Made by a program: the position numbers and the translations under genes
Source: a virus
Taxonomy: Duplodnaviria > Heunggongvirae > Uroviricota > Caudoviricetes
DNA length: 64,000 bases
Strand: one strand, 5' to 3'
IMG/VR virus record: IMGVR_UViG_3300021399_000096
In this document: positions 1 to 64,000 of the stretch, piece by piece
Position numbering within the stretch: position 1 is the first letter of the stretch
How the letters are laid out: each line of letters begins with the position of its first letter
The notes under the pieces: model-generated
Seen by the model: only the letters and a program-made list of their open reading frames with translations
Told to the model about the DNA's origin: nothing
The model's database searches: none

Positions 1-563
1 AAATCACATTGTTCTATATCTCCAAGAAATATATATTTACTATTATATCCAATGCGCGTTATTAAAGATTTAAATATATCCATTGTAATATTCTAAGCTT
101 CATCCATTATTAAACCTGCATTATCAAATTGACAACCACGTATAAATGCTAATGGGACAACTTTAATTTTGTTCTATTCTATTAATTTTTTTCTTTGTTC
201 TTCACCAATTAATTTGTCAATATTATGAAAATATGATTGCATTGATGGCGATAATTTTTCTTCTAATGATCCTTTTAAAAATCCAACTTCTTCATGAGGA
301 ATTTGCGTAACAGATTTAACTAATAAAATTTGTTCTATTTGATTTTTTTCCAGCATTTTTAAAAATGAATACAAAGATAAAAATGTTTTTCCTGAACCTG
401 GTGTACCAGAACAAATAGTTACCTCATGTGTTTCGATAGATTTTAAAAATTCTTTTTGGCGAGGGTTCATGCATTTAATTTGTTTAACATGAAGCTTTTT
501 CTCTTCCTCAACAAATTCTAAAGTTTGTTTAGTTCCGTGAACTTTTTTACTTTTTCCACTCAT
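1..563 (-). CDS. phoH: PhoH-like ATPase. The gene is partial: it runs past the window start. It has 3 in-frame TAG sense codons at 174-176, 93-95 and 15-17.
   Basis: Walker A motif GTPGSGKTF is present. Reading through the TAGs in frame gives IRGCQFDNAGLIMDEA[TAG]NIT and FLGDIE[TAG]CD. These align with the PhoH motifs VDEAQN and GDIEQID, with each TAG on the conserved Gln. Confidence 0.8.
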
Positions 564-693
564 ATATAATTAAAATAATTTTGTTAATTTAGTTACCACT
601 GTAACTAAAATAAGTCAAATTTTATTATCAAAATATTTATTTTAATGTTTATAGAAAAACCAATCTCTATTTTTACTTTATAATATAAAATAT

Positions 694-1632
694 TTGTATA
701 TATTAAAAATGAAAAAAGAAATTAGTGTAGTTTTTATAGGGTTTTGGCCAACATTTAATATGAATGATAATATATTTCTCAATGTGCTAAAAATAAGATA
801 TGATGTAAATGTTTTAACTGAAGTAAATGAAAATACTAAAATAGATTTATTAATATATTCTTGTTTTTATAATAAAGACCAATATAATTTTATTAAAAAT
901 ACTAATTGTAAAAAATTATATTATTCTGGAGAAAATGATTTTCCTAATTTTAATGTTTGCGATTATGCAATGACGCAAAACAGGTTTGAATTCAATAATA
1001 GACATTTTTATCTTCCATACTGGTTTATGAGCCAATTACATTATGAAAATAATACATTATATGTTGATATAGATACCAATGGAGTAGATGATAGAAATTT
1101 ATTAAATCGAGATTTTTGCTCTTTTGTTGTTTCTAATAATTTTTGTTCTATGCCTATTAGAACTAAAATATTTAATGAAATTTCTAAATATAAACAAGTT
1201 GCAAGTGGTGGAAAATATTTGAATAATATAGGCAGTCTGGTTGATGACAAGAAAGAGTTTTTACAAAAATACAAATTTAATATTGCATCTGAAAATTCAA
1301 TAGTTAATGGATATATAACAGAAAAATTAATAGATGCATTTAATGCACATACTGTTCCAATTTATGCAGGGCCAAATGATGTTATAGATGAATTTAATCC
1401 GGATGCATTTATTAATTTGAATGACTTTGCTTCATTTGAAGAGATGCTTATGTATATTGAAAGAATTGATACAGATGATGAATTATATATGAATATGTTA
1501 AAAGCACCAAAAATTAAAGATAGAGTAATAGAATCTTTACAAAGACAATTTACAGATTTCCTGTTTTTTGTAGTTGAAGATAAAAGAAAATTCAATCATA
1601 AATACGGTCGAATTGGAATAATGAATAGATAA
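694..1632 (+). CDS. Glycosyltransferase family 10 (alpha-1,3-fucosyltransferase-like).
   Basis: The C-terminal motif FNIASENSIVNGYITEKLIDAF matches the GT10 signature FxxAFENS...DYVTEKL. The start may be the internal ATG at 709. Confidence 0.5.
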   Translation: MYILKMKKEISVVFIGFWPTFNMNDNIFLNVLKIRYDVNVLTEVNENTKIDLLIYSCFYNKDQYNFIKNTNCKKLYYSGENDFPNFNVCDYAMTQNRFEFNNRHFYLPYWFMSQLHYENNTLYVDIDTNGVDDRNLLNRDFCSFVVSNNFCSMPIRTKIFNEISKYKQVASGGKYLNNIGSLVDDKKEFLQKYKFNIASENSIVNGYITEKLIDAFNAHTVPIYAGPNDVIDEFNPDAFINLNDFASFEEMLMYIERIDTDDELYMNMLKAPKIKDRVIESLQRQFTDFLFFVVEDKRKFNHKYGRIGIMNR

Positions 1633-1876
1633 TAAACTTTATTTTTATAAATAAATATAATAATAAAACAGATAAACCAACGCAGAACTTTTTATTGGTT
1701 CTTGCAACTGGTTTTGATGTTTAGATTTAATGATTTGAGTGATTTATTTTATTTAAGTTTTTTGAATTTTATTTTAATAAGAATTTTTAAGTTTAAGTTT
1801 AATTTTATTGAACCTTTTTTGAAATATTTTATATAATTATTAAGTCGAAAATAATAAAAATTAATTTATATTTAAA

Positions 1877-2992
1877 ATGCAAGATTTTGATTCATTTTTT
1901 AATGCAAAACCAGTTGTTCAAGAACAACAACCAACACAATTAACAGAGTTTCGTCCTAATCCTAAAAAGGGGCAAAATGGAGTTTTTGAGGCGGTAGTTC
2001 GCTTCCTCCCTAATCCAAAGGATCCAGCAAACAAGTCTATTATTACTAAGTATTATGCTTATTTGACTCACCCGGTTTCACAAGTAAAGAAGACTATTGA
2101 TTGTCCTTCTACAGTTGGACAACAAGACCCAATTCAAAACACATTCTTTGCACTTCGCAATGCTGCTAATCCAGTTCTTCAAGAGAATTCTAAACAATTT
2201 TCTCGTAAGCAACAATTTGCGTCACTTGTTCAAGTTATCTCTTGTAAATCAGACCCAAGCCTCGTAAATAAGATTTTGGTTTGGAAATATGGTGTAAAGA
2301 TTTCTGAAAAGATTAATCAAGAAATGAATCCGCCTATGGGTGAAGGACATAACCCATTCAATCTTTTCACAGGACGTCCATTTAGCGTTCAGGTAAAAGA
2401 GGTTAGTGGATACCCAAATTATGACGCATGCCAATTTTTTGATTTAGCTCTCGAACAATCAGGTATGCGTATTGTAACGCCTAATGTGCAAGGTCAACCT
2501 CAAGTTTCTGTAGTAACTACTGCTACTATAGCAACGGAACAAGGTAAAGCTGCTGTATTTAATTATCTTAAGGAGAACGCTCCTGATACAGACAAATATG
2601 AATATCATCCTTGGACTACTGAGGAAACAGAATTTGTAAATGAGTGTATTCGAATTTATTCTAATCCTCAAGCATCTATTCAAGCTGCAGCAGCTGCTCA
2701 AAATCCTGGTGCACCACAAGTTGCAACACAACCAATGGCCGCTCAAACGGCTCAAGCACCAGTTCAACTTCCACAGATGCCAACACAAGTTGCTCAAGCA
2801 CCAACTCAAGCTACACCAGCACCACAATTTGGTCTTGACACTCTTGGTGTTGCACAAACTTCACCAGCAGGTTTCCAACCTACTAACATCCCTGGTGTAG
2901 ATGATTTGCTTAATCAAGCACCTCAACAAACAAATGCGGCACCAACTATGGCTCTTGATTTGAATGACGTTCTTAATGGACAGATTCTCTGA
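1877..2992 (+). CDS. ssDNA-binding protein, T4 gp32-like, with a Q/A/P-rich low-complexity C-terminal tail.
   Basis: GVFEAVVRFLPNPKDP...TIDCPS resembles the gp32 region AVIRFLPSKNDE plus the zinc-binding Cys cluster. The ORF is intact and GC-richer with biased codon usage, as expected for a highly expressed gene. Confidence 0.65.
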   Translation: MQDFDSFFNAKPVVQEQQPTQLTEFRPNPKKGQNGVFEAVVRFLPNPKDPANKSIITKYYAYLTHPVSQVKKTIDCPSTVGQQDPIQNTFFALRNAANPVLQENSKQFSRKQQFASLVQVISCKSDPSLVNKILVWKYGVKISEKINQEMNPPMGEGHNPFNLFTGRPFSVQVKEVSGYPNYDACQFFDLALEQSGMRIVTPNVQGQPQVSVVTTATIATEQGKAAVFNYLKENAPDTDKYEYHPWTTEETEFVNECIRIYSNPQASIQAAAAAQNPGAPQVATQPMAAQTAQAPVQLPQMPTQVAQAPTQATPAPQFGLDTLGVAQTSPAGFQPTNIPGVDDLLNQAPQQTNAAPTMALDLNDVLNGQIL

Positions 2993-3015
2993 TAATTGTT
3001 TTTAATAATTTATAA

Positions 3016-3050
3016 AAGACCCACTTAATAAAAGTGGGTCTTTATTTTTA
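3016..3050 (+). terminator. Rho-independent terminator.
   Basis: Perfect 11-bp stem aagacccactt / aagtgggtctt with loop aataa, followed by a T-rich tract. Confidence 0.7.
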
Positions 3051-3085
3051 ATAAATATATTGAAAAACAAGTAAATAAGATTATT

Positions 3086-5020
3086 ATGCAAAACTTTATT
3101 CCAGAAGAAGAAATACGAAGAGATTAGAAAATAGTTGATGATGGTTTTTATAATGAAGCATATTTAAGAGAAACTACTCCAATTGTTATAAAGAGAGAAA
3201 TTGGTCAGAAATATGGTCTTAACCCTAAGCAATGTTCAAAAGCAGAAACAATTGCACATGCAATATTATTATATTTAAGAACAATTAGAAATCAAAAAAC
3301 AATATTTACTTTAGATGATATTCATGATTTTTATAAATTGACTGACAATCTTGGTTCATATGACAAATTAAAACCATTTTTAGAATTAGAATCTAAATCA
3401 TTTATAGAATTTGTATTAAAGCACCAATATGATTATATTTTATCTAAATGTCCTGGAATTAAACCATACACATTAGATAATATAGATAAAATTACAATTA
3501 GCCGAGATCTCACTAATGGTTCTAGCAATGTTCGATTTTAGTTAGAACGATATAAAGCTATTAAAAAATATTATGATGAAACTTATGGAATAAAATAGAA
3601 TATAGCTAAAGAAACAAATAAATCTAAATATGATTTAGAAGTTTTATTTTCAGAAGAAACTTATGAAATTAGAGAATAGCTTGAAGAGATACTTGAAGAT
3701 TTTATAAATATGTGTTATGACACTTATGTATATTAGTCTCCTACACATATGAAAATATTACAATTATCTAAAAAATATAGAGAATTGCGTCGTGAAAAAA
3801 ATCCATATTACCATCCAAACCATATTCCAGATGAAGAAGAACAAAGATATATTAAATATAGTAATGCTTTATATCCTGTAACAGTTTTATATAATCATTT
3901 TGAGGATATTAATAAAAAAGAATAGAGAATAGAATACTCTATTAAATATTTTAATAAACAATTTAATGATTTAATTAATAAGAAAATTATTAGAACTTTA
4001 TTAGATAAGAATGTAAATATAGATGATATTAATATAAGTGAATTAAAGAAAGCTGATTTTGGATATTATTTTATTATTAATTATAGAAACGGAAAATTAT
4101 ATGCAAATTTTTTAATTTAGCCAGAGAGTTTAGATGTTTCAGATATGGATGAATACGTTAGAACAGCACATCATTTATTTCCAGAACATATTCATGGAGA
4201 TGCAATTAACTACGTGATGAAAGTAACAGTTAGACCTCTAAATAAAAGTTTAAATGAAGGTTTTGATTTTAATTAGATAAACTTAGCATTAGATGATTTT
4301 GATGATGAAGAACAAGTTCAACATGTAAAATCTAAACAAGTCTAGAATAGAGATTATACTAAAGAATATTTAGATTTGATGAATGCTGTTGTTGATTTAG
4401 GGCTTCCATCAGGTACTTTATGGTGCAAATATAATCTCGGTGTTAATCCAAATAAATTAAAATCTGCCAAAAAATGGTATGGTGATTTTTACGCATGGGG
4501 AGAAACAGAACCTAATAAATTAAAATATACATGGGATACATACACATTAGGAAATGAACAATTTGATTTATTTAAATATATGCGAGATAATTTTTATTCA
4601 AAATCTGGAAAAGCTGATAAATTATTAGCATTATTACCAGAAGATGATGCAGCTTATTAGAATATGCATATTGGCAATTATAAATTTCATATACCAACTA
4701 AAGAATAGTTTGAAGAACTAATATCTAATACAACTCATGAATATATTAAAAACTATAATGGGATTAATAAATTAAATGGGATGGCATTTATCAGTAAAAA
4801 TGGAAATACATTATTTTTACCGGGTAGTGGTATGATTGAGGAAAAATATTATGATAACCAATGCGGTTATTATTGGACATCGACTCTTGATGAAATTTCA
4901 TGTCATATGGCATTTAGATATTGGTTTAACCAAAATAGCATTTTTTATAGTTAGCGAAGAGACTATGAAGATCCAAGATATTATGGGTTTAATATCCGTC
5001 CGGTAATAAATTTAAGATAA
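3086..5020 (+). CDS. Large recoded protein of about 644 aa with about 12 in-frame TAG codons. It has a unique N-terminal region and a C-terminal FISUMP/DUF1566-like domain.
   Basis: A single frame is open from the ATG at 3086 to the TAA at 5018, apart from the TAGs. The motifs LGLPSGTLWCKYNLG, YGDFYAWGETE, YYWTSTL and GFNIRPV match the Fibrobacter-succinogenes-major-paralogous (DUF1566) domain. The ORF track shows only fragments 3338-3541 and 4376-4660. Confidence 0.65.
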
Positions 5021-5024
5021 AATT

Positions 5025-5798
5025 ATGAAAAAATATAAACAAATATTAGAAGCAATTAATAGAGGCATCTAGTTAGCACTAGATGATTTTGATGATGAAG
5101 AACCTATTATAAAAAATATTAAATCTAAACAAGTATAGAATAGAGACTATACTAAGGAATATTTAGATTTAATGAAAGAAGTTGTTGATTTAGGTTTGCC
5201 ATCAGGAACTTTATGGTGTAAATATAATCTTGGGTGTGATTGGAGGTTTTTAAATAAAGATCCTTATTATACTACATATTTAGATTGGTATGGTGATTAC
5301 TTTGCTTGGGGTGAAACAGAATTAGGGACAAAGCCAGAATATTCATGGGAAACATATAAATTTGGAAAAGAATTAACTAAATATAATAATAAAGATAATT
5401 TAAATACATTACTATCTGAAGATGATGCTGCGTATTAGAATAGTAATTTAAAGTTTTGCATACCAACACCTGAATAGTTTAATGAATTAATAAAAAATAC
5501 AATAAATAAACCAGTTGAAAAATATAGAAATGTATATTATTTAGATGGCTGGTTATTTATAGGGAAAAATGGTAATGAATTATTTTTTCCAGCATGTAAA
5601 AAATGTGGAGAAAAAGATGTAAATGAATATCCTACAAATGGAAATTATTGGACTAATACAGTTATTAATTCTAAAATTAATAATATGCAATATGGCATGA
5701 CATTAAATTTTAATACTAATAAATTAAAACCTGAAATTTTTTGTGCTTAGTGCGCTCGTTACAAAGGGCTTCCAATTCGTCCAGTAATAAATTTGTAA
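5025..5798 (+). CDS. Tandem paralog of the C-terminal half of the preceding gene: a FISUMP/DUF1566-like domain protein with 5 in-frame TAG codons.
   Basis: A single frame is open from the ATG at 5025 to the TAA at 5796. It carries LGLPSGTLWCKYNLG, GDYFAWGETE and GLPIRPVINL. Nucleotides 5087-5240 are a near-duplicate of 4293-4450. Confidence 0.65.
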
Positions 5799-5845
5799 AA
5801 ACAAAATTCTCTTTCATCATATAATTATTAACTAAATAATTAAAA

Positions 5846-7009
5846 ATGGAAGAGAATAATTTTTTAAAAATAGATTTTGATTCGTCAAGTTTGACAGCTG
5901 CTAATATAACTGAAGAACAATTTGAAGCTGGTATTCAAGAAAAAGTTCAGTTAATTCTACAAAAAGAATTTCCAGAAACTCGTCAAAAACAATATATTAA
6001 AAAGGAGACAACAGGAATTAATTTTGCTTGTCCTATTTGTCATGATTCTGCATTTGATCCAAGAAAGAAACGTGGGCATATTGCATTTAGAGGCCGTCAT
6101 GCAGGACTTTATACTTGTTTTAATAGTTGTGGATCTATGTCTCTAAAAAAGTTTTTTAAGTATTTCGGGACAGATCTTTCTTTGACAGATATAAATTATA
6201 TTTCAAATAATTATACTAATCCTGAAGCAAATTCTCAAGAACTTTCAAATAATATAACATCTAACATTATTAATAAAGAGGAAGCTTATAAATGGGCTAT
6301 AGACAGAAATTACATTAGGGATGTTTTAGGTTTGCAAGATATCGGGCGTGTAACAACACCAGTTGCATATAACTATTTAATTAATAGGTGTCAATATCAA
6401 AATCATGAGAGATTTTTATATTCAGACAAATATAATCAAATTCTTATATTGAATCTTGTTGATGACAGAGTTCTTGGAATGCAAATTAGAAATTTAACAC
6501 CAAGGCAAGGCCAACCTAAATATTTGACAATGACTATTGAAAAGATGCGTCAAACAATGCTTGGTGATAAAACACCAGTTCCAGAAACTATTCTCAAGCT
6601 CTCATTAATATTCAATATATTTAATGTTGATTTTGCACATACTTCATTTAAACCAATATTTGTGTGCGAAGGTCCATTTGATGCATTTTTATTACCAAAT
6701 TGTATAGCACTTGCTGGTGCTGGAAAAAACTTTGCAATGCAATTTCCATTTTGGTATATATTTGATAAAGATGATACTGGCAATGAACATGCAATGGATA
6801 AAATGAAACAGGGGTATAATGTTTTCTTATGGAGAAAATTTATGACAGAATTTAATATTCCGGAAATTAATCCATATATATCATCTGGAAATAAAAAGAA
6901 ATGGGATATAACAGATATTAAAAAGTATTTTAGAGATATAAAACTAAATCCACGAATAATATGGAGTAACTATTTTTCAAATAATTTATTAGATGCATTA
7001 AATGTTTAA
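5846..7009 (+). CDS. DNA primase, T4 gp61-like, with an N-terminal zinc ribbon and a TOPRIM domain.
   Basis: The CPICH...C motif forms the zinc ribbon. FVCEGPFDAFLL...DKDDTGNE gives the TOPRIM acidic residues. Confidence 0.6.
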   Translation: MEENNFLKIDFDSSSLTAANITEEQFEAGIQEKVQLILQKEFPETRQKQYIKKETTGINFACPICHDSAFDPRKKRGHIAFRGRHAGLYTCFNSCGSMSLKKFFKYFGTDLSLTDINYISNNYTNPEANSQELSNNITSNIINKEEAYKWAIDRNYIRDVLGLQDIGRVTTPVAYNYLINRCQYQNHERFLYSDKYNQILILNLVDDRVLGMQIRNLTPRQGQPKYLTMTIEKMRQTMLGDKTPVPETILKLSLIFNIFNVDFAHTSFKPIFVCEGPFDAFLLPNCIALAGAGKNFAMQFPFWYIFDKDDTGNEHAMDKMKQGYNVFLWRKFMTEFNIPEINPYISSGNKKKWDITDIKKYFRDIKLNPRIIWSNYFSNNLLDALNV

Positions 7010-7010
7010 A

Positions 7011-7047
7011 AGTGATTCAAAAATAACTGAATCACTTTTTATTTTTT
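7011..7047 (+). terminator. Rho-independent terminator.
   Basis: Stem agtgattca / tgaatcact followed by ttttatttttt. Confidence 0.65.
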
Positions 7048-7169
7048 CATTTTTCAAATAAAAATAAATAATAAAAGTATGATAATGCTTTAATTGCATA
7101 ATTGTATTTTTAATAGTTGTATATCTAAATAAATATAAAAAATAAAGATAAAAATATAAATTTAAAAAT

Positions 7170-10100
7170 ATGGGTAAAATTTCTATTGATTTAAATTCAT
7201 TTAAAGCTGCTGGTATTTATACTCTTGAGATTGATAATACTGCCAGAGTTGCAGATGAATCAGCTGAATCATTACGCATGTTAGTCGGTTTTTCTAATAA
7301 AGGCCCGTTCAATAGGCCCGTTCTTCTTACTGAAGATGCTGACCGACTTCGTATTTTTGGTGATGCTGATACAAAATTAGAGCATAAAGGCTGCTTCTTT
7401 AATAGAATGTTAAGAACCCTCGTAGCAGGCGGCCCTGTTATTGCACTTAATTTATTAAATGTTGACAAATCATATTCAGGTCCAGATCAAGTTAACCTTG
7501 CTGCAATGTCTATGGATGCAGGAACTGCAAATCCACGTGTTGCTGATGCAGGAACATATGGTGAATATGACTATTTAGCAGAGTCTATCGACAGTTCAGT
7601 ATATGGGACTAAAAAAGGCGATAATCTTCCTTATGTTGGTAAAACTCCATTTGCAAGTGTATATAACAGATCACGTTTCTGGGTTCCAGATAAAGATTTG
7701 TTAAATGCTGAAGCTGCGCGTTTATTAAATGCATAGGAAAATCCAACATCATACTCATTTGAAAATAGCAACTTGCTTAATTTTGTAAATGTTGGTACAG
7801 AAGAAATTTCTATTTTGGTATTTAAACCAACTAGTATGCCTGGGTATGAAGTAACTGCTGAATCATGGTTTGGCGGTCGTGAAAATATTCCATTTGGATG
7901 GGTTCGTCCATATGATAATATTTCTGATTACTTCCTTCAAGTAGTTTGTGTTAAAGGTAACTGGTCTAATTATCCAGTTCTTTCTACAGACCCAATATGG
8001 AAAGGATTCTTTAATAAGAACGGTATTATTAAGAGCCGTATTAATCAATTCATGAGTGCAGAAGGTGTTACTGTTTTAGGTTCATGGACAGGATGCATTA
8101 TTCCAGACTTTACTGACAAGCAAGGTAATATGCTTAACCTTGAAAAGAAAGTCAATGCTGCTACTGAAAGAACCGGTTTGTTAATGGCATTTAATAATGA
8201 TTTGGCAAATGTTCTTACATACGACTATTCTGGACTTGATACTACTTCTACAAATCCTGGTAAAGGATGTTGGGGATTAGATATTGATGGCAATAGCGAA
8301 GTCGGTGGCGGTGAAACTGAAGCTAAATATATCGTTGATATGGTTGGCCACCAAGTATTTATGGGTGCTGATAATATTTCTGGAGAAGATTGGAGTGAAG
8401 ATGCATCTGCAATTGCAAATGATCCTTCAATTAGTTCAGAATATAATTGGGTACTTAATAAATCCCGTAATAAACGTATTCATGTAGATCCTTCATTGTT
8501 TATATTTGAGATAACAGATTCATCTGTAGATATTAGTGTATATAATGCATCTACTGAAGGTAATTCAAATAAGCTAAATCCGGGTATTTATGTAAATAGT
8601 TCATTATTTTATAATCCAGCTCCAAAAAATGCAGATGATACATCAGTACAATATTCAGCAGCTGCAATTTTAGATAAAATTATGGTGTCTAAAATATATG
8701 TTATTGCTAATAGTGGTACTGTTTCTAAACCTTCTGCATTAAATATTACTAAAGTGGATAAAGTAAAGACACCAACTGGTGTAGATGCTTCTGTATTCTT
8801 TACATTAAATGAAAAAGAATATTGTCAATTACTTACTATTAATATTGATGGTAGCACTAATATTATTAATAGTGTTAATGGTAATGGATTAAAAAAGAAA
8901 AAAGAAACTGTTGATGGATCTGTTAATGGTATTAATTTCTTATCATACAATTATGTTGCAAATGCTTCTAATAGTATTCAAGAAACTATTAATGCCGTTA
9001 AATATTTCAATGATCCTTCACTTTGGACTATTAATGGTTCGGTAGGTGAAATGCCTATTTCAGAAGATACTAAAAATATGTTTATCATATATAGTGCAGA
9101 AGAATGGGTAGACAGCAAAATTAAATTAGGTGATTATGTAAAAAATATTACATATGAAAATAATGAAGGTGAAACTGAAGAATATCAACTTATCCCAGGT
9201 TTAACAAAAGTAATTAGAAAACAATTTGTTACTTTTAATGACGGAGAAATTACATATCAAGGTAAAAAATATAAATTTAATGCAGAGTACACTGATGTAA
9301 TTAATAATAAAAAAGGATTCTACTTAATTACTTGTACATCTCCAGTATTGATTAAAAAAGATAATAATAGTATTGATCGTTAGCTTCCAATTTCTGATGA
9401 TAGAATTTCAGGTTCATTGAGATTTATTCCAATGAAAGGTTTGACAATTACTTCTAAACATCGTCCTGGATATGATGCTAATGGTAATCTTAATATCGAA
9501 GAAGGTATTGAAAAAGTTTATTCAGTATTGAATGATGAAGGTATCAAACGTGGTTTAATGAATCCTGCAATGGTTGATTATCGCTACATTATCGACTCAA
9601 TGTCATATGGTCTTGCACCAGAACTTGGTGGTAAAGTATGGTTATCAAGAATAGCTGAAGAAAGAGGCAAATGTACTGCAATTCTTAACTTGCCATCAGC
9701 AAAACAATTTGCAGTAAGTTCTAATCCTTACTTCTGCGATACTTATACTCCAGGTGCTGAAGCTCGTCCATCAATGAATACTAAATATATTCCTGAAGGC
9801 GGTAATACTGAAATGGGTTCAACTGTTATTTTCAGCTTACCAAGTGAAGAAGATGGTGCTAAGTTTACTGCTTGCTTCTGGCCACACTTGATTTACCAAG
9901 AGAATGGTAAAGAGATTGTAGTTCCGCCAGCAGCTGATGTAGCAAATGTTTTGAATCGTAAATTTAATGGTATCAATGATCCATACGCAATTAGTGCTAA
10001 CCAAAATGGTATATTATCTAACAGATATCTCAAAGGTCTTGAGTTCTTAGCGGATTTAACAGATCGTGAATATCTTGAACCATTCGGTGTTAATACAATT

Positions 10101-10478
10101 ATTAAGGATCAAGGTTCTATCATGATTTATGGTAATCAAACAGCTTATCAGGCAATGAAGTCAGACTTTAATAAACTTCATGTTCGTGAAAATCTTAACA
10201 CTGCTGAAATTGAATGTGAGAAAGTTCTTAAGAAATATAACTTTAAATACAATACTCCTGCAGTTCGTGCAAATATTGTTCAACAGCTTACTCCAGTTCT
10301 TTCTGCAATGCAAATTTCTGGAGCATTAGTTAAATATGAAATTATTTGTGATGAAACTAATAACACTCCAGATGTTATTGAAGCAGATGCATGTGTTGTA
10401 GAAATCAACTTGTGGATGAATCACGGAATGGAGAAAATTATTCAAAAGTTCACACTTCAACGTTTATCGGATCAATAA
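7170..10478 (+). CDS. Contractile tail sheath protein, T4 gp18-like, about 1102 aa, with large insertions and two in-frame TAG codons at 7734-7736 and 9381-9383.
   Basis: Three ORF-track pieces (7170-7736, 7773-9383, 9417-10478) lie in one frame and are separated only by TAG. No ATG or RBS follows the TAGs. The C-terminus YEIICDETNNTPDVIEADACVVEINLW aligns with gp18 YRVVCDTTNNTPSVIDRNEFVATFYIQ. Confidence 0.75.
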
Positions 10479-10597
10479 TTCTGAAAAACATAATAAAGAA
10501 AAGAGAATCAAAGAAATTTGGTTCTCTTTTTATTTTATTAAAATTAAACTAAAATTAAAAATAAAGGAACCAAATTAAATGATTCCTTTTATTTTAA

Positions 10598-11044
10598 TTA
10601 AATATCAATATTTATTAGTGTAGAATTAATACCATATTCTTCAAGTGTTGTAGTCCAATCACATTCTCTCCATTCATATGGAAATGTATACCAGCCTTTA
10701 TTTGCTACATATAAATTTAATTCATAATATTCACTAATTAATTTTTTTAATGAAGGAATAATACCGCATGGTTTATCATCACCATAATAATTACGTGTCA
10801 TAAAACAACTGGGGTGTTCTTGATGAATAATTTCTCCATTTTTAATAACATAAAGGTATGCTGCATCACATGATAAATGATCACTATACACAAAATATAT
10901 TCCATCTCCATTTTCAATAAGTTGTTTTTTAATATCATTTAATGAATCTCTTAATGAAGTTGTCTCATTCAATGCTTTCTTAACTTCTTTAGCCACTGAT
11001 GCCATAATGCTTTCATATAAAGCTTTTTTGCTATCTTTTTTCAT
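10598..11044 (-). CDS. Leader-family paralog: a small protein with a conserved N-terminal motif ending in LNE.
   Basis: The N-terminus MKKDSKKALYESIMASVAKEVKKALNE is shared with the genes at 13234, 13666 and 52695. The ORF is intact and ends in TAA. Confidence 0.55.
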   Translation of the reverse strand: MKKDSKKALYESIMASVAKEVKKALNETTSLRDSLNDIKKQLIENGDGIYFVYSDHLSCDAAYLYVIKNGEIIHQEHPSCFMTRNYYGDDKPCGIIPSLKKLISEYYELNLYVANKGWYTFPYEWRECDWTTTLEEYGINSTLINIDI

Positions 11045-11144
11045 ATATTTAATTATGTTTTTTATTTATACAATATATTTATTTAGATTAAACCATTCCA
11101 AATTTTTGTATATAATTTATAATATAAAAATGTTTTATTAAATA

Positions 11145-12266
11145 ATGGAAACAAAACAAATAGATATTAAAGCATCACATATTTTAATGATTTCTGATAT
11201 TCATTTTGGCACTCATGTTAATTCAGAAGAGTGGCAAGAGAATATGAAAAACTATTTCTATGACTTTTTTATTCCAAAGGTTAAAGAACTTAAAACCTCA
11301 TTAAAAGATGGTGAGAGAATGATTCTGGTGAACCTTGGAGATACTTTTAATGATCGCAGAGCCACTGATATTAATGTTTATAATTTAGCAATTGATGTAT
11401 TTGAAGATATTGCTAAAGAAATAGAAACTTATATTATAAATGGAAATCATGATTTAGCAAAGAAAACTAATACAGGAAATACTTCACTTCGTGCAATTCA
11501 ATATATAAATAATGTTCATCTTATTACTGAACCAACTATATTGAATATAAATTATGAGGGTGTAAAACATACTAAAATAATTGCAATTCCATATTTAGGC
11601 GATCATTCACAAGAAACAAATTGTTTAATAGAAAACAATAAAGCCAAATATGCATTTATGCATACAGATTTAGCAAAAATGAGATTTGATAACGGAATGC
11701 TTATTACAGAAGGTGTAAATACAGATGCATTTAACGGAGTTGTTTATTCCGGACATATTCATAAACGGCAAGAAACAAAGAAATGTATATATGTTGGTTC
11801 ACCATATCATATGGATAAAAAAGATATTGGAAATCAAAAAGGATTATATTTGCTTAATCTTAAAACTAATAAACATGAATTTATTGAAAATCATTATAGC
11901 CCAATATATCACAGTTTATTAATGGAAAAATATGTTGAAATGTCTATTGGAGAACGACAAGAATTCCTAAACAACAATTATAATTATATTATCATTAAAG
12001 AAGAAAACATTCCAGAATATAAAAAGAAATTTGATATTTATAATTTAGGAATTGGAACAACTGCAAAATTTGTTAAACCTGTTATCAGCAAACAAACACT
12101 AAATATTAATGTTGATGAAAATATAGAATATAAAGAAAAAACGACAGCTGAACTAATAAACGAATCTATTAATGATTTAGATGTCAGTGAAGAATTCAAA
12201 TTGCAATTAATAAAAACAAGTGATCAGTATTTGAAAGATGCAGAAGCAGAAATTGCGAATGATTAA
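11145..12266 (+). CDS. Mre11/SbcD-like recombination nuclease, T4 gp47-like.
   Basis: The metallophosphoesterase motifs DIHFG, GDTFND, GNHD and GHIH are present. Confidence 0.75.
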   Translation: METKQIDIKASHILMISDIHFGTHVNSEEWQENMKNYFYDFFIPKVKELKTSLKDGERMILVNLGDTFNDRRATDINVYNLAIDVFEDIAKEIETYIINGNHDLAKKTNTGNTSLRAIQYINNVHLITEPTILNINYEGVKHTKIIAIPYLGDHSQETNCLIENNKAKYAFMHTDLAKMRFDNGMLITEGVNTDAFNGVVYSGHIHKRQETKKCIYVGSPYHMDKKDIGNQKGLYLLNLKTNKHEFIENHYSPIYHSLLMEKYVEMSIGERQEFLNNNYNYIIIKEENIPEYKKKFDIYNLGIGTTAKFVKPVISKQTLNINVDENIEYKEKTTAELINESINDLDVSEEFKLQLIKTSDQYLKDAEAEIAND

Positions 12267-12304
12267 AAATAAAGGAACCTTTGAATTGAGGCTCCTTTTA
12301 ATTA

Positions 12305-13234
12305 TTATCTAAATGTTGTTTTCTTTCCGGAGTTAACTATAGATTCAATATAAGATTTATCATCTCTAGTTAATCTGTTAGTTGGAGATTCTGTAAAGCC
12401 CATATGCCATCCAAGCCATTGAACCAAATCTGCATACTGCTATCCATTATCATAATGTATATAATATTTAAAAGAATAGCGTTTTTCTTCAATATTTACA
12501 CTAATACCATGGTTTCTTAACCATTTGATATGATTTTCTGCTGCAGCCATTGGAGAAGCAAATTCTCCAGCATCATAATTATAAGGAGAATATACAAAAT
12601 CTGTTATAAAATCTCCAGATTTTTCTTCAACAGAAGTAATCTCTTTAAATTCACAGGTTCTTCTCAAAATCATATTAACATCCATTTGAATTTGAGCTTC
12701 AGAACGGGTTTCCCATTTCCCAGATTTATCAATTTCTGCACGAATTGCTTCTGGTGTTGCTGGAATTTCTCCATTATTAATTTTTTGAATTATTTCAAAT
12801 TTAACTCTCTGACGTGGTGTTTTAATTTTATCAATTTGAATATATTGTTTCATTATATTCTATTTGTTCTCATTAACAGAATCATTAACAGAATTCTTAT
12901 TAACTTTTTGAATTGAAATTCTAGGAGATTGCCCAAGAGAATTATCAATATCTAAAACATTTGAATTAACTAATAAAGAAATAACTTTAATAACTTCTTC
13001 ATGAGTTTTGCATGTTACTCTGATAGAGCCAGAACCATAATTGTCAAATGCTGGTAATTTAGAAGATAATGCATCTAATGTTTTCTTATTCATTCCGTCA
13101 CAACGAACTAAATAAATTTCGCCTGAAACTTCTTGGCTAACTGGAGCAATATCATCAACTTCATTCAAAGAACGTTTAACTTCTTTGGCAACTTGCTCCA
13201 TTATTCTATTATATAAATCAGAATTTTTTTGCAT
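12305..13234 (-). CDS. Leader-family paralog of about 309 aa with two in-frame TAG codons at 12860-12862 and 12440-12442.
   Basis: Track ORFs 12860-13234 and 12440-12853 lie in one frame and are separated by TAG plus two codons. The frame continues to the TAA at 12302-12304. The N-terminus MQKNSDLYNRIMEQVAKEVKRSLNEV matches the family leader. Confidence 0.55.
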
Positions 13235-13330
13235 AATTATAATATATACTTTATTTCTTTTATTATTTATTTAAGAAATAATTAAACAAAATAAAAAGAG
13301 AACCAAATTTCTTCGATTCTCTTTTTAATA

Positions 13331-13666
13331 TTAAAGATCATCTTTATCTATTGTTCTATAGCATAATGGATATAAAATAGCATTAATTGCAAAAATTGGA
13401 GATACATGATGATCCAAATATACTCCATCAGTAATAGCATTCAACATAACTTGTAACTATCTTTCTGGTAGATTTTCTTTTATTATTTTTGCAATATTTA
13501 ATCCAATTTCATTAATTTCATATCTTGAATCTGGAGATTTATCAATTTTCTATCCACGTTCATTTGTATAAACTTCTGGATATTCACCTTCATTCAATGC
13601 CTTTTTAACTTCTTTAGCAACAGAAGCCATAATGCTTTCATATAAAGCTTTTTTGTCTCTTTTCAT
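13331..13666 (-). CDS. Leader-family paralog of 111 aa with two in-frame TAG codons.
   Basis: Manual translation gives MKRDKKALYESIMASVAKEVKKALNEGEYPEV..., a frame that is open only if TAG is read as sense. The gene was missed by the ORF track. Confidence 0.5.
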
Positions 13667-13756
13667 ATTCTATTATATTTTTTTTATACAATATATTTAT
13701 TTAAGAAACAATTCATTATTTTTATATATAATAATTAAGTAAAATTATAATTAGAT

Positions 13757-15427
13757 ATGAAATTTAAATCAATTGAGTGGAAAAATATTAGATCATTTGG
13801 GGAAGAAATCCAAAAAGTTGAATTTATTGATGGAGAATTAGTCTTATTAAAAGGAATTTCTGGTTCTGGAAAATCTACAATTCTCTCTCTTCCATGTATA
13901 GCATTATTTGGAAAAACTCCTGGATTGACAAAATCTGCAATTCATAATCGAATTAATAAACACGGCTGGATTAAAGCAGTTATTGAAAAGGGAGGGCATG
14001 AATATATTATTGAACGCTCATTCACACCCAATGATTTGCAGGTTTTCCGAGATGGTGTCAATATTAATTCATATGGCACTTCATCTGCACAAGATTATAT
14101 TGATAAAGAAATTGCAGATATTCCAATTAAAGCATTTTCTAATATGATTTCTATTTCTATGAAGAAATTCAAATCATTTTTAACTATGTCTCCGGCAGAT
14201 CGAAAAGAAATTATTGATAGAGTTTTCAATCTTGAAGTTGTCAATATTGCATTTGAAAAAATTAAAAAAGATGCTCGTGAAATTGGAAATATGATTAATT
14301 CCAATAATAATTCATTGTATCAATTAACTCAAACATTAAATAATGCTAATATTGAATTATCAAAACTTCAACAGTCTTCACAAACTGAAGAGAATAAAGA
14401 AATTATACGAACAAATACTGAAAAGATTTCAAAAGATAATGAGAATATTAAAAAATTGACAGATGCGTTGTCAACTTATACTCAAAAACAAACTGAAGCA
14501 TTAGGAAGCATTACAGAAATCAAGCAAAAACAATATGAGAATAATTACAATATTCAAGTTATTCAACAAAAAATAGATTTGTATTCTCAAGACAAATGTC
14601 CAACATGTGGAATGTCATTCTCTACAGAATCTGTTAAAGATTTGAAAACCAAACTTCTCAATCTTAAAATAGAAAAAGATAATATAACTACAGAACTTAA
14701 TGGACAATTAGAAAAAGCAAATGCAGATTATAATGCAATAACCGAATATATTGGAAAATTAAATACTGCAATATATCAATTAAATTCTGATATTCAACAA
14801 TTAACTGCACAAAATAATGCATTGAATGAACAACTTAAGAATAATGCAGAGTTCCAGGGAATTAATAATATTATCAATAATACAACAAAACAAATTGAAG
14901 ATATTAACAAACAACTTTCTGAAGATTCTGCAAAATTAAAAGAACTTCAAACATTGGCTATTGTTTATTCTATTGATGGAGTCAAACAAAAAGTTATTGT
15001 AAATTATTTGCCAATTTTGAATAAAGAAATTGAAGATAATTTGGATTTGGTTAATTTTCCGTATCAATTGGAAATTGACACTAAATTTGAACCACACCTT
15101 AAAGAACTTGGGGTTGAATTGACTCCAGAATCATTGTCAGACGGTGAAGAGACACGAGTTGATTTAATAGTTCTTTGTAGTTTATTTAAATTATTGAAGA
15201 GAAGATTTCCATCAATTAATATATTATCTATTGATGAAGTATTATCTTCACTTGACAATGAAACATCCGGATTAGTTCTTGATTTCTTGAGACATTTTGC
15301 ACAAGAAAATAATCTAAGTTGTTTTATTGTTTCACACACAGATTTGTATCTTGATAATTTTAATAAAATCATTAGTGTAACAAAAGACGGTTTTTCAAAA
15401 ATAGAAATAACAAAAGCAATTAACTAA
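13757..15427 (+). CDS. Rad50/SbcC-like ATPase, T4 gp46-like.
   Basis: Walker A GISGSGKST at the N-terminus, a long coiled-coil middle with a CPTCG zinc hook, and a C-terminal signature/Walker B LSIDEVLSSLD. Confidence 0.75.
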   Translation: MKFKSIEWKNIRSFGEEIQKVEFIDGELVLLKGISGSGKSTILSLPCIALFGKTPGLTKSAIHNRINKHGWIKAVIEKGGHEYIIERSFTPNDLQVFRDGVNINSYGTSSAQDYIDKEIADIPIKAFSNMISISMKKFKSFLTMSPADRKEIIDRVFNLEVVNIAFEKIKKDAREIGNMINSNNNSLYQLTQTLNNANIELSKLQQSSQTEENKEIIRTNTEKISKDNENIKKLTDALSTYTQKQTEALGSITEIKQKQYENNYNIQVIQQKIDLYSQDKCPTCGMSFSTESVKDLKTKLLNLKIEKDNITTELNGQLEKANADYNAITEYIGKLNTAIYQLNSDIQQLTAQNNALNEQLKNNAEFQGINNIINNTTKQIEDINKQLSEDSAKLKELQTLAIVYSIDGVKQKVIVNYLPILNKEIEDNLDLVNFPYQLEIDTKFEPHLKELGVELTPESLSDGEETRVDLIVLCSLFKLLKRRFPSINILSIDEVLSSLDNETSGLVLDFLRHFAQENNLSCFIVSHTDLYLDNFNKIISVTKDGFSKIEITKAIN

Positions 15428-15441
15428 AAACATTAAATATT

Positions 15442-16203
15442 ATGGAAACAAAAATGATTGAACAAAAAATTAAAGTTTCTGGATGGGATGAAATGTGTGA
15501 AACAACTATCAAATATCCAGAAGATTTAGAGTTTTATTATACTGCTGGTGAAATTGGCAAATGTAAGCATATTGAATGTGAGCATTATTATGCAATTTTT
15601 GAAAAATCCAGATATTCAGAAGAGATTATTAACGAAATTGTAAATAGTACGTGGCATATGTCAAAACGAGAATTTGGTGATTATATTATTTTAATAGTTA
15701 CTGAAGTCCATAATGATACACCACTTCCGAATATTAGTCGAGACGAATATTTCAAAAAATATAATATTGATTTTTCAAAATATACAGCAGTGTTATATAC
15801 AGAAGATATGTATGTTGCAAATCTGGCCAGAATTGTCAATTTTGAAAACCCGTATAGAATTGATACATTAAGCATCACCACAAAAAATTTATGGGATAGT
15901 TCAAGAAAAATTTTACAAATGGGAAAAGATACAATTGAGCTTTCTGCAATGATGCTTGACACATCTTCTCAGGCTTTTTCTAAATATAAAGTTGAAGTTC
16001 TTAATAATGATGAAAACGGAGATATTGTATGGAATATCGCATTGCGTGATGCTATGAAAGAATTTGGTTATAATCCGGATATTTTGAATCGTGTTGAAGA
16101 TGAATCTAAATATAATTTAGATTTAAAATATGAAAAAGAACATGAAGTAATTAAATTATGGGATAAACTACAAATTAAACAATTAGAACAAACAGATAAG
16201 TAA
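15442..16203 (+). CDS. Hypothetical protein.
   Basis: Intact ORF, tightly packed in the + strand operon with no overlap. Confidence 0.4.
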   Translation: METKMIEQKIKVSGWDEMCETTIKYPEDLEFYYTAGEIGKCKHIECEHYYAIFEKSRYSEEIINEIVNSTWHMSKREFGDYIILIVTEVHNDTPLPNISRDEYFKKYNIDFSKYTAVLYTEDMYVANLARIVNFENPYRIDTLSITTKNLWDSSRKILQMGKDTIELSAMMLDTSSQAFSKYKVEVLNNDENGDIVWNIALRDAMKEFGYNPDILNRVEDESKYNLDLKYEKEHEVIKLWDKLQIKQLEQTDK

Positions 16204-16208
16204 TAATT

Positions 16209-16676
16209 ATGAAAAAAGTATCAATCGAAATAGCTAAATTATTGCAAAAAGTTGGTTTTCACGAAAAAACCAATAGTTTCTATTTAGCAAAAACATCAAA
16301 TGCAGAATATGAATTATATGAAGAAGGCGAATATAGAGACTGGAATGAAGAATGTGAAAATGCAATCTATAATACAGTAATGTCTGCACCAACTTTATCA
16401 CAAATATGTGATTGGTTGAGAGAAAATAAAAATATGAAAATATGGGTTGAACCGCATAGGTTTATTGAAAGAAAAGAAATAGAAACTACTGAATATTTTT
16501 TTCCACTTTGGCATGGAATATGGTGGGTAAGTGAAAATGAAATATATAAATGTTCATGTCAAACATATAATGATTCAATGGAATCTATTGTTCTATTTGC
16601 ACTTAAAAAATTAGCAGAAGATAATAATGAAACTAAACAAAATATAGAGGGAACAAATTTGGAACAAATACAATAA
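16209..16676 (+). CDS. Hypothetical protein.
   Basis: Intact ORF in the operon. Confidence 0.4.
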   Translation: MKKVSIEIAKLLQKVGFHEKTNSFYLAKTSNAEYELYEEGEYRDWNEECENAIYNTVMSAPTLSQICDWLRENKNMKIWVEPHRFIERKEIETTEYFFPLWHGIWWVSENEIYKCSCQTYNDSMESIVLFALKKLAEDNNETKQNIEGTNLEQIQ

Positions 16677-17013
16677 ACACTGCGCATATTGTGGATGCGA
16701 ATTGGATTATAAAGATATGCAGGTAGATCACATTAAACCTGTATTTCATAATTGGTCTGAAAAAGATAAAGAAAAATTATTACCAAAAGATTATACAGGT
16801 GATGATTCTATAGAAAATCTAAATCCATCATGCAGAGCATGTAATTTTAGAAAAGGCTCCAATGATATAGAAGGATTTAGAGAAGAATTACAACATGGAT
16901 TGATATGTTGCTAGCGAAATTTTACATATCGAATGATGATTAAGTATGGTTTAGTAGAAGAACATCCGCAAGAAATAAAATTTTATTTTGAGAAATATAA
17001 TGGAAACAATTGA
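16627..17013 (+). CDS. HNH endonuclease. It probably extends through two in-frame TAGs at 16645 and 16912; the minimal core is 16702-16914.
   Basis: HCAYCGC...DHIKP...NLNPSCRACNFRKG gives the HNH motif with flanking CxxC zinc knuckles. The upstream Cys pair lies outside track ORF 16702-16914, so the real gene must start earlier, across a TAG. Confidence 0.5.
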
Positions 17014-17170
17014 TTTAGATTATTTTAAACAAAAAATATATGAGATTTCTGGAGTTCCAAAATCTAGTTTAGAAAAAATAGACGAAACATATAATGAAGT
17101 TTTACTTGAACATCGTTTTTGGAAGTTTATTGAATATTTAATTAAAACAAAAAGTAATAAAAACATATAA
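17000..17170 (+). CDS. Small hypothetical protein.
   Basis: ATG-initiated ORF between the HNH gene and the polymerase gene. Confidence 0.3.
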   Translation: METIDLDYFKQKIYEISGVPKSSLEKIDETYNEVLLEHRFWKFIEYLIKTKSNKNI

Positions 17171-17198
17171 TTATAAAATAAAAAATTAATAAAATTAC

Positions 17199-18746
17199 AT
17201 GGCAGTTTATAAGAGCAAATTTATAGAAATTGATCCAGATACTTGTTCTAAAGAAGAACTTTATAATGCAATTAAAGAGTGTAAGGATCTTTCTGGATAT
17301 TATGAAACCAAACAGCTTGCAGTTAAAACATTTATTAATTCAGTATATGGAGCTTGCGCTAGTAAGTATTTCGTTGGGCATAATACGGCAGTTGCAGAAT
17401 CAATTACACTTCAAGGACAGGATTTGAATCACTATTCAGAAAACTGTGTCAATAAGTATTTTAGAGGAATTTTTCAATCACAAGAGGAATATAATAGAGT
17501 TATTTATGTTCCTTTATTCGAGTGGATGGAAAAATATGATATTGAAACCACTGATGAATTTTATGCTAAAACACCGGATAAACAATGGGTTTTAGTTAAA
17601 TTGCCATTAAGCAAAAATGAAATTAAAGATCAAGATAATTTGTCAAAAGAAATGAAGGCTTTACTTAAAAAAGTTTCGGTTAAAACCACTTTTGGCGAGT
17701 ATCTTGGAGCACCATATGAAAAAATAAAAGAATTTGAAATCAATAAAGGAAAGATTACTCAAAATGAACCACTTAATTCTTTGGCATTAAAAGCTAAGAA
17801 TCCATTAGATTCTAAAGAAAACCCATTTGCATATATGGGTAAAACAACATATTTGGAAGATGATCCAACATGTAGTTGTACGGTGAATGGGGATACTGAC
17901 TCCATTTATGTCGAGTTTGGGAGGGTTACTACGTTTTTAGGAATACATGATTTTAATAAGGCTACTCGTTTTGTTGTTGATATGTGGAATTATGGAATCG
18001 GACCATATATGGATAAAAAATATGACGAATATGCACAAAAATATAATTGTGATGAAAATATAGAAAATCTTGAACTTGAAAAAATTGCAGATACCGCAAT
18101 ATTAATAGCAAAAAAACATTATGCAATGTCTGAATGTTGGAAAGAACCAAATATATATTTAAATCCAGGTGAAGAAGTTGCATATAAAGGTCTTGAATTA
18201 GTTCAAGGATCTACACCTCCATTTGCAAGAAAATGCCAAGATGAATTTATGAAATATGTTATGAATTGGTATATAAATCATAATGAATCTCCGGAATTTG
18301 ATGAAATTTATTCATTACTCAAAAAATTCAAAGATGATTTTATTAAACAAAACCCGGAAGATATTTGTAAAAGTGTATCAATTTCTGATTATGACAAATT
18401 TATTCTTGATGATAAAAATCAATTAGTGATTGCTGATAAATGTCCTATTCATGTTAGAGCAGCTGGAATTTATAATTATATTTTGAATAATCCAAAGAAT
18501 AAAAAATATAAAATGAAATATAATTCAATAAAGACCCGTGATAAAGTTAAATTTTATAAAACAACAGATCCAAATTATCCTGTCTTTGGTTTTATTCCGG
18601 GCAAATATTCTTTAGAGTTTGCACTTCCAATGGATTATAATCAACAATTTGAAGATTTGGTTTTGAAACCATTAAATCGTGTTATTGAGATTTTAGGTTA
18701 TCAACCATTTACATCAGATTTATGTTATGTTTCATCATTATTTTAA
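17199..18746 (+). CDS. Family B DNA polymerase, C-terminal half (motif B, motif C, thumb). This is a separate gene of a split polymerase.
   Basis: KTFINSVYGACAS is motif B (KxxxNSxYG). VNGDTDSIYV is motif C (YGDTDS). Confidence 0.8.
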   Translation: MAVYKSKFIEIDPDTCSKEELYNAIKECKDLSGYYETKQLAVKTFINSVYGACASKYFVGHNTAVAESITLQGQDLNHYSENCVNKYFRGIFQSQEEYNRVIYVPLFEWMEKYDIETTDEFYAKTPDKQWVLVKLPLSKNEIKDQDNLSKEMKALLKKVSVKTTFGEYLGAPYEKIKEFEINKGKITQNEPLNSLALKAKNPLDSKENPFAYMGKTTYLEDDPTCSCTVNGDTDSIYVEFGRVTTFLGIHDFNKATRFVVDMWNYGIGPYMDKKYDEYAQKYNCDENIENLELEKIADTAILIAKKHYAMSECWKEPNIYLNPGEEVAYKGLELVQGSTPPFARKCQDEFMKYVMNWYINHNESPEFDEIYSLLKKFKDDFIKQNPEDICKSVSISDYDKFILDDKNQLVIADKCPIHVRAAGIYNYILNNPKNKKYKMKYNSIKTRDKVKFYKTTDPNYPVFGFIPGKYSLEFALPMDYNQQFEDLVLKPLNRVIEILGYQPFTSDLCYVSSLF

Positions 18747-18778
18747 AACAAATAGAAAAAGAAATATAAAAAATATAC

Positions 18779-20308
18779 ATGATAATTAGTAAAGAACAAA
18801 TAGATAGCAATGATTCTAATGGAAATCCAATAAAATTATTGGTTATTTCATATGTCAATAAAGAAGGAAAGATTTCATATTTGAAATGGCAAATTCCAGC
18901 AACAGAAATGTTTGAATGGGTTTATACAAATAGGGCTAATGCAGATAAACCATTTCCAGCATATGATGTGAATACTCGTCAACCTATTATTGATGAAGTT
19001 ACTGGACAACCAAAAATAGTACAATGGAAATCTTATGACAATAAATGGGTTAGACGAAATCCAACTATTAAAAATCTTTCAGAAGGAAGATTGAATGAAA
19101 TTATTAATAGTTGGGGGAAAATTGCAGATCCTTTATTTGAAGCTAATACTCCAATAACATGGTTTTGTGATATTGAGGTAGATGTTTCTCCAGAAGGATT
19201 TCCGGATCCAGATTCTGCATCTATGCCAATTAATACAATAGCAATAACAAAATTTCCAAAAACTATTGTTTTTGGACGTAAGCATTTATCTGAAAAAGAA
19301 ATAAATGGTATTCAAGAAAATCTTAGAAATTATTCAGATTTAACAAAAGATTATGAATTTGAATATAGATATTATGAAACTGAATATCAAATGATTGAAG
19401 CCTTTATAGAATTTATAAAGGATATTCCTGCTATAACTGGATGGAACTTTTTAGGATATGACTGGAAATATATTAAAAATCGTTGTGAAAATATTGGAAT
19501 AACGGATTTAATTAAAATTTGTCCAACACAAGCATATACACGATTTAAATTAAATAGAAAAAATGTAATAGATGTTCAAGTTCCATTGCATAAAATCATA
19601 TATGACTATATGTTAGTTTATAGACAATGGGACAGATCAGTAGAAATTAAAGAAAGTGATACATTGGACTGGGTTTCTAACAAAGTTCTTGGAATTAAGA
19701 AAGTTGAACATGAATGGGGGTTTGAGGAATTTTATAGAGATCATTATATGGAATATGTTTTCTATAATGCTGTTGATACTATATTGGTTGAAAAAATCGA
19801 TGAGAAACTTAAAACCGCACAAATTTGGTATATGTTGGCAAGTGAACTTCGTGTATCATTAAATGATGCTTTTTCAACTATTTTGCCAACTGAAGTTGTT
19901 ATGACTAACTTTATTTATCCACAATATAAAGTGGTTCCAAAAAAGATTAATAATAACGATGATGTTGATACAGATTATGAAGGAGCTTTTGTTTGGCCAA
20001 CACAACCTGGAGTTTACAAATATATTGGTGGGCTAGATTTCGCTTCACTTTATCCTTCAACGATGATCCAATTTCAAATATCGCCAGAATCATTTTTATT
20101 TAAAGATCCAACATATGTTCCAAAAGATAATGAAATCAAAACAATTTCTGGGGCAGTTTATCAAAAAAGAGCTGATGCTATTCTTCCAGCTATTCTTAGA
20201 CACTATTTTGCTAAACGTAAAGCAGCTAAGGCAGATCGAAAAAGTGTAGATGTAGATATGGAAGTATTAATTAAAAAATATGAAGAACGATTTGGAAAAT
20301 TTGAATAA
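18779..20308 (+). CDS. Family B DNA polymerase, N-terminal half (3'-5' exonuclease domain plus motif A). It is encoded downstream of the C-terminal half.
   Basis: FCDIEVD is the Exo I motif. YIGGLDFASLYPSTMIQ is motif A (DxxSLYPS). The C-terminus ILPAILRHYFAKRK aligns with the T4 gp43 segment that immediately precedes motif B. Confidence 0.8.
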   Translation: MIISKEQIDSNDSNGNPIKLLVISYVNKEGKISYLKWQIPATEMFEWVYTNRANADKPFPAYDVNTRQPIIDEVTGQPKIVQWKSYDNKWVRRNPTIKNLSEGRLNEIINSWGKIADPLFEANTPITWFCDIEVDVSPEGFPDPDSASMPINTIAITKFPKTIVFGRKHLSEKEINGIQENLRNYSDLTKDYEFEYRYYETEYQMIEAFIEFIKDIPAITGWNFLGYDWKYIKNRCENIGITDLIKICPTQAYTRFKLNRKNVIDVQVPLHKIIYDYMLVYRQWDRSVEIKESDTLDWVSNKVLGIKKVEHEWGFEEFYRDHYMEYVFYNAVDTILVEKIDEKLKTAQIWYMLASELRVSLNDAFSTILPTEVVMTNFIYPQYKVVPKKINNNDDVDTDYEGAFVWPTQPGVYKYIGGLDFASLYPSTMIQFQISPESFLFKDPTYVPKDNEIKTISGAVYQKRADAILPAILRHYFAKRKAAKADRKSVDVDMEVLIKKYEERFGKFE

Positions 20309-20310
20309 TT

Positions 20311-21069
20311 ATGACATTAGATTTTAGTACATATAAGAATTTAATATTCATTGGGGACATTCATCATAAATTAAATGATGTAGTTAAACAAATGATTAAT
20401 TATTCTGATACTTTGTTTATTTCTACTGGAGATTGCAATATTGGAGTAAAGCCATTTGAAACTGATACAGATATGTTTGAAAATATTGAATATATTTTGG
20501 CATCTCATAATAATATGTTTTTAATTATTAGAGGTAATCATGATAATCCAAAATATTTCAAAAAGAATTCTTCAATGCGTTTATTCTTAGAGAATAATAC
20601 ATCGCATATTATATTAGTTCCGGATTATTCAGTTATTAAAACTGCTAATTATAATATATTATGTATAGGCGGTGCAAGATCCATTGACAGAGTTTTTAAT
20701 GTGAAGAATCTAGATTGGTTTCAAAATGAGAATATTCAAAAGCCAGATGATAATTTCTTTAATCAAAATGACAATATAGATATTATTGTTTCTCATTCTG
20801 CACCATTATTTGCACAACCACTTGAATTTTCAGATGAATTAAAATTTTATAATTCCTTTATTGTCAATTCATATGCACTATATGACAAAACAATGAAGAA
20901 TGATATTTATAAAGAACGTTTATTGCTTAAAGGTATATATGAAAAACTGAATAATAAACACCATATTCAATATTTGATATATGGACATTATCATAAACAT
21001 ATAGAAAGCCAATATAATAAAACTAAGTGTATTAGTTTAGAAATAGGAGAACTAAAACAAATTAATTAA
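20311..21069 (+). CDS. Calcineurin-like metallophosphoesterase.
   Basis: The motifs GDIHHK, GDCN, RGNHD and GHYH are present. Confidence 0.55.
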   Translation: MTLDFSTYKNLIFIGDIHHKLNDVVKQMINYSDTLFISTGDCNIGVKPFETDTDMFENIEYILASHNNMFLIIRGNHDNPKYFKKNSSMRLFLENNTSHIILVPDYSVIKTANYNILCIGGARSIDRVFNVKNLDWFQNENIQKPDDNFFNQNDNIDIIVSHSAPLFAQPLEFSDELKFYNSFIVNSYALYDKTMKNDIYKERLLLKGIYEKLNNKHHIQYLIYGHYHKHIESQYNKTKCISLEIGELKQIN

Positions 21070-21073
21070 AGTT

Positions 21074-21433
21074 ATGATTATTTATAAAATTTTTTACAAA
21101 GAACATCAAGTGTTTGATATTGAATTATTATTGAATGAATCTGATTATTCTGGCAGATATTATTCAGATTTACATATAATGCCATGTATTCCAGGTGTTG
21201 CACATTATATTTTTGAAAATGTAAAAACGCCAGAAGATTTAGAAATTGCAAGTGCAAGATGTGAACAAATTGCAGATATGCGTGTTATTTTATGGGAAGA
21301 TCCCGAATATGATAATTCACCATTGCCAGAAAAAGAGGCAGAAGAACGCCATTATAAAATTGTTAAACCAAGAGTTGAAGAGAATTTGAAAAATTTCTGC
21401 AAAACTATGAGTTTTTCAATGTTTACTGACTAA
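21074..21433 (+). CDS. Hypothetical protein.
   Basis: Intact ORF. Confidence 0.35.
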   Translation: MIIYKIFYKEHQVFDIELLLNESDYSGRYYSDLHIMPCIPGVAHYIFENVKTPEDLEIASARCEQIADMRVILWEDPEYDNSPLPEKEAEERHYKIVKPRVEENLKNFCKTMSFSMFTD

Positions 21434-21484
21434 AAAACAATAAGAAAAATTTAAAATAAAATAGATAAAAAATTAAATATATAA

Positions 21485-22039
21485 ATGGAAACTAATAGAA
21501 AAATTCAATTTACTAAAATTCGTGATGTGAAAACACCAAACAGAGCAAATCTTAATGATGCTGGAATGGATTTTTATATTCCTAGTTATTCAGAAGAATT
21601 TTTGAATGATTTGAAAGAAAAGAATAAAGCTAATAACCTTCAATATATTCTTGATGGTGAAGATGGAGAAAATCCAAATTATACTTTAAGAATTATTATT
21701 CCAGCTGGCGAACAAATCAATATTCCGTCAGGAATCAAAGTTAATATTCTTGATAAAAATACATATCTTGAAGCAAATAACAAATCTGGTATAGCAACTA
21801 AATATCATTTAGTGGTTGGCGCAAGTGTAGTTGATGCAGATTATCAAGGTGAAGTGCATCTTAATTTAATTAATACTGGAAATACAGATATTGAAGTTTT
21901 TTCTGGAATGAAAATTGTTCAATTTATTCATAAGTATTATATTCATACAGACCTTGAAGAAATTTCAGTAAATGAATATAATAATTTAAAAACCAGTGAT
22001 CGTGGGGATGGAGCTTTTGGACATAGCGGAATTAAATAA
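21485..22039 (+). CDS. dut: dUTPase (dUTP pyrophosphatase) / dCTP deaminase-fold protein.
   Basis: AGMDFYIP, GIATKYHLVVGASVVDADYQGEVHLNLINTG and SDRGDGAFGHSG are dUTPase motifs 1 to 5. Confidence 0.6.
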   Translation: METNRKIQFTKIRDVKTPNRANLNDAGMDFYIPSYSEEFLNDLKEKNKANNLQYILDGEDGENPNYTLRIIIPAGEQINIPSGIKVNILDKNTYLEANNKSGIATKYHLVVGASVVDADYQGEVHLNLINTGNTDIEVFSGMKIVQFIHKYYIHTDLEEISVNEYNNLKTSDRGDGAFGHSGIK

Positions 22040-22064
22040 TTAAATATTATTTTTATATTATTAT

Positions 22065-22100
22065 GAAAATGACTGAAGAAATTCAGTCATTTTTTGTTTT
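22065..22100 (+). terminator. Rho-independent terminator.
   Basis: Stem atgactgaa / ttcagtcat followed by tttttgtttt. Confidence 0.6.
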
Positions 22101-22174
22101 ATATTTTTTCATTTTTTATTCTTTAATAAATAATAAAAGAAAGAATATTTTAATCAACAAAATATCAATATCAC

Positions 22175-22903
22175 ATGGAAACAAAAATATCTGAGAATTT
22201 TTTAACAAAAGTGTTTGATAAATGGGGTGATAAATGGTGGTTCAAAACACTTTTCACTATTGCTGTGGTGTGGATCTTAATGGGCCCAGTAGTAACTTCC
22301 TTTATAAATAATTCAATGCAACAAAAATCTGTATCTGAAGCAGTAACTAATTCATTAGATGACAGAGATGAAAGAAATAAAGCTTCACATAGAGCAAATT
22401 TTGAAGCATCTCGTTAGGCATATGCATTAGCAAAACATACAATGCAAGAATATATTTCATTGACTAATTCAGAATATATATTTTTAATTGAATACCATAA
22501 TGGTTCTGAAAACGTAATGACTGGTGTTCAATTCTGTCGTTTTGATATGACTCTTGAAGTAGCAACAGATAATGCAAAATATGTAGCTATTGAAAAATTC
22601 CGTGATGATATTGTTGCACGTTATGATATTTTGTTATCAGAAGATTTAGGTAAAAATAAATTGCTTTATTATACACAAGAAGAATTTGAAAAAGCAGATA
22701 GATATTTAGCACAACAAATGGATTATGTAAATGCTAAATCATATGCAGTATTAAATCTTAAAGATATTCATGGTAAGGCCTTTGGTTCTATTCTATGCAT
22801 TTCTACAGATGATGAACAAATAAATTTATTAGCTGTTCGTGAATTAGCTATTGATTTAGAGAATATATTCAATAATGGTGGTATTGAAGATGAAGAAGAA
22901 TAA
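22175..22903 (+). CDS. Membrane-anchored protein of about 242 aa with one in-frame TAG at 22415-22417.
   Basis: Track ORFs 22175-22417 and 22442-22903 are in the same frame and joined through TAG. There is an N-terminal TM helix WWFKTLFTIAVVWILMGPVV. Confidence 0.5.
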
Positions 22904-23172
22904 AAATATGCATTTTTGCAATTTTAACGTTTTTTAAGAAAATAAATAAATAAAATACAAATATAATTATCTTTCTGTCTTAATTAATATGAAAGAGTAA
23001 TGTAAGAAACAAAAACACATCTCGTTCATTTTAGGGATTTATTAGTATAGAGAAAATAAATTTACGAAATAGACATATTAAATGATTAAGATTAATTAAA
23101 GATTTGAAAAATGATTATCCGTTACTTTATTATAGGTAACACATTAAATAAAAAATAACTAGAAAAAATAAT

Positions 23173-25080
23173 ATGAAAGTAAACAATCAAAAAGCTACTG
23201 CTAAAAATGCAGAGCAAATGATCAATGAAGCTTGGGCTCCAATGATTACTCGTACAACTGGTGTTAAGGATCCAGAAAAGCTTGCTTGGATGAGTCAACT
23301 TGCTCATAATACAGCTAAATCCTTAAATGAATCTGCTCCTGTAATGGGTGCAAACGACTTCTCTGAATTTGGCGGTGCTTATGCTCCATATAATAACCTT
23401 TATAACACTCTTGGTGTTGGTAACGTAGTTGCTCCATCACGTGTTGCTATGTCTGGTTCTGCATAGGCAGATGATCAAATTCTTGGTTCTGGCGATAAGT
23501 TCCCTGCACTTCTTCCATTAGCAATGAAAGTTGCTGCTAAAACTATTGGTTTTGAACTTGTAAATACTACTCCTCTTGCAGGTCCTAGCGGTGTTCTTCC
23601 TTATATGGACTATGTATACAGTGGTAGCAAACAACCATATGGTGCAACTCCTGCATATGATCCAAAATCTGCAAATCCTGCATATGCTCATAGTGCGCGT
23701 GTTCCAGAAGGTGGTGTAGGCCAAAATCCTGCATTTGCTCTTTATGGTCTTCCTCATGCGTTCAAAGCTACTCTTCTTCCTGCTAACAGCAATGCAGATC
23801 CAATGGTTAAATATAAACATGATCTTGAAGTAGCAGGTTTGAAAGCTGGTGTAGCATTTAGAATTGGTGGTGGACAATCTGGCGCTGGTGCTCTTGAAGT
23901 TGAATTCATTGGTTGGAGCCGTATTGATGGATGCCCAATGTTCAAAGTTGTTAATGGAGCTAAATCTCTTGGTGAATATTTCATGGAAGGTACAGTTGAA
24001 GCCGTTAGTGAAATTGCTACATTGAAACTTCAAGGTCCTAAATTAGTATCTATGTTGGAAGATTCACTTCTTGGTTTCGCTGGTGCTGGTGAAGTTGATA
24101 AAGATGCTTGGGCTGGTACATATCAAGATGGTACTGTTCTTTATGAACCAATGAGTCGTGCAACAGGTGAATTAACTCCTGCCCGTCAAATCTCATTACA
24201 ACTCTTCACAAAGAACATCGCAGTTGGTACAATCCAAGTTGCTTGTGCTGTTACACAAGAACAAGTTACTGACCTTCAAAAACAATGGGGTATTGATGTA
24301 TTGAAGATCGTTGAGAACGCTGGCGTAAACGAACTTTCTCAAACTATCAACCGTCACATCACATCTCGTTTGTTTGCTCTTGGTTGGAAGAACCATGCTA
24401 AGATGGTAGAAGTTGAAGGTCTTGAAGCTTGCTTGAATATGACTTTCCAACCTTGGGATAAAAATGATAATGGTACAGTAGATAATGGAGAAATCCAAAC
24501 TCGTGCATTTGCAATTCCTGAAGGACAATATCTTGAAACTGAACAACGTTATGAATCTCAAAAATTAGTTGAACTTCCTTTAATGCCTATGGGTGTTATT
24601 GAAGGCGCTAACTTCGAGAACCGTGACACTCTTATCAAGAGAATCTTTACAAATATCTTAGCTGCTTCTAACTGGATCCAACAACGTGGTCGTTACGGTG
24701 CTGCTACATTCGTTGTAACTAACATCCGTGTTGCTACATTGTTACAATCTGATGCGCACTATAGCTTCTCACCAATTGAGAATACTGTTAAACAAACTGC
24801 TGGTCAACTTTACCCAATCGGTACTGTATGCGGTTTAACTGTTTACGTTGATCCATTGATGAAGGCTAATGATACTCGTGTATTAGTTGGACGTAAAGGT
24901 GCTAAAGATGAACCAGGTGTTCACTTCTGCCCATACGTAATGGCTGAGGTTGTACGTATCATCGCTGAAGGTACAATGGCTCCAAAACTTATGATTAAAT
25001 CTCGTTACGCACTTGTAGATGCAGGTTTTTATCCAGAAACACAATATATTACATTCTTCGTAGATTGTCGTGGTCTTTAA
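23173..25080 (+). CDS. Major capsid protein, T4 gp23-like, about 635 aa, with one in-frame TAG at 23464-23466.
   Basis: Track ORFs 23173-23466 and 23524-25080 are in the same frame and joined by TAG. FPALLPLAMKVAAKTIGFELVNTTPLAGPSGVL aligns with the gp23 region around IPNLIAFDICGVQPMNSPTGQVFAL. AATFVVTNIRVATLL aligns with the gp23 segment GNFIIASRNVVNVLA. The gene has strong codon bias and GC enrichment. A 270-nt AT-rich leader lies upstream. Confidence 0.75.
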
Positions 25081-25126
25081 TTAATAAGTTAAAGCTTAAG
25101 AAATTATATAATAATTTCGATAATAA

Positions 25127-25160
25127 AAAGAGGAAACTCGAAATAGTTTCCTCTTTTTAT
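25127..25160 (+). terminator. Rho-independent terminator.
   Basis: Perfect stem aaagaggaaact / agtttcctcttt followed by a T-run. Confidence 0.65.
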
Positions 25161-25267
25161 TATGATTTTATTTAACTTATGTATTTGTTAATATATAATT
25201 CTATCTATTTATTAAAAAACTTTTTAAATAAATATAATATAATATATAAAGAAATATAATTTAAATT

Positions 25268-27424
25268 ATGACTATACTAGAAGAAACATTAGAAGAATTA
25301 AAAGCAGGTAAAATTTCGCAACGCCAATTTATTGGATATTGTAAATCAGATAATAACATTTATGGAGAAATTATAGAAAAAACTAAATTCCTAGATCAAT
25401 ATAATCCAGATATTCTTGAACGTCTTTATTATATAATTAATAATATTAATGAAGTAGTTAAATGTAAATATTGTAATAATAAAGCAATATGGACAGGACG
25501 TATAAATAATGGGTATAAAGATATTTGTAATTCTAAAGAATGTCGTACAAAACAATTAGCAGATGTTCATAAAGGAAAAACAATTATATCAAATAATAGA
25601 GATAATGATTTTATTATTAAACAATCAGCAATAGAAGAAGTTAATGATGATATTATAAAAGACATATTGAAATATGATAAATTTTTAGATTTAATTACAA
25701 ATGAAAATATTTTAAAATATCTCGATAATAGATTTAGTGATAGCTCATCTAGATTAGAATCTCTTCAACGTATTAGATTTGGAATAGAAGAAAAACCAAA
25801 ATGTCCAACATGTGGAAAACCTGTAGTGTGGGTAGGTAAAAAATCTAAAATGTTTACAACTTATTGTTGTAATGAATGCCGAGCACAAAATAAAGAAACT
25901 CATAAGAAAATGAAACAAACCCAACTAGAAAATTGGGGAAATGAATGTTGTTATCAATCAGAAAAATATAAACAAAAAATGCGTGAGAAATATGGTGTTG
26001 ATTATTATTGGCAACGTTCAGATATAAAAGAAAAAAGAAAAGTAGGTTTAATAGAACATTATGGCACAACAAAATTATATCAAGTAGAAGAAATTAGAAA
26101 TAAAATAATTGCTACTAATAGAGAAAAATTTGGATATGATAATCCAATGCAAAATCCAGAAATTAAACAGAAAACTTATGAGGCTATCAAAAAATCAATG
26201 AGATTTGGAACATCTAATGCTGAAGATAATGTATATAATTGGTTAATTGAGCTTGGATATAATGTAGAAAGATTTGTAAGATCTGAAAAATTCCCATTTA
26301 ATGTGGATTTTTATTTAAAAGAATATGATTTATATATTGAATATCAAGGTTCTCAATATCATCATGGATATTCTTTTCTCGGAACAAAAGATGATTTTAT
26401 TGAATTAGAAAATTTAAAGCAAAAGAATGAAAAATCTATATTAGAAAGTGGTAAAACTAAATCACAATATCAATCTATTATAGATACTTGGTCAATATAT
26501 GATGTAAATAAAAGAAATTATGCAAAAACCCATAATATAAAATTTTTGGAAATTTATAAATGTAATTCAAAAGAAGATTTACAATACCAATTAAATTTTT
26601 ATTTATGTTGTTTATATAATGAAAATATATTAAATTATAATAAAGAATTATTACAGAATGAATTTAATTTTTATAAAAAATTAAAAACTGAAAATTTATC
26701 AAATTCTGTAGGAAAATATCATATGATTATTAAGCAGTTCCAATGCAATAATTTCTTTAAACATGAAATAGAATTATTTGTTAATGATCCAATCATACGT
26801 AGAAAACTTATTCAAAACCGTGTAAAATATCTTAATAAAGAAGAAATACAACTTACACCAGAAGAAATTTTAACCGGCTTTAAAAAATCTGGGATTTATT
26901 ATGGTTATTCTCATTTTAATCCAAAATGGACAAATTGGTTTATTAACAAATATAATATTAAAACTATATATGATCCTTGTGGTGGATGGGGGCATCACTT
27001 ATTAGGAATGCTTTCATGTAATAAAATAATATATAATGATTTTTCACAATCAACCGTTGAAGGAGTTCAACAAATAAAAGATTATTTTAATATAGATAAC
27101 TTAGAAGTTCATTATGGAGATGGAACTGAATATATTCCAGAAGAGGTTGATGGATGGTTTATGTGTCCGCCTTATTATAATTTAGAACATTATGAATGCG
27201 GTGATTTTAAGTCATTAGAAGAATATAAAATATTCTTAAATAAAATTATTAAACTATGGCAAAATAGTTCATCTAGAGTCTTTGGAGTTATATTGAGAGA
27301 AGATTTAATAGATTATATAGATATTAAACCAAATGAAATACGTGATATGAAAATTCATAAAACATATTTAAATGGTGGAAAGAAAAACTTAGATGAAAAA
27401 TTTTATATTTTCAAAAAATAGTGA
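25268..27424 (+). CDS. Large multidomain protein: N-terminal Cys4 zinc ribbons, a central PD-(D/E)xK-like nuclease-fold segment, and a C-terminal SAM-dependent methyltransferase-like region.
   Basis: CKYCNN...CNSKEC and CPTCG...CCNECR are the zinc ribbons. VDFYLKEYDLYIEYQGSQYH is the nuclease-like segment. YDPCGGWGHHLL resembles MTase motif I. FMCPPYY resembles MTase motif IV, (D/N/S)PPY-like. The gene ends in tandem TAG-TGA. Confidence 0.4.
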
Positions 27425-27457
27425 GGAAATTCGAAAGAGTTTCCTCTTTTATTTTTT
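27423..27457 (+). terminator. Rho-independent terminator, nearly identical to the hairpin at 25127.
   Basis: gaggaaattcgaaagagtttcctc followed by ttttatttttt. Confidence 0.65.
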
Positions 27458-27514
27458 AACTTCTATTTTTTAGTTTGAAATAATTTTATTAATTTTGCAT
27501 CGTAATTAAAAATA
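27458..27514 (+). promoter_or_regulatory. Conserved promoter-like element, copy 1 of 6.
   Basis: aacttctattttttagtttgaaataattttattaattttgcatcgtaattaaaaataa lies about 10 nt upstream of the ATG at 27523. It contains a TAatTTTG element. Confidence 0.5.
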
Positions 27515-27522
27515 ATATAGTT

Positions 27523-28011
27523 ATGAGAACAACAGTTTATACACTTCTACCAAATGTTTTAAATAAAGAAGATTATGAAGAAATATATTTAAATAATGAA
27601 TATATTTATTTAGATATACGATTCGGATATATTAGAAAATTTAAATTAGAGTCAGATGATTCTAAACTTCGGTGTGTTGGAATTTTTGAAGAAAATAAAA
27701 TAGAATATTTTATTTTCAAAAAAGAAAATGATTCTAATTTATTGTTATGCAAAAATGATGGTATTCTTGAAAATGGTGATAAAATTATATGTTTGTCAAC
27801 AGGTTTTGAAAAAGGTGATTATGTTGCAAATGCACGTTTGGCAGGAATTGTAAAATTAACTATTATGGGCGAATCTTATTTAGAATATGCAGTAAACACT
27901 GCAAATCTATCGCCAGAATGGGAAACTGTTCATACAGATCATTGTTATCGTCTTGCAACAGAAGATGAAATAAAAGCAATTAATGAATTTAAAGAAGTTT
28001 TTAGCAAATAA
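27523..28011 (+). CDS. Hypothetical protein.
   Basis: Intact ORF immediately downstream of the conserved promoter element. Confidence 0.4.
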   Translation: MRTTVYTLLPNVLNKEDYEEIYLNNEYIYLDIRFGYIRKFKLESDDSKLRCVGIFEENKIEYFIFKKENDSNLLLCKNDGILENGDKIICLSTGFEKGDYVANARLAGIVKLTIMGESYLEYAVNTANLSPEWETVHTDHCYRLATEDEIKAINEFKEVFSK

Positions 28012-28022
28012 TTTATAGTTAT

Positions 28023-28460
28023 ATGGCACAACTAATTCAAAGAGACAGTGATGGAAAGAATCTTGCATTCCAATACAATGATGGAGGCAGATCACAGTAT
28101 TTTAAAGCACAAAAAGTCGGTGATTGTGTAACTCGCGCATTTGCAATTGCATCTGGTAAAGATTATAAAGAAGTATATAATCTTATATTCAAGACTGCAA
28201 AAGAAACACCACGCAATGGCGTCAAACGGACTATTTGTAAAAAAATTGCAAAACAACTCGGCGGTACATGGCATCCATTAATGGGTATTGGAACCGGTTG
28301 TAAAGCACACCTTCGTGTTAATGAAGTTCCTATGAAAGGAAAAATCGTATGTAGTGTCAGTAAGCACTTGACCGCGGTTATTGATGGTGTTATTAATGAT
28401 ACATATGATTGTGGCCGTGATGGTGAGCGTTGTGTTTACGGATATTGGGAATTCAAATAA
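28023..28460 (+). CDS. Hypothetical protein.
   Basis: Intact ORF. Confidence 0.4.
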   Translation: MAQLIQRDSDGKNLAFQYNDGGRSQYFKAQKVGDCVTRAFAIASGKDYKEVYNLIFKTAKETPRNGVKRTICKKIAKQLGGTWHPLMGIGTGCKAHLRVNEVPMKGKIVCSVSKHLTAVIDGVINDTYDCGRDGERCVYGYWEFK

Positions 28461-28508
28461 TTAGAAACTTTTTTGAATTTTGAAATAAAATTATAAACAA
28501 TAAAATTC

Positions 28509-28853
28509 ATGAAAACAATTGAAACCACATCTGCACAAGAAATCGCAGAATATTTGGAATATTTATATAATATAGCACGTGATAAAGCTTTTGAAAATAA
28601 TCATGATTATAGTAAAATATATAATGATACTGCATGGGAAAAATTATATCATAAAGTATTTTCAGATGAAATATCTCGAGTTATATGCAAAAGATTTCCT
28701 AATTTTGACTGGTATGATCCAGACACTTCATATTATGAAGATGTGAATGCATTTATTGAAGCATTTAAAAAATATGCAAAAAATATTAACAATGAAAATG
28801 ATGGGGAATTATTTCCAAGTATAAATACATATTTTGAAAATAAAAATATTTAA
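28509..28853 (+). CDS. Hypothetical protein.
   Basis: Intact ORF. Confidence 0.4.
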   Translation: MKTIETTSAQEIAEYLEYLYNIARDKAFENNHDYSKIYNDTAWEKLYHKVFSDEISRVICKRFPNFDWYDPDTSYYEDVNAFIEAFKKYAKNINNENDGELFPSINTYFENKNI

Positions 28854-28856
28854 AAC

Positions 28857-29624
28857 ATGAAAAGTCAAGTATTAAGTGAAAAAGGCATCAAAAGATTTAA
28901 TCTTGAAAATGCTAAACAATCAATTGAAAAAGCTAAAGAGGCTGTTCCGGTTAAGGAATGGACTAGTTTTGATGATTATTTTAAAGATGATTTTGAAGAT
29001 CGTCATAATAATAAAAAATGGTATGAAAAGATAAAAGATTTTTTTGTATTCAGTATTGGTTGGAATGTAAGAGATTGGTGGATTGATACAAAATGGTATT
29101 TTAGTAATTTGAAACGTTTTCAACCAATGATTAAATCATGGCGTTCATGGAGTTATGAATACCAATTGGATTTATTTGTATTTGGACTTAAACAACTTGC
29201 AAATACAATTGAATATTATGGTTATGAAGAAGAAACATCTCGTAATAAAAAAATAGCAGCAATTAAAGAGTTAATTGCCGAAATTAAGCGAGATTATGAA
29301 TTAGAAGTAGATGAGCGTTTTCCTCGAGATACATATCTTGAAAAAATCATAAAATATTCAGATGGTTCAGTATCATTCAATTATAAAGATGATGAAACCG
29401 TTGCAAAAGCTAAAGAACGTCATGCTAATGCATTAAAGAAAGCACGTAAAGCTCATTATGATAAAATATTTAAATTAATTCTCGGGCAAGATAATGATAA
29501 ACTTGGCCAAATGGTTAAAGAAAAATATGAATCATTATCTGAAGAGGAAAAGAAGAACTTTAGTTCTTATGATGCACAGGTAGAATTATTTGATGGATCT
29601 GGAATTGAAGGTTGGTGGGACTAA
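28857..29624 (+). CDS. Hypothetical protein.
   Basis: Intact ORF. Confidence 0.4.
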   Translation: MKSQVLSEKGIKRFNLENAKQSIEKAKEAVPVKEWTSFDDYFKDDFEDRHNNKKWYEKIKDFFVFSIGWNVRDWWIDTKWYFSNLKRFQPMIKSWRSWSYEYQLDLFVFGLKQLANTIEYYGYEEETSRNKKIAAIKELIAEIKRDYELEVDERFPRDTYLEKIIKYSDGSVSFNYKDDETVAKAKERHANALKKARKAHYDKIFKLILGQDNDKLGQMVKEKYESLSEEEKKNFSSYDAQVELFDGSGIEGWWD

Positions 29625-29691
29625 AAATAAATAAAAATTAAAATAAAAATATATGATTAGAACACTAGATTAGGCAGAAAAGGAATATTAT

Positions 29692-30105
29692 ATGACATAT
29701 TATAAATGTCATTGTGAATATTGTAATAGAGATTTTGTTGCAAGCATTGATGATATGCATGAGTCTGCTTTACAATTTGGAATGCCAAAAGTTGCAAATG
29801 ATGAATATGTATGGAAATGCCCAATATGTGGGCATCCAAATACCGGAAAAAATATTGATTTGGAACCATGTTATCAAAATGGTAAAACTAATAAAGTATT
29901 TGAATTGACTGATAATGAAACTAAAGCAGCCATGGAATTTGAAAATGCACATTGTCATATTAAAGATCCAGAACAATGTAAAACATTTTTATCTGCAGCG
30001 AAACAGCAATTTACATATGAAATTACTCTCGGAGGATTAGGACATTGCATAAGTATTAAATGCAATGAATGCGGAGAAACAAAAGATATTACAAATAATA
30101 ATTAA
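29692..30105 (+). CDS. Zinc-finger protein with three CxxC pairs. A possible alternative start at 29653 crosses a TAG.
   Basis: CHCEYCN, CPICGHPN and CNECGE are present. Confidence 0.4.
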   Translation: MTYYKCHCEYCNRDFVASIDDMHESALQFGMPKVANDEYVWKCPICGHPNTGKNIDLEPCYQNGKTNKVFELTDNETKAAMEFENAHCHIKDPEQCKTFLSAAKQQFTYEITLGGLGHCISIKCNECGETKDITNNN

Positions 30106-30132
30106 TTATAAATTTTAAAATTTTAAAAATTT

Positions 30133-30918
30133 ATGGGAAAATCCAAATTCAAAGTTGGCGATAAAGTTCGCTATAAAGGTAAAATATACACAATCGGTTG
30201 TGTAAAATATGATAATGGTGATAAACGAAATGTATATACACTTAAAGGGTTCCCAAATATATATTTCATTTATTCATACCAACTAGAGAAAGTAGATAAT
30301 TTTATACCTAAATCTAATAATGGAACTGTTAATTCTACTGTAACTTTGGAGTTTGATAAAACTACATTAAATACTATTGATGCTACAAATAAATTTAAAA
30401 ATTGTGCAAACAAAGTTATGGTAGATGGAGTAGTTATTAAAAATCGATATGGTGATGTAGATGAAAATACACGGGCATTTAAACTTACATTGGAAGAAGC
30501 ACAAGAAATGTATAATGCTGGTGGAAAACTTCGTGAATTTGCTCTTAGAGTTTTTACCGAAGATGAATTAAAGCCAAAATATCCAAAAACATGGGATGAT
30601 TACTGCGATAATTTTTATCCATATGAAAAGCATATGCATTATATTCCAAAATTTGCACATGGTTTTGATGGGGATGATGCAGATGCATTTATTGCATTTG
30701 GACGTTTAATTAGGTTACGTAAAGCATGGATTCGTGATTGGAAGCCTGTTTGGAATAATGTTGAAGTATACTGGTGTATTGGTTATCGGCTCAACAAAAT
30801 TAATATTATGCAGTATTCTTCAATATCACAACCATTATCTTTTCCAACAAAAGAAATGGCAGAGAATTTTATGAATTGTTTTAAAGATTTGTTAGAAAAA
30901 GCAAAAACATTAATTTAA
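30133..30918 (+). CDS. Hypothetical protein.
   Basis: Intact ORF. Confidence 0.4.
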   Translation: MGKSKFKVGDKVRYKGKIYTIGCVKYDNGDKRNVYTLKGFPNIYFIYSYQLEKVDNFIPKSNNGTVNSTVTLEFDKTTLNTIDATNKFKNCANKVMVDGVVIKNRYGDVDENTRAFKLTLEEAQEMYNAGGKLREFALRVFTEDELKPKYPKTWDDYCDNFYPYEKHMHYIPKFAHGFDGDDADAFIAFGRLIRLRKAWIRDWKPVWNNVEVYWCIGYRLNKINIMQYSSISQPLSFPTKEMAENFMNCFKDLLEKAKTLI

Positions 30919-30920
30919 TT

Positions 30921-31583
30921 ATGGAAAATAAGATTAAAGTTTTAGTAGTAGTTGATGCACAGAATGATTTTATTACTGGTACATTAGCAAATAAAGAGGC
31001 TCAACAGGCTGTTCCAAATATTGTTGACAAAATTTTATCATTTGATGGCGATGCAATTTATCTAACAATGGACACTCATTATTTTGATTATCTTAATACA
31101 TCTGAAGGTAAAAAACTTCCGGTTGAACATTGTATGGTCAATAGTGAAGGGTGGCGAATTGAAGAATCTATTTATCAAGCAGTCTTAGTAAAAGCTAAAC
31201 AAGGATGTGAAATTAAATATATTCGTAAAAATACATTTGGTTCTGTTGATCCAGTTTATATTGAAGATGGTGAAATTGCATCAACTCTTAAAGACGCCGT
31301 TTTAAATTTTGAAAAAGACCGAACATTTCAACATATTAAAAACAATGGATTTATTAATCATATTATTAAAAATAATGGGCATATTAATTATATTCCAATG
31401 GAAATTGAAATGTGTGGATTCTGTACAGATATTTGTGTAGTTTCTAATGCACTTATTCTTAAAGCATATACATATAATTTTGCAGAGATTACAGTGGATA
31501 GCAAATGTTGTGCTGGAGTTACTCCAGAAAAACATGAAGCTGCACTTGAAGTAATGAAATCATGTCAAATTAATATTATTTAA
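30921..31583 (+). CDS. pncA: Isochorismatase-family hydrolase, probably nicotinamidase (PncA).
   Basis: The N-terminus VLVVVDAQNDFITGTLAN matches the nicotinamidase VDxQNDF motif. A conserved Cys lies in CGFCTDICV. Confidence 0.6.
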   Translation: MENKIKVLVVVDAQNDFITGTLANKEAQQAVPNIVDKILSFDGDAIYLTMDTHYFDYLNTSEGKKLPVEHCMVNSEGWRIEESIYQAVLVKAKQGCEIKYIRKNTFGSVDPVYIEDGEIASTLKDAVLNFEKDRTFQHIKNNGFINHIIKNNGHINYIPMEIEMCGFCTDICVVSNALILKAYTYNFAEITVDSKCCAGVTPEKHEAALEVMKSCQINII

Positions 31584-31606
31584 AAACAATAAAATTTATT
31601 TTAATT

Positions 31607-32431
31607 ATGAAGAAAATTTTTTATTTTTTCAGTATTGCAGTATTTGCAATATTTACTTTGTCTTCATGTCATTCAGTAGAGGTTAATGCTGATGAGGAAG
31701 CTGTACTTGTTATGCAACCCTGGTTTTTTGGCCATGGCGGTGTAGATAAATCACCTGTTAGTACTGGTCTGGAATGGTGTGCAGTAACTACATATGGTGT
31801 TCCTTTTAAAATTGTTCCAGTACAATATGATGAAACATTTGATGATATTTTTTCAAATGATAATACTCCTTTGGATTTTAGTACCTATATTGTTATTCAG
31901 GTCGAGAAAGGTAAAACACCAATTCTATTACAAAATTATGGAAGCGATTGGTATAAAAATAATATTCAACAGGTTTATCGAAATAAAGTAAGGGATTGTG
32001 TTTCATTGTATAGCCCATTCGATTTGATTTCTAATCGTGAAGTAAATGCAAAAATTGACTCTATTGTATTAGAATATATGCGCAAATATGTCGAGTATAA
32101 ATCACAAGATGCTGATATGCCAATTAGAATTATTTCTGTCACAACAGGAAAAGCTAGTCCTAATGAGGAACAAAAGAAAGAAATGAATCTTACCGCGGCT
32201 GCTATTCAGAAAACTAAAACTCAAGAACGTTTAAAAGAAATGGAAACTGTTCGAGAATCAGCGGAAAAACAACGTGCAAAAGCTGATAAAGCGTATATGC
32301 GTGAAATGAATTTGTCTCCGGATCAATATATTCAATTACGTGCATGGTCTATTATCGAACAAAAGCAAGGCGCAAATATTGATGTATTGTTTGATGGTTC
32401 TTCACAACATATGTGGAATATTAGACGATAA
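31607..32431 (+). CDS. Lipoprotein with an SPFH/band-7-like region and a C-terminal coiled coil.
   Basis: Signal peptide plus lipobox FTLSSC. The C-terminal part is rich in charged heptad repeats. Confidence 0.45.
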   Translation: MKKIFYFFSIAVFAIFTLSSCHSVEVNADEEAVLVMQPWFFGHGGVDKSPVSTGLEWCAVTTYGVPFKIVPVQYDETFDDIFSNDNTPLDFSTYIVIQVEKGKTPILLQNYGSDWYKNNIQQVYRNKVRDCVSLYSPFDLISNREVNAKIDSIVLEYMRKYVEYKSQDADMPIRIISVTTGKASPNEEQKKEMNLTAAAIQKTKTQERLKEMETVRESAEKQRAKADKAYMREMNLSPDQYIQLRAWSIIEQKQGANIDVLFDGSSQHMWNIRR

Positions 32432-32454
32432 TGAAATAATTAATAGATAATAAA

Positions 32455-32484
32455 ACACTACCTAAAATTAGGTAGTGTTTTTTG
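32455..32484 (+). terminator. Rho-independent terminator.
   Basis: Stem acactacct / aggtagtgt followed by tttttt. Confidence 0.65.
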
Positions 32485-32494
32485 ATAATTTATT

Positions 32495-32552
32495 AACTTC
32501 TATTTTTTAATTTGAATAAAAAGTATTAATTTTGCATTGTAATTAAAAATAA
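32495..32552 (+). promoter_or_regulatory. Conserved promoter-like element, copy 2 of 6.
   Basis: aacttctattttttaatttgaataaaaagtattaattttgcattgtaattaaaaataa lies upstream of the ATG at 32561. Confidence 0.5.
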
Positions 32553-32560
32553 TATCAACT

Positions 32561-33169
32561 ATGGCAACAATTAAAACATTCGGAGAACAAGAAGTTTTCA
32601 CTACAAAAGAACTTAAAAAACTTCAAACAACTGAAGAAACCCGTAAGTATGTAATTCCATTGGAAATTAATATTTATGGAAATATTCTTCTTCATCATTA
32701 TTGGCCAACTGGAATGTTTAGAACGGTTAATGCTAAATATTTGCATGGCAATGTTAAATTTCATGATTTGAAATTGTATGATGAAGATAATAATAGTAAT
32801 GATACAATTACTATCAAATGTGGAAATTGCTTGCAAGAGATGCCATTGGTATTTGACCTTCAAATGACCAATGATAGCGCAAATATATTTAGTAATATTC
32901 TTTATAATATTGCGCGTTTTACCAAAACCTCTCATTATCCTGCAATCGGTATCGTAGAAGTTCCTGTTGGTACAAAATATGTAGATGTAACTGGTGTAGA
33001 CGGTTGTATGATGATTGCCGACAGTGAAATTAAAATAACTAATATTATTTGCGGTTTTGGTAATGAACCTGATTATTATAAACATTTTGCATTTACTGGA
33101 TATGATCAGGAAAATGTAAAAAAATTGCCTAAAGTTGTAAAGCTTCCATTAAATCACAATATGTATTAA
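32561..33169 (+). CDS. Hypothetical protein.
   Basis: Intact ORF. The antisense track ORF 32555-33085 is rejected. Confidence 0.4.
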   Translation: MATIKTFGEQEVFTTKELKKLQTTEETRKYVIPLEINIYGNILLHHYWPTGMFRTVNAKYLHGNVKFHDLKLYDEDNNSNDTITIKCGNCLQEMPLVFDLQMTNDSANIFSNILYNIARFTKTSHYPAIGIVEVPVGTKYVDVTGVDGCMMIADSEIKITNIICGFGNEPDYYKHFAFTGYDQENVKKLPKVVKLPLNHNMY

Positions 33170-33188
33170 ATTCAAAAATGTTATTATT

Positions 33189-33425
33189 ATGAATACAGAA
33201 AACAAAAAAGAGATTTACGATTTACTTTGTGAATTGAAAGAAAAAGGCAAGGTATTTAATGTGCTGACTGGTTCATTATATTCAAGCATATGCGCAGATG
33301 AAATGAACGATATCTATAATACATTAAAAGATAAACATTCAATTGATGTACAATTTTATCAACCTTGTGAAGGGAGAGTTGTATTCTATAATCTTGACGA
33401 GTTAATTAACGAATATAAATCGTGA
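33189..33425 (+). CDS. Hypothetical protein.
   Basis: Intact ORF. Confidence 0.35.
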   Translation: MNTENKKEIYDLLCELKEKGKVFNVLTGSLYSSICADEMNDIYNTLKDKHSIDVQFYQPCEGRVVFYNLDELINEYKS

Positions 33426-33432
33426 AACACAT

Positions 33433-33723
33433 ATGGAATCAAAGTATCAAATTAAAAATTTTGTGCTAAACATTGCACTTTTACAAACCAAGAGTAATGG
33501 TTTTAATCATAAACTGTCTATACACATACAAGATGTAATTCCTAACTTTGTAATTACTTGGATATGTGTAAACAATGGAGAGTTATCTTTTGATGGTATA
33601 AAATACGATATAGAAAAAAAGATATGGGTTGATGGACAAAATATCAAATCAACTGAAATTGCAAAAGAACAACTTGATAAAATATTGGACATATTAAAAT
33701 CAATAGATTTTTTTAAATATTAA
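33433..33723 (+). CDS. Hypothetical protein.
   Basis: Intact ORF. Confidence 0.35.
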   Translation: MESKYQIKNFVLNIALLQTKSNGFNHKLSIHIQDVIPNFVITWICVNNGELSFDGIKYDIEKKIWVDGQNIKSTEIAKEQLDKILDILKSIDFFKY

Positions 33724-33765
33724 ACATTATAGAAAACAAATTAAAAAATTCAATTATAATTTAAT

Positions 33766-35223
33766 ATGTTAACACAATTTGATAAAAATACAATTCTAAA
33801 AGAAATTCAAAAAACTCCAGATATTTTTGGGGTTCTTTGTAATATCCGAAAGGTTGCTGACACTTTACAATATCCATGTTATGTTGTCGGTGGTTATGTT
33901 CGTGATTTAATTCTTGGCAGGCCTAATGATGATATTGATGTTGTAGTAGTTGGAAAGGGACAGAAAATTGCAGAGGATTTTACAGAATATTTGAAGAGAG
34001 AATCAAATTTTGACAATATTAAATTATCAATATTTGAAAATTTTGGTACAGCCCAGGTTCATTTTGGAAATTGGGAAGTAGAATTTGTTGGTGCGCGTAA
34101 AGAATCATACGAGCGAGGTTCTCGTAAACCTATTGTAGAGGATGGAACTCTTGAAGACGATCAGCTTCGTCGTGATTTTACAATTAATGCGATGGCTATT
34201 CAACTTAATGCTGAACATTTTGGTGAGTTGATTGATCCATTTAACGGAATTGAAGATCTGAAGAATAAAATTATTCGGACTCCTGTAGATCCTGATACTA
34301 CATTCAGCGATGACCCACTACGTATGCTTCGGGCAGTTCGCTTTATGTGCAAGCTTGATTTCGGAATTGATCAGAAAACTCAAGATGGAATTATACGAAA
34401 TGTAGATCGTCTTGATATTATTTCCGCTGAGCGAATTACTACGGAGTTTATGAAAATCATGGCATCTGACCATGCAAAAGACGGAATTGAAATTCTGAAA
34501 AATTTTGGTTTGCTTAAAAAGTTTTTACCAGAATTGGTAGAAATGGATACTACTGGAGCTTCAACCGTATCTGAGTATGTACGCGGCCATAAAAATATTT
34601 TCTGGCATACATTATTTGTACTTGACAATGTTGTCAAACAGTCTGATAATGTATGGCTTCGTATTGCTGCTTTATTCCATGATATTGGTAAAATGAAAAC
34701 CAGATCTTGGAATGTCCATAAAGGTTGGTCTTTTGACAACCACGAATATGTAGGAGCTAAGATGATGAAATCTATATTTAGTCGTATGAAGATGCCTCTG
34801 GATGAAAATATGGATTTTGTAGAGACTATGGTTCGTATGCACATGAGACCTCAGGCTATTTGTGATGAAGGCGTAACTGATGCTGCTGTACGTCGTCTTG
34901 TTCATGATGCAAATGGTTATATTGATGAGCTACTTATTTTAGCTAAGGCTGATATTACAACAAAGCATGAAGATAAAAAGAAAAACTTCTGGAAGCAATA
35001 TGACGAATTGAAACAACGAATTGAAGAGTTGAAACAAAAAGATTATGTACGTTTATTCCAGCCATGTGTTTCAGGTGATGATATTATGATTCATTATCAT
35101 TTGACACCAAGTCGGCAAGTCGGTGAAATTAAACAACTTATTAAAGATGCTGTTCTTGATAATGTAGTTGAAAATACTCCAGATGCATTATATAAGTATA
35201 TTGATGAATATTACAAATTTTAA
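33766..35223 (+). CDS. cca: tRNA nucleotidyltransferase (CCA-adding enzyme) with a C-terminal HD domain.
   Basis: GGYVRDLILGRPNDDIDVVV is the pol-beta head motif GGxVRD...DxD. RRDFTINAMA is present. The HD domain shows HTLFVLD...AALFHDIGK. Confidence 0.8.
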   Translation: MLTQFDKNTILKEIQKTPDIFGVLCNIRKVADTLQYPCYVVGGYVRDLILGRPNDDIDVVVVGKGQKIAEDFTEYLKRESNFDNIKLSIFENFGTAQVHFGNWEVEFVGARKESYERGSRKPIVEDGTLEDDQLRRDFTINAMAIQLNAEHFGELIDPFNGIEDLKNKIIRTPVDPDTTFSDDPLRMLRAVRFMCKLDFGIDQKTQDGIIRNVDRLDIISAERITTEFMKIMASDHAKDGIEILKNFGLLKKFLPELVEMDTTGASTVSEYVRGHKNIFWHTLFVLDNVVKQSDNVWLRIAALFHDIGKMKTRSWNVHKGWSFDNHEYVGAKMMKSIFSRMKMPLDENMDFVETMVRMHMRPQAICDEGVTDAAVRRLVHDANGYIDELLILAKADITTKHEDKKKNFWKQYDELKQRIEELKQKDYVRLFQPCVSGDDIMIHYHLTPSRQVGEIKQLIKDAVLDNVVENTPDALYKYIDEYYKF

Positions 35224-35228
35224 AAAGT

Positions 35229-35510
35229 ATGAGTTATGAAGTTATTCCTGTAAAAATTGCAAAGTATGTAATGACTGCAAAAGAAATTGCAAAGTTTTTT
35301 AATAAAGGAGAAAAGTGGTATACATATGCAACACGAATACCATTGCCCGGTGAAATGATTCGGGTTAATGGAAAAACCACCGTTATTAATGATGGAGATG
35401 CACATTATATTAAGGATTGTTATTATGCTAAAGAACGTCGTAAATATTATGTATTGACGCGGAGAAAAACTTGGCATATGATATATAAAGTAATTTATGT
35501 AAATTTTTAA
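35229..35510 (+). CDS. Hypothetical protein.
   Basis: Intact ORF. Confidence 0.35.
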   Translation: MSYEVIPVKIAKYVMTAKEIAKFFNKGEKWYTYATRIPLPGEMIRVNGKTTVINDGDAHYIKDCYYAKERRKYYVLTRRKTWHMIYKVIYVNF

Positions 35511-35523
35511 AAATAATATTATT

Positions 35524-35784
35524 ATGATTAGAGGATTTGTAGAAATATCAAATAGAACTAAACAAATTATTTCCGCACAACGTTCAGAAGATGATATGTA
35601 TGTACATTGTCAATGCGGTGGGTCTGATGTGCGGGAGGCAACATATGAAGAAATGTTTGAAAACGCAGATTACTACGCAACACACGGCAAATGTAAATTT
35701 CATATCTTTGAAGATACACCAACCGGATGTGGATATTATAGTCGGGATTGTTTGGTTTGCGGTGAACATATTGGTTTAATCTAA
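35524..35784 (+). CDS. Hypothetical Cys-rich protein.
   Basis: Intact ORF. CQCGG...CKFH...CGYYSRDCLVCGEH is present. Confidence 0.35.
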   Translation: MIRGFVEISNRTKQIISAQRSEDDMYVHCQCGGSDVREATYEEMFENADYYATHGKCKFHIFEDTPTGCGYYSRDCLVCGEHIGLI

Positions 35785-35827
35785 AAACATTGGTAAACAT
35801 TATAAATTTTAAAAATTAAAGTTAATA

Positions 35828-36502
35828 ATGGAAAATTTAATTGAAGTTGATCCTAAAAATTTTGCGACATTTTCTCCAAAAGATTTATGTCCATATATTA
35901 AAGAGTTTGTATATAATTACATGCCTCCTGTTTGTGGACATGGATTTATTATTAGTGGTAAAAAACATATAGATTTATATATTAAAGAACGAGAAAATGA
36001 CGTAAATGCATTTTGCAAATATGTAAGTCTTGTTACTGGTATTTCAGCAGATATTATTAAGAATAATCTAACAAGTGATATATGGTCAATATATAAAAAT
36101 AGCAATAATGAAGCTGACAAATTGCACACAACATATAAATTTATAAATGTTGAATGCACAGAACCAATTTTTGTTGGCCATTATTATACTGAAAAATATT
36201 TTGGAAATAAATGGCTATATGGCAGTGATTATATAGAACGGATGGAATTCAAGTATTTTCAAGATATTGTATTGGATCATTCATGTGATTTGGGCATTAA
36301 TGCAAATATACAGGTTGTTGGATACAAACTTGATGAGTTTGATAAGTATATTAATAAACTAAAAACTGAAATATATGAATATCGTGTTGATGAATTAACA
36401 CATAAAATAAAGCAGTTAAATAAAATTATACGTAAAGCTGAGAATGCAAAAATACAACTTAAAAAAGTTGAAAATGAATTGAATGCATTAAAAGAAAAAT
36501 AA
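35828..36502 (+). CDS. Hypothetical protein with a C-terminal coiled coil.
   Basis: Intact ORF. Confidence 0.4.
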   Translation: MENLIEVDPKNFATFSPKDLCPYIKEFVYNYMPPVCGHGFIISGKKHIDLYIKERENDVNAFCKYVSLVTGISADIIKNNLTSDIWSIYKNSNNEADKLHTTYKFINVECTEPIFVGHYYTEKYFGNKWLYGSDYIERMEFKYFQDIVLDHSCDLGINANIQVVGYKLDEFDKYINKLKTEIYEYRVDELTHKIKQLNKIIRKAENAKIQLKKVENELNALKEK

Positions 36503-36519
36503 TTTAAATAAAGTGATTT

Positions 36520-37686
36520 ATGGGAGTAATTAAAAGTATTTTAGACACAGATTTGTATAAACTCAGTATGAGTTATGCATATATGAAGCTTTATCCTGAA
36601 GCTGAAGGAGTATTTGAGTTTTGTGATCGTAATCGAGTTAAACGGACGCAATCTGATGTAGAACAAATCCTTAATGAAATTAAAAAACTTGAGGATTTGC
36701 ATTTAACAGAAGATGAGTTTAATTGGTGTGTAAAACATATTCCTTATATTCCTGAATTTTACTGGGAGTGGCTTCGTGGTTTTAGATTTGATGCAAGTAA
36801 AGTTAAGGTATATCTTGATGATAATAAAATTCTTCATATCGAGGCAACCGATAAATTATATCGTCTGACTTTTTGGGAAATTGCATGTCTTGCTATTGTT
36901 TCCGAAGTATCAAATCGTGTTCATATAATTAATATGGCAGATATGTTGAAACGGCTTGATGCAAAGATTGCATTGTCAAATGAGTATAGCTTGGTATTTA
37001 GCGAGTTTGGTACCCGCCGCCGTTTTAGTTATAATGTTCAAGATGCTGTAGTAAAACGTCTTAAAGAAAATGCGCTTTATTGTGTAGGAACATCTAATGT
37101 TCATCTTGCAATGAAGTATGATATGAAACCGATTGGAACTGTTGCACATGAATGGATTATGTTCCATGCAGCACAGTTTGGTTATCGAAATGCGAATTAT
37201 AAATCATATGAAGATTGGGTTTCTGTTTATGATGGAAATCTTGGAATTGCATTAACTGATACATATGGTTCTAAAGCATTCTTTGATACATTTACAATGA
37301 AACATGCAAAATTATTTGATGGTGTTCGTCATGATTCTGGGGATGAATATGAATACACACAAATGGTAATTGATGCATATAAATCTAAGGGAATTGATCC
37401 TAAAGATAAAACTATTGTATTTTCAAATGCATTGACATTCCCGAAATATAAAGAGATTGCCGATTATTGTAAAGGTAAAATTAAATGTTCTGCCGGTATT
37501 GGAACAAATCTTACATGTGATACGAATACGCCAAGCCAGAATATTGTAATGAAATTAATGCAATGCAGAATGAATGCAAATAGTCCATGGGTTCATTGCA
37601 TTAAAGTGAGTGATGATGCCGGAAAGGTAATGGGAGATGAAACAGAAATCCAACAATGTTTTCATGATTTGAATATCAAAAAGTGA
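36520..37686 (+). CDS. pncB: Nicotinate phosphoribosyltransferase.
   Basis: ILDTDLYKLSM, FGTRRRFS, GTSNVHLA, GTVAHEW, GIALTDTYG and GVRHDSGD match conserved PncB blocks. Confidence 0.8.
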   Translation: MGVIKSILDTDLYKLSMSYAYMKLYPEAEGVFEFCDRNRVKRTQSDVEQILNEIKKLEDLHLTEDEFNWCVKHIPYIPEFYWEWLRGFRFDASKVKVYLDDNKILHIEATDKLYRLTFWEIACLAIVSEVSNRVHIINMADMLKRLDAKIALSNEYSLVFSEFGTRRRFSYNVQDAVVKRLKENALYCVGTSNVHLAMKYDMKPIGTVAHEWIMFHAAQFGYRNANYKSYEDWVSVYDGNLGIALTDTYGSKAFFDTFTMKHAKLFDGVRHDSGDEYEYTQMVIDAYKSKGIDPKDKTIVFSNALTFPKYKEIADYCKGKIKCSAGIGTNLTCDTNTPSQNIVMKLMQCRMNANSPWVHCIKVSDDAGKVMGDETEIQQCFHDLNIKK

Positions 37687-37718
37687 AAAATGATATTATT
37701 TTTAATTATATATTGGGT

Positions 37719-37750
37719 GGGAAGATGTTGTGAAACATTTTCCCATTTTA
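37719..37750 (+). terminator. Putative rho-independent terminator.
   Basis: Stem gggaagatgtt / aacattttccc with one G-U pair, followed by a weak T-run. Confidence 0.45.
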
Positions 37751-37772
37751 AATTATAATAATTAAAATAATA

Positions 37773-37830
37773 AACTTCTATTTTTTAATTTAAATAAAAA
37801 GTATTATTTTTGCAACATAAAAATTATAAA
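37773..37830 (+). promoter_or_regulatory. Conserved promoter-like element, copy 3 of 6 (more divergent).
   Basis: aacttctattttttaatttaaataaaaagtattatttttgcaacataaaaatta lies upstream of the ATG at 37843. Confidence 0.45.
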
Positions 37831-37842
37831 AAATTATAAAAT

Positions 37843-38130
37843 ATGATAATACAAAAATTAATAGCAATACTTGGATTTATAACTTTTATTATTATATGTA
37901 TTACTACTATTAAAGATCATATATGGTATGAAGAAGAATATAAAATTCAAGGCTGGAAATATTGTGGCCCTATTGGAAAAATAACTATACATTGTAGTGA
38001 TGAGGAAAGAAAAAGATTAATTGAAAAACATAATAAAATTAATAAAGAACGTGCTGAACAATATAGAAAAAGTCAAGAACGCAAAGAAAAATTTTGTAAA
38101 AAATTTTGTAAATTTATTTGTGGAAAATAA
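37843..38130 (+). CDS. Small membrane protein with an N-terminal TM helix and a K/R/E-rich tail.
   Basis: ILGFITFIIICITTI forms the TM helix. This is the first ORF after the conserved element. Confidence 0.4.
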   Translation: MIIQKLIAILGFITFIIICITTIKDHIWYEEEYKIQGWKYCGPIGKITIHCSDEERKRLIEKHNKINKERAEQYRKSQERKEKFCKKFCKFICGK

Positions 38131-38163
38131 AAAATACAATATATTAAAAAGAAAACATGCTTT

Positions 38164-38805
38164 ATGAGTTTTAATGTATACACTGGAATTAAATTCCGAA
38201 CAAAGAGTTTTGAAAAGGCAGTAGATTCTTTGAAATCTATTAGAAAGCAGGCCTTAAAAAATATGGCCAATTCATTATTACATGGTAATTATATCAGTCT
38301 TCTTGTGGGACTTGACTATAAAATGAATCAATACCTTAAAGAAGATATTATTGCATATAAAAATGATCCATCTGAACAAAACCTTTTAAAAGCAAAGTTT
38401 GAAATTATTCGATATCTGGGTAGTCGTAAAGATGATGAAGCACGGTTAAATGGTGATTTAGATTATTCTTTCCAAGTAATGATATATCCATACCATGGAA
38501 ATTTATATGGAAATTATTTTGGATGTGATCATTGCCAAGAAAATAAAGATTTACTAATGACTATTGTTGATGATTATTGGTATGGTGATTCTGGAGATCC
38601 CGACCCAAATTTATCATGGAAACAATGGGGGCAACGCAGTAAAGTTTGGAATGGAATTTTTGACGAATATTGGAAACCGACAGAAAACGGAGCAGTATTT
38701 TATATTGCAAAATGGGATTGGCTTGATTGGCATGATATTTCAGATGAACTGATAGAAAGATTAGCAAAAGTTCCGATGTTTAATGAAACTAATGAAGAAA
38801 AATGA
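38164..38805 (+). CDS. Hypothetical protein.
   Basis: Intact ORF. Confidence 0.4.
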   Translation: MSFNVYTGIKFRTKSFEKAVDSLKSIRKQALKNMANSLLHGNYISLLVGLDYKMNQYLKEDIIAYKNDPSEQNLLKAKFEIIRYLGSRKDDEARLNGDLDYSFQVMIYPYHGNLYGNYFGCDHCQENKDLLMTIVDDYWYGDSGDPDPNLSWKQWGQRSKVWNGIFDEYWKPTENGAVFYIAKWDWLDWHDISDELIERLAKVPMFNETNEEK

Positions 38806-39383
38806 CTATAATTTATTCAAATTTTGGCGATCAAGATACTCAACTTCTTCAATTAATATGGGAGGGTTTGAATCCTGATCGAATTATTGAAATAACTCAT
38901 GACACAGAAGATTATGAGGATATTGTTGATGCGGCCCTTATGTCAGAAAATGATACATTAATTATGTGTGGACATGGAACCACACAAGGATTGCTTCATC
39001 CAAATTTGAATTCAGGACAATACATTATTCATGAAAATAATGTGCATTTAATTCATGCACGGAATGTTATTGGTTCATGGTGTTATGCAGCAGATTTTGC
39101 CGAAACACATCATTTGCATGGGTTTTTTACTGGAATGTTTATTTCAAATAAAAGTGAAGCAGAACAATACGGAATAACATTTGCACAAAGTGAATACGAT
39201 GACATTAATATAGAAATTACTCAATATGAAACATATTTTAATTTAATGATTCATAATTTTTTAGAAAGCGGTGTTCCATTATCTGAATGGGTAAATATGT
39301 TAAATAATGATGGAATAAACCATAGCAATATAATTGGATATTTTAATTTTAATAGAATGCGGTATTTTAATAATGAAATATGA
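38802..39383 (+). CDS. Hypothetical protein.
   Basis: Intact ORF with an ATGA overlap to the upstream gene. Confidence 0.4.
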   Translation: MTIIYSNFGDQDTQLLQLIWEGLNPDRIIEITHDTEDYEDIVDAALMSENDTLIMCGHGTTQGLLHPNLNSGQYIIHENNVHLIHARNVIGSWCYAADFAETHHLHGFFTGMFISNKSEAEQYGITFAQSEYDDINIEITQYETYFNLMIHNFLESGVPLSEWVNMLNNDGINHSNIIGYFNFNRMRYFNNEI

Positions 39384-39676
39384 AACAAGAAAATGAATAT
39401 TACTATCAAGAATTACACTCATATCATGCTGGTATGAAAAGAATGCTTTACGGGAAATTAGAAGTATTAAAACACGTATTGATGTTTTTAAATGATCCTG
39501 CATGTTTGCATATAGAAATAAAAAAATTAAATAACTATGAAATTAAACCAAATCAGTGGTTTGATGAAAAACATAACTTGATTGAAGATTGTGGAGATTT
39601 AGAAAAAACCGGAACCATTGATGAAAATGGAAATCTTATAACAGAAAAATATGGAGTGTTAACTAAAATATTGTAA
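39380..39676 (+). CDS. Hypothetical protein.
   Basis: Intact ORF with a 4-nt overlap. Confidence 0.35.
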   Translation: MKQENEYYYQELHSYHAGMKRMLYGKLEVLKHVLMFLNDPACLHIEIKKLNNYEIKPNQWFDEKHNLIEDCGDLEKTGTIDENGNLITEKYGVLTKIL

Positions 39677-39679
39677 ATT

Positions 39680-40147
39680 ATGACGTATAATAAAATGCTT
39701 AAAGAAATTCGTCAACTTGCCATACAATTTGGTGAGGATTTTGAGGTTATTTGGTTAATTGATACTTGGGGTATTAGTTATACTGGAAATATGGGTATTA
39801 AACGAACAAATGATTTACGAGAGATTATTACCATTGCTGATTTATATGCACAGTTTGTTGAAAAGGCAGGTGAATTTTATGAAAAATATAAGTTTACTGA
39901 TAAATTTAGAGAATTTTCTAAAATGATTCAAGACAAATACTTTGAACCTATCCAAGTTCCGAAGATTTATCAAGATTCTCATAATAAGTTTATTGAAGAA
40001 TGGAACAAAATTCATCCAGAAATATCTTATACTGATTATCTTAAGAAAGATGCAGAAATGAATCATAGAAGATTTGATTATATGAATGCAATGCTTGGGG
40101 AACCATACCCGGTATATTCAACATATTTTATAAAAAATTACAATTAA
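39680..40147 (+). CDS. Hypothetical protein.
   Basis: Intact ORF. Confidence 0.4.
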   Translation: MTYNKMLKEIRQLAIQFGEDFEVIWLIDTWGISYTGNMGIKRTNDLREIITIADLYAQFVEKAGEFYEKYKFTDKFREFSKMIQDKYFEPIQVPKIYQDSHNKFIEEWNKIHPEISYTDYLKKDAEMNHRRFDYMNAMLGEPYPVYSTYFIKNYN

Positions 40148-40149
40148 TT

Positions 40150-40548
40150 ATGATTAATGGAAAAAAGATAAATCTTCCTATTGAAGATATGGATGAAGAA
40201 TGTATTGAGTTGTGTGAGAAACTTAATTCATTAGATGGTATTGAAACTTGGGAAAGTTGTTGTGGACATTTAAAAGAAAGATATATGATATTTTTCTTTT
40301 GTAATGATTTTGTTAGACTTGGAAAACTTTCTCGGTGTGTAAATAGAAATTATAGTGATGGAAAATGGGAAATATTAGTAGATGATTCAGATCATTATCC
40401 TTCATATCTATTTTGGTTACGAAGTAAAAAGCCATTTAGAAGTTATAAAGCAATGGAAAAATCTGTTAAAAGTCTAATTGATAATATCAATTGGTGGGAA
40501 CAGGAAAAATTTGATAATTATTTTAAAACAAATCCAACAGAAAAATGA
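40150..40548 (+). CDS. Hypothetical protein.
   Basis: Intact ORF. Confidence 0.35.
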   Translation: MINGKKINLPIEDMDEECIELCEKLNSLDGIETWESCCGHLKERYMIFFFCNDFVRLGKLSRCVNRNYSDGKWEILVDDSDHYPSYLFWLRSKKPFRSYKAMEKSVKSLIDNINWWEQEKFDNYFKTNPTEK

Positions 40549-40922
40549 AAACAAATATTAAACATTATAGTGAAAAAACAAAGCAATCATTGTTTGCTCA
40601 GTTGCATTCATTAATTCCTGAAAAGCATAATGGTTTACAAAATATTGTAGATGTTTGTGAAGATATTATTATTAATGGAGATGATAATATGCAATATTGG
40701 TTTATTAATATATTTTCTAAAATTATTCATGAAACGGGTATATATTATAATTGCCTTCCGAAAAATGTTAGACATTATTATAGAGATGCATTTATTGAAA
40801 AGCTAAATTGCAAATTTTTTAAACATTTAGAAAATAATATTACTGATAAAAATGCATTAACACATTTTAAATGTTTATTAAATGCATATTTACAAGAAAA
40901 CATTTACAAGTATAAAAAATAA
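40545..40922 (+). CDS. Hypothetical protein.
   Basis: Intact ORF with a 4-nt overlap. Confidence 0.35.
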   Translation: MKTNIKHYSEKTKQSLFAQLHSLIPEKHNGLQNIVDVCEDIIINGDDNMQYWFINIFSKIIHETGIYYNCLPKNVRHYYRDAFIEKLNCKFFKHLENNITDKNALTHFKCLLNAYLQENIYKYKK

Positions 40923-40933
40923 AATTAAATAAA

Positions 40934-41236
40934 ATGATACAAATAGATAATAAATATGATTTTAACCAACATGTAAATTATCATATTTGGGAACCATTAG
41001 CACAAAAATATAGTAATTATTCAGGACATATTGTTGGGATAAATTACATAAATATGCAGAATCGTATTACTATAATGTATGGACTTATAGAGGATATTGA
41101 TTGGACAAATGATGAAGAAATAAAATCACTTGGTGTTCATTCTGATTATGAATATTATATGAAATATTGTGTAAATAGTAATGAACGTCCGAATGTTAAA
41201 ATAGATTGGGTTGAAGAAAATGGTATATGGGAATGA
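40934..41236 (+). CDS. Hypothetical protein.
   Basis: Intact ORF. Confidence 0.35.
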   Translation: MIQIDNKYDFNQHVNYHIWEPLAQKYSNYSGHIVGINYINMQNRITIMYGLIEDIDWTNDEEIKSLGVHSDYEYYMKYCVNSNERPNVKIDWVEENGIWE

Positions 41237-42333
41237 AAATGTTAAATTCAAATATTAATGTTAAAGAACTTCGAAAGCGATTTGAATATTTAAAAAATTG
41301 TATCCAATTTGAAGATAAAAAGAATCAAGAAAATGAGCTGAATATGCGAATGCACGATCCAGCTTTTTGGAATGATGCAAAAATGGCAGAAAAAATTTCG
41401 AAAGATTGGAAAAATTTATCTAAATTGATATGTGATATTAATTTAACTGATGATGACATTACATATTTAGAATTATTATCTGATGAAGAATTATCTCAAG
41501 ACTGGGCAAAAACATTATATAATACATGTATAGAAACAATTTCTAAATATGAAATGCAAACCATGCTAAATAAGGACGAGGATAAGATGCCGGCAGTTTT
41601 AAAAATTGTGGCTGGAGCCGGTGGAACTGAAGCACAAGATTGGGCTGAAATGTTAATGCGGATGTATCTATCTTATTTTGCAAATCATAATTTTACAGGA
41701 GAAATAACAAACTATCAAAAAGGTGATACGGCAGGAATTAAAACTGTTTCATTTAATGTATATGGAGATTTTGCATATGGGTATCTTAAAAGCGAAACTG
41801 GAATACACCGATTAGTAAGAGTAAGTCCATATAATGCACAAGGAAAACGTATGACAAGTTTTGCAAGTGTATTTGTGTGTCCATTGGTAGATGACTCCAT
41901 TGAAGTTAATATTAATCCTGCAAATATTACAATGGATACATTTAGATCTTCTGGCGCAGGCGGACAGAATGTTAATAAAGTTGAATCTGGAGTAAGACTT
42001 CATTATAAGTTTATTAATCTATTAACAGGACAGGAAGATGAATTAGTAGCAGAAAGTACAGAATCTAGAGATCAACCTAAAAACAGAGAAATTGCAATGC
42101 AACATTTGCGCAGTCAATTGTATGAATTAGAACTTGAAAAACGACGTCAAATTCAAGCAGAAATAGAAAATAAAAAGATGCCAATTGGCTGGGGTGCACA
42201 AATTAGAAGTTATGTTTTTGATGATAAACGTGTAAAAGATCATAGAACAAATTATCAGACATCTGATGTAAGTTCAGTAATGAATGGGCATATTGATGAA
42301 TTTATTAAAGCATATTTAATGGAAACTAATTAA
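41227..42333 (+). CDS. prfB: Peptide chain release factor 2. The gene is uninterrupted, with no programmed frameshift site.
   Basis: The GGQ motif is in SSGAGGQNVNKVESGVRL. The RF2-type tripeptide region LVRVSPYNAQGKRMTSFASVFV carries an SPY variant of SPF. AGAGGTEAQDWAEMLMRMY and GWGAQIRSYVFDD are also present. Confidence 0.85.
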   Translation: MGMKMLNSNINVKELRKRFEYLKNCIQFEDKKNQENELNMRMHDPAFWNDAKMAEKISKDWKNLSKLICDINLTDDDITYLELLSDEELSQDWAKTLYNTCIETISKYEMQTMLNKDEDKMPAVLKIVAGAGGTEAQDWAEMLMRMYLSYFANHNFTGEITNYQKGDTAGIKTVSFNVYGDFAYGYLKSETGIHRLVRVSPYNAQGKRMTSFASVFVCPLVDDSIEVNINPANITMDTFRSSGAGGQNVNKVESGVRLHYKFINLLTGQEDELVAESTESRDQPKNREIAMQHLRSQLYELELEKRRQIQAEIENKKMPIGWGAQIRSYVFDDKRVKDHRTNYQTSDVSSVMNGHIDEFIKAYLMETN

Positions 42334-42390
42334 GCTTCTATTTTTTAATTTAAGAAAAATGTATTAAATTTGCATCGAAATTAAAAATAA
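42334..42390 (+). promoter_or_regulatory. Conserved promoter-like element, copy 4 of 6.
   Basis: agcttctattttttaatttaagaaaaatgtattaaatttgcatcgaaattaaaaataa lies upstream of the ATG at 42400. Confidence 0.5.
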
Positions 42391-42399
42391 AGTAATTTT

Positions 42400-44388
42400 A
42401 TGGATAACAATATTGAAAAATATCAAAGTAAAGAATTAGTTACAAGAGACGCGCAGATTGCAAATGCTCTTGAAACTCATCCAAAAGACTGGCAGAAGGA
42501 TATTCAGCCTGGCAATTATATTATTGATATGTCTTGGCATGATCCGCGTTGTTATCGTATTGTATCTATTGAACCAGAAAAAGACATCAAATTAGAATTT
42601 GAAAATGGTGAACGTAAAGAAATTGAATTAGATACATATCACCTTAATGTAAAGGGTGTAGGATTTGATCCATTTATAGATAAAGAATATGAAGTTGGTT
42701 CTGGAGGTTATAATCCTGAAAGAACCGAAGTTAGAGCATTGTCAATTAATGGCACAGATTATGGAAGAAATTATTTGGTTTTTAAAAATAAAGAGGAATT
42801 AGTTGCATATGTAAATCGAGGTATGGATGCAATTAATGGTAAAGATGATGAGTTTTTACAAACAGATAATATAAGTGATGATGACACCAACGAGGAAAGT
42901 ACAGCGCTTGTTAGTATGTCTGCATCAAAACAAACATATTTAAATGCACAAAATACTACACTTGCTCTTAAAGAAGAAATGGATCGAAAGCTCGCTATTG
43001 TTAAAATGTGTATTGCAGAACAACGTGAAAAAGTTGAAGCAATACAACGTAAATATAGAGATGCAATAATGGTTGTTGAACGTAAGTTGACACGTATTCG
43101 CAGGGTTCTTGGTCAGCTTGAATTGTATACAGGTGTCAATGAAGATGTTATTCAAATTCAAGAAGGTACGCCTGCGCCGATTGATGAACCTATTCAATTC
43201 TTCCAAGAGGTTCTTTATATGGATGAAGAGGTTGGTGATTGGAAAGATGGCGGTCTTGATTTTACAAAAATTGAGCAATTTGACGAATGGCTTCTTAGAA
43301 ATAACCACCTTGATTTATTTGTATCTAAGAAAGGTGTTCGCGTATTCCGTGTTCGCAGAAATGGAAAACAAGGCGGTGAAATTAAATATGGACATCATTA
43401 TGTTTATAATCCATATTTAATAAATGAATTAGATGAGAATGATGTAAAAACATATATTATTGTTAGAAACGGCGATAACGTATATCGAATTTGGGCAGAT
43501 TTAATTATCCATCCATATTTGTTTCCAAAGCAAGATGAGCTTCAAAAACTTGTAGATGAATTGGAGAAGGAAGGTATACACTATATAAGAAAAAATAAAC
43601 AAGAACAAATTGAAGATTTTATAGACAGATATAAATTTAATTTCTGTTTACTTCAGGGTTTGCTTGATCATTCAGATGTTTTGGCTCCGCATAATCCAGT
43701 TAACCTATTCAAAGAAGGATTAGAATCTCCATATGTTGAATTTGTGTATGATGCCGAATATAAACGTGTTAGCGATGGACATCCTGATTATTGGCATTTT
43801 GTAACAGAAATTAATAAAGACATTAAAGTTGGTTCTCGTATATTATTTTTACAAAATTATGTAATGGGTGTTCAAGATCGTTTTGATGAAAGATATTATT
43901 CTTGGAACCGTGATAAAGATGACACATGGGGTCTTCCGAATGTTCCAGACACCGGTTTATATACGATAGAGAAAAATTCGCATGGTGATTTTGTAATTAA
44001 ATACATGCCAGATAAAACATGGCATTATGATCCAGATAGAAAAAACCGTATATCATTTAAGGTTTATACTGATGCGCGTGAAGTTCTTAATTATGATGCA
44101 TTAGATATTGAAACAGTAGAATATTACCTTAATAATAGAATTAATCGTGCAGATTATCTAAGCATTATGCCAATGTTGGAAAATGTTCATAAACAATTAT
44201 TAGAAGAAATGAAACAAGAGGAATCTTTTATACTATTATTAAAGGGACAAGTTCCTAATGTAAGTGACGAGCTTATTAAAGAAACCATTAAATGGTGGAA
44301 ACTTAAAAATAAGGTTAAACGTCCTATTACATCTAATGATGCATTGGCATATAAACAAATTTTAAACAAACTTCAAAAATTCAATTAA
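42400..44388 (+). CDS. Large hypothetical protein of 662 aa.
   Basis: Intact ORF immediately after the conserved element. Its central coiled-coil segment is visible. Confidence 0.45.
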   Translation: MDNNIEKYQSKELVTRDAQIANALETHPKDWQKDIQPGNYIIDMSWHDPRCYRIVSIEPEKDIKLEFENGERKEIELDTYHLNVKGVGFDPFIDKEYEVGSGGYNPERTEVRALSINGTDYGRNYLVFKNKEELVAYVNRGMDAINGKDDEFLQTDNISDDDTNEESTALVSMSASKQTYLNAQNTTLALKEEMDRKLAIVKMCIAEQREKVEAIQRKYRDAIMVVERKLTRIRRVLGQLELYTGVNEDVIQIQEGTPAPIDEPIQFFQEVLYMDEEVGDWKDGGLDFTKIEQFDEWLLRNNHLDLFVSKKGVRVFRVRRNGKQGGEIKYGHHYVYNPYLINELDENDVKTYIIVRNGDNVYRIWADLIIHPYLFPKQDELQKLVDELEKEGIHYIRKNKQEQIEDFIDRYKFNFCLLQGLLDHSDVLAPHNPVNLFKEGLESPYVEFVYDAEYKRVSDGHPDYWHFVTEINKDIKVGSRILFLQNYVMGVQDRFDERYYSWNRDKDDTWGLPNVPDTGLYTIEKNSHGDFVIKYMPDKTWHYDPDRKNRISFKVYTDAREVLNYDALDIETVEYYLNNRINRADYLSIMPMLENVHKQLLEEMKQEESFILLLKGQVPNVSDELIKETIKWWKLKNKVKRPITSNDALAYKQILNKLQKFN

Positions 44389-44542
44389 TATGAAGGTAGA
44401 ACAAATTGATGCAGAGTTTGCATTTAAAGAAATTCTTAATGAAATAATAAACAGTAAATTTGATATGTCTATTAATTTGAATCAAAAATTTAAAGAAAAA
44501 TTAAATTATTTTGGTACACAACGTTCAAATGATGATTAAACC

Positions 44543-44803
44543 ATGACAAAAGAAGAATTTAAAACGCTGAAAAGGGGAGATATTATCTCTAATAAATATG
44601 AAACTCATAAAGGTTCTATTTGTGGTTATGATTATTTAGTTGATTCTGATTATGTATGGGATGAAGTTAAACAGGATGGATATATTTTATATAGAATCAT
44701 TTTGGAAATTAATGGGAAAATTGAATATGGAAATCAAAATCAATTATATGAATCCGGAATAGAAAAATGTTTGAATATGCATATTAAAGTACATGGATTA
44801 TGA
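44543..44803 (+). CDS. Hypothetical protein.
   Basis: Intact ORF. Confidence 0.35.
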   Translation: MTKEEFKTLKRGDIISNKYETHKGSICGYDYLVDSDYVWDEVKQDGYILYRIILEINGKIEYGNQNQLYESGIEKCLNMHIKVHGL

Positions 44804-44919
44804 AAAAGGTAAAATTTGAATTTGAATTCCCTGTGTGGGTATTGGCAATTCTATATATTTTAGGTTGCGGGGCAATTGGAGCAATATTAGGTGTAATTGT
44901 GGGTTTATTTTTGGGTTAA
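44800..44919 (+). CDS. Small hydrophobic peptide of 39 aa, possibly a membrane protein.
   Basis: ATGA start/stop overlap with the upstream gene. The sequence is MKKVKFEFEFPVWVLAILYILGCGAIGAILGVIVGLFLG. Confidence 0.3.
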   Translation: MKKVKFEFEFPVWVLAILYILGCGAIGAILGVIVGLFLG

Positions 44920-44936
44920 AATAATTTAATAAAGTT

Positions 44937-45158
44937 ATGAAATATATTGTTGAATATCTTGAACAAGAAATGAATATTCATCCTATCGGTGATGTTACAT
45001 TTATACCATGTGCAGAGGGTGAAGAAGTTGGTTATACTATTGTTATTGGTGGAAAAACTACAACTCTTAATGTTTGGTGGACTGATTATGCTACATGGCT
45101 TGAAAAAAAGTTAAAAGAAGAAAAAAGCTATATGAAAATTACAGGGCCTAATAAATAA
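44937..45158 (+). CDS. Hypothetical protein.
   Basis: Intact ORF. Confidence 0.35.
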   Translation: MKYIVEYLEQEMNIHPIGDVTFIPCAEGEEVGYTIVIGGKTTTLNVWWTDYATWLEKKLKEEKSYMKITGPNK

Positions 45159-45163
45159 AAATT

Positions 45164-45745
45164 ATGAAGCATAAAATTACATTAAAAAATACATTAGCGC
45201 ATTTTAAGAAAATTTGTGTACATAAATTCTGGGTAGCATATTATTGCTTTAAGGCTGGATTGTATTGGCAAGGTATTACTCACGATTTGTCTAAATTTTC
45301 ATGGGTTGAATTTTGGGAATCTGTAAGATATTATCAAGGAACAAGTTCGCCAATCAATGTATGTAAGGCAGATAAAGGGTATTCATTAGCATGGCAGCAT
45401 CATAAAGGCCGTAATCCTCATCATTATGAATATTGGACAGATAGATATGATGAAGGCACGGTTTGCATAAAAATGCCCTATAAATATGCAGTTGAGATGG
45501 TTTGCGATTATATTGGTGCGGCAAAAGCATATCTTGGTAACAATTTTACATATAAAGGCGAATTTGAGTGGTGGGAAAACAAAAAGAAAATTGCAAAAAT
45601 GCATAAAGATACCGCACACTTTTTGACAGTGGTATTTAATGATTTAGCTGAAAAGGAAATATTAGGATTAGATCCTGAATCATACATTAATAAAAAATGT
45701 ATTAAAGAAATATGGGATTTTGCTGAGCTCAGAATACGTAAATAA
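45164..45745 (+). CDS. Hypothetical protein.
   Basis: Intact ORF. Confidence 0.4.
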   Translation: MKHKITLKNTLAHFKKICVHKFWVAYYCFKAGLYWQGITHDLSKFSWVEFWESVRYYQGTSSPINVCKADKGYSLAWQHHKGRNPHHYEYWTDRYDEGTVCIKMPYKYAVEMVCDYIGAAKAYLGNNFTYKGEFEWWENKKKIAKMHKDTAHFLTVVFNDLAEKEILGLDPESYINKKCIKEIWDFAELRIRK

Positions 45746-45894
45746 TAAAATTAAAATACAATAATTAATTATGGAATCTCAGTATTGTAAAATATGCAAC
45801 TTATTTAATAACTGCAAAAAATCAAAAAATTGTAGTTGTGAATTATTTGAAACTAATGTTAGTTTAAAACCTGAAAGAAAACAAAGAAATTATT

Positions 45895-45945
45895 AACTTC
45901 CATTTTTATTATTTTTACGTTGTAATTAAAAAATATTAACAATTT
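45895..45945 (+). promoter_or_regulatory. Conserved promoter-like element, copy 5 of 6 (degenerate).
   Basis: aacttccatttttattatttttacgttgtaattaaaaaata lies upstream of the ATG at 45961. Confidence 0.35.
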
Positions 45946-45960
45946 AAATAGTTTAAAATT

Positions 45961-46191
45961 ATGAATTGGAAAAACCCAGCAATAGATGAACCAGAACCCA
46001 ATAAAGATTATTTAGTTCGTATGTGGTTTAGAGATGGGTCTTATACTGATGTTGTTGAGACTTGGAGGCCGGCCTATCAAATTTGGTGTAATCAAGATAA
46101 AAGAGATACATGTGAACGTACGCGATATTGTGAAATACCTGAATTTGATGGTGAACCAGTAAGTACTTGGGCAATTAATTTTGAATATTAA
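45961..46191 (+). CDS. Hypothetical protein.
   Basis: Intact ORF. Confidence 0.35.
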   Translation: MNWKNPAIDEPEPNKDYLVRMWFRDGSYTDVVETWRPAYQIWCNQDKRDTCERTRYCEIPEFDGEPVSTWAINFEY

Positions 46192-46301
46192 GAAACTAAA
46201 AAAGAGAATAAGAATTATGAAAGAAGAACAAAAGTGGTTAAAAACATCAGAGCAATTACCAAAAAAAGGTTAATGGACGAATACGATCAAATGCAGTATT
46301 A

Positions 46302-46868
46302 GTGTCAATTACAGGAAATGATTGGACAGTTGCAGAATATCATTTTGGTGATAAACGTTGGATAAACTTGCTCGGTGAAAGAGAAACTATTGAACCAAAA
46401 TATTGGCAAGAAGTTAATTTACCTGAAGAAATTTTAAGTATGCAAAATAAAAATCAAGAATTTGTAAATACTGTTTGGGATAAAACAGTTGAGGATATAA
46501 GTAAAAATCCTGACATAAAGAATTGGTTTGATGGATTACATAGTGAAGACAAAGCTGCATTAGAAGCAATTACAAAAGGTATTGCAATGACAACAAGACA
46601 ACCCGAGTTGTTACCTATTGATATTGAAAACTGTCCGAAAGCTGATATAAAATATTTTGATTGTAAAATTATGGAAGATAATTTTATATTAACAATAGAA
46701 TGGAAAAATGCAGATGTTTATTTTCCAGAATTAGAAAATGAACCCATTATTTATTGTACTGCAAATAAAAAGATAGGAACTCTTAAATCAGTAGAAAATC
46801 ATTGGAGTTGGCTTAAAGAAAAATACAATATCAAATGGTGGTGTTATCAATGGAAAATAGTACCATAA
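46302..46868 (+). CDS. Hypothetical protein with a GTG start.
   Basis: Intact ORF. A short 18-codon uORF lies upstream. Confidence 0.35.
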   Translation: MSITGNDWTVAEYHFGDKRWINLLGERETIEPKYWQEVNLPEEILSMQNKNQEFVNTVWDKTVEDISKNPDIKNWFDGLHSEDKAALEAITKGIAMTTRQPELLPIDIENCPKADIKYFDCKIMEDNFILTIEWKNADVYFPELENEPIIYCTANKKIGTLKSVENHWSWLKEKYNIKWWCYQWKIVP

Positions 46869-46896
46869 TAATAATTATAAAAAGAGAAAATAAGAT

Positions 46897-47172
46897 ATGA
46901 CATTAACTGATTATAATAATTTATATTTGGAATTTTGTGAATTCGAAACTAAACCAATGTCTCTTGTATATGAAAAATTATCAACATTGACAGAAGGCAA
47001 AGATTATGATTTTGATTATGAAAAAGAACATTTATTTTGTGAACCAGAATATCCAGAAGATACAAAAGTAATTATTCATAGTTATAAATTTTATCTTGAT
47101 GATTATGATAAGCCTGCTTGCATGAGGTTTTGGTATGGCAATAATACTAAAATTTTAGGAGTTGTCGATTAA
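46897..47172 (+). CDS. Hypothetical protein.
   Basis: Intact ORF. Confidence 0.35.
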   Translation: MTLTDYNNLYLEFCEFETKPMSLVYEKLSTLTEGKDYDFDYEKEHLFCEPEYPEDTKVIIHSYKFYLDDYDKPACMRFWYGNNTKILGVVD

Positions 47173-47289
47173 TGAATGTAATAAACCGATTGAAACAAAA
47201 TATAAATAATAATTATAATAATAAATTGCGATAAAAATATCGTTGGTGGCGGAGAAAATAAAAATTAACAATTAAAAACATTTAAAATT

Positions 47290-48972
47290 ATGAGAAATTT
47301 ACTATCACAATCTAAAGACATGTCACATGAATATTGTGCCACTGTTGTTCAATTGGGTGAATTGACTCCAATTGAAGAAACTGATTTTCTCGCCACTGTA
47401 ATGGTTGAAGGTCGAGAAATTGTAGTTCGTAAAGATCGCGTTAAAGAGGGCGATATTATGATTTATGTATCTAATGAGTGTCAGCTTGATCAACTTTTTT
47501 TGCATTATAACAATGAGTTCCAGGATGAAGAGCTTAATGCAAATTATTCTGAAGTCCAAAAACATGTTGAGCAAATGAAATCTGAAGGTGCATCTGAAGA
47601 TGATATTAAATCATATATTGCAGCTAATCGTGGATACTTTGATAAGAAATGCCGTGTTCGTATGAAGCGAATTAAAGGTGTTATGTCAATGGGTTATCTT
47701 ATTTCACCTGATCAAATGAGCACATATAATGAACAATTTCTTATAGAGCATTTTGATTGGGCTCAACATATCGGTGAGGATTTTGATACTATTGATGGAG
47801 AACTATTTGTAAAGGCATATGTTCCTGAAGTTAAAGAAGAAAAACGTAGAAATCGAGTTGGACGATATGAAAAACAAATTAAAAAATATGATCGTATGAT
47901 TCCTGGACAATTTGCATTCCACTATGATACTCAACAACTTCAACGTGAGATTGGAAGATTGCAGCCTGAAACTTCAGTTGCAATTTCAGTAAAGCTTCAT
48001 GGAACATCAGCAATTTTTGGTAATGTAAAAGTTAATAAGCCGAAATATGGAGGGTTATATTCAAAACTATTTGTATATTTGCCAAAGTTCTTGCAATTTA
48101 CTACTGAAGATTATGATGTAATTTATAGTTCTCGTAGTGTAATTAAAAATCAAAATATGCTTGCAACTGTATATCAATACATTTATACTTGGTATAATCA
48201 TATTACACGTACGCTGCATTCATTGTTTAAGAAAAACAAACGTGTATTGAATGAAGACGGAACACCTAAAACTTTCTGGGATAAAATTAAAGATTTGTTT
48301 AAAAATCCTATTCAATCTAAAAAAGACGGTTTTTATGGAGTTGATGTATGGAAGCAATACTATGATATCCTTAAAGGTATTATTCCACAAGGAATGACTT
48401 TATATGGTGAAATTGTAGGCTATCTTCCTGACAGTACTTCTGGTATTCAATCTCTTGGAGGTAAGGTTTACGATTATGGTTGCAAACCAGGTGAGAATAA
48501 ACTTATGATTTATCGTATCAAACGAGTAATGGAAGATGGACAAGTATTTGAGTTCAACGTTCAAGATGTTCATGATTATACTGAGCGATCACTTATTTTT
48601 ACTCTTAAAGAGCTTGATAATATGCATGGAACTCATTATGCAGATCAAATTATTCCTATTCCGATTTTGTATAATGGAGATATGAAGAATTTGTATCCTG
48701 AAATTGATATTAAAAATCATTGGCATGAAAATATTTTGAATGCAATGAAATCCGATAAGAAATTCTGTATGGAAATGGATGAGCCATTGTGTAAAAACAA
48801 ACTTCCTCGCGAGGGCATTGTTCTTCGAATTAATGATGATCCAATGGCAGAGGCATTTAAACTTAAGTGCTTAAAGTTCCTCGGAAAAGAAGCAGAAGAT
48901 ATTGATAAAGGACGTTCTAATGATATTGAAATGCAAGAACGATACACGGACGATTCTTCTGAAGAAAATTAA
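47290..48972 (+). CDS. RNA ligase, T4 Rnl2-like nucleotidyltransferase domain, with an N-terminal extension of about 230 aa.
   Basis: SVKLHGTSAIFGN is motif I (KxHGT, as in Rnl2 KIHGTN). EGIVLRIND is motif IV (EGYVLK). AFKLKC is motif V (K-x-K). Confidence 0.6.
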   Translation: MRNLLSQSKDMSHEYCATVVQLGELTPIEETDFLATVMVEGREIVVRKDRVKEGDIMIYVSNECQLDQLFLHYNNEFQDEELNANYSEVQKHVEQMKSEGASEDDIKSYIAANRGYFDKKCRVRMKRIKGVMSMGYLISPDQMSTYNEQFLIEHFDWAQHIGEDFDTIDGELFVKAYVPEVKEEKRRNRVGRYEKQIKKYDRMIPGQFAFHYDTQQLQREIGRLQPETSVAISVKLHGTSAIFGNVKVNKPKYGGLYSKLFVYLPKFLQFTTEDYDVIYSSRSVIKNQNMLATVYQYIYTWYNHITRTLHSLFKKNKRVLNEDGTPKTFWDKIKDLFKNPIQSKKDGFYGVDVWKQYYDILKGIIPQGMTLYGEIVGYLPDSTSGIQSLGGKVYDYGCKPGENKLMIYRIKRVMEDGQVFEFNVQDVHDYTERSLIFTLKELDNMHGTHYADQIIPIPILYNGDMKNLYPEIDIKNHWHENILNAMKSDKKFCMEMDEPLCKNKLPREGIVLRINDDPMAEAFKLKCLKFLGKEAEDIDKGRSNDIEMQERYTDDSSEEN

Positions 48973-48975
48973 ATG

Positions 48976-49004
48976 AAGGGTGGGTAATTCCACCTTTTAT
49001 TTTT
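48976..49004 (+). terminator. Rho-independent terminator.
   Basis: Stem aagggtgg / ccaccttt with loop gtaatt, followed by tttatttttt. Confidence 0.55.
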
Positions 49005-49062
49005 AACTTCTATTTTTTAATTTAAGAAAAAAGTATTAATTTTGCATCGTAATTAAAAAAGA
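49005..49062 (+). promoter_or_regulatory. Conserved promoter-like element, copy 6 of 6.
   Basis: aacttctattttttaatttaagaaaaaagtattaattttgcatcgtaattaaaaaaga lies upstream of the ATG at 49090. Confidence 0.5.
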
Positions 49063-49089
49063 TAGTATTAACATTTAAATATTAAAAGT

Positions 49090-49239
49090 ATGAAAACCCT
49101 TAAATTTTTAAGTCTTATAACAATTGCAATTTCTATTTTTGCTATTGGATGTTTTTTAATAGATAAAGAATGGCAATCAGCCGCATGGACAGCAAATACA
49201 TTATTTTGGGCTTTTGTATTTTTTATTTTAAGTAAATAA
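49090..49239 (+). CDS. Small membrane protein of 49 aa.
   Basis: MKTLKFLSLITIAISIFAIGCFLIDKEWQSAAWTANTLFWAFVFFILSK has two hydrophobic segments. It is the first ORF after the conserved element. Confidence 0.3.
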   Translation: MKTLKFLSLITIAISIFAIGCFLIDKEWQSAAWTANTLFWAFVFFILSK

Positions 49240-49256
49240 TTTTAATTTTATATAAA

Positions 49257-49625
49257 ATGATACAAAACATATTTTTTGATAACTCATTTAGATTATTGTC
49301 TGAGATAATTAAGTGGTATGAAGATGGTTCATTTATTGCAGATGACCAATATAATATTCCGGAAGTGTTATCACATCTTTCTGATGATGATTTCAAAATA
49401 ATGTTCTATGGAGGACTTATTAGAATATTTGGTGTACAAGATAATAAAGGATATGTGCATATTAATAAAAATGATATTGAAAAATTAATTGCCTTTAAAA
49501 ATGACTCAAATATAAACATAGGTGAACGAAATCTGAGAGCAAGAACAACGGTTCAATGTGTTTTCATTGATTATAACAGTGATGAAGATATAAAGAAACA
49601 TTTTTTTGAACGTATTTTAAAATAA
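49257..49625 (+). CDS. Hypothetical protein.
   Basis: Intact ORF. Confidence 0.4.
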   Translation: MIQNIFFDNSFRLLSEIIKWYEDGSFIADDQYNIPEVLSHLSDDDFKIMFYGGLIRIFGVQDNKGYVHINKNDIEKLIAFKNDSNINIGERNLRARTTVQCVFIDYNSDEDIKKHFFERILK

Positions 49626-49627
49626 TT

Positions 49628-49999
49628 ATGGCTAATCAATCATTTTACGATATGAAAGATGTTCCTCAATTTCAAGAGGATGTTTGTAAGAAAACATGCA
49701 TAATGAAAGGTAAATGCATTGAAGAGGGGCAAGATACGCATTGGTTTTTAATGTGCCCGCACTATCATAGTTGGAAACTTGGTTATGGAAGTTTTGTATG
49801 GGACCAAATTCAATGGGAACGTGAACATCCTAAGGAAGCTGAACAAAAACATAAAGAACTTGTAGAAAGAGCAAAGGAGTGGGGTGATAAACAACGAAAG
49901 TTGAAACGTGAAGCTAAGGCTAAAGAAAAAGCAGAAAAGATTGCTAAAGGTGAAATTGAAGAAAAACCAAAGAAAACAAGAACTAAAAAATCAAAATAA
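49628..49999 (+). CDS. Hypothetical protein with a highly charged K/E-rich C-terminus.
   Basis: Intact ORF. Confidence 0.4.
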   Translation: MANQSFYDMKDVPQFQEDVCKKTCIMKGKCIEEGQDTHWFLMCPHYHSWKLGYGSFVWDQIQWEREHPKEAEQKHKELVERAKEWGDKQRKLKREAKAKEKAEKIAKGEIEEKPKKTRTKKSK

Positions 50000-50000
50000 T

Positions 50001-50303
50001 ATGAAGAAAATTTTTATTTTAATAAGTATTTTATTTGCAATGGTTTCTTGCAGTGAACAACCTGATACGAATATATATCATGAAGTTGAAAAAACAAATG
50101 ATGTATATAAAGTAAAAGCAGATATTATTAATGTAAATGAACAATACGGAGACCTTTGTCTTAGAACTGTAGTTATTGATAGTTGTGAGTATCTTATTGG
50201 TAATAGATACGAGCCGGGTACTGGCTATGGATATTTGGCTCACAAAGGCAATTGTAAATACTGTGCAGAACGTAGAAAACGCGAATTACAAAATCTTAAA
50301 TAA
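50001..50303 (+). CDS. Small lipoprotein.
   Basis: Signal peptide MKKIFILISILFAMVSC with lipobox. The track ORF 49908-50303 is an upstream read-through of the same frame. Confidence 0.45.
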   Translation: MKKIFILISILFAMVSCSEQPDTNIYHEVEKTNDVYKVKADIINVNEQYGDLCLRTVVIDSCEYLIGNRYEPGTGYGYLAHKGNCKYCAERRKRELQNLK

Positions 50304-50305
50304 TT

Positions 50306-50923
50306 ATGAAAGAAATTAATAACTTTGACAAACTAAGACGATTCCTTTGTGATGACACTACATTTGTAGCAGATAATAAGAAATCCATTATTTGGATTTG
50401 GGTTGTTATGCGTGCAAAGGATAACACAGAACATAAAGAGCGAACTATTAAATCTTATCATATTCAAAGTCTTGAGGATTTTGATTATAAAAAAGATGAG
50501 ATTATTGAACTTTGTAAGCATTATCAGTGCCGGGCATATATTTGTGTTAATCCGAAACCAATTCTTAATGTTCTTTTTTCGTTGCAATCTATTGTAATGG
50601 AAAATATTAAGAATGAGGTTAATGGCGGTTCTTCAATGCTTCTTAAAGGAATGCTTGATTCTGCTGTTATGAAATCCGGTTCGAACGGAAACAAATTTTG
50701 GGTTATTGATGTTGATTCTGAAGATGAAACAATTCAAATTGAAATTATTAATAAAGTAAATCGTGCACAATCCGGACATGACTATAATATTATTGAATGT
50801 GTAAAAACAGTTCATGGTGTGCATTTTATTACACATCCATTTGATACTAGAGTTTTGGAAGGTACTGGTGTCGAAGCTAAAAAAGAAGGTTTAACTTTGC
50901 TTTATGCATATTTAAATAAGTAA
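50306..50923 (+). CDS. Hypothetical protein.
   Basis: Intact ORF. Confidence 0.4.
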   Translation: MKEINNFDKLRRFLCDDTTFVADNKKSIIWIWVVMRAKDNTEHKERTIKSYHIQSLEDFDYKKDEIIELCKHYQCRAYICVNPKPILNVLFSLQSIVMENIKNEVNGGSSMLLKGMLDSAVMKSGSNGNKFWVIDVDSEDETIQIEIINKVNRAQSGHDYNIIECVKTVHGVHFITHPFDTRVLEGTGVEAKKEGLTLLYAYLNK

Positions 50924-50929
50924 TAAATT

Positions 50930-51133
50930 ATGTCAACGAATTGGAAAATATTTTTAGGTATTGTATTTGTTATAATTGGAATTCTATTATTTATGATTTT
51001 TGAAATTGCAATAGATAGCCATAATATTGCTATTGAAAACCAAAATAAAGTAGATTCACTTGAACATAAGATTGTTTTATTAGAAGAAATGCAAAAACAA
51101 AATACAACAATTAAAGTAATAATGGTGAAGTAA
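50930..51133 (+). CDS. Small membrane protein.
   Basis: TM helix IFLGIVFVIIGILLFMIFEIAI. Confidence 0.35.
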   Translation: MSTNWKIFLGIVFVIIGILLFMIFEIAIDSHNIAIENQNKVDSLEHKIVLLEEMQKQNTTIKVIMVK

Positions 51134-51136
51134 GTT

Positions 51137-51499
51137 ATGACAAAGCCAGAAAAAACAATGGAACAATTCGAGAAATTATCTCAAGATAAAAAAGATAGAA
51201 TTGTAAAACATCATCTTGAAAGACTTGAACAAGAAGCTAAGAATATTGAAAAGAGAGAACAATTGTTAGCAGATCCAAACCAAAATAAACTAGCAAAAGA
51301 ACTTCAAAACCGATTGGTTCAATGTTGTATTGACTATATTAAAGAAACTGGAGATACAAATATTGATCGAGTAACATTTACTGTAGATGCATTGCAAGAA
51401 TCTTCAAAATATGGAAGTTGGCAACCATGCACGGATTCTACATGTGAATTAGAAAAATTGACAGATGATGGATATGAAACTATAAGTTTTAGTGCGTAA
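51137..51499 (+). CDS. Hypothetical protein.
   Basis: Intact ORF. Confidence 0.4.
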   Translation: MTKPEKTMEQFEKLSQDKKDRIVKHHLERLEQEAKNIEKREQLLADPNQNKLAKELQNRLVQCCIDYIKETGDTNIDRVTFTVDALQESSKYGSWQPCTDSTCELEKLTDDGYETISFSA

Positions 51500-51502
51500 G
51501 AA

Positions 51503-51536
51503 AAGGTTGAAAAATTAATTCCAACCTTTGTTTTTT
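51503..51536. terminator. Bidirectional terminator hairpin between convergent genes.
   Basis: Stem aaggttg / caacctt flanked by an A-run upstream and a T-run downstream. Confidence 0.55.
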
Positions 51537-52695
51537 AATCTTCTTCATCAAAACACCATTTTAATGTATGAACATCAGATGTTGCATTAAATAGCCGTTT
51601 ATAATCATCAAAATCATATAATGTAATTTTGCTTTTATAAAAACGTCCAACAAAGTTTCCAGCTTTTTGTCTATATACATAATATAATTCTACTTCAGAA
51701 TTATCAAAAAGCTCAAAAGTTACTTTAGCCTAATCTATAGTTCCCTGAGGAACCATTTTATATCTATATCTTTGAGTTCTATATTCTTTTACTGGTGCAG
51801 AATCAATTAATTCAATTTTATAAGAATTAATTTTATTATTCTAATGTATATATTTTTTAAGATTTTCTGGGAATATTTCAGAATGTGCGGCTTCATTAAA
51901 TCCACCCTTTCCGTCATATTCTTGAAGATCATCTATTAATTCTTTTATATCTTCAGGAATATTATATGTTGCATATTTTCTTCTATATGCTTCAAGCTGT
52001 GCATCATTTAATATATTCAACTCATATATTCTATCTTTAAATGCTTTAACTGCTTCTTTCCAACCTAATGTATTTGCAATAATATATCTGGCAACTATTT
52101 TATTATTATCTTTGCATGAATTTGCAACTCTTTCTGGATTTGAATGTCTATTTTTATAATCAATCATCTTCATCCAGTCTCTTACAGTTGGGGCATATTC
52201 ATCAGTATTAGTTGCATCAACTTCCATATCAAATTTTCTTTCGGCATCTGCTAGTGCAAGTTGTAAATCATCATCCTTTTTAAAATTATATTCAACTTGT
52301 ATTTGCTGTATTGTTTGAATTTTAGAAGATATAATTTTAAATTCTTTATGTTTTTTAATATATTCTTGAATTTTCTATAAATCTTCTCTAATATTATAAT
52401 AACCAAACTAAGGAGAGATTGTTAGTCTTATAGGTTGATTTGAATATACCGAACCAATATAAAGAGTCAATTTGCCATAAGGTTCATATGTAAAACTATA
52501 AAATCTATTTGTTAAATTTGGAATAGATGTAAATTTTTTATAAATCCATTCCTGTATAGTCATTTTTAAAAATTGTTTAAGATCTGCTATATCTATATTA
52601 TGTTCAGGCGTGGCAGTTCTATACTCATTAAGAGCGGTTTTTACTTGCTTAGCAACTGACCTCATTATGTTTTCATATAATATATTTTTATTCAT
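51535..52695 (-). CDS. Leader-family paralog of about 386 aa with four in-frame TAG codons at 52408, 52375, 51841 and 51730.
   Basis: Track ORFs 52408-52695 and 51841-52227 lie in one frame. The whole interval 51538-52695 has no TAA or TGA in that frame. The N-terminus MNKNILYENIMRSVAKQVKTALNEY matches the family leader. The C-terminus reads ...HTLKWCFDEED. Confidence 0.55.
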
Positions 52696-52793
52696 AATTT
52701 TAATAATAATTTTTCAATATATTTATTAAAAAATGAAACAATTTTATTATTACTTATAAAATATTTAAACACAAAAAATAATTTAAAGAAAAT

Positions 52794-53111
52794 ATGAAAA
52801 CATTAATTGTAAAAGCGACAACACAAGACAGAGAAAAAATTACTACATTTATTAAAAAACTAGAAAAATACGCAGACCGTCAAATTAAAGATGCAGTTAT
52901 TTGTACACGTTATCTTAATACCGATAATTACAATACTATTACTGGTGAATTGAAAGATGCAACTAGTTTAGATGACTATGATTTGTTTATTATAGGTTCA
53001 GTAAATCCAACTCTTGAGGTTCTTTCACTTCAAACTATCAATCGTGCACATACTCTTGTTTGTGAAGATAATGATCTTGATTCTGCTAAAAACTTTGTTA
53101 TTATGATCTAA
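52794..53111 (+). CDS. Hypothetical protein.
   Basis: Intact ORF. Confidence 0.35.
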   Translation: MKTLIVKATTQDREKITTFIKKLEKYADRQIKDAVICTRYLNTDNYNTITGELKDATSLDDYDLFIIGSVNPTLEVLSLQTINRAHTLVCEDNDLDSAKNFVIMI

Positions 53112-53121
53112 TAAGATATAT

Positions 53122-54222
53122 ATGAATTATAATTATCCAAATATAGAAGAATCAAGAAACAAAATAAATGATTTGTTTAATGGAAAATCTATAGTATATT
53201 TTCCAATTGTTTCTATGCAAAACAGAGAAACTGGAAATTATAAATTAGATCAAGATGGAAATGTTAATAGATTTATTACATTTTTTTCAAAATGCAACAC
53301 AATGAAACAATTATATATTACACTTCCATCTAATAAAGAAAGCTGCAAATATTATACAGATTTTACTAAATCTAAAAATAATATTACAACAATTTATAAT
53401 ACTAATTTTGGACAACATGCATTAGATCAAAGAGTAAATAAAGATATTATTACTGATCAATATAATGCAAGTAAAGAAATAATAGATCATTCTGATATTA
53501 TAATAGTTGAAAGTCAAGGATTGGCAAATTTGATATTGTCTAATAATCAAAATAAAACCATTATATATTGGTGCCCAGTTTCAGTAACTAATAAAAAATC
53601 TAGATCATTTATTGAGCAATATCGAGAAATAGATAAAGAACTGTTTAATAAAGTAAATTATATAATTGTTGTATCTCCAGAACAATATGATTATTTGATA
53701 GAATTAGGAATCAATTCAGAAAAAATATTATATTATTATGAATTGATGGATCGAAGTCTCCCAGTTTTTAATCGCTATAATCATATAGATACAATATCAT
53801 CTAAGAAAATAATATATCTTCCATTCAGACTTACAGATGAAGGTTACAAATCTGAACAAATTTTAGATATTTTAGAACAATTATCTATTAAATACCCAAA
53901 TAAATTTGTTATTGTTTATTCGGATCCAAATAATTCAAAATTCGAGAGAGTAACAAAAAATCCAAATTTATATTTTAAAATATCTTCAGACAGAGATACA
54001 TATTATTCATATTTGGATTCCAAAAATGTATTGATTCCATATTTTGAAGATATTAATTATGTTAATCATGCATCAATTCATGAGTTTAATAATGAGCAAT
54101 CTAAATGTACAGTTCTATTAAACAATACTGAATATCATGCATATAATATAAAACGAAAAGATATATTATATATTGACTTCGAAGACCTTTATAAAAATTT
54201 AGAGAAATTTATAAATGAATAA
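53122..54222 (+). CDS. Hypothetical protein, possibly a glycosyltransferase-like Rossmann-fold protein.
   Basis: Intact ORF. It alternates beta-alpha patterns, but no diagnostic motif is seen. Confidence 0.35.
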   Translation: MNYNYPNIEESRNKINDLFNGKSIVYFPIVSMQNRETGNYKLDQDGNVNRFITFFSKCNTMKQLYITLPSNKESCKYYTDFTKSKNNITTIYNTNFGQHALDQRVNKDIITDQYNASKEIIDHSDIIIVESQGLANLILSNNQNKTIIYWCPVSVTNKKSRSFIEQYREIDKELFNKVNYIIVVSPEQYDYLIELGINSEKILYYYELMDRSLPVFNRYNHIDTISSKKIIYLPFRLTDEGYKSEQILDILEQLSIKYPNKFVIVYSDPNNSKFERVTKNPNLYFKISSDRDTYYSYLDSKNVLIPYFEDINYVNHASIHEFNNEQSKCTVLLNNTEYHAYNIKRKDILYIDFEDLYKNLEKFINE

Positions 54223-55246
54223 GAATAAAATAATTTGTGGACCGTGTTCAGCAGAAACTAGAGAACAAATCTTAGAAACTGCTATGTAGCTGACATCTTT
54301 AGGATATTATAATTTTAGAGCTGGTGTATGGAAGCCAAGAACTAAACCAGGCGGTTTTGAAGGTCATGGCGAAGAAGCATTAAAATGGTTGGTAGAAGCC
54401 AGAAAACTATATAATATTATTCCATATGTTGAAGTTGCAAATCCATCTCATGTTGAATTATGTAAAAAATATGGAATTAATCATTTGTGGGTTGGTGCAA
54501 GAACATCATCAGATCCATTTGCCACTCAAGAACTTGCTAATTCATTAGTAGATTTTGATTGTGAAGTTTTAGTTAAAAATCCGGTTTCTGCTGATTTAGA
54601 ATTATGGATTGGTGCAATTCAAAGAATCAAAAATGCCGGTGTAAAAACAGTTAAAGCAATTCATAGAGGATTTTCTGATTATAATGAAAAGATTTATAGA
54701 AATAGTCCAATATGGACAATTCCTCTTGAATTAAAATCAAGAATGCCTGAATTAGAAATATATTGTGATCCATCACATATATCTGGAAATTCTCAATTGA
54801 TTCCAAGTTTAATAAATCAAGCATATAATTATGGATTTGATGGATTTATTATTGAATCTCATTGTGATCCAAAAGCAGCTTGGACTGATGCAAAACAACA
54901 ATTGGTTCCATCTGATATGAATACATTAATTTCAGCATTGGAAGAAAAACCAGAAATTTCTTTGGATGAGTATGATAAATTATTATTAAGTTCATATCGT
55001 GAAACTATTAATAATATTGATACGCAACTAATTAAATTCTTTAGTGAGCGAATGAAAATTAGTAAAGAAATTGGAGAATTGAAAGGTGAACATAATATGC
55101 CAGCTTTACAATATGACAGATGGAAAGAATTGTTATCAAAAAATATTGAGTTAGGTAAAACATATAATTTAGATGAAGAATTTATTTCAAAGATTTGGAA
55201 TATTATTCATGAGGAATCTATTAAAATTCAATCAACACAAAAATAA
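54215..55246 (+). CDS. 3-deoxy-7-phosphoheptulonate (DAHP) synthase, KDO8PS-like class I-beta, fused to a C-terminal chorismate mutase. It has one in-frame TAG at 54287-54289.
   Basis: The N-terminus MNKNKIICGPCSAETREQILETAM[TAG]LTSLG...PRTKPGGFEGHGEEALKWL lies upstream of track ORF 54389-55246 in the same frame. IAGPCS-type motif, CDPSH, and a C-terminal AroQ-class CM segment LIKFFSERMKISKEIGELK are present. Confidence 0.7.
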
Positions 55247-55259
55247 AAAATATTAATAT

Positions 55260-56369
55260 ATGAATTTATATAAAGTAGGATGTAATTTTGATTTTGAACT
55301 AATTAAAATAGTCAAAAATCTAAATGAAAAATATAAAGGCAAAGCCCAAGTAAAAGAATTTTTTGGATCTGATGCGGCACATGAAGAAATCACAGCTAGA
55401 CCAGGTTGGAGACTTCCAGATATTTCAATGACCGATTTAGAAAAATTTGTAAAAGAAGCTAAAGAAGCTGGAATATTGTTTAATTATACAATGAATAGTA
55501 TTCAACCATATGGAAGCAAAATTGAAATGATCAATCATAAACAAGATATTCAAAATTTTGTTAAATGGCTTGAAGAAATTGGTGTATATCGTATTACAAT
55601 TGCAAATCCAATGATGGCATTGTTTATTCGTGAAGTATCTAATATTGAATTGGAATGTTCAACTATAATGCATATTGATACTGTTACTCAACTAAAATAT
55701 TATCATGAGACTTTTGGAATTAATAAATTCTGTTGTTCTATTCTTAAGAATCGTAATAAAAAATTCTTAGAGAATGCTGCAAAATATTGTAATGATAATG
55801 GTTTAATATTTGAGCTGCTTTGTCAAGAATTTTGTGGAGTTGCTGGCGAGGATAAAAATGGTGTACCATATGCAACACATTGTGCTTTTAGAGATTCTTG
55901 TTATTTGTGCCATGCAACTAATAGAACTAAAGATGATTCAATGGCATATAATAATTATCCAATGGGATATTGTATGATGGCCAGAGCTAAGAACGAACAA
56001 AATTGGTTAAGAATGAGATGGATTCGTCCAGAAGATCAAAAAGTATATAATGAAATTGGAATTAATTATTTCAAAGTGAGCGGAAGAACTGGAACTACTG
56101 AATATTTAAAAACCGTATTAGAGGCATACATGTCTGAAAACTTTGACGGAAATCTATTAACATTATGGAAGCCTCTTCAAACAATTTTCTCAAAAGAAGC
56201 AGAATTAACATATCAACATCCAGAATATATTGATAATAAAAAACTAGATGGTTTTATAGATCATTGGTTCAAAGGCGATGGATTTGAATGTGAAAATGAA
56301 ATGTGTGGAGTGACATGTAAATATTGCGAAAATTTTTGGAACTCTCATTTTAAAAAAGATGTTGAATAA
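55260..56369 (+). CDS. Hypothetical Cys-rich protein embedded in the aromatic-pathway cluster.
   Basis: Intact ORF with CQEFCG, HCAFRDSCYLCH and CENEMCGVTCKYCE clusters. There is no confident family assignment. Confidence 0.4.
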   Translation: MNLYKVGCNFDFELIKIVKNLNEKYKGKAQVKEFFGSDAAHEEITARPGWRLPDISMTDLEKFVKEAKEAGILFNYTMNSIQPYGSKIEMINHKQDIQNFVKWLEEIGVYRITIANPMMALFIREVSNIELECSTIMHIDTVTQLKYYHETFGINKFCCSILKNRNKKFLENAAKYCNDNGLIFELLCQEFCGVAGEDKNGVPYATHCAFRDSCYLCHATNRTKDDSMAYNNYPMGYCMMARAKNEQNWLRMRWIRPEDQKVYNEIGINYFKVSGRTGTTEYLKTVLEAYMSENFDGNLLTLWKPLQTIFSKEAELTYQHPEYIDNKKLDGFIDHWFKGDGFECENEMCGVTCKYCENFWNSHFKKDVE

Positions 56370-56375
56370 TTAAAA

Positions 56376-56404
56376 AGAACCATTAAAACTAATGGTTCTT
56401 TTTG
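56376..56404 (+). terminator. Rho-independent terminator.
   Basis: Stem agaaccatt / aatggttct followed by a T-run. Confidence 0.65.
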
Positions 56405-56436
56405 CTATAAAATATACAAAATTAATTAAATTAGTA

Positions 56437-56967
56437 ATGACAAATTTATTTGTTATAGAAGGTCAAGATAGAGCCGGTAAAGATACATTACTTCATGATT
56501 TAGAAAAAATAGGATTAACAATATTTAGTCCAGATACAAGTTATCTTCCAAATTATCATAATGCTGATGAATTTAGAGCTGCATTAAAATTATATTTGGA
56601 AAAACAAACTAATGATATGATTAATCTAAATGTAAAAGATTTATATATTGCAAGGTATCAATTGAGTGAATATGTTTATGCTGAATTATTTAATCGACCA
56701 AATTTGTTTGAAGATTATATTAATGGTATATTAAAGGATCATTTTAAAATCAAAAACATTATTTTATTATGGGATACATATCAAGATTATTTGGATAGAT
56801 TAAAAATGATTAATGATGATTATATTGAATATACTGAAGAAGATTTTAATAAAATTAAAAATTTATATTTAAAATATAAACAACCTAATGATGTTGTTAT
56901 TTATGTAAAAACAAATACAACTCGTGAAGATTTAATAACAAAAGCAAAGTAGATAATATGCATGTAA
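56437..56967 (+). CDS. Deoxynucleoside monophosphate kinase, T4 gp1-like / thymidylate kinase-like P-loop kinase. It reads through a TAG at 56950-56952.
   Basis: VIEGQDRAGKDTL resembles T4 gp1 LSGVKRSGKDT and Tmk EGxDGAGKTT. The start is moved to the ATG after the terminator. Confidence 0.5.
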
Positions 56968-57470
56968 GAACATATGGCCATCATGGTTTTGGATCAAAAT
57001 TATTTGATGGAGAATTATCAGAAAAAACTATTTTAGATTTTTTAAGTAAATTAGCTATTGGTGATTGGACATCTGCTAATAATTTGCCAATTATTGGTTA
57101 TTTAGATGGAATTGTATTAAAGCCACATATATATTCTCAATTTTCAAAACCATATACAAGCAGAAACAAATTGAGAACTGGATTTCATACATTAAAACTA
57201 ATTGGACGCATAATAAATTTGAGAGCTGCCACTGGTTCCTGTACAGAAATAGAATTTGACAATGAAGAAGATGCATTAAAGATATGGCAAATGAAATTTC
57301 CAAATGCAGAAATTTGTACAAATGACAATTATATATTTGGAAATATAATAAATGGAAAGGAAGCTGGATTTAAATTTAATGGAAATATATTTGAAATGCC
57401 AGAATGGGACATTAATGTAATTAAAACCCATGGTTATGCAAGAATATATATTGGAAATGCAATTATCTAA
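56958..57470 (+). CDS. Hypothetical protein.
   Basis: Intact ORF. Confidence 0.4.
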   Translation: MHVRTYGHHGFGSKLFDGELSEKTILDFLSKLAIGDWTSANNLPIIGYLDGIVLKPHIYSQFSKPYTSRNKLRTGFHTLKLIGRIINLRAATGSCTEIEFDNEEDALKIWQMKFPNAEICTNDNYIFGNIINGKEAGFKFNGNIFEMPEWDINVIKTHGYARIYIGNAII

Positions 57471-57486
57471 AATAATTAATTAGAAC

Positions 57487-58473
57487 ATGAATTTTGAAGA
57501 AACAATAAAGAAATATATAAATGAACCAAATACTTTTGTATTTGTGGATCAAAATGTTTATAATTTTTGGAAAGATGGATTAGAATTGAATAATGTAATA
57601 ATTATAAAATCATCTGAAGAAAATAAAACATTAAAAACTATTGAAGAACTTTATAGTAAAGTTATGGAAGTTGGTGCTAATAGAGCATCAACTTTTATTG
57701 GAATTGGTGGAGGCATAGTGACAGATATGGTTGGGTATTTAGCTTCTACTTATATGCGTGGTATAAAATTTAAATTTATTCCAACTACTTTATTAGCAAT
57801 GGTGGATGCGGCAATTGGAGGAAAGAATGGCGTAAATTTCAATGGATATAAAAATATGATAGGAACTATTAACCAACCATCTGATGTTCTTGTATATACA
57901 GAATTTTTAGAAACCTTGCCAATTGAAGAAATATATTCGGCTTTTGGAGAAATATTAAAATATGGAATTGGCTTTGACAAAGATATATTTGATATATTAG
58001 AATCACATACTATTACTGAAATAATAAATGACAAAGAACTTTTATCAGAACTAATAGATAAATGCATTTATATAAAGAAAAATATAGTTAAACAAGATGA
58101 AACTGAGCATGAATTGAATGGGCGTCGTCTTTTGAATCTTGGACATACAATGGGACACGCACTTGAAAAATTCTATTCAGAAAATAAGCAATATTCAGAA
58201 TTAAAACATCATGGTTATGCAGTAATATTAGGATTATATTATATTGCTAGATTTATTGAAGACGAAACATATAAAAAACAGGTTATAAAATTATTAAACA
58301 AATATATTAGTGAAATTGGATTTGAAATTGAAGATATAGAACAATTATACAAAGATTCTATTAAATATATGATTAATGACAAAAAGAAAATAGATAATCA
58401 TTTGGTTAATTTTATAATTCCAATTTCAAAAGGAGAATGTAAAGAAAAAATAATAGATACTAATTCATTATGA
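57487..58473 (+). CDS. aroB: 3-dehydroquinate synthase.
   Basis: GIGGGIVTDMVGYLASTYMRGIKFKFIPTTLLAMVDAAIGGKNGVNF matches the AroB nucleotide-binding and metal-binding region. Confidence 0.8.
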   Translation: MNFEETIKKYINEPNTFVFVDQNVYNFWKDGLELNNVIIIKSSEENKTLKTIEELYSKVMEVGANRASTFIGIGGGIVTDMVGYLASTYMRGIKFKFIPTTLLAMVDAAIGGKNGVNFNGYKNMIGTINQPSDVLVYTEFLETLPIEEIYSAFGEILKYGIGFDKDIFDILESHTITEIINDKELLSELIDKCIYIKKNIVKQDETEHELNGRRLLNLGHTMGHALEKFYSENKQYSELKHHGYAVILGLYYIARFIEDETYKKQVIKLLNKYISEIGFEIEDIEQLYKDSIKYMINDKKKIDNHLVNFIIPISKGECKEKIIDTNSL

Positions 58474-58964
58474 TATTCTTTTTTATAGGATATATGGGCT
58501 GTGGAAAATCATATGTGGTTAATAAACTTGCTAATGATTTTAAAGATGCCAAAGTTATTGATATGGATTCAGAAATTGAAAAGCAAGAAGGAAAATCAAT
58601 AACTGAAATATTTGAAACAAAGGGTGAAAAATATTTTAGGAAGAAAGAAACTAAATTTATAGAATCTTTAATTGGATCTAAACCACAAGAAATAATATTT
58701 GTGGCAACTGGCGGTGGAGCACCAATTAAAAATATAGATTTAATGAATGAGATAGGAACTACAATTTATATAAAACTAACCCCAGAAGAAATATATAATA
58801 ATTTAAAGAATGATGATTTAAACAAAAGGCCATTACTAAAAAATCTTAGTGATGAAGAACTTATGAATAAAATCAAAAATGATTTAAAGAAACGAGAAAA
58901 GTATTATAAAAAAGCTAAATACACATATGAAGAAACCAAAAATTCTAATTTTAAATGGCCCTAA
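58470..58964 (+). CDS. aroK: Shikimate kinase.
   Basis: Walker A FFIGYMGCGKS, with ATGGG in the LID region, and a small size of 164 aa. Confidence 0.7.
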   Translation: MIFFFIGYMGCGKSYVVNKLANDFKDAKVIDMDSEIEKQEGKSITEIFETKGEKYFRKKETKFIESLIGSKPQEIIFVATGGGAPIKNIDLMNEIGTTIYIKLTPEEIYNNLKNDDLNKRPLLKNLSDEELMNKIKNDLKKREKYYKKAKYTYEETKNSNFKWP

Positions 58965-60756
58965 TCTAAATTATTTAGGAAAACGAGAACCGGATATATA
59001 TGGCAAAGGATCTTTTATTGATTATTTGAATAATCTTAGAAATCAATATAAAGATATAGATATTAAATATTTCCAAAATAATATTGAGGGAGAATTAATC
59101 AATAAACTTTATGAAGTGAATGAATTTAAAAACTATATTGGTGTAGTTTTTAATGCTGGAGCATATACTCATACATCAATTGCACTTCATGATTGTATAA
59201 AGGCAATTAGTATTCCAGTTATTGAGGTTCATATATCTAATGTAGCAGCCAGAGAAGATTATAGAAAGGTTTCTTATTTGTCTGATGTTTGTAAAGGAAC
59301 AATAACTGGATTTGGTTATGATTCATATAAATTAGGAATTGAGTATTTAGCTAGTAAAATAGATAAGAAAATATATAAACCACTTGAATTAGTAATGCCA
59401 ACATCTAAAAGTGAATTACAAAGAGCATTATTAATTGGAGCTTGTGAAAATACTAAAGTATCTGTTTTAGCATTAAATATAAATTTTCCATTATGTGATG
59501 ATGTATATTCATGTTTAAATACATTATCAAATATGGATTGCAAATCTGCTTTATTAGAAAACAGAATTGTAATTCATGGTGGAAATATTATCAATAGCGG
59601 AAAAGAATATAATGTAAATGTTGGAGAATCTGGAACAACTCTTAGAATGCTAATTGGCATTATGATATTTTCTAAATCTAAAATTACTATTCATCGTGAA
59701 GGAACTTTGGCAAAAAGAAATATTGCATATGCAGAAACATTGGCAAATACTTTTGGAGCTAAATTAGAATATAATGGAGATGATGTAATATTATATGGCT
59801 TACAACATGAAGAGAATAAAAGTACTTTTGGAGATATTTTATCTAAACATGAATTTATATTAGATGGTTCAAAATCATCTCAATACATTTCAGGAATTTT
59901 AATTGGATTTACATTTTGTAATTTATTCAAAGAAATAAATTTATCAATCAAAAATGTAGTATCTCGAGAATATATTGATATAACAAAGACAATGTTGCAA
60001 ACAAATAATAACATCATCAATATTGATAAAAGTGATAATAATGATATGAATTTATATTTGCGTTTTGATATAGAATCAATTGCTCAATCAAGATACAAAC
60101 AAATTATAATAAATCCAGATTTTAGTTCTATAGCGGCAATTACTACAGCAGCATATGGATTAAAAGTTGACAATTTTAAAATAACTCAAAACCCATCTAT
60201 AGGATATTTGCCAGATTTATCTATGTGTGAACAACCAGATAAAATATTTTTAGGAATTTTAAAAGAACATAATTTATTAAATATTGAACTTAATGGATTT
60301 ATGAAAACAGAAATGGAGATAACATATAATGGACAGAATGAAACTCCATTTGAGATATCAATTAAACAATTCCCAGATTTATTTCCATATTTGGCAACTA
60401 TTGCAATATTATCTAATAGAGGCATATATATAATTCATGATATAGATAGATTAGCTAATAAAGAAAGTAATAGAGCTTTAGCTATATTAAATGAATTTAA
60501 TAAATTTGGTGCTAATTGTACTATTGAAAATAATGATTTTATCATTAAACCATTAAACAAAGAATTATTAATTCCAGACAATTATATAATTAATACATAT
60601 AATGATCATAGAATTGCAATGGCTTTAGCAATATTAATATTGTCAATAACTAATAATTTTGACAAAATAAAATTTGATAATGAAAAATGTCTGAATAAAA
60701 GCTACCCATCTTTTATGGAAGATCTGAAAAAATTATTTGAATACAAAAATGCATAA
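58927..60756 (+). CDS. aroA: Bifunctional type II 3-dehydroquinate dehydratase (N-terminal) fused to EPSP synthase (C-terminal).
   Basis: ILILNGPNLNYLGKREPDIYG and HISNV are AroQ type II motifs. GESGTTLRMLIG, the KSSQYISGILIG-like segment and NDHRIAMALAIL are EPSP synthase motifs. Confidence 0.8.
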   Translation: MKKPKILILNGPNLNYLGKREPDIYGKGSFIDYLNNLRNQYKDIDIKYFQNNIEGELINKLYEVNEFKNYIGVVFNAGAYTHTSIALHDCIKAISIPVIEVHISNVAAREDYRKVSYLSDVCKGTITGFGYDSYKLGIEYLASKIDKKIYKPLELVMPTSKSELQRALLIGACENTKVSVLALNINFPLCDDVYSCLNTLSNMDCKSALLENRIVIHGGNIINSGKEYNVNVGESGTTLRMLIGIMIFSKSKITIHREGTLAKRNIAYAETLANTFGAKLEYNGDDVILYGLQHEENKSTFGDILSKHEFILDGSKSSQYISGILIGFTFCNLFKEINLSIKNVVSREYIDITKTMLQTNNNIINIDKSDNNDMNLYLRFDIESIAQSRYKQIIINPDFSSIAAITTAAYGLKVDNFKITQNPSIGYLPDLSMCEQPDKIFLGILKEHNLLNIELNGFMKTEMEITYNGQNETPFEISIKQFPDLFPYLATIAILSNRGIYIIHDIDRLANKESNRALAILNEFNKFGANCTIENNDFIIKPLNKELLIPDNYIINTYNDHRIAMALAILILSITNNFDKIKFDNEKCLNKSYPSFMEDLKKLFEYKNA

Positions 60757-61714
60757 TAGTTTTGGACAAAATATTAAAATAGAAATTTATGGAGGTTCAC
60801 ATACTAAAACTTTAGGAATTAAAGTATATGGACTTCCAAAAGATTTTACAATAGAATTATCAGAATTTGAATTTGATTTAAGCAGGCGGCGTCCAGGTGC
60901 ATTAGGGACCACTAATAGAATTGAATCAGACATTCCGTGTTTAATATGGAATGATGATAATTTACAGATAGAATTTTTGAATGAAAACATTGATGATAGT
61001 GCATATTTGAAATTTGTGGATCATCCACGTCCATCTCATGCAGATTTAGTTCAATATAAAAAATATGGAACAGAATATAATATGTATGGTGGAGGAATGG
61101 CAAGTGGAAGAATGACATTGCCATTAGTTGCTCTTGGAGTAATATGTAAAAAACTATTAAAAGAAAAATATCCAAATATTTCTATAGATGCAAATATTAT
61201 TCAAATCAAAGATGAAACCAATCCAGATAATTTTGAATCTATTATTTCAAAGGCAATTAAAGAAAAAACTTCATTGGGTGCTATTATCAAATGTGTAGTT
61301 TCTAATATGCCAAAATATGTTGGAGAACCATTTTTTGATTCATTAGAAAGTATTATATCTCATTTAGTATTTAGTATTCCGGGAATTAAAGGAATAGAAT
61401 TTGGAGATGGATTTGGTGGAGTTCTAAAAACTGGAATAGAACGAAATGATTTGATTATTGATAAAGATGGAAAAACATTAACAAATAATGAAGGTGGAAT
61501 AAATGGCGGAATCAGTAATGGAATGCCAGTAGAATTTAATGTAGCAGTAAAACCTACTGCATCTATATATAATCCACAAGATACTTTTAATTTCAAAGAT
61601 AATAAAATAGAATCATTACAAATAACTGGACGTCATGATATTTGTTTTGCAAGACGGGTTTCGGTAATTATTGAAGCCATTACAGCATATGCAATATTAG
61701 AATTAATTAGTTGA
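60737..61714 (+). CDS. aroC: Chorismate synthase.
   Basis: FGQNIKIEIYGGSHT, DLSRRRPG, GGGMASGR and ITGRHDICFA match AroC blocks. Confidence 0.75.
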   Translation: MNTKMHNSFGQNIKIEIYGGSHTKTLGIKVYGLPKDFTIELSEFEFDLSRRRPGALGTTNRIESDIPCLIWNDDNLQIEFLNENIDDSAYLKFVDHPRPSHADLVQYKKYGTEYNMYGGGMASGRMTLPLVALGVICKKLLKEKYPNISIDANIIQIKDETNPDNFESIISKAIKEKTSLGAIIKCVVSNMPKYVGEPFFDSLESIISHLVFSIPGIKGIEFGDGFGGVLKTGIERNDLIIDKDGKTLTNNEGGINGGISNGMPVEFNVAVKPTASIYNPQDTFNFKDNKIESLQITGRHDICFARRVSVIIEAITAYAILELIS

Positions 61715-62475
61715 TTATGAAGAAATATGGTTTAATAGGAAAAAATATTAGTTATTCATTATCTAAAGAAATATTTGATAATAATTGTTTTAAAGATAGT
61801 GAATATTTTTTATATAGCATTTCAGAAGATGAAATCACTAAAGAATTTTTAAATCAGTTTAATGGACTGAATGTAACGATTCCATATAAAAATGTGGTAG
61901 GACAATTTCTTGATGAAATTAGAATCCCAAAAATAAATGGAGTTGAATTTAATGCAATTAATTGTATATCTAATGAAAATGGAAAATTGATTGGATATAA
62001 TACTGATGTATATGGAATAGAAAAAACATTAGACCAATTTATCAAATCTGATAAAAAAGCATTAATATGTGGAAATGGAGGAGCATCTGAAGCACTTCAA
62101 TATTATTTTACTAGTAATAATATAAAATATATTGTGGTAACTAGAAGTGAATATACTCCAATTTCATGTTTTGGCTTTAGTATAACATATGATGAATTGT
62201 TTGAATGCAATTCAGAGTTTTTCGAAAATATCAATATTGTTGTTAATGCAACTCCAGTAGGAACAATAAATTATCTAGGCAAAGTAAATATTCCATATGA
62301 AAAATTTAAAAATATTGATATTGCATTTGATTTAGTTTATAATCCATGGGAAACAGAATTTTTAAAAACTTTTAAAGATTTAGGAAAACAAATAATAAAT
62401 GGGTACACAATGCTTCAAAATCAAGCATTAAAGTCATATAAAATTTGGAAATTGCTGAAAAACAAATCCATTTAA
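61711..62475 (+). CDS. aroE: Shikimate dehydrogenase.
   Basis: The N-terminus YGLIGKNISYSLSKEIF is a substrate-binding motif. GYNTDVYG and GNGGASEA (NADP-binding) are present. Confidence 0.65.
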   Translation: MIMKKYGLIGKNISYSLSKEIFDNNCFKDSEYFLYSISEDEITKEFLNQFNGLNVTIPYKNVVGQFLDEIRIPKINGVEFNAINCISNENGKLIGYNTDVYGIEKTLDQFIKSDKKALICGNGGASEALQYYFTSNNIKYIVVTRSEYTPISCFGFSITYDELFECNSEFFENINIVVNATPVGTINYLGKVNIPYEKFKNIDIAFDLVYNPWETEFLKTFKDLGKQIINGYTMLQNQALKSYKIWKLLKNKSI

Positions 62476-62514
62476 AAACTCTATAATAGTTAGAAAAAGA
62501 AATAAAATATCAAA

Positions 62515-63189
62515 ATGGAAACTAATTTGAAGATTAAGATTAATACAATGTTTCAAATGCTTGATGATTTAATTGATAGTAAGGAATACAATCAAATTAA
62601 AGATTATGCATTTAATATTTGGAAAGAAACTGGAAAATTCCCTCATTTTATTTTAGCTGGTGTAGGAAAGAATTGGTATATTTGTGAAAAAGTAGAAAAG
62701 ACATTTATTTCTATGGGATTGAAATGTACAGCATTAGATTGCACACATGCATTACATGGTGATTTAGGTTTAATTACTTTGACAGATGAACCAAAGATCA
62801 TTATTTTTATTTCTAAATCAGGAACAACAGAAGAACTTATAAAGCTTGTAAAGATTTGCAATTATCTTAAAAATGAAAATAGAATTAAAAATAGTTTGTT
62901 TGTATCATTTTATTTGAATGTTGAAGCTGCTGAAAAGTATAATGATTTATATGATATTTGTTTACATCCAGATATTACTAAATATAATGGTATGCATCTT
63001 TCTGAATTTGATTCCAGAAATTTGGTTCCAAGTTTATCAATTAATATTATGCAATTGACACTGGATTCTCTTGGAGTTGCATTATTTGAAGCAGATAAAA
63101 AATTAATAGAAAATTATAAATATAACCATTTAGCTGGTAATAATGGGAAAATACTTGGTGGTGATAAAATTATAAATTCTATAAAATGA
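62515..63189 (+). CDS. SIS-domain phosphosugar isomerase, GmhA/KpsF-like.
   Basis: HFILAGVGKNWYICEKV...LHGDLGLIT...IIIFISKSGTTEEL is the SIS-domain pattern. Confidence 0.5.
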   Translation: METNLKIKINTMFQMLDDLIDSKEYNQIKDYAFNIWKETGKFPHFILAGVGKNWYICEKVEKTFISMGLKCTALDCTHALHGDLGLITLTDEPKIIIFISKSGTTEELIKLVKICNYLKNENRIKNSLFVSFYLNVEAAEKYNDLYDICLHPDITKYNGMHLSEFDSRNLVPSLSINIMQLTLDSLGVALFEADKKLIENYKYNHLAGNNGKILGGDKIINSIK

Positions 63190-63250
63190 AAACATAAACA
63201 TTTTAAATTTTATCAATATAATTATTATATTAAGAAACTAATTTGAAAAT

Positions 63251-64000
63251 ATGAGTAAGACAAATATCGTTATTGTGGCTGGCGGTCTTGGAACTCGTTT
63301 TAATGAGTTATCGGTATTTCCAAAGATTTTATTGCCAACAAGTACACATAATTCTATCTTGAATGAAATTCAGGATAGTTTTTGTGATTATACAGGAACC
63401 ATATCATTAATTATCAATGAGAAATTTTATGATATGGTTGACAATTATATTAAAGTCAATGGAATTAAAAATATAAATCTTATTAAATCTACAAAGATTA
63501 ATGGTTCTTTGAACAGTATAATGGATGTTTATAATGAACTTCCAAAAAAGAATGTGTTGTTTATTTGGTCTGATTTGATTTTTGATAAAGAAACTTCATC
63601 ATTTATTTTAGATACATGTGAAAAAACCAATAAAGATTATATTGTATTTTGTTATGAAAATGGACAATACCGATATAATTTAACTGATGATTTAGTTTTT
63701 GAAGCTAATGTAAAGGATGGAAACATTCCTGGCATTTACTATATTAATAATTTTGAATATGTGTATAATAATTTGAATATGCTTCAAAAGAAAGATAATT
63801 TAGATTTATTAGATTTTATTATTAATGATTTTGAACATACAGATTGTAATCTTGAAAAACAAAATATTGAAAAATTAACAGAATATCGTGATCTTGATAC
63901 TTATATTGATATATTAAAAAATCATAAAAGAGAATTGGCACAAACTAGATTCTTTAATAAACTTATTATTGATAAAGAAAATAAAATTGTTACTAAACAA
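63251..64000 (+). CDS. Sugar-phosphate nucleotidyltransferase. The gene is partial and continues past the window end.
   Basis: The N-terminus NIVIVAGGLGTRFNEL gives the GGxGTR(L/F) signature. The frame is open to position 64000. Confidence 0.5.
   Translation, partial: MSKTNIVIVAGGLGTRFNELSVFPKILLPTSTHNSILNEIQDSFCDYTGTISLIINEKFYDMVDNYIKVNGIKNINLIKSTKINGSLNSIMDVYNELPKKNVLFIWSDLIFDKETSSFILDTCEKTNKDYIVFCYENGQYRYNLTDDLVFEANVKDGNIPGIYYINNFEYVYNNLNMLQKKDNLDLLDFIINDFEHTDCNLEKQNIEKLTEYRDLDTYIDILKNHKRELAQTRFFNKLIIDKENKIVTKQ

What the first reader, a model, noticed from the sequence alone, without database searches (positions are those of the whole stretch)
54215..62475. Complete shikimate-to-chorismate (and prephenate) pathway encoded as a phage operon
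Eight enzymatic activities are encoded in one + strand block. They are DAHP synthase fused to chorismate mutase, 3-dehydroquinate synthase (aroB), shikimate kinase (aroK), a type II dehydroquinase fused to EPSP synthase (aroQ-aroA), chorismate synthase (aroC) and shikimate dehydrogenase (aroE). This covers all seven steps from PEP and E4P to chorismate, plus the first step toward Phe/Tyr. The block is interleaved with a Cys-rich unknown protein (55260-56369), a gp1-like kinase and another unknown. A full aromatic-amino-acid core pathway is an unusually large auxiliary metabolic module for a phage. The fusions (aroQ-aroA, DAHPS-CM) and the recoded TAG inside the DAHPS gene argue that the genes are adapted to the phage rather than a recent chunk of host DNA.
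Basis: partly seen in the sequence, partly recalled or inferred. Interest (0 to 1): 0.9.

Follow-up and report, generated by a model that had tools for sequence, protein, structure and literature searches.

The report
Phage shikimate pathway feeding DNA hydroxylation
A giant rumen phage really does carry all the genes needed to make prephenate from central metabolites, but they sit inside a DNA-modification gene cluster next to a U32-type enzyme, so their likely job is to supply the oxygen donor for making 5-hydroxycytosine DNA without O2, not to make amino acids.

Summary
Window 54215-62475 encodes DAHP synthase fused to chorismate mutase, AroB, AroK, AroQ-AroA, AroC and AroE. The genes are tightly packed, under purifying selection, and recur in more than 10 independent phage assemblies from sheep rumen and elsewhere. 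The in-frame TAG in the DAHPS gene is real and must be read through.

The interpretation needs changing in three respects.
- **The "Cys-rich unknown" (55260-56369)** is a U32-family protein, the homolog of RB69 gp50. Characterised U32 proteins (TrhP, RlhA, UbiU/V) carry out O2-independent, prephenate-dependent hydroxylations.
- **The block sits inside a homolog of the RB69-type arabinosyl-5-hydroxycytosine DNA cluster.** Present are a glycosyltransferase, a Tmk-like kinase, an A5P isomerase and AfhE-like and HAD-like genes. The O2/flavin-dependent ThyA-type 5hodCMP synthase is missing.
- **The gene distribution follows oxygen lifestyle.** Across 61 phage loci, U32 with the ThyA homolog (18 loci) never has DAHPS-CM. 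U32 without it (43 loci) has DAHPS-CM beside it in 16 and the full pathway in 8. The Acinetobacter and Pseudomonas phages checked have the ThyA homolog but no U32.

Best reading: the pathway supplies prephenate, consumed once per cytosine, to an anaerobic cytosine C5-hydroxylase. Both fusions pre-exist in gut bacteria and are not phage adaptations. No biochemistry was done.

The parts
52794..53111 (+). Small ORF (105 aa) of unknown function that opens the co-directional block.
   Evidence: No Pfam or PHROG hit. Conserved with the block: 92% identity in L004/L005 and 60% in L135. dN/dS 0.09.
53122..54222 (+). Glycosyltransferase-like protein (366 aa). Candidate DNA glycosyl (arabinosyl)-transferase.
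   Evidence: phrog_3891, 6e-19. 26% identical (8e-11) to Shewanella phage Thanatos TH1_063, whose counterpart in phiR1-RT (g046, RB69ORF047c) is the gene PMC13326640 assigns as arabinosyltransferase 1. 40% identical (6e-71) to the gene that follows DAHPS-CM in L007. A homolog is found beside U32 in most loci.
54215..55246 (+). DAHP synthase (type I-beta) fused to a C-terminal AroQ-type chorismate mutase. In-frame TAG at 54287-54289 (codon 25), read as an amino acid, probably Gln.
   Evidence: Pfam DAHP_synth_1 2e-31 and CM_2 5.7e-23. NCBIfam DAHPS models 1e-43 versus KDO8P synthase 5e-10. The TAG aligns with Q in L012, L020 and L021, and the GPCS motif is upstream of it. The nearest cellular relatives are Prevotella bifunctional DAH7PS/CM, 52-54% identical. 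dN/dS 0.06.
55260..56369 (+). U32-family Fe-S protein, homolog of RB69 gp50 (RB69ORF050c). Proposed O2-independent, prephenate-dependent cytosine C5-hydroxylase.
   Evidence: Pfam PF01136 36.6 bits, above the 22.4 cut-off. phrog_5757 1e-128. AF2 model pLDDT 90.4; the top PDB fold hit is the U32 protein 5d88, E 1e-8. hhalign against E. coli UbiU/UbiV/RlhA/TrhP: probability 87%, E 4e-6, with C208, C214 and C238 aligned to UbiU C169, C176 and C232. 49-52% identical to the U32-like genes of phiR1-RT (g050) and Thanatos (TH1_065). 38 of 43 diverse family members hit PF01136.
56392..56952 (+). Tmk-like P-loop nucleotide kinase (186 aa; 191 aa if the terminal TAG is read through to 56967). Proposed 5hodCMP kinase.
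   Evidence: phrog_761 thymidylate kinase 8e-10. A Tmk-like kinase is also present in the isolate clusters (RB69 gp45, DLP3 gp78; PMC13326640). Homologs lie within 10 kb of U32 in many loci that lack the ThyA homolog.
56958..57470 (+). Unknown 170-aa protein, found only in the clade with the full pathway.
   Evidence: No hit in Pfam, PHROGs or NCBIfam. The AF2 single-sequence model is unusable, pLDDT 33.5. 94-95% conserved in L005 and L063; dN/dS 0.16.
57487..58473 (+). 3-dehydroquinate synthase (AroB).
   Evidence: Pfam DHQ_synthase 5e-41 plus DHQS_C 3.5e-28. TIGR01357 2e-83. dN/dS 0.10.
58470..58964 (+). Shikimate kinase (AroK).
   Evidence: Pfam SKI 1.9e-31. NF010555 1.4e-35. A Walker A motif, GCGKS, is visible in the sequence.
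58927..60756 (+). Type II 3-dehydroquinate dehydratase fused to EPSP synthase (AroQ-AroA).
   Evidence: Pfam DHquinase_II 4.5e-52 plus EPSP_synthase 3.8e-39. NF003807 is above its cut-off. The fusion is rare: six full-length clusters among the listed hits of a 5.8-billion-protein search, five phage-like and one cellular. The cellular one is from Ruminococcaceae UBA1741 and relatives.
60749..61714 (+). Chorismate synthase (AroC). ATG start at 60749; an alternative TTG start at 60737.
   Evidence: Pfam Chorismate_synt 3e-79. TIGR00033 243.9 bits, above the 212.2 cut-off. Called as 321 aa in L059. dN/dS 0.07.
61717..62475 (+). Shikimate dehydrogenase (AroE). ATG start at 61717; an alternative TTG start at 61711.
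   Evidence: TIGR00507 aroE 7e-45 over residues 5-247. Pfam Shikimate_dh_N 5.6e-8. dN/dS 0.10.
62515..63189 (+). SIS-domain sugar-phosphate isomerase. Arabinose-5-phosphate isomerase-like, counterpart of RB69 gp55.
   Evidence: phrog_5670 arabinose 5-phosphate isomerase 9e-27. KpsF/GutQ family 1e-12. 30% identical to phiR1-RT g054, 4e-15.
63251..64000 (+). N-terminal part of an AfhE-like bifunctional sugar-1-P nucleotidyltransferase/kinase. It runs off the window; the full gene is 535 aa in L059.
   Evidence: tblastn match to phiR1-RT g053 and Thanatos TH1_060 at 63266-63964, 2e-8 to 4e-8. The full-length gene in L059 is followed by a 189-aa gene with a weak HAD-family (Hydrolase_3) hit and a Glyco_transf_25 gene.

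Best explanation
The block is a phage-encoded supply line for prephenate, embedded in a DNA hypermodification island.

Proposed mechanism:
- DAHPS-CM, AroB, AroQ-AroA, AroE, AroK and AroC convert PEP and erythrose-4-P to chorismate and then to prephenate.
- The adjacent U32-family Fe-S protein (RB69 gp50 homolog) uses prephenate as the oxygen-atom donor to hydroxylate C5 of cytosine without O2, most likely on dCMP. By analogy with UbiU/V, the reaction releases phenylpyruvate and CO2.
- The neighbouring Tmk-like kinase feeds 5-hydroxy-dCMP towards the triphosphate.
- After incorporation into DNA, the 5-OH is glycosylated. The sugar donor is made by the A5P isomerase, the AfhE-like enzyme and the HAD phosphatase, and is transferred by the glycosyltransferases of the same cluster.
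- One prephenate is spent per cytosine. A genome of at least 320 kb at 28% GC has about 90,000 cytosines per copy. An obligately anaerobic (rumen) phage that lacks the O2/flavin-dependent ThyA-type 5hodCMP synthase would therefore gain from carrying its own pathway.

Shown here: gene identities, synteny, co-occurrence, purifying selection, TAG recoding and habitat.

Inferred, not shown: prephenate use by this U32 protein, its substrate, and the chemical nature of the DNA modification.
For: 1. All pathway enzymes are identified by HMMs. They are under purifying selection between two phage lineages, dN/dS 0.06-0.25.

2. The Cys-rich protein is a U32 family member. Characterised U32 proteins act in prephenate-dependent, O2-independent hydroxylation: TrhP gives ho5U (PMC6599085), RlhA gives 5-hydroxycytidine (PMC5727448), and for UbiU/V prephenate is the O donor with phenylpyruvate as the proposed product (PMC10990095).

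3. In isolates its homolog, RB69 gp50, lies inside the gp45-gp55 arabinosyl-5-hydroxycytosine cluster. That paper gives it only a computed label, 'sugar or heterocycle reductase' (PMC13326640).

4. The window and its downstream flank contain homologs of the rest of that cluster: glycosyltransferase, Tmk-like kinase, A5P isomerase, AfhE, a weak HAD-family hit and further glycosyltransferases. No ThyA-family gene is found in the 64-kb window or in the 10-kb flanks (tblastn plus HMM with filters off).

5. Of 61 loci with the U32 gene, 18 carry the ThyA-type 5hodCMP synthase and none of those has DAHPS-CM. The other 43 lack it; 16 have DAHPS-CM beside or within about 1.5 kb of U32, and 8 have at least five aro genes. 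Fisher p = 0.0015, but the loci are not phylogenetically independent.

6. Lineages that have only DAHPS-CM with U32 (L007, L012, L016, L019-21, L029, L135) show that the conserved pairing is U32 with the prephenate-forming enzyme.

7. Among isolates, U32 is found in 222 phage records. The ten commonest host genera are all Enterobacterales, and Shewanella also appears. The ThyA-type synthase occurs in 343 records, including 57 Acinetobacter phages. In Acinetobacter DLP1 and Pseudomonas PspYZU05 the cluster is intact but has no U32. This three-state pattern mirrors TrhO/TrhP.

8. Contigs identical to the window come from sheep rumen metagenomes, an anoxic habitat.

9. No post-prephenate gene (PDT domain, aromatic aminotransferase) was found.

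10. The Prevotella-type DAH7PS-CM is feedback-inhibited by prephenate itself (PMC8408635). Consumption of prephenate would therefore pull flux through the pathway.
Against: - No biochemistry exists for any phage U32 protein. Direct hydroxylase activity has not been reconstituted even for TrhP or RlhA.
- Only about 84 kb of a genome of at least 320 kb was inspected. A ThyA-type or gp42-type enzyme could lie elsewhere.
- The glycosyltransferase and AfhE homologs are only 25-30% identical to the isolate proteins, so the acceptor base and the sugar may differ.
- The canonical four-Cys U32 motif is only partly alignable: three of four UbiU ligands, and the first spacing is X5 rather than X6.
- Many U32-only loci have no DAHPS-CM within 10 kb, so a phage-encoded supply is not obligatory.
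- Some enterobacterial phages appear to have the ThyA homolog without U32 (Escherichia: 177 versus 137 records).
- Two relevant papers could not be read and may already assign gp50 a role: He et al. 2026, Nat Chem Biol, and Mahler et al. 2025, Cell Host Microbe.
Confidence: 0.55

Rival explanations
1. Classical auxiliary metabolic module. The phage boosts chorismate and prephenate to raise Phe/Tyr (and Trp, folate, quinone) supply for virion protein synthesis. The neighbouring U32 and DNA-modification genes are unrelated neighbours.
For: The pathway is complete and under purifying selection. Host enzymes could finish Phe/Tyr synthesis. Phenylpyruvate, the expected by-product of U32 chemistry, is itself the Phe precursor.
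Against: No PDT domain or aromatic aminotransferase was detected in the window or its flanks, and no PDH, aminotransferase or Trp-branch gene appears in the other annotation. Related phages retain only DAHPS-CM, always close to U32. DAHPS-CM is never found with the O2-dependent ThyA-type synthase. The genes lie between the DNA-modification genes rather than beside them.
Confidence: 0.15
2. The U32 protein is a prephenate-dependent hydroxylase of RNA, not of DNA precursors: tRNA U34 as for TrhP, or rRNA C2501 as for RlhA. It would tune translation, for instance decoding in a TAG-recoded phage. The shikimate genes would still supply prephenate.
For: All characterised nucleic-acid U32 enzymes act on RNA. 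The window also encodes RF2 and a CCA-adding enzyme, so the phage manipulates translation.
Against: In the isolate loci the U32 gene lies inside the DNA-modification cluster, and in most metagenomic loci a glycosyltransferase homolog lies within 10 kb of it. No cmoA/cmoB-type gene or tRNA gene is found nearby. The anti-correlation with the ThyA-type cytosine hydroxylase is not explained by an RNA role.
Confidence: 0.12
3. The U32 protein acts on the sugar or on another step of glycosylation ('sugar or heterocycle reductase', as labelled in PMC13326640). Its link to DAHPS-CM would reflect some other use of a shikimate intermediate.
For: The label is given in Table 1 of PMC13326640. Thanatos, which has the U32 gene, carries a deoxypentose rather than arabinose.
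Against: RB69, which carries arabinose, and Thanatos, which carries a deoxypentose, both have U32. DLP3 carries arabinose and lacks it, so U32 does not track sugar type. The retained partner enzyme is specifically the one that makes prephenate, the co-substrate of U32 hydroxylases.
Confidence: 0.08
4. Assembly artefact: a piece of host chromosome joined to phage DNA.
For: None was found beyond the cellular ancestry of the genes.
Against: The same gene order, with phage genes on both sides, appears in independent assemblies from different samples and pipelines (L004-L006, L059-L063, L065, L139). GC content is uniform. A conserved in-frame TAG is present. The proteins are only 25-54% identical to the nearest cellular homologs.
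Confidence: 0.01

Closest known systems
RB69 / DLP3 / HY126 arabosyl-5-hydroxycytosine DNA hypermodification cluster (RB69 gp45-gp55; Afh genes). Sources: PMC13326640; He et al. 2026, Nat Chem Biol (not readable here).
   Same: Homologs are present of the U32-like gp50, the glycosyltransferase that corresponds to arabinosyltransferase 1, a Tmk-like nucleotide kinase, the A5P isomerase, the AfhE-type bifunctional kinase/pyrophosphorylase and (weakly) a HAD phosphatase. They lie in one co-directional cluster of a T4-like phage.
   Different: The defining ThyA-type, flavin- and O2-dependent 5hodCMP synthase is absent from the cluster and from 84 kb of inspected sequence. A complete shikimate plus chorismate mutase pathway is inserted among the cluster genes. 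The shared proteins are only 25-52% identical. The DNA chemistry of this phage is unknown.
Prephenate-dependent U32 hydroxylases: TrhP (tRNA ho5U34), RlhA (23S rRNA ho5C2501) and UbiU/UbiV (anaerobic ubiquinone synthesis).
   Same: Pfam U32 domain, U32 TIM-barrel fold and a conserved Cys cluster at the equivalent position. The gene is linked to a prephenate-forming enzyme. The taxonomic pattern of an O2-dependent route versus a prephenate-dependent route resembles TrhO/TrhP and UbiIHF/UbiUV.
   Different: This is a distinct, mainly phage-borne subfamily of about 360-aa proteins with an extra, nearly invariant C-terminal CX4CX3CX2C motif. It gives no hit to any NCBIfam U32 model. The proposed substrate is a deoxynucleotide, not RNA or a quinone. 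The co-substrate pathway is encoded next to the enzyme, which is not described for the cellular enzymes in the papers read here.
Bacteroidales bifunctional DAH7PS-CM (Prevotella nigrescens and Porphyromonas gingivalis type; PMC8408635).
   Same: Same domain order and length, 52-54% identity over the full length.
   Different: Encoded by a phage, carries a recoded TAG, and sits beside a U32 gene rather than in a cellular aromatic amino-acid context. Whether prephenate feedback is retained is unknown.
Phage auxiliary metabolic genes that supply precursors for DNA hypermodification, for example phage-encoded preQ0/7-deazaguanine pathways (from my own knowledge; not retrieved here).
   Same: A multi-step cellular biosynthetic pathway is carried by a phage to feed a DNA base modification.
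   Different: Here the pathway product is not incorporated into DNA. It is proposed to be consumed as an oxygen-atom donor. Seven to eight enzymatic steps of central aromatic metabolism are involved.

Membership tests
Shikimate pathway plus chorismate mutase (seven steps plus CM) | One recognisable enzyme for each step: DAHPS, DHQ synthase, DHQ dehydratase, shikimate dehydrogenase, shikimate kinase, EPSP synthase, chorismate synthase and CM. | tested here: met
   Pfam hits are above the gathering score for every domain. NCBIfam family matches cover the full lengths, although most fall below the equivalog cut-offs; AroC and AroQ are above them.
Shikimate pathway plus chorismate mutase (seven steps plus CM) | The enzymes are catalytically active. 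| not testable with these tools
   Indirect support only. dN/dS is 0.06-0.25. Motifs I recognise from the families are visible in the translations: GPCS, KPRT and DPSH in DAHPS; GGGxxxD, GGK and GHTxGHA in AroB; HISN in AroQ; RPSHAD and RHD in AroC; NTD and the Gly-rich loop in AroE. Complementation of E. coli aro mutants is needed.
Aromatic amino-acid biosynthesis module (AMG reading) | Presence of post-prephenate or Trp-branch enzymes (prephenate dehydratase or dehydrogenase, aromatic aminotransferase, TrpE/G). | tested here: not met
   tblastn with a CM-PDT protein and an aminotransferase found nothing in the window, L059, L139, L005, L063, L065 or L135. No such Pfam family appears among the ORFs scanned or the called genes. 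PDH and the Trp branch were covered only by these Pfam scans.
Peptidase U32 superfamily | Match to the PF01136 model and the U32 TIM-barrel fold. | tested here: met
   PF01136 36.6 bits versus a 22.4 cut-off, covering only profile positions 3-65. 38 of 43 diverse relatives hit PF01136, best E 9e-16. Foldseek top hit is 5d88, E 1e-8, TM-score (target) 0.70. hhalign against E. coli U32 proteins gives probability 87%.
Prephenate-dependent U32 hydroxylases (TrhP / RlhA / UbiU-V) | Four-cysteine [4Fe-4S] motif. | tested here: inconclusive
   C208, C214 and C238 align with UbiU C169, C176 and C232. The fourth ligand could be C192 or C217. C192 and C238 are invariant or nearly invariant across the wider family.
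Prephenate-dependent U32 hydroxylases (TrhP / RlhA / UbiU-V) | Activity requires prephenate and is independent of O2. | not testable with these tools
   Genomic proxy only. A DAHPS-CM gene lies within 10 kb of U32 in 16 of 43 loci lacking the ThyA homolog and in 0 of 18 loci that have it. The habitat is anoxic.
Arabinosyl-5-hydroxycytosine DNA modification cluster (RB69 gp45-55 / Afh) | ThyA-family, flavin-dependent 5hodCMP synthase. | tested here: not met
   tblastn and an HMM run with filters off found no ThyA-family ORF in the window (best E 0.32) or in the flanks. The one ThyA-family hit among the loci without a 5hodCMP-synthase homolog (L024) is an ordinary thymidylate synthase. The rest of the genome was not inspected.
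Arabinosyl-5-hydroxycytosine DNA modification cluster (RB69 gp45-55 / Afh) | Genes for the UDP-arabinose supply: A5P isomerase, AfhE kinase/pyrophosphorylase and AfhF HAD phosphatase. | tested here: met
   A5P isomerase: phrog_5670 9e-27. AfhE-like: tblastn 2e-8 in the window and 7e-14 in L004/L005. The HAD phosphatase match (Hydrolase_3) is weak and lies just outside the window, in L059.
Arabinosyl-5-hydroxycytosine DNA modification cluster (RB69 gp45-55 / Afh) | DNA glycosyltransferase(s) and a nucleotide kinase. | tested here: met
   53122-54222 matches Thanatos TH1_063 at 8e-11. The kinase matches phrog_761. A further Glyco_transf_25 gene lies downstream. Acceptor and sugar specificity are untested.
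Arabinosyl-5-hydroxycytosine DNA modification cluster (RB69 gp45-55 / Afh) | Virion DNA contains glycosylated 5-hydroxycytosine. | not testable with these tools
   Requires LC-MS of virion DNA or heterologous reconstitution.
TAG-recoded (code 15-like) phages | In-frame TAG in conserved genes, aligned with sense codons in homologs. | tested here: met
   DAHPS codon 25 aligns with Gln. TAGs lie inside the tail sheath gene and the gp23 major capsid gene. An RF2 gene, but no RF1 gene, was found in the window.
TAG-recoded (code 15-like) phages | Suppressor tRNA (anticodon CUA). | tested here: not met
   ARAGORN finds no tRNA in the 64-kb window. The rest of the genome was not available.

The most novel reading that the evidence does not exclude
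This would be the first O2-independent route to 5-hydroxycytosine DNA. A phage-specific U32 Fe-S enzyme hydroxylates (d)CMP using prephenate as a stoichiometric oxygen-atom donor. Obligately anaerobic jumbo phages have captured first DAHPS-CM and then the entire shikimate pathway to pay for it. The same idea assigns a function to RB69 gp50, as the anaerobic backup for gp48. It also predicts that RB69-type phages of enteric bacteria depend on host aro genes in the anoxic gut.
Probability: 0.5. Interest if true: 0.9.

Novelty: new variant of a known kind. Interest (0 to 1): 0.8.

Why it matters
If correct, the finding matters in five ways.
- It explains an unusually large auxiliary metabolic module, eight enzyme activities of central aromatic metabolism. 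No report of a complete shikimate pathway in a phage turned up in full-text searches.
- It extends prephenate-as-oxygen-donor chemistry, established in 2024 for ubiquinone, to DNA precursors.
- It offers a testable function for the uncharacterised U32 gene that is conserved in 222 sequenced T4-like phage records, including RB69-type coliphages being considered for therapy.
- It predicts that DNA hypermodification, and so evasion of restriction and CRISPR, depends on host or phage aromatic metabolism in anoxic habitats such as gut and rumen.
- It suggests that inhibitors of the shikimate pathway such as glyphosate (which targets EPSP synthase) could affect phage-host dynamics there.

Independently of the mechanism, the three-state distribution is a clean comparative-genomic signal that can be checked at scale: ThyA homolog only, both, or U32 only with or without DAHPS-CM.

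Tried and rejected
- **Viral-contig scan with AroC alone.** It found no relatives, because a single-protein query is too narrow. Relatives were reached instead through the U32 protein and through exact-protein look-ups.
- **PDB sequence search with the U32 profile.** No true hits. Fold search was needed. The afdb50 fold library was unavailable.
- **AF2 model of the 170-aa unknown (56958-57470).** pLDDT 33.5, unusable. Its function stays open. I considered a flavin reductase for chorismate synthase, but nothing supports it.
- **Promoter and terminator scan of 51000-64000.** Counts equal those of shuffled sequence, so it is uninformative in this AT-rich DNA.
- **tRNA scan for a TAG suppressor.** None in the window.
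- **KDO8P synthase working with the A5P isomerase.** Considered and rejected. DAHPS models score 1e-43 against 5e-10 for KDO8PS, the CM domain is retained, and the closest homologs are Prevotella DAH7PS-CM.
- **L024's ThyA-family gene as a hidden 5hodCMP synthase.** Considered and rejected. It is an ordinary thymidylate synthase.
- **Host misassembly.** Considered and rejected (see rival explanations).
- **Donor lineage of the aro genes.** Not resolved. DAHPS-CM points to Prevotella-like Bacteroidales. The AroQ-AroA architecture is seen in Clostridia, but at only 25-47% identity.
- **Unreadable papers.** He et al. 2026 (Nat Chem Biol) was requested and is not held. Mahler et al. 2025 (Cell Host Microbe) was not among the held papers returned by the searches.

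Full report
**1. The observation**

The + strand of window 52794-64000 is a tightly packed, co-directional run of genes; neighbours overlap or are separated by at most about 60 bases. Pfam assigns the following:
- 54215-55246: DAHP_synth_1 plus CM_2
- 57487-58473: 3-dehydroquinate synthase, both domains
- 58470-58964: shikimate kinase
- 58927-60756: type II dehydroquinase plus EPSP synthase
- 60737/60749-61714: chorismate synthase
- 61711/61717-62475: shikimate dehydrogenase

NCBIfam agrees over the full lengths. Most scores fall below the equivalog cut-offs, so these are divergent copies, not fresh host DNA. The DAHPS domain scores 1e-43 on DAHPS models against 5e-10 on KDO8P synthase.

**2. 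It is phage DNA, and the TAG is recoded**

- The window carries T4-like genes: gp32 SSB, primase, gp46/47, DNA polymerase, tail sheath and the gp23 capsid protein.
- GC content is uniform at 0.23-0.33.
- The in-frame stop in the DAHPS gene is TAG at 54287. The 24 codons before it include the conserved GPCS motif. In the DAHPS-CM of three more distant phages the TAG column is Gln.
- In-frame TAGs also occur in the sheath and capsid genes.
- The window encodes an RF2, with prfB above its cut-off.
- The same gene order recurs in independent assemblies (L004-L006, L059-L063, L065, L139), including a 320-kb contig. The identical AroQ-AroA protein occurs on a contig of 484.5 kb.
- Runs SRR873602 and SRR873610 are sheep rumen metagenomes (PMC4158751).
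- Between the window and L005 all twelve genes of the block have dN/dS of 0.06-0.25.

Misassembly is excluded for practical purposes.

**3.

The "Cys-rich unknown" (55260-56369) is a U32-family protein.
- PF01136 scores above the gathering threshold, and phrog_5757 'peptidase' gives 1e-128.
- A confident AF2 model (pLDDT 90.4) has the U32 protein 5d88 as its top PDB match.
- hhalign against E. coli UbiU, UbiV, RlhA and TrhP gives probability 87%. Phage C208, C214 and C238 fall on UbiU C169, C176 and C232.
- The family is large: 1392 representatives at 50% clustering. 38 of 43 sampled members hit PF01136, and a C-terminal CX4CX3CX2C motif is nearly invariant.

U32 proteins are the known players in O2-independent, prephenate-dependent hydroxylation.
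- TrhP makes ho5U in tRNA (PMC6599085).
- RlhA makes 5-hydroxycytidine in 23S rRNA (PMC5727448).
- For UbiU/V, prephenate was shown to be the oxygen donor. The proposed by-products are phenylpyruvate and CO2 (PMC10990095).

**4. The genomic neighbourhood is a DNA hypermodification cluster**

The U32 gene is similar, even at DNA level (about 65%), to the 'peptidase' gene of enterobacterial and Shewanella T4-like phages. This is RB69ORF050c, that is gp50.

In RB69 it lies within gp45-gp55, the cluster that makes arabinosylated 5-hydroxycytosine (PMC13326640):
- gp45: Tmk-like kinase
- gp46:47: arabinosyltransferase
- gp48: ThyA-homologous 5hodCMP synthase, which binds a flavin and takes its oxygen from O2
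- gp51: HAD phosphatase
- gp52:53: AfhE-type kinase/pyrophosphorylase
- gp55: A5P isomerase

That paper lists gp50 only as a 'sugar or heterocycle reductase' from fold matches and never mentions prephenate or U32.

In the window I find homologs of most of these:
- the glycosyltransferase, 53122-54222
- a Tmk-like kinase, 56392-56952
- the A5P isomerase, 62515-63189
- the AfhE-like gene, 63251 onwards
- just downstream in L059, a gene with a weak HAD-family hit and a GT25 glycosyltransferase

The shikimate genes are interleaved with these. What is missing is the ThyA-type synthase. Neither tblastn nor an HMM run with filters off finds any ThyA-family ORF in the 64-kb window or in the 10-kb flanks.

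**5. Comparative pattern**

I collected 61 loci that carry the U32 gene, each with up to 10 kb on either side.

| Loci | Number | With DAHPS-CM | With at least 5 aro genes |
|---|---|---|---|
| U32 plus ThyA-type synthase | 18 | 0 | 0 |
| U32 without it | 43 | 16 | 8 |

- Seventeen of the first 18 are T4-like loci of the isolate (enterobacterial/Shewanella) type with U32 about 50% identical to the window's; the 18th (L052) is a distant, high-GC locus. The other 43 are all metagenomic.
- In those 43 loci, DAHPS-CM lies beside or within about 1.5 kb of U32.
- Fisher p = 0.0015, but the loci are not independent.
- Lineages such as L007, L012, L016, L019-21 and L135 have only DAHPS-CM with U32. 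The conserved couple is therefore U32 plus the prephenate-forming enzyme, and the full pathway is a later elaboration.
- Starting instead from DAHPS-CM, the phage-like homolog P0249 (61% identical) again lies beside A5P isomerase, AfhE and U32.
- In the isolate database the U32 gene occurs in 222 records. The ten commonest host genera are all Enterobacterales, and Shewanella also appears.
- The ThyA-type synthase occurs in 343 records, including 57 Acinetobacter phages.
- In Acinetobacter phage DLP1 and Pseudomonas phage PspYZU05 the cluster is intact (A5P isomerase, AfhE, HAD, ThyA homolog, GT, kinase), with no U32 gene in it.

This gives three states:
- ThyA homolog only: the phages checked here infect Acinetobacter and Pseudomonas, non-fermenting aerobes (host physiology is from my own knowledge).
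- Both genes: phages of facultative anaerobes.
- U32 only: metagenomic phages, of which the window's own clade is from rumen.

This is the distribution described for TrhO and TrhP. By analogy it also matches the O2-dependent UbiI/H/F and the prephenate-dependent UbiU/V.

**6. Proposed mechanism**

- The phage pathway makes prephenate.
- The U32 protein uses it to hydroxylate cytosine C5 without O2, probably on dCMP given the adjacent kinase.
- The product is phosphorylated, incorporated into DNA and then glycosylated.

Prephenate is consumed stoichiometrically in the mechanism proposed for UbiU/V. A genome of at least 320 kb at 28% GC needs about 90,000 hydroxylations per copy, which is my arithmetic. 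That gives a reason to carry the whole pathway.

The Prevotella-type DAH7PS-CM is inhibited by prephenate itself rather than by the aromatic amino acids (PMC8408635). Consumption of prephenate would therefore pull flux; this is inference.

No PDT-domain or aromatic aminotransferase gene is present. This argues against an amino-acid purpose, although host enzymes could use the phenylpyruvate.

**7. The fusions**

- The DAHPS-CM fusion has full-length cellular homologs of the same architecture in Prevotella, 52-54% identical.
- The AroQ-AroA fusion is rare. Six full-length clusters appear among the listed hits of the protein search, and one is cellular. That one belongs to Ruminococcaceae UBA1741. 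Similar fusions occur in Acutalibacteraceae, Christensenellaceae and other gut Clostridia, at 25-47% identity to the phage genes.

The fusions are inherited from bacteria. They are not evidence of phage adaptation.

**8. Limits**

- There is no biochemistry.
- Only about a quarter or less of the genome was seen.
- The glycosyltransferase and AfhE homologs are distant.
- The fourth Fe-S ligand is uncertain.
- Many U32-only loci lack DAHPS-CM within 10 kb.
- Full-text searches found no report of a phage shikimate pathway, and none linking U32 or prephenate to phage DNA modification.

**9. Verdict**

The best explanation is a prephenate supply for an anaerobic U32-type cytosine hydroxylase within a glycosyl-5-hydroxycytosine DNA modification island, held at confidence about 0.55. 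It is a new variant of known kinds (U32 hydroxylation, 5hoC DNA clusters, phage AMGs) and is directly testable.

Noticed in passing
window 41227-42333 (+): Phage-encoded peptide chain release factor 2 (prfB TIGR00020 415 bits, above the 370 cut-off; the RF1 models score far lower). RF2 does not read UAG, so this fits the TAG recoding of late genes.
   Followed up: partly
window 3086-5020 and 5025-5798 (+): Two adjacent ORFs are readable only if TAG is sense (12 and 5 in-frame TAGs). They share a C-terminal domain (LALDDFDDEE...DLGLPSGTLWCKYNLG...). Neither has a Pfam hit.
   Followed up: partly
window 17199-18746 and 18779-20308 (+): The DNA polymerase is split into two ORFs in swapped order. 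The upstream ORF matches the C-terminal part of phrog_262 (positions 574-841). The downstream ORF matches the N-terminal part (positions 111-488).
   Followed up: no
window 7170-10478 and 23173-25080 (+): The tail sheath gene and the gp23-like major capsid gene each contain in-frame TAG codons (2 and 1). Replication genes in the window have none, which is the late-gene bias described for recoded phages.
   Followed up: partly
window 36520-37686, 30921-31583 and 33766-35223 (+): Other metabolic or translation genes: nicotinate phosphoribosyltransferase, an isochorismatase-family protein (probably nicotinamidase-like and unrelated to chorismate), and a tRNA CCA-adding enzyme.
   Followed up: no
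window 709-1632 (+); L139 10001-10924: A GT10 fucosyltransferase-like glycosyltransferase (FucT_N plus Glyco_transf_10 in the precomputed Pfam of the identical protein) lies next to the gp32 gene, far from the modification cluster.
   Followed up: no
L004/L005 11169-13194: In the 86%-identity sister lineage, an HNH endonuclease gene and a 276-aa ORF are inserted between the U32 gene and the kinase. This points to homing-endonuclease traffic within the cluster.
   Followed up: no
L063 4159-6958: Mosaicism within the operon. The AroA part is 50% and AroC 73% identical to the window, while the flanking genes are 90-97% identical. This suggests recombination between diverged phage copies of the pathway.
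   Followed up: no
window 52779-62514 (15 bases before each start codon of the block): No Shine-Dalgarno-like GGAGG is visible in the 15 bases before any of the twelve start codons of the block. Together with the Prevotella-like DAHPS-CM, this hints at a Bacteroidota host, but the host was not determined.
   Followed up: no
L024 5482-6348: One locus that lacks a 5hodCMP-synthase homolog (230-kb contig) carries an ordinary thymidylate synthase (TIGR03284 above its cut-off; Asn at the dUMP-specifying position) directly upstream of the glycosyltransferase.
   Followed up: partly
window 56950-56967: The kinase ORF ends at TAG (56950-56952). If TAG is sense it runs five codons further, to TAA at 56965-56967, and overlaps the next gene. 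Gene callers on identical contigs disagree (186 versus 191 aa).
   Followed up: no
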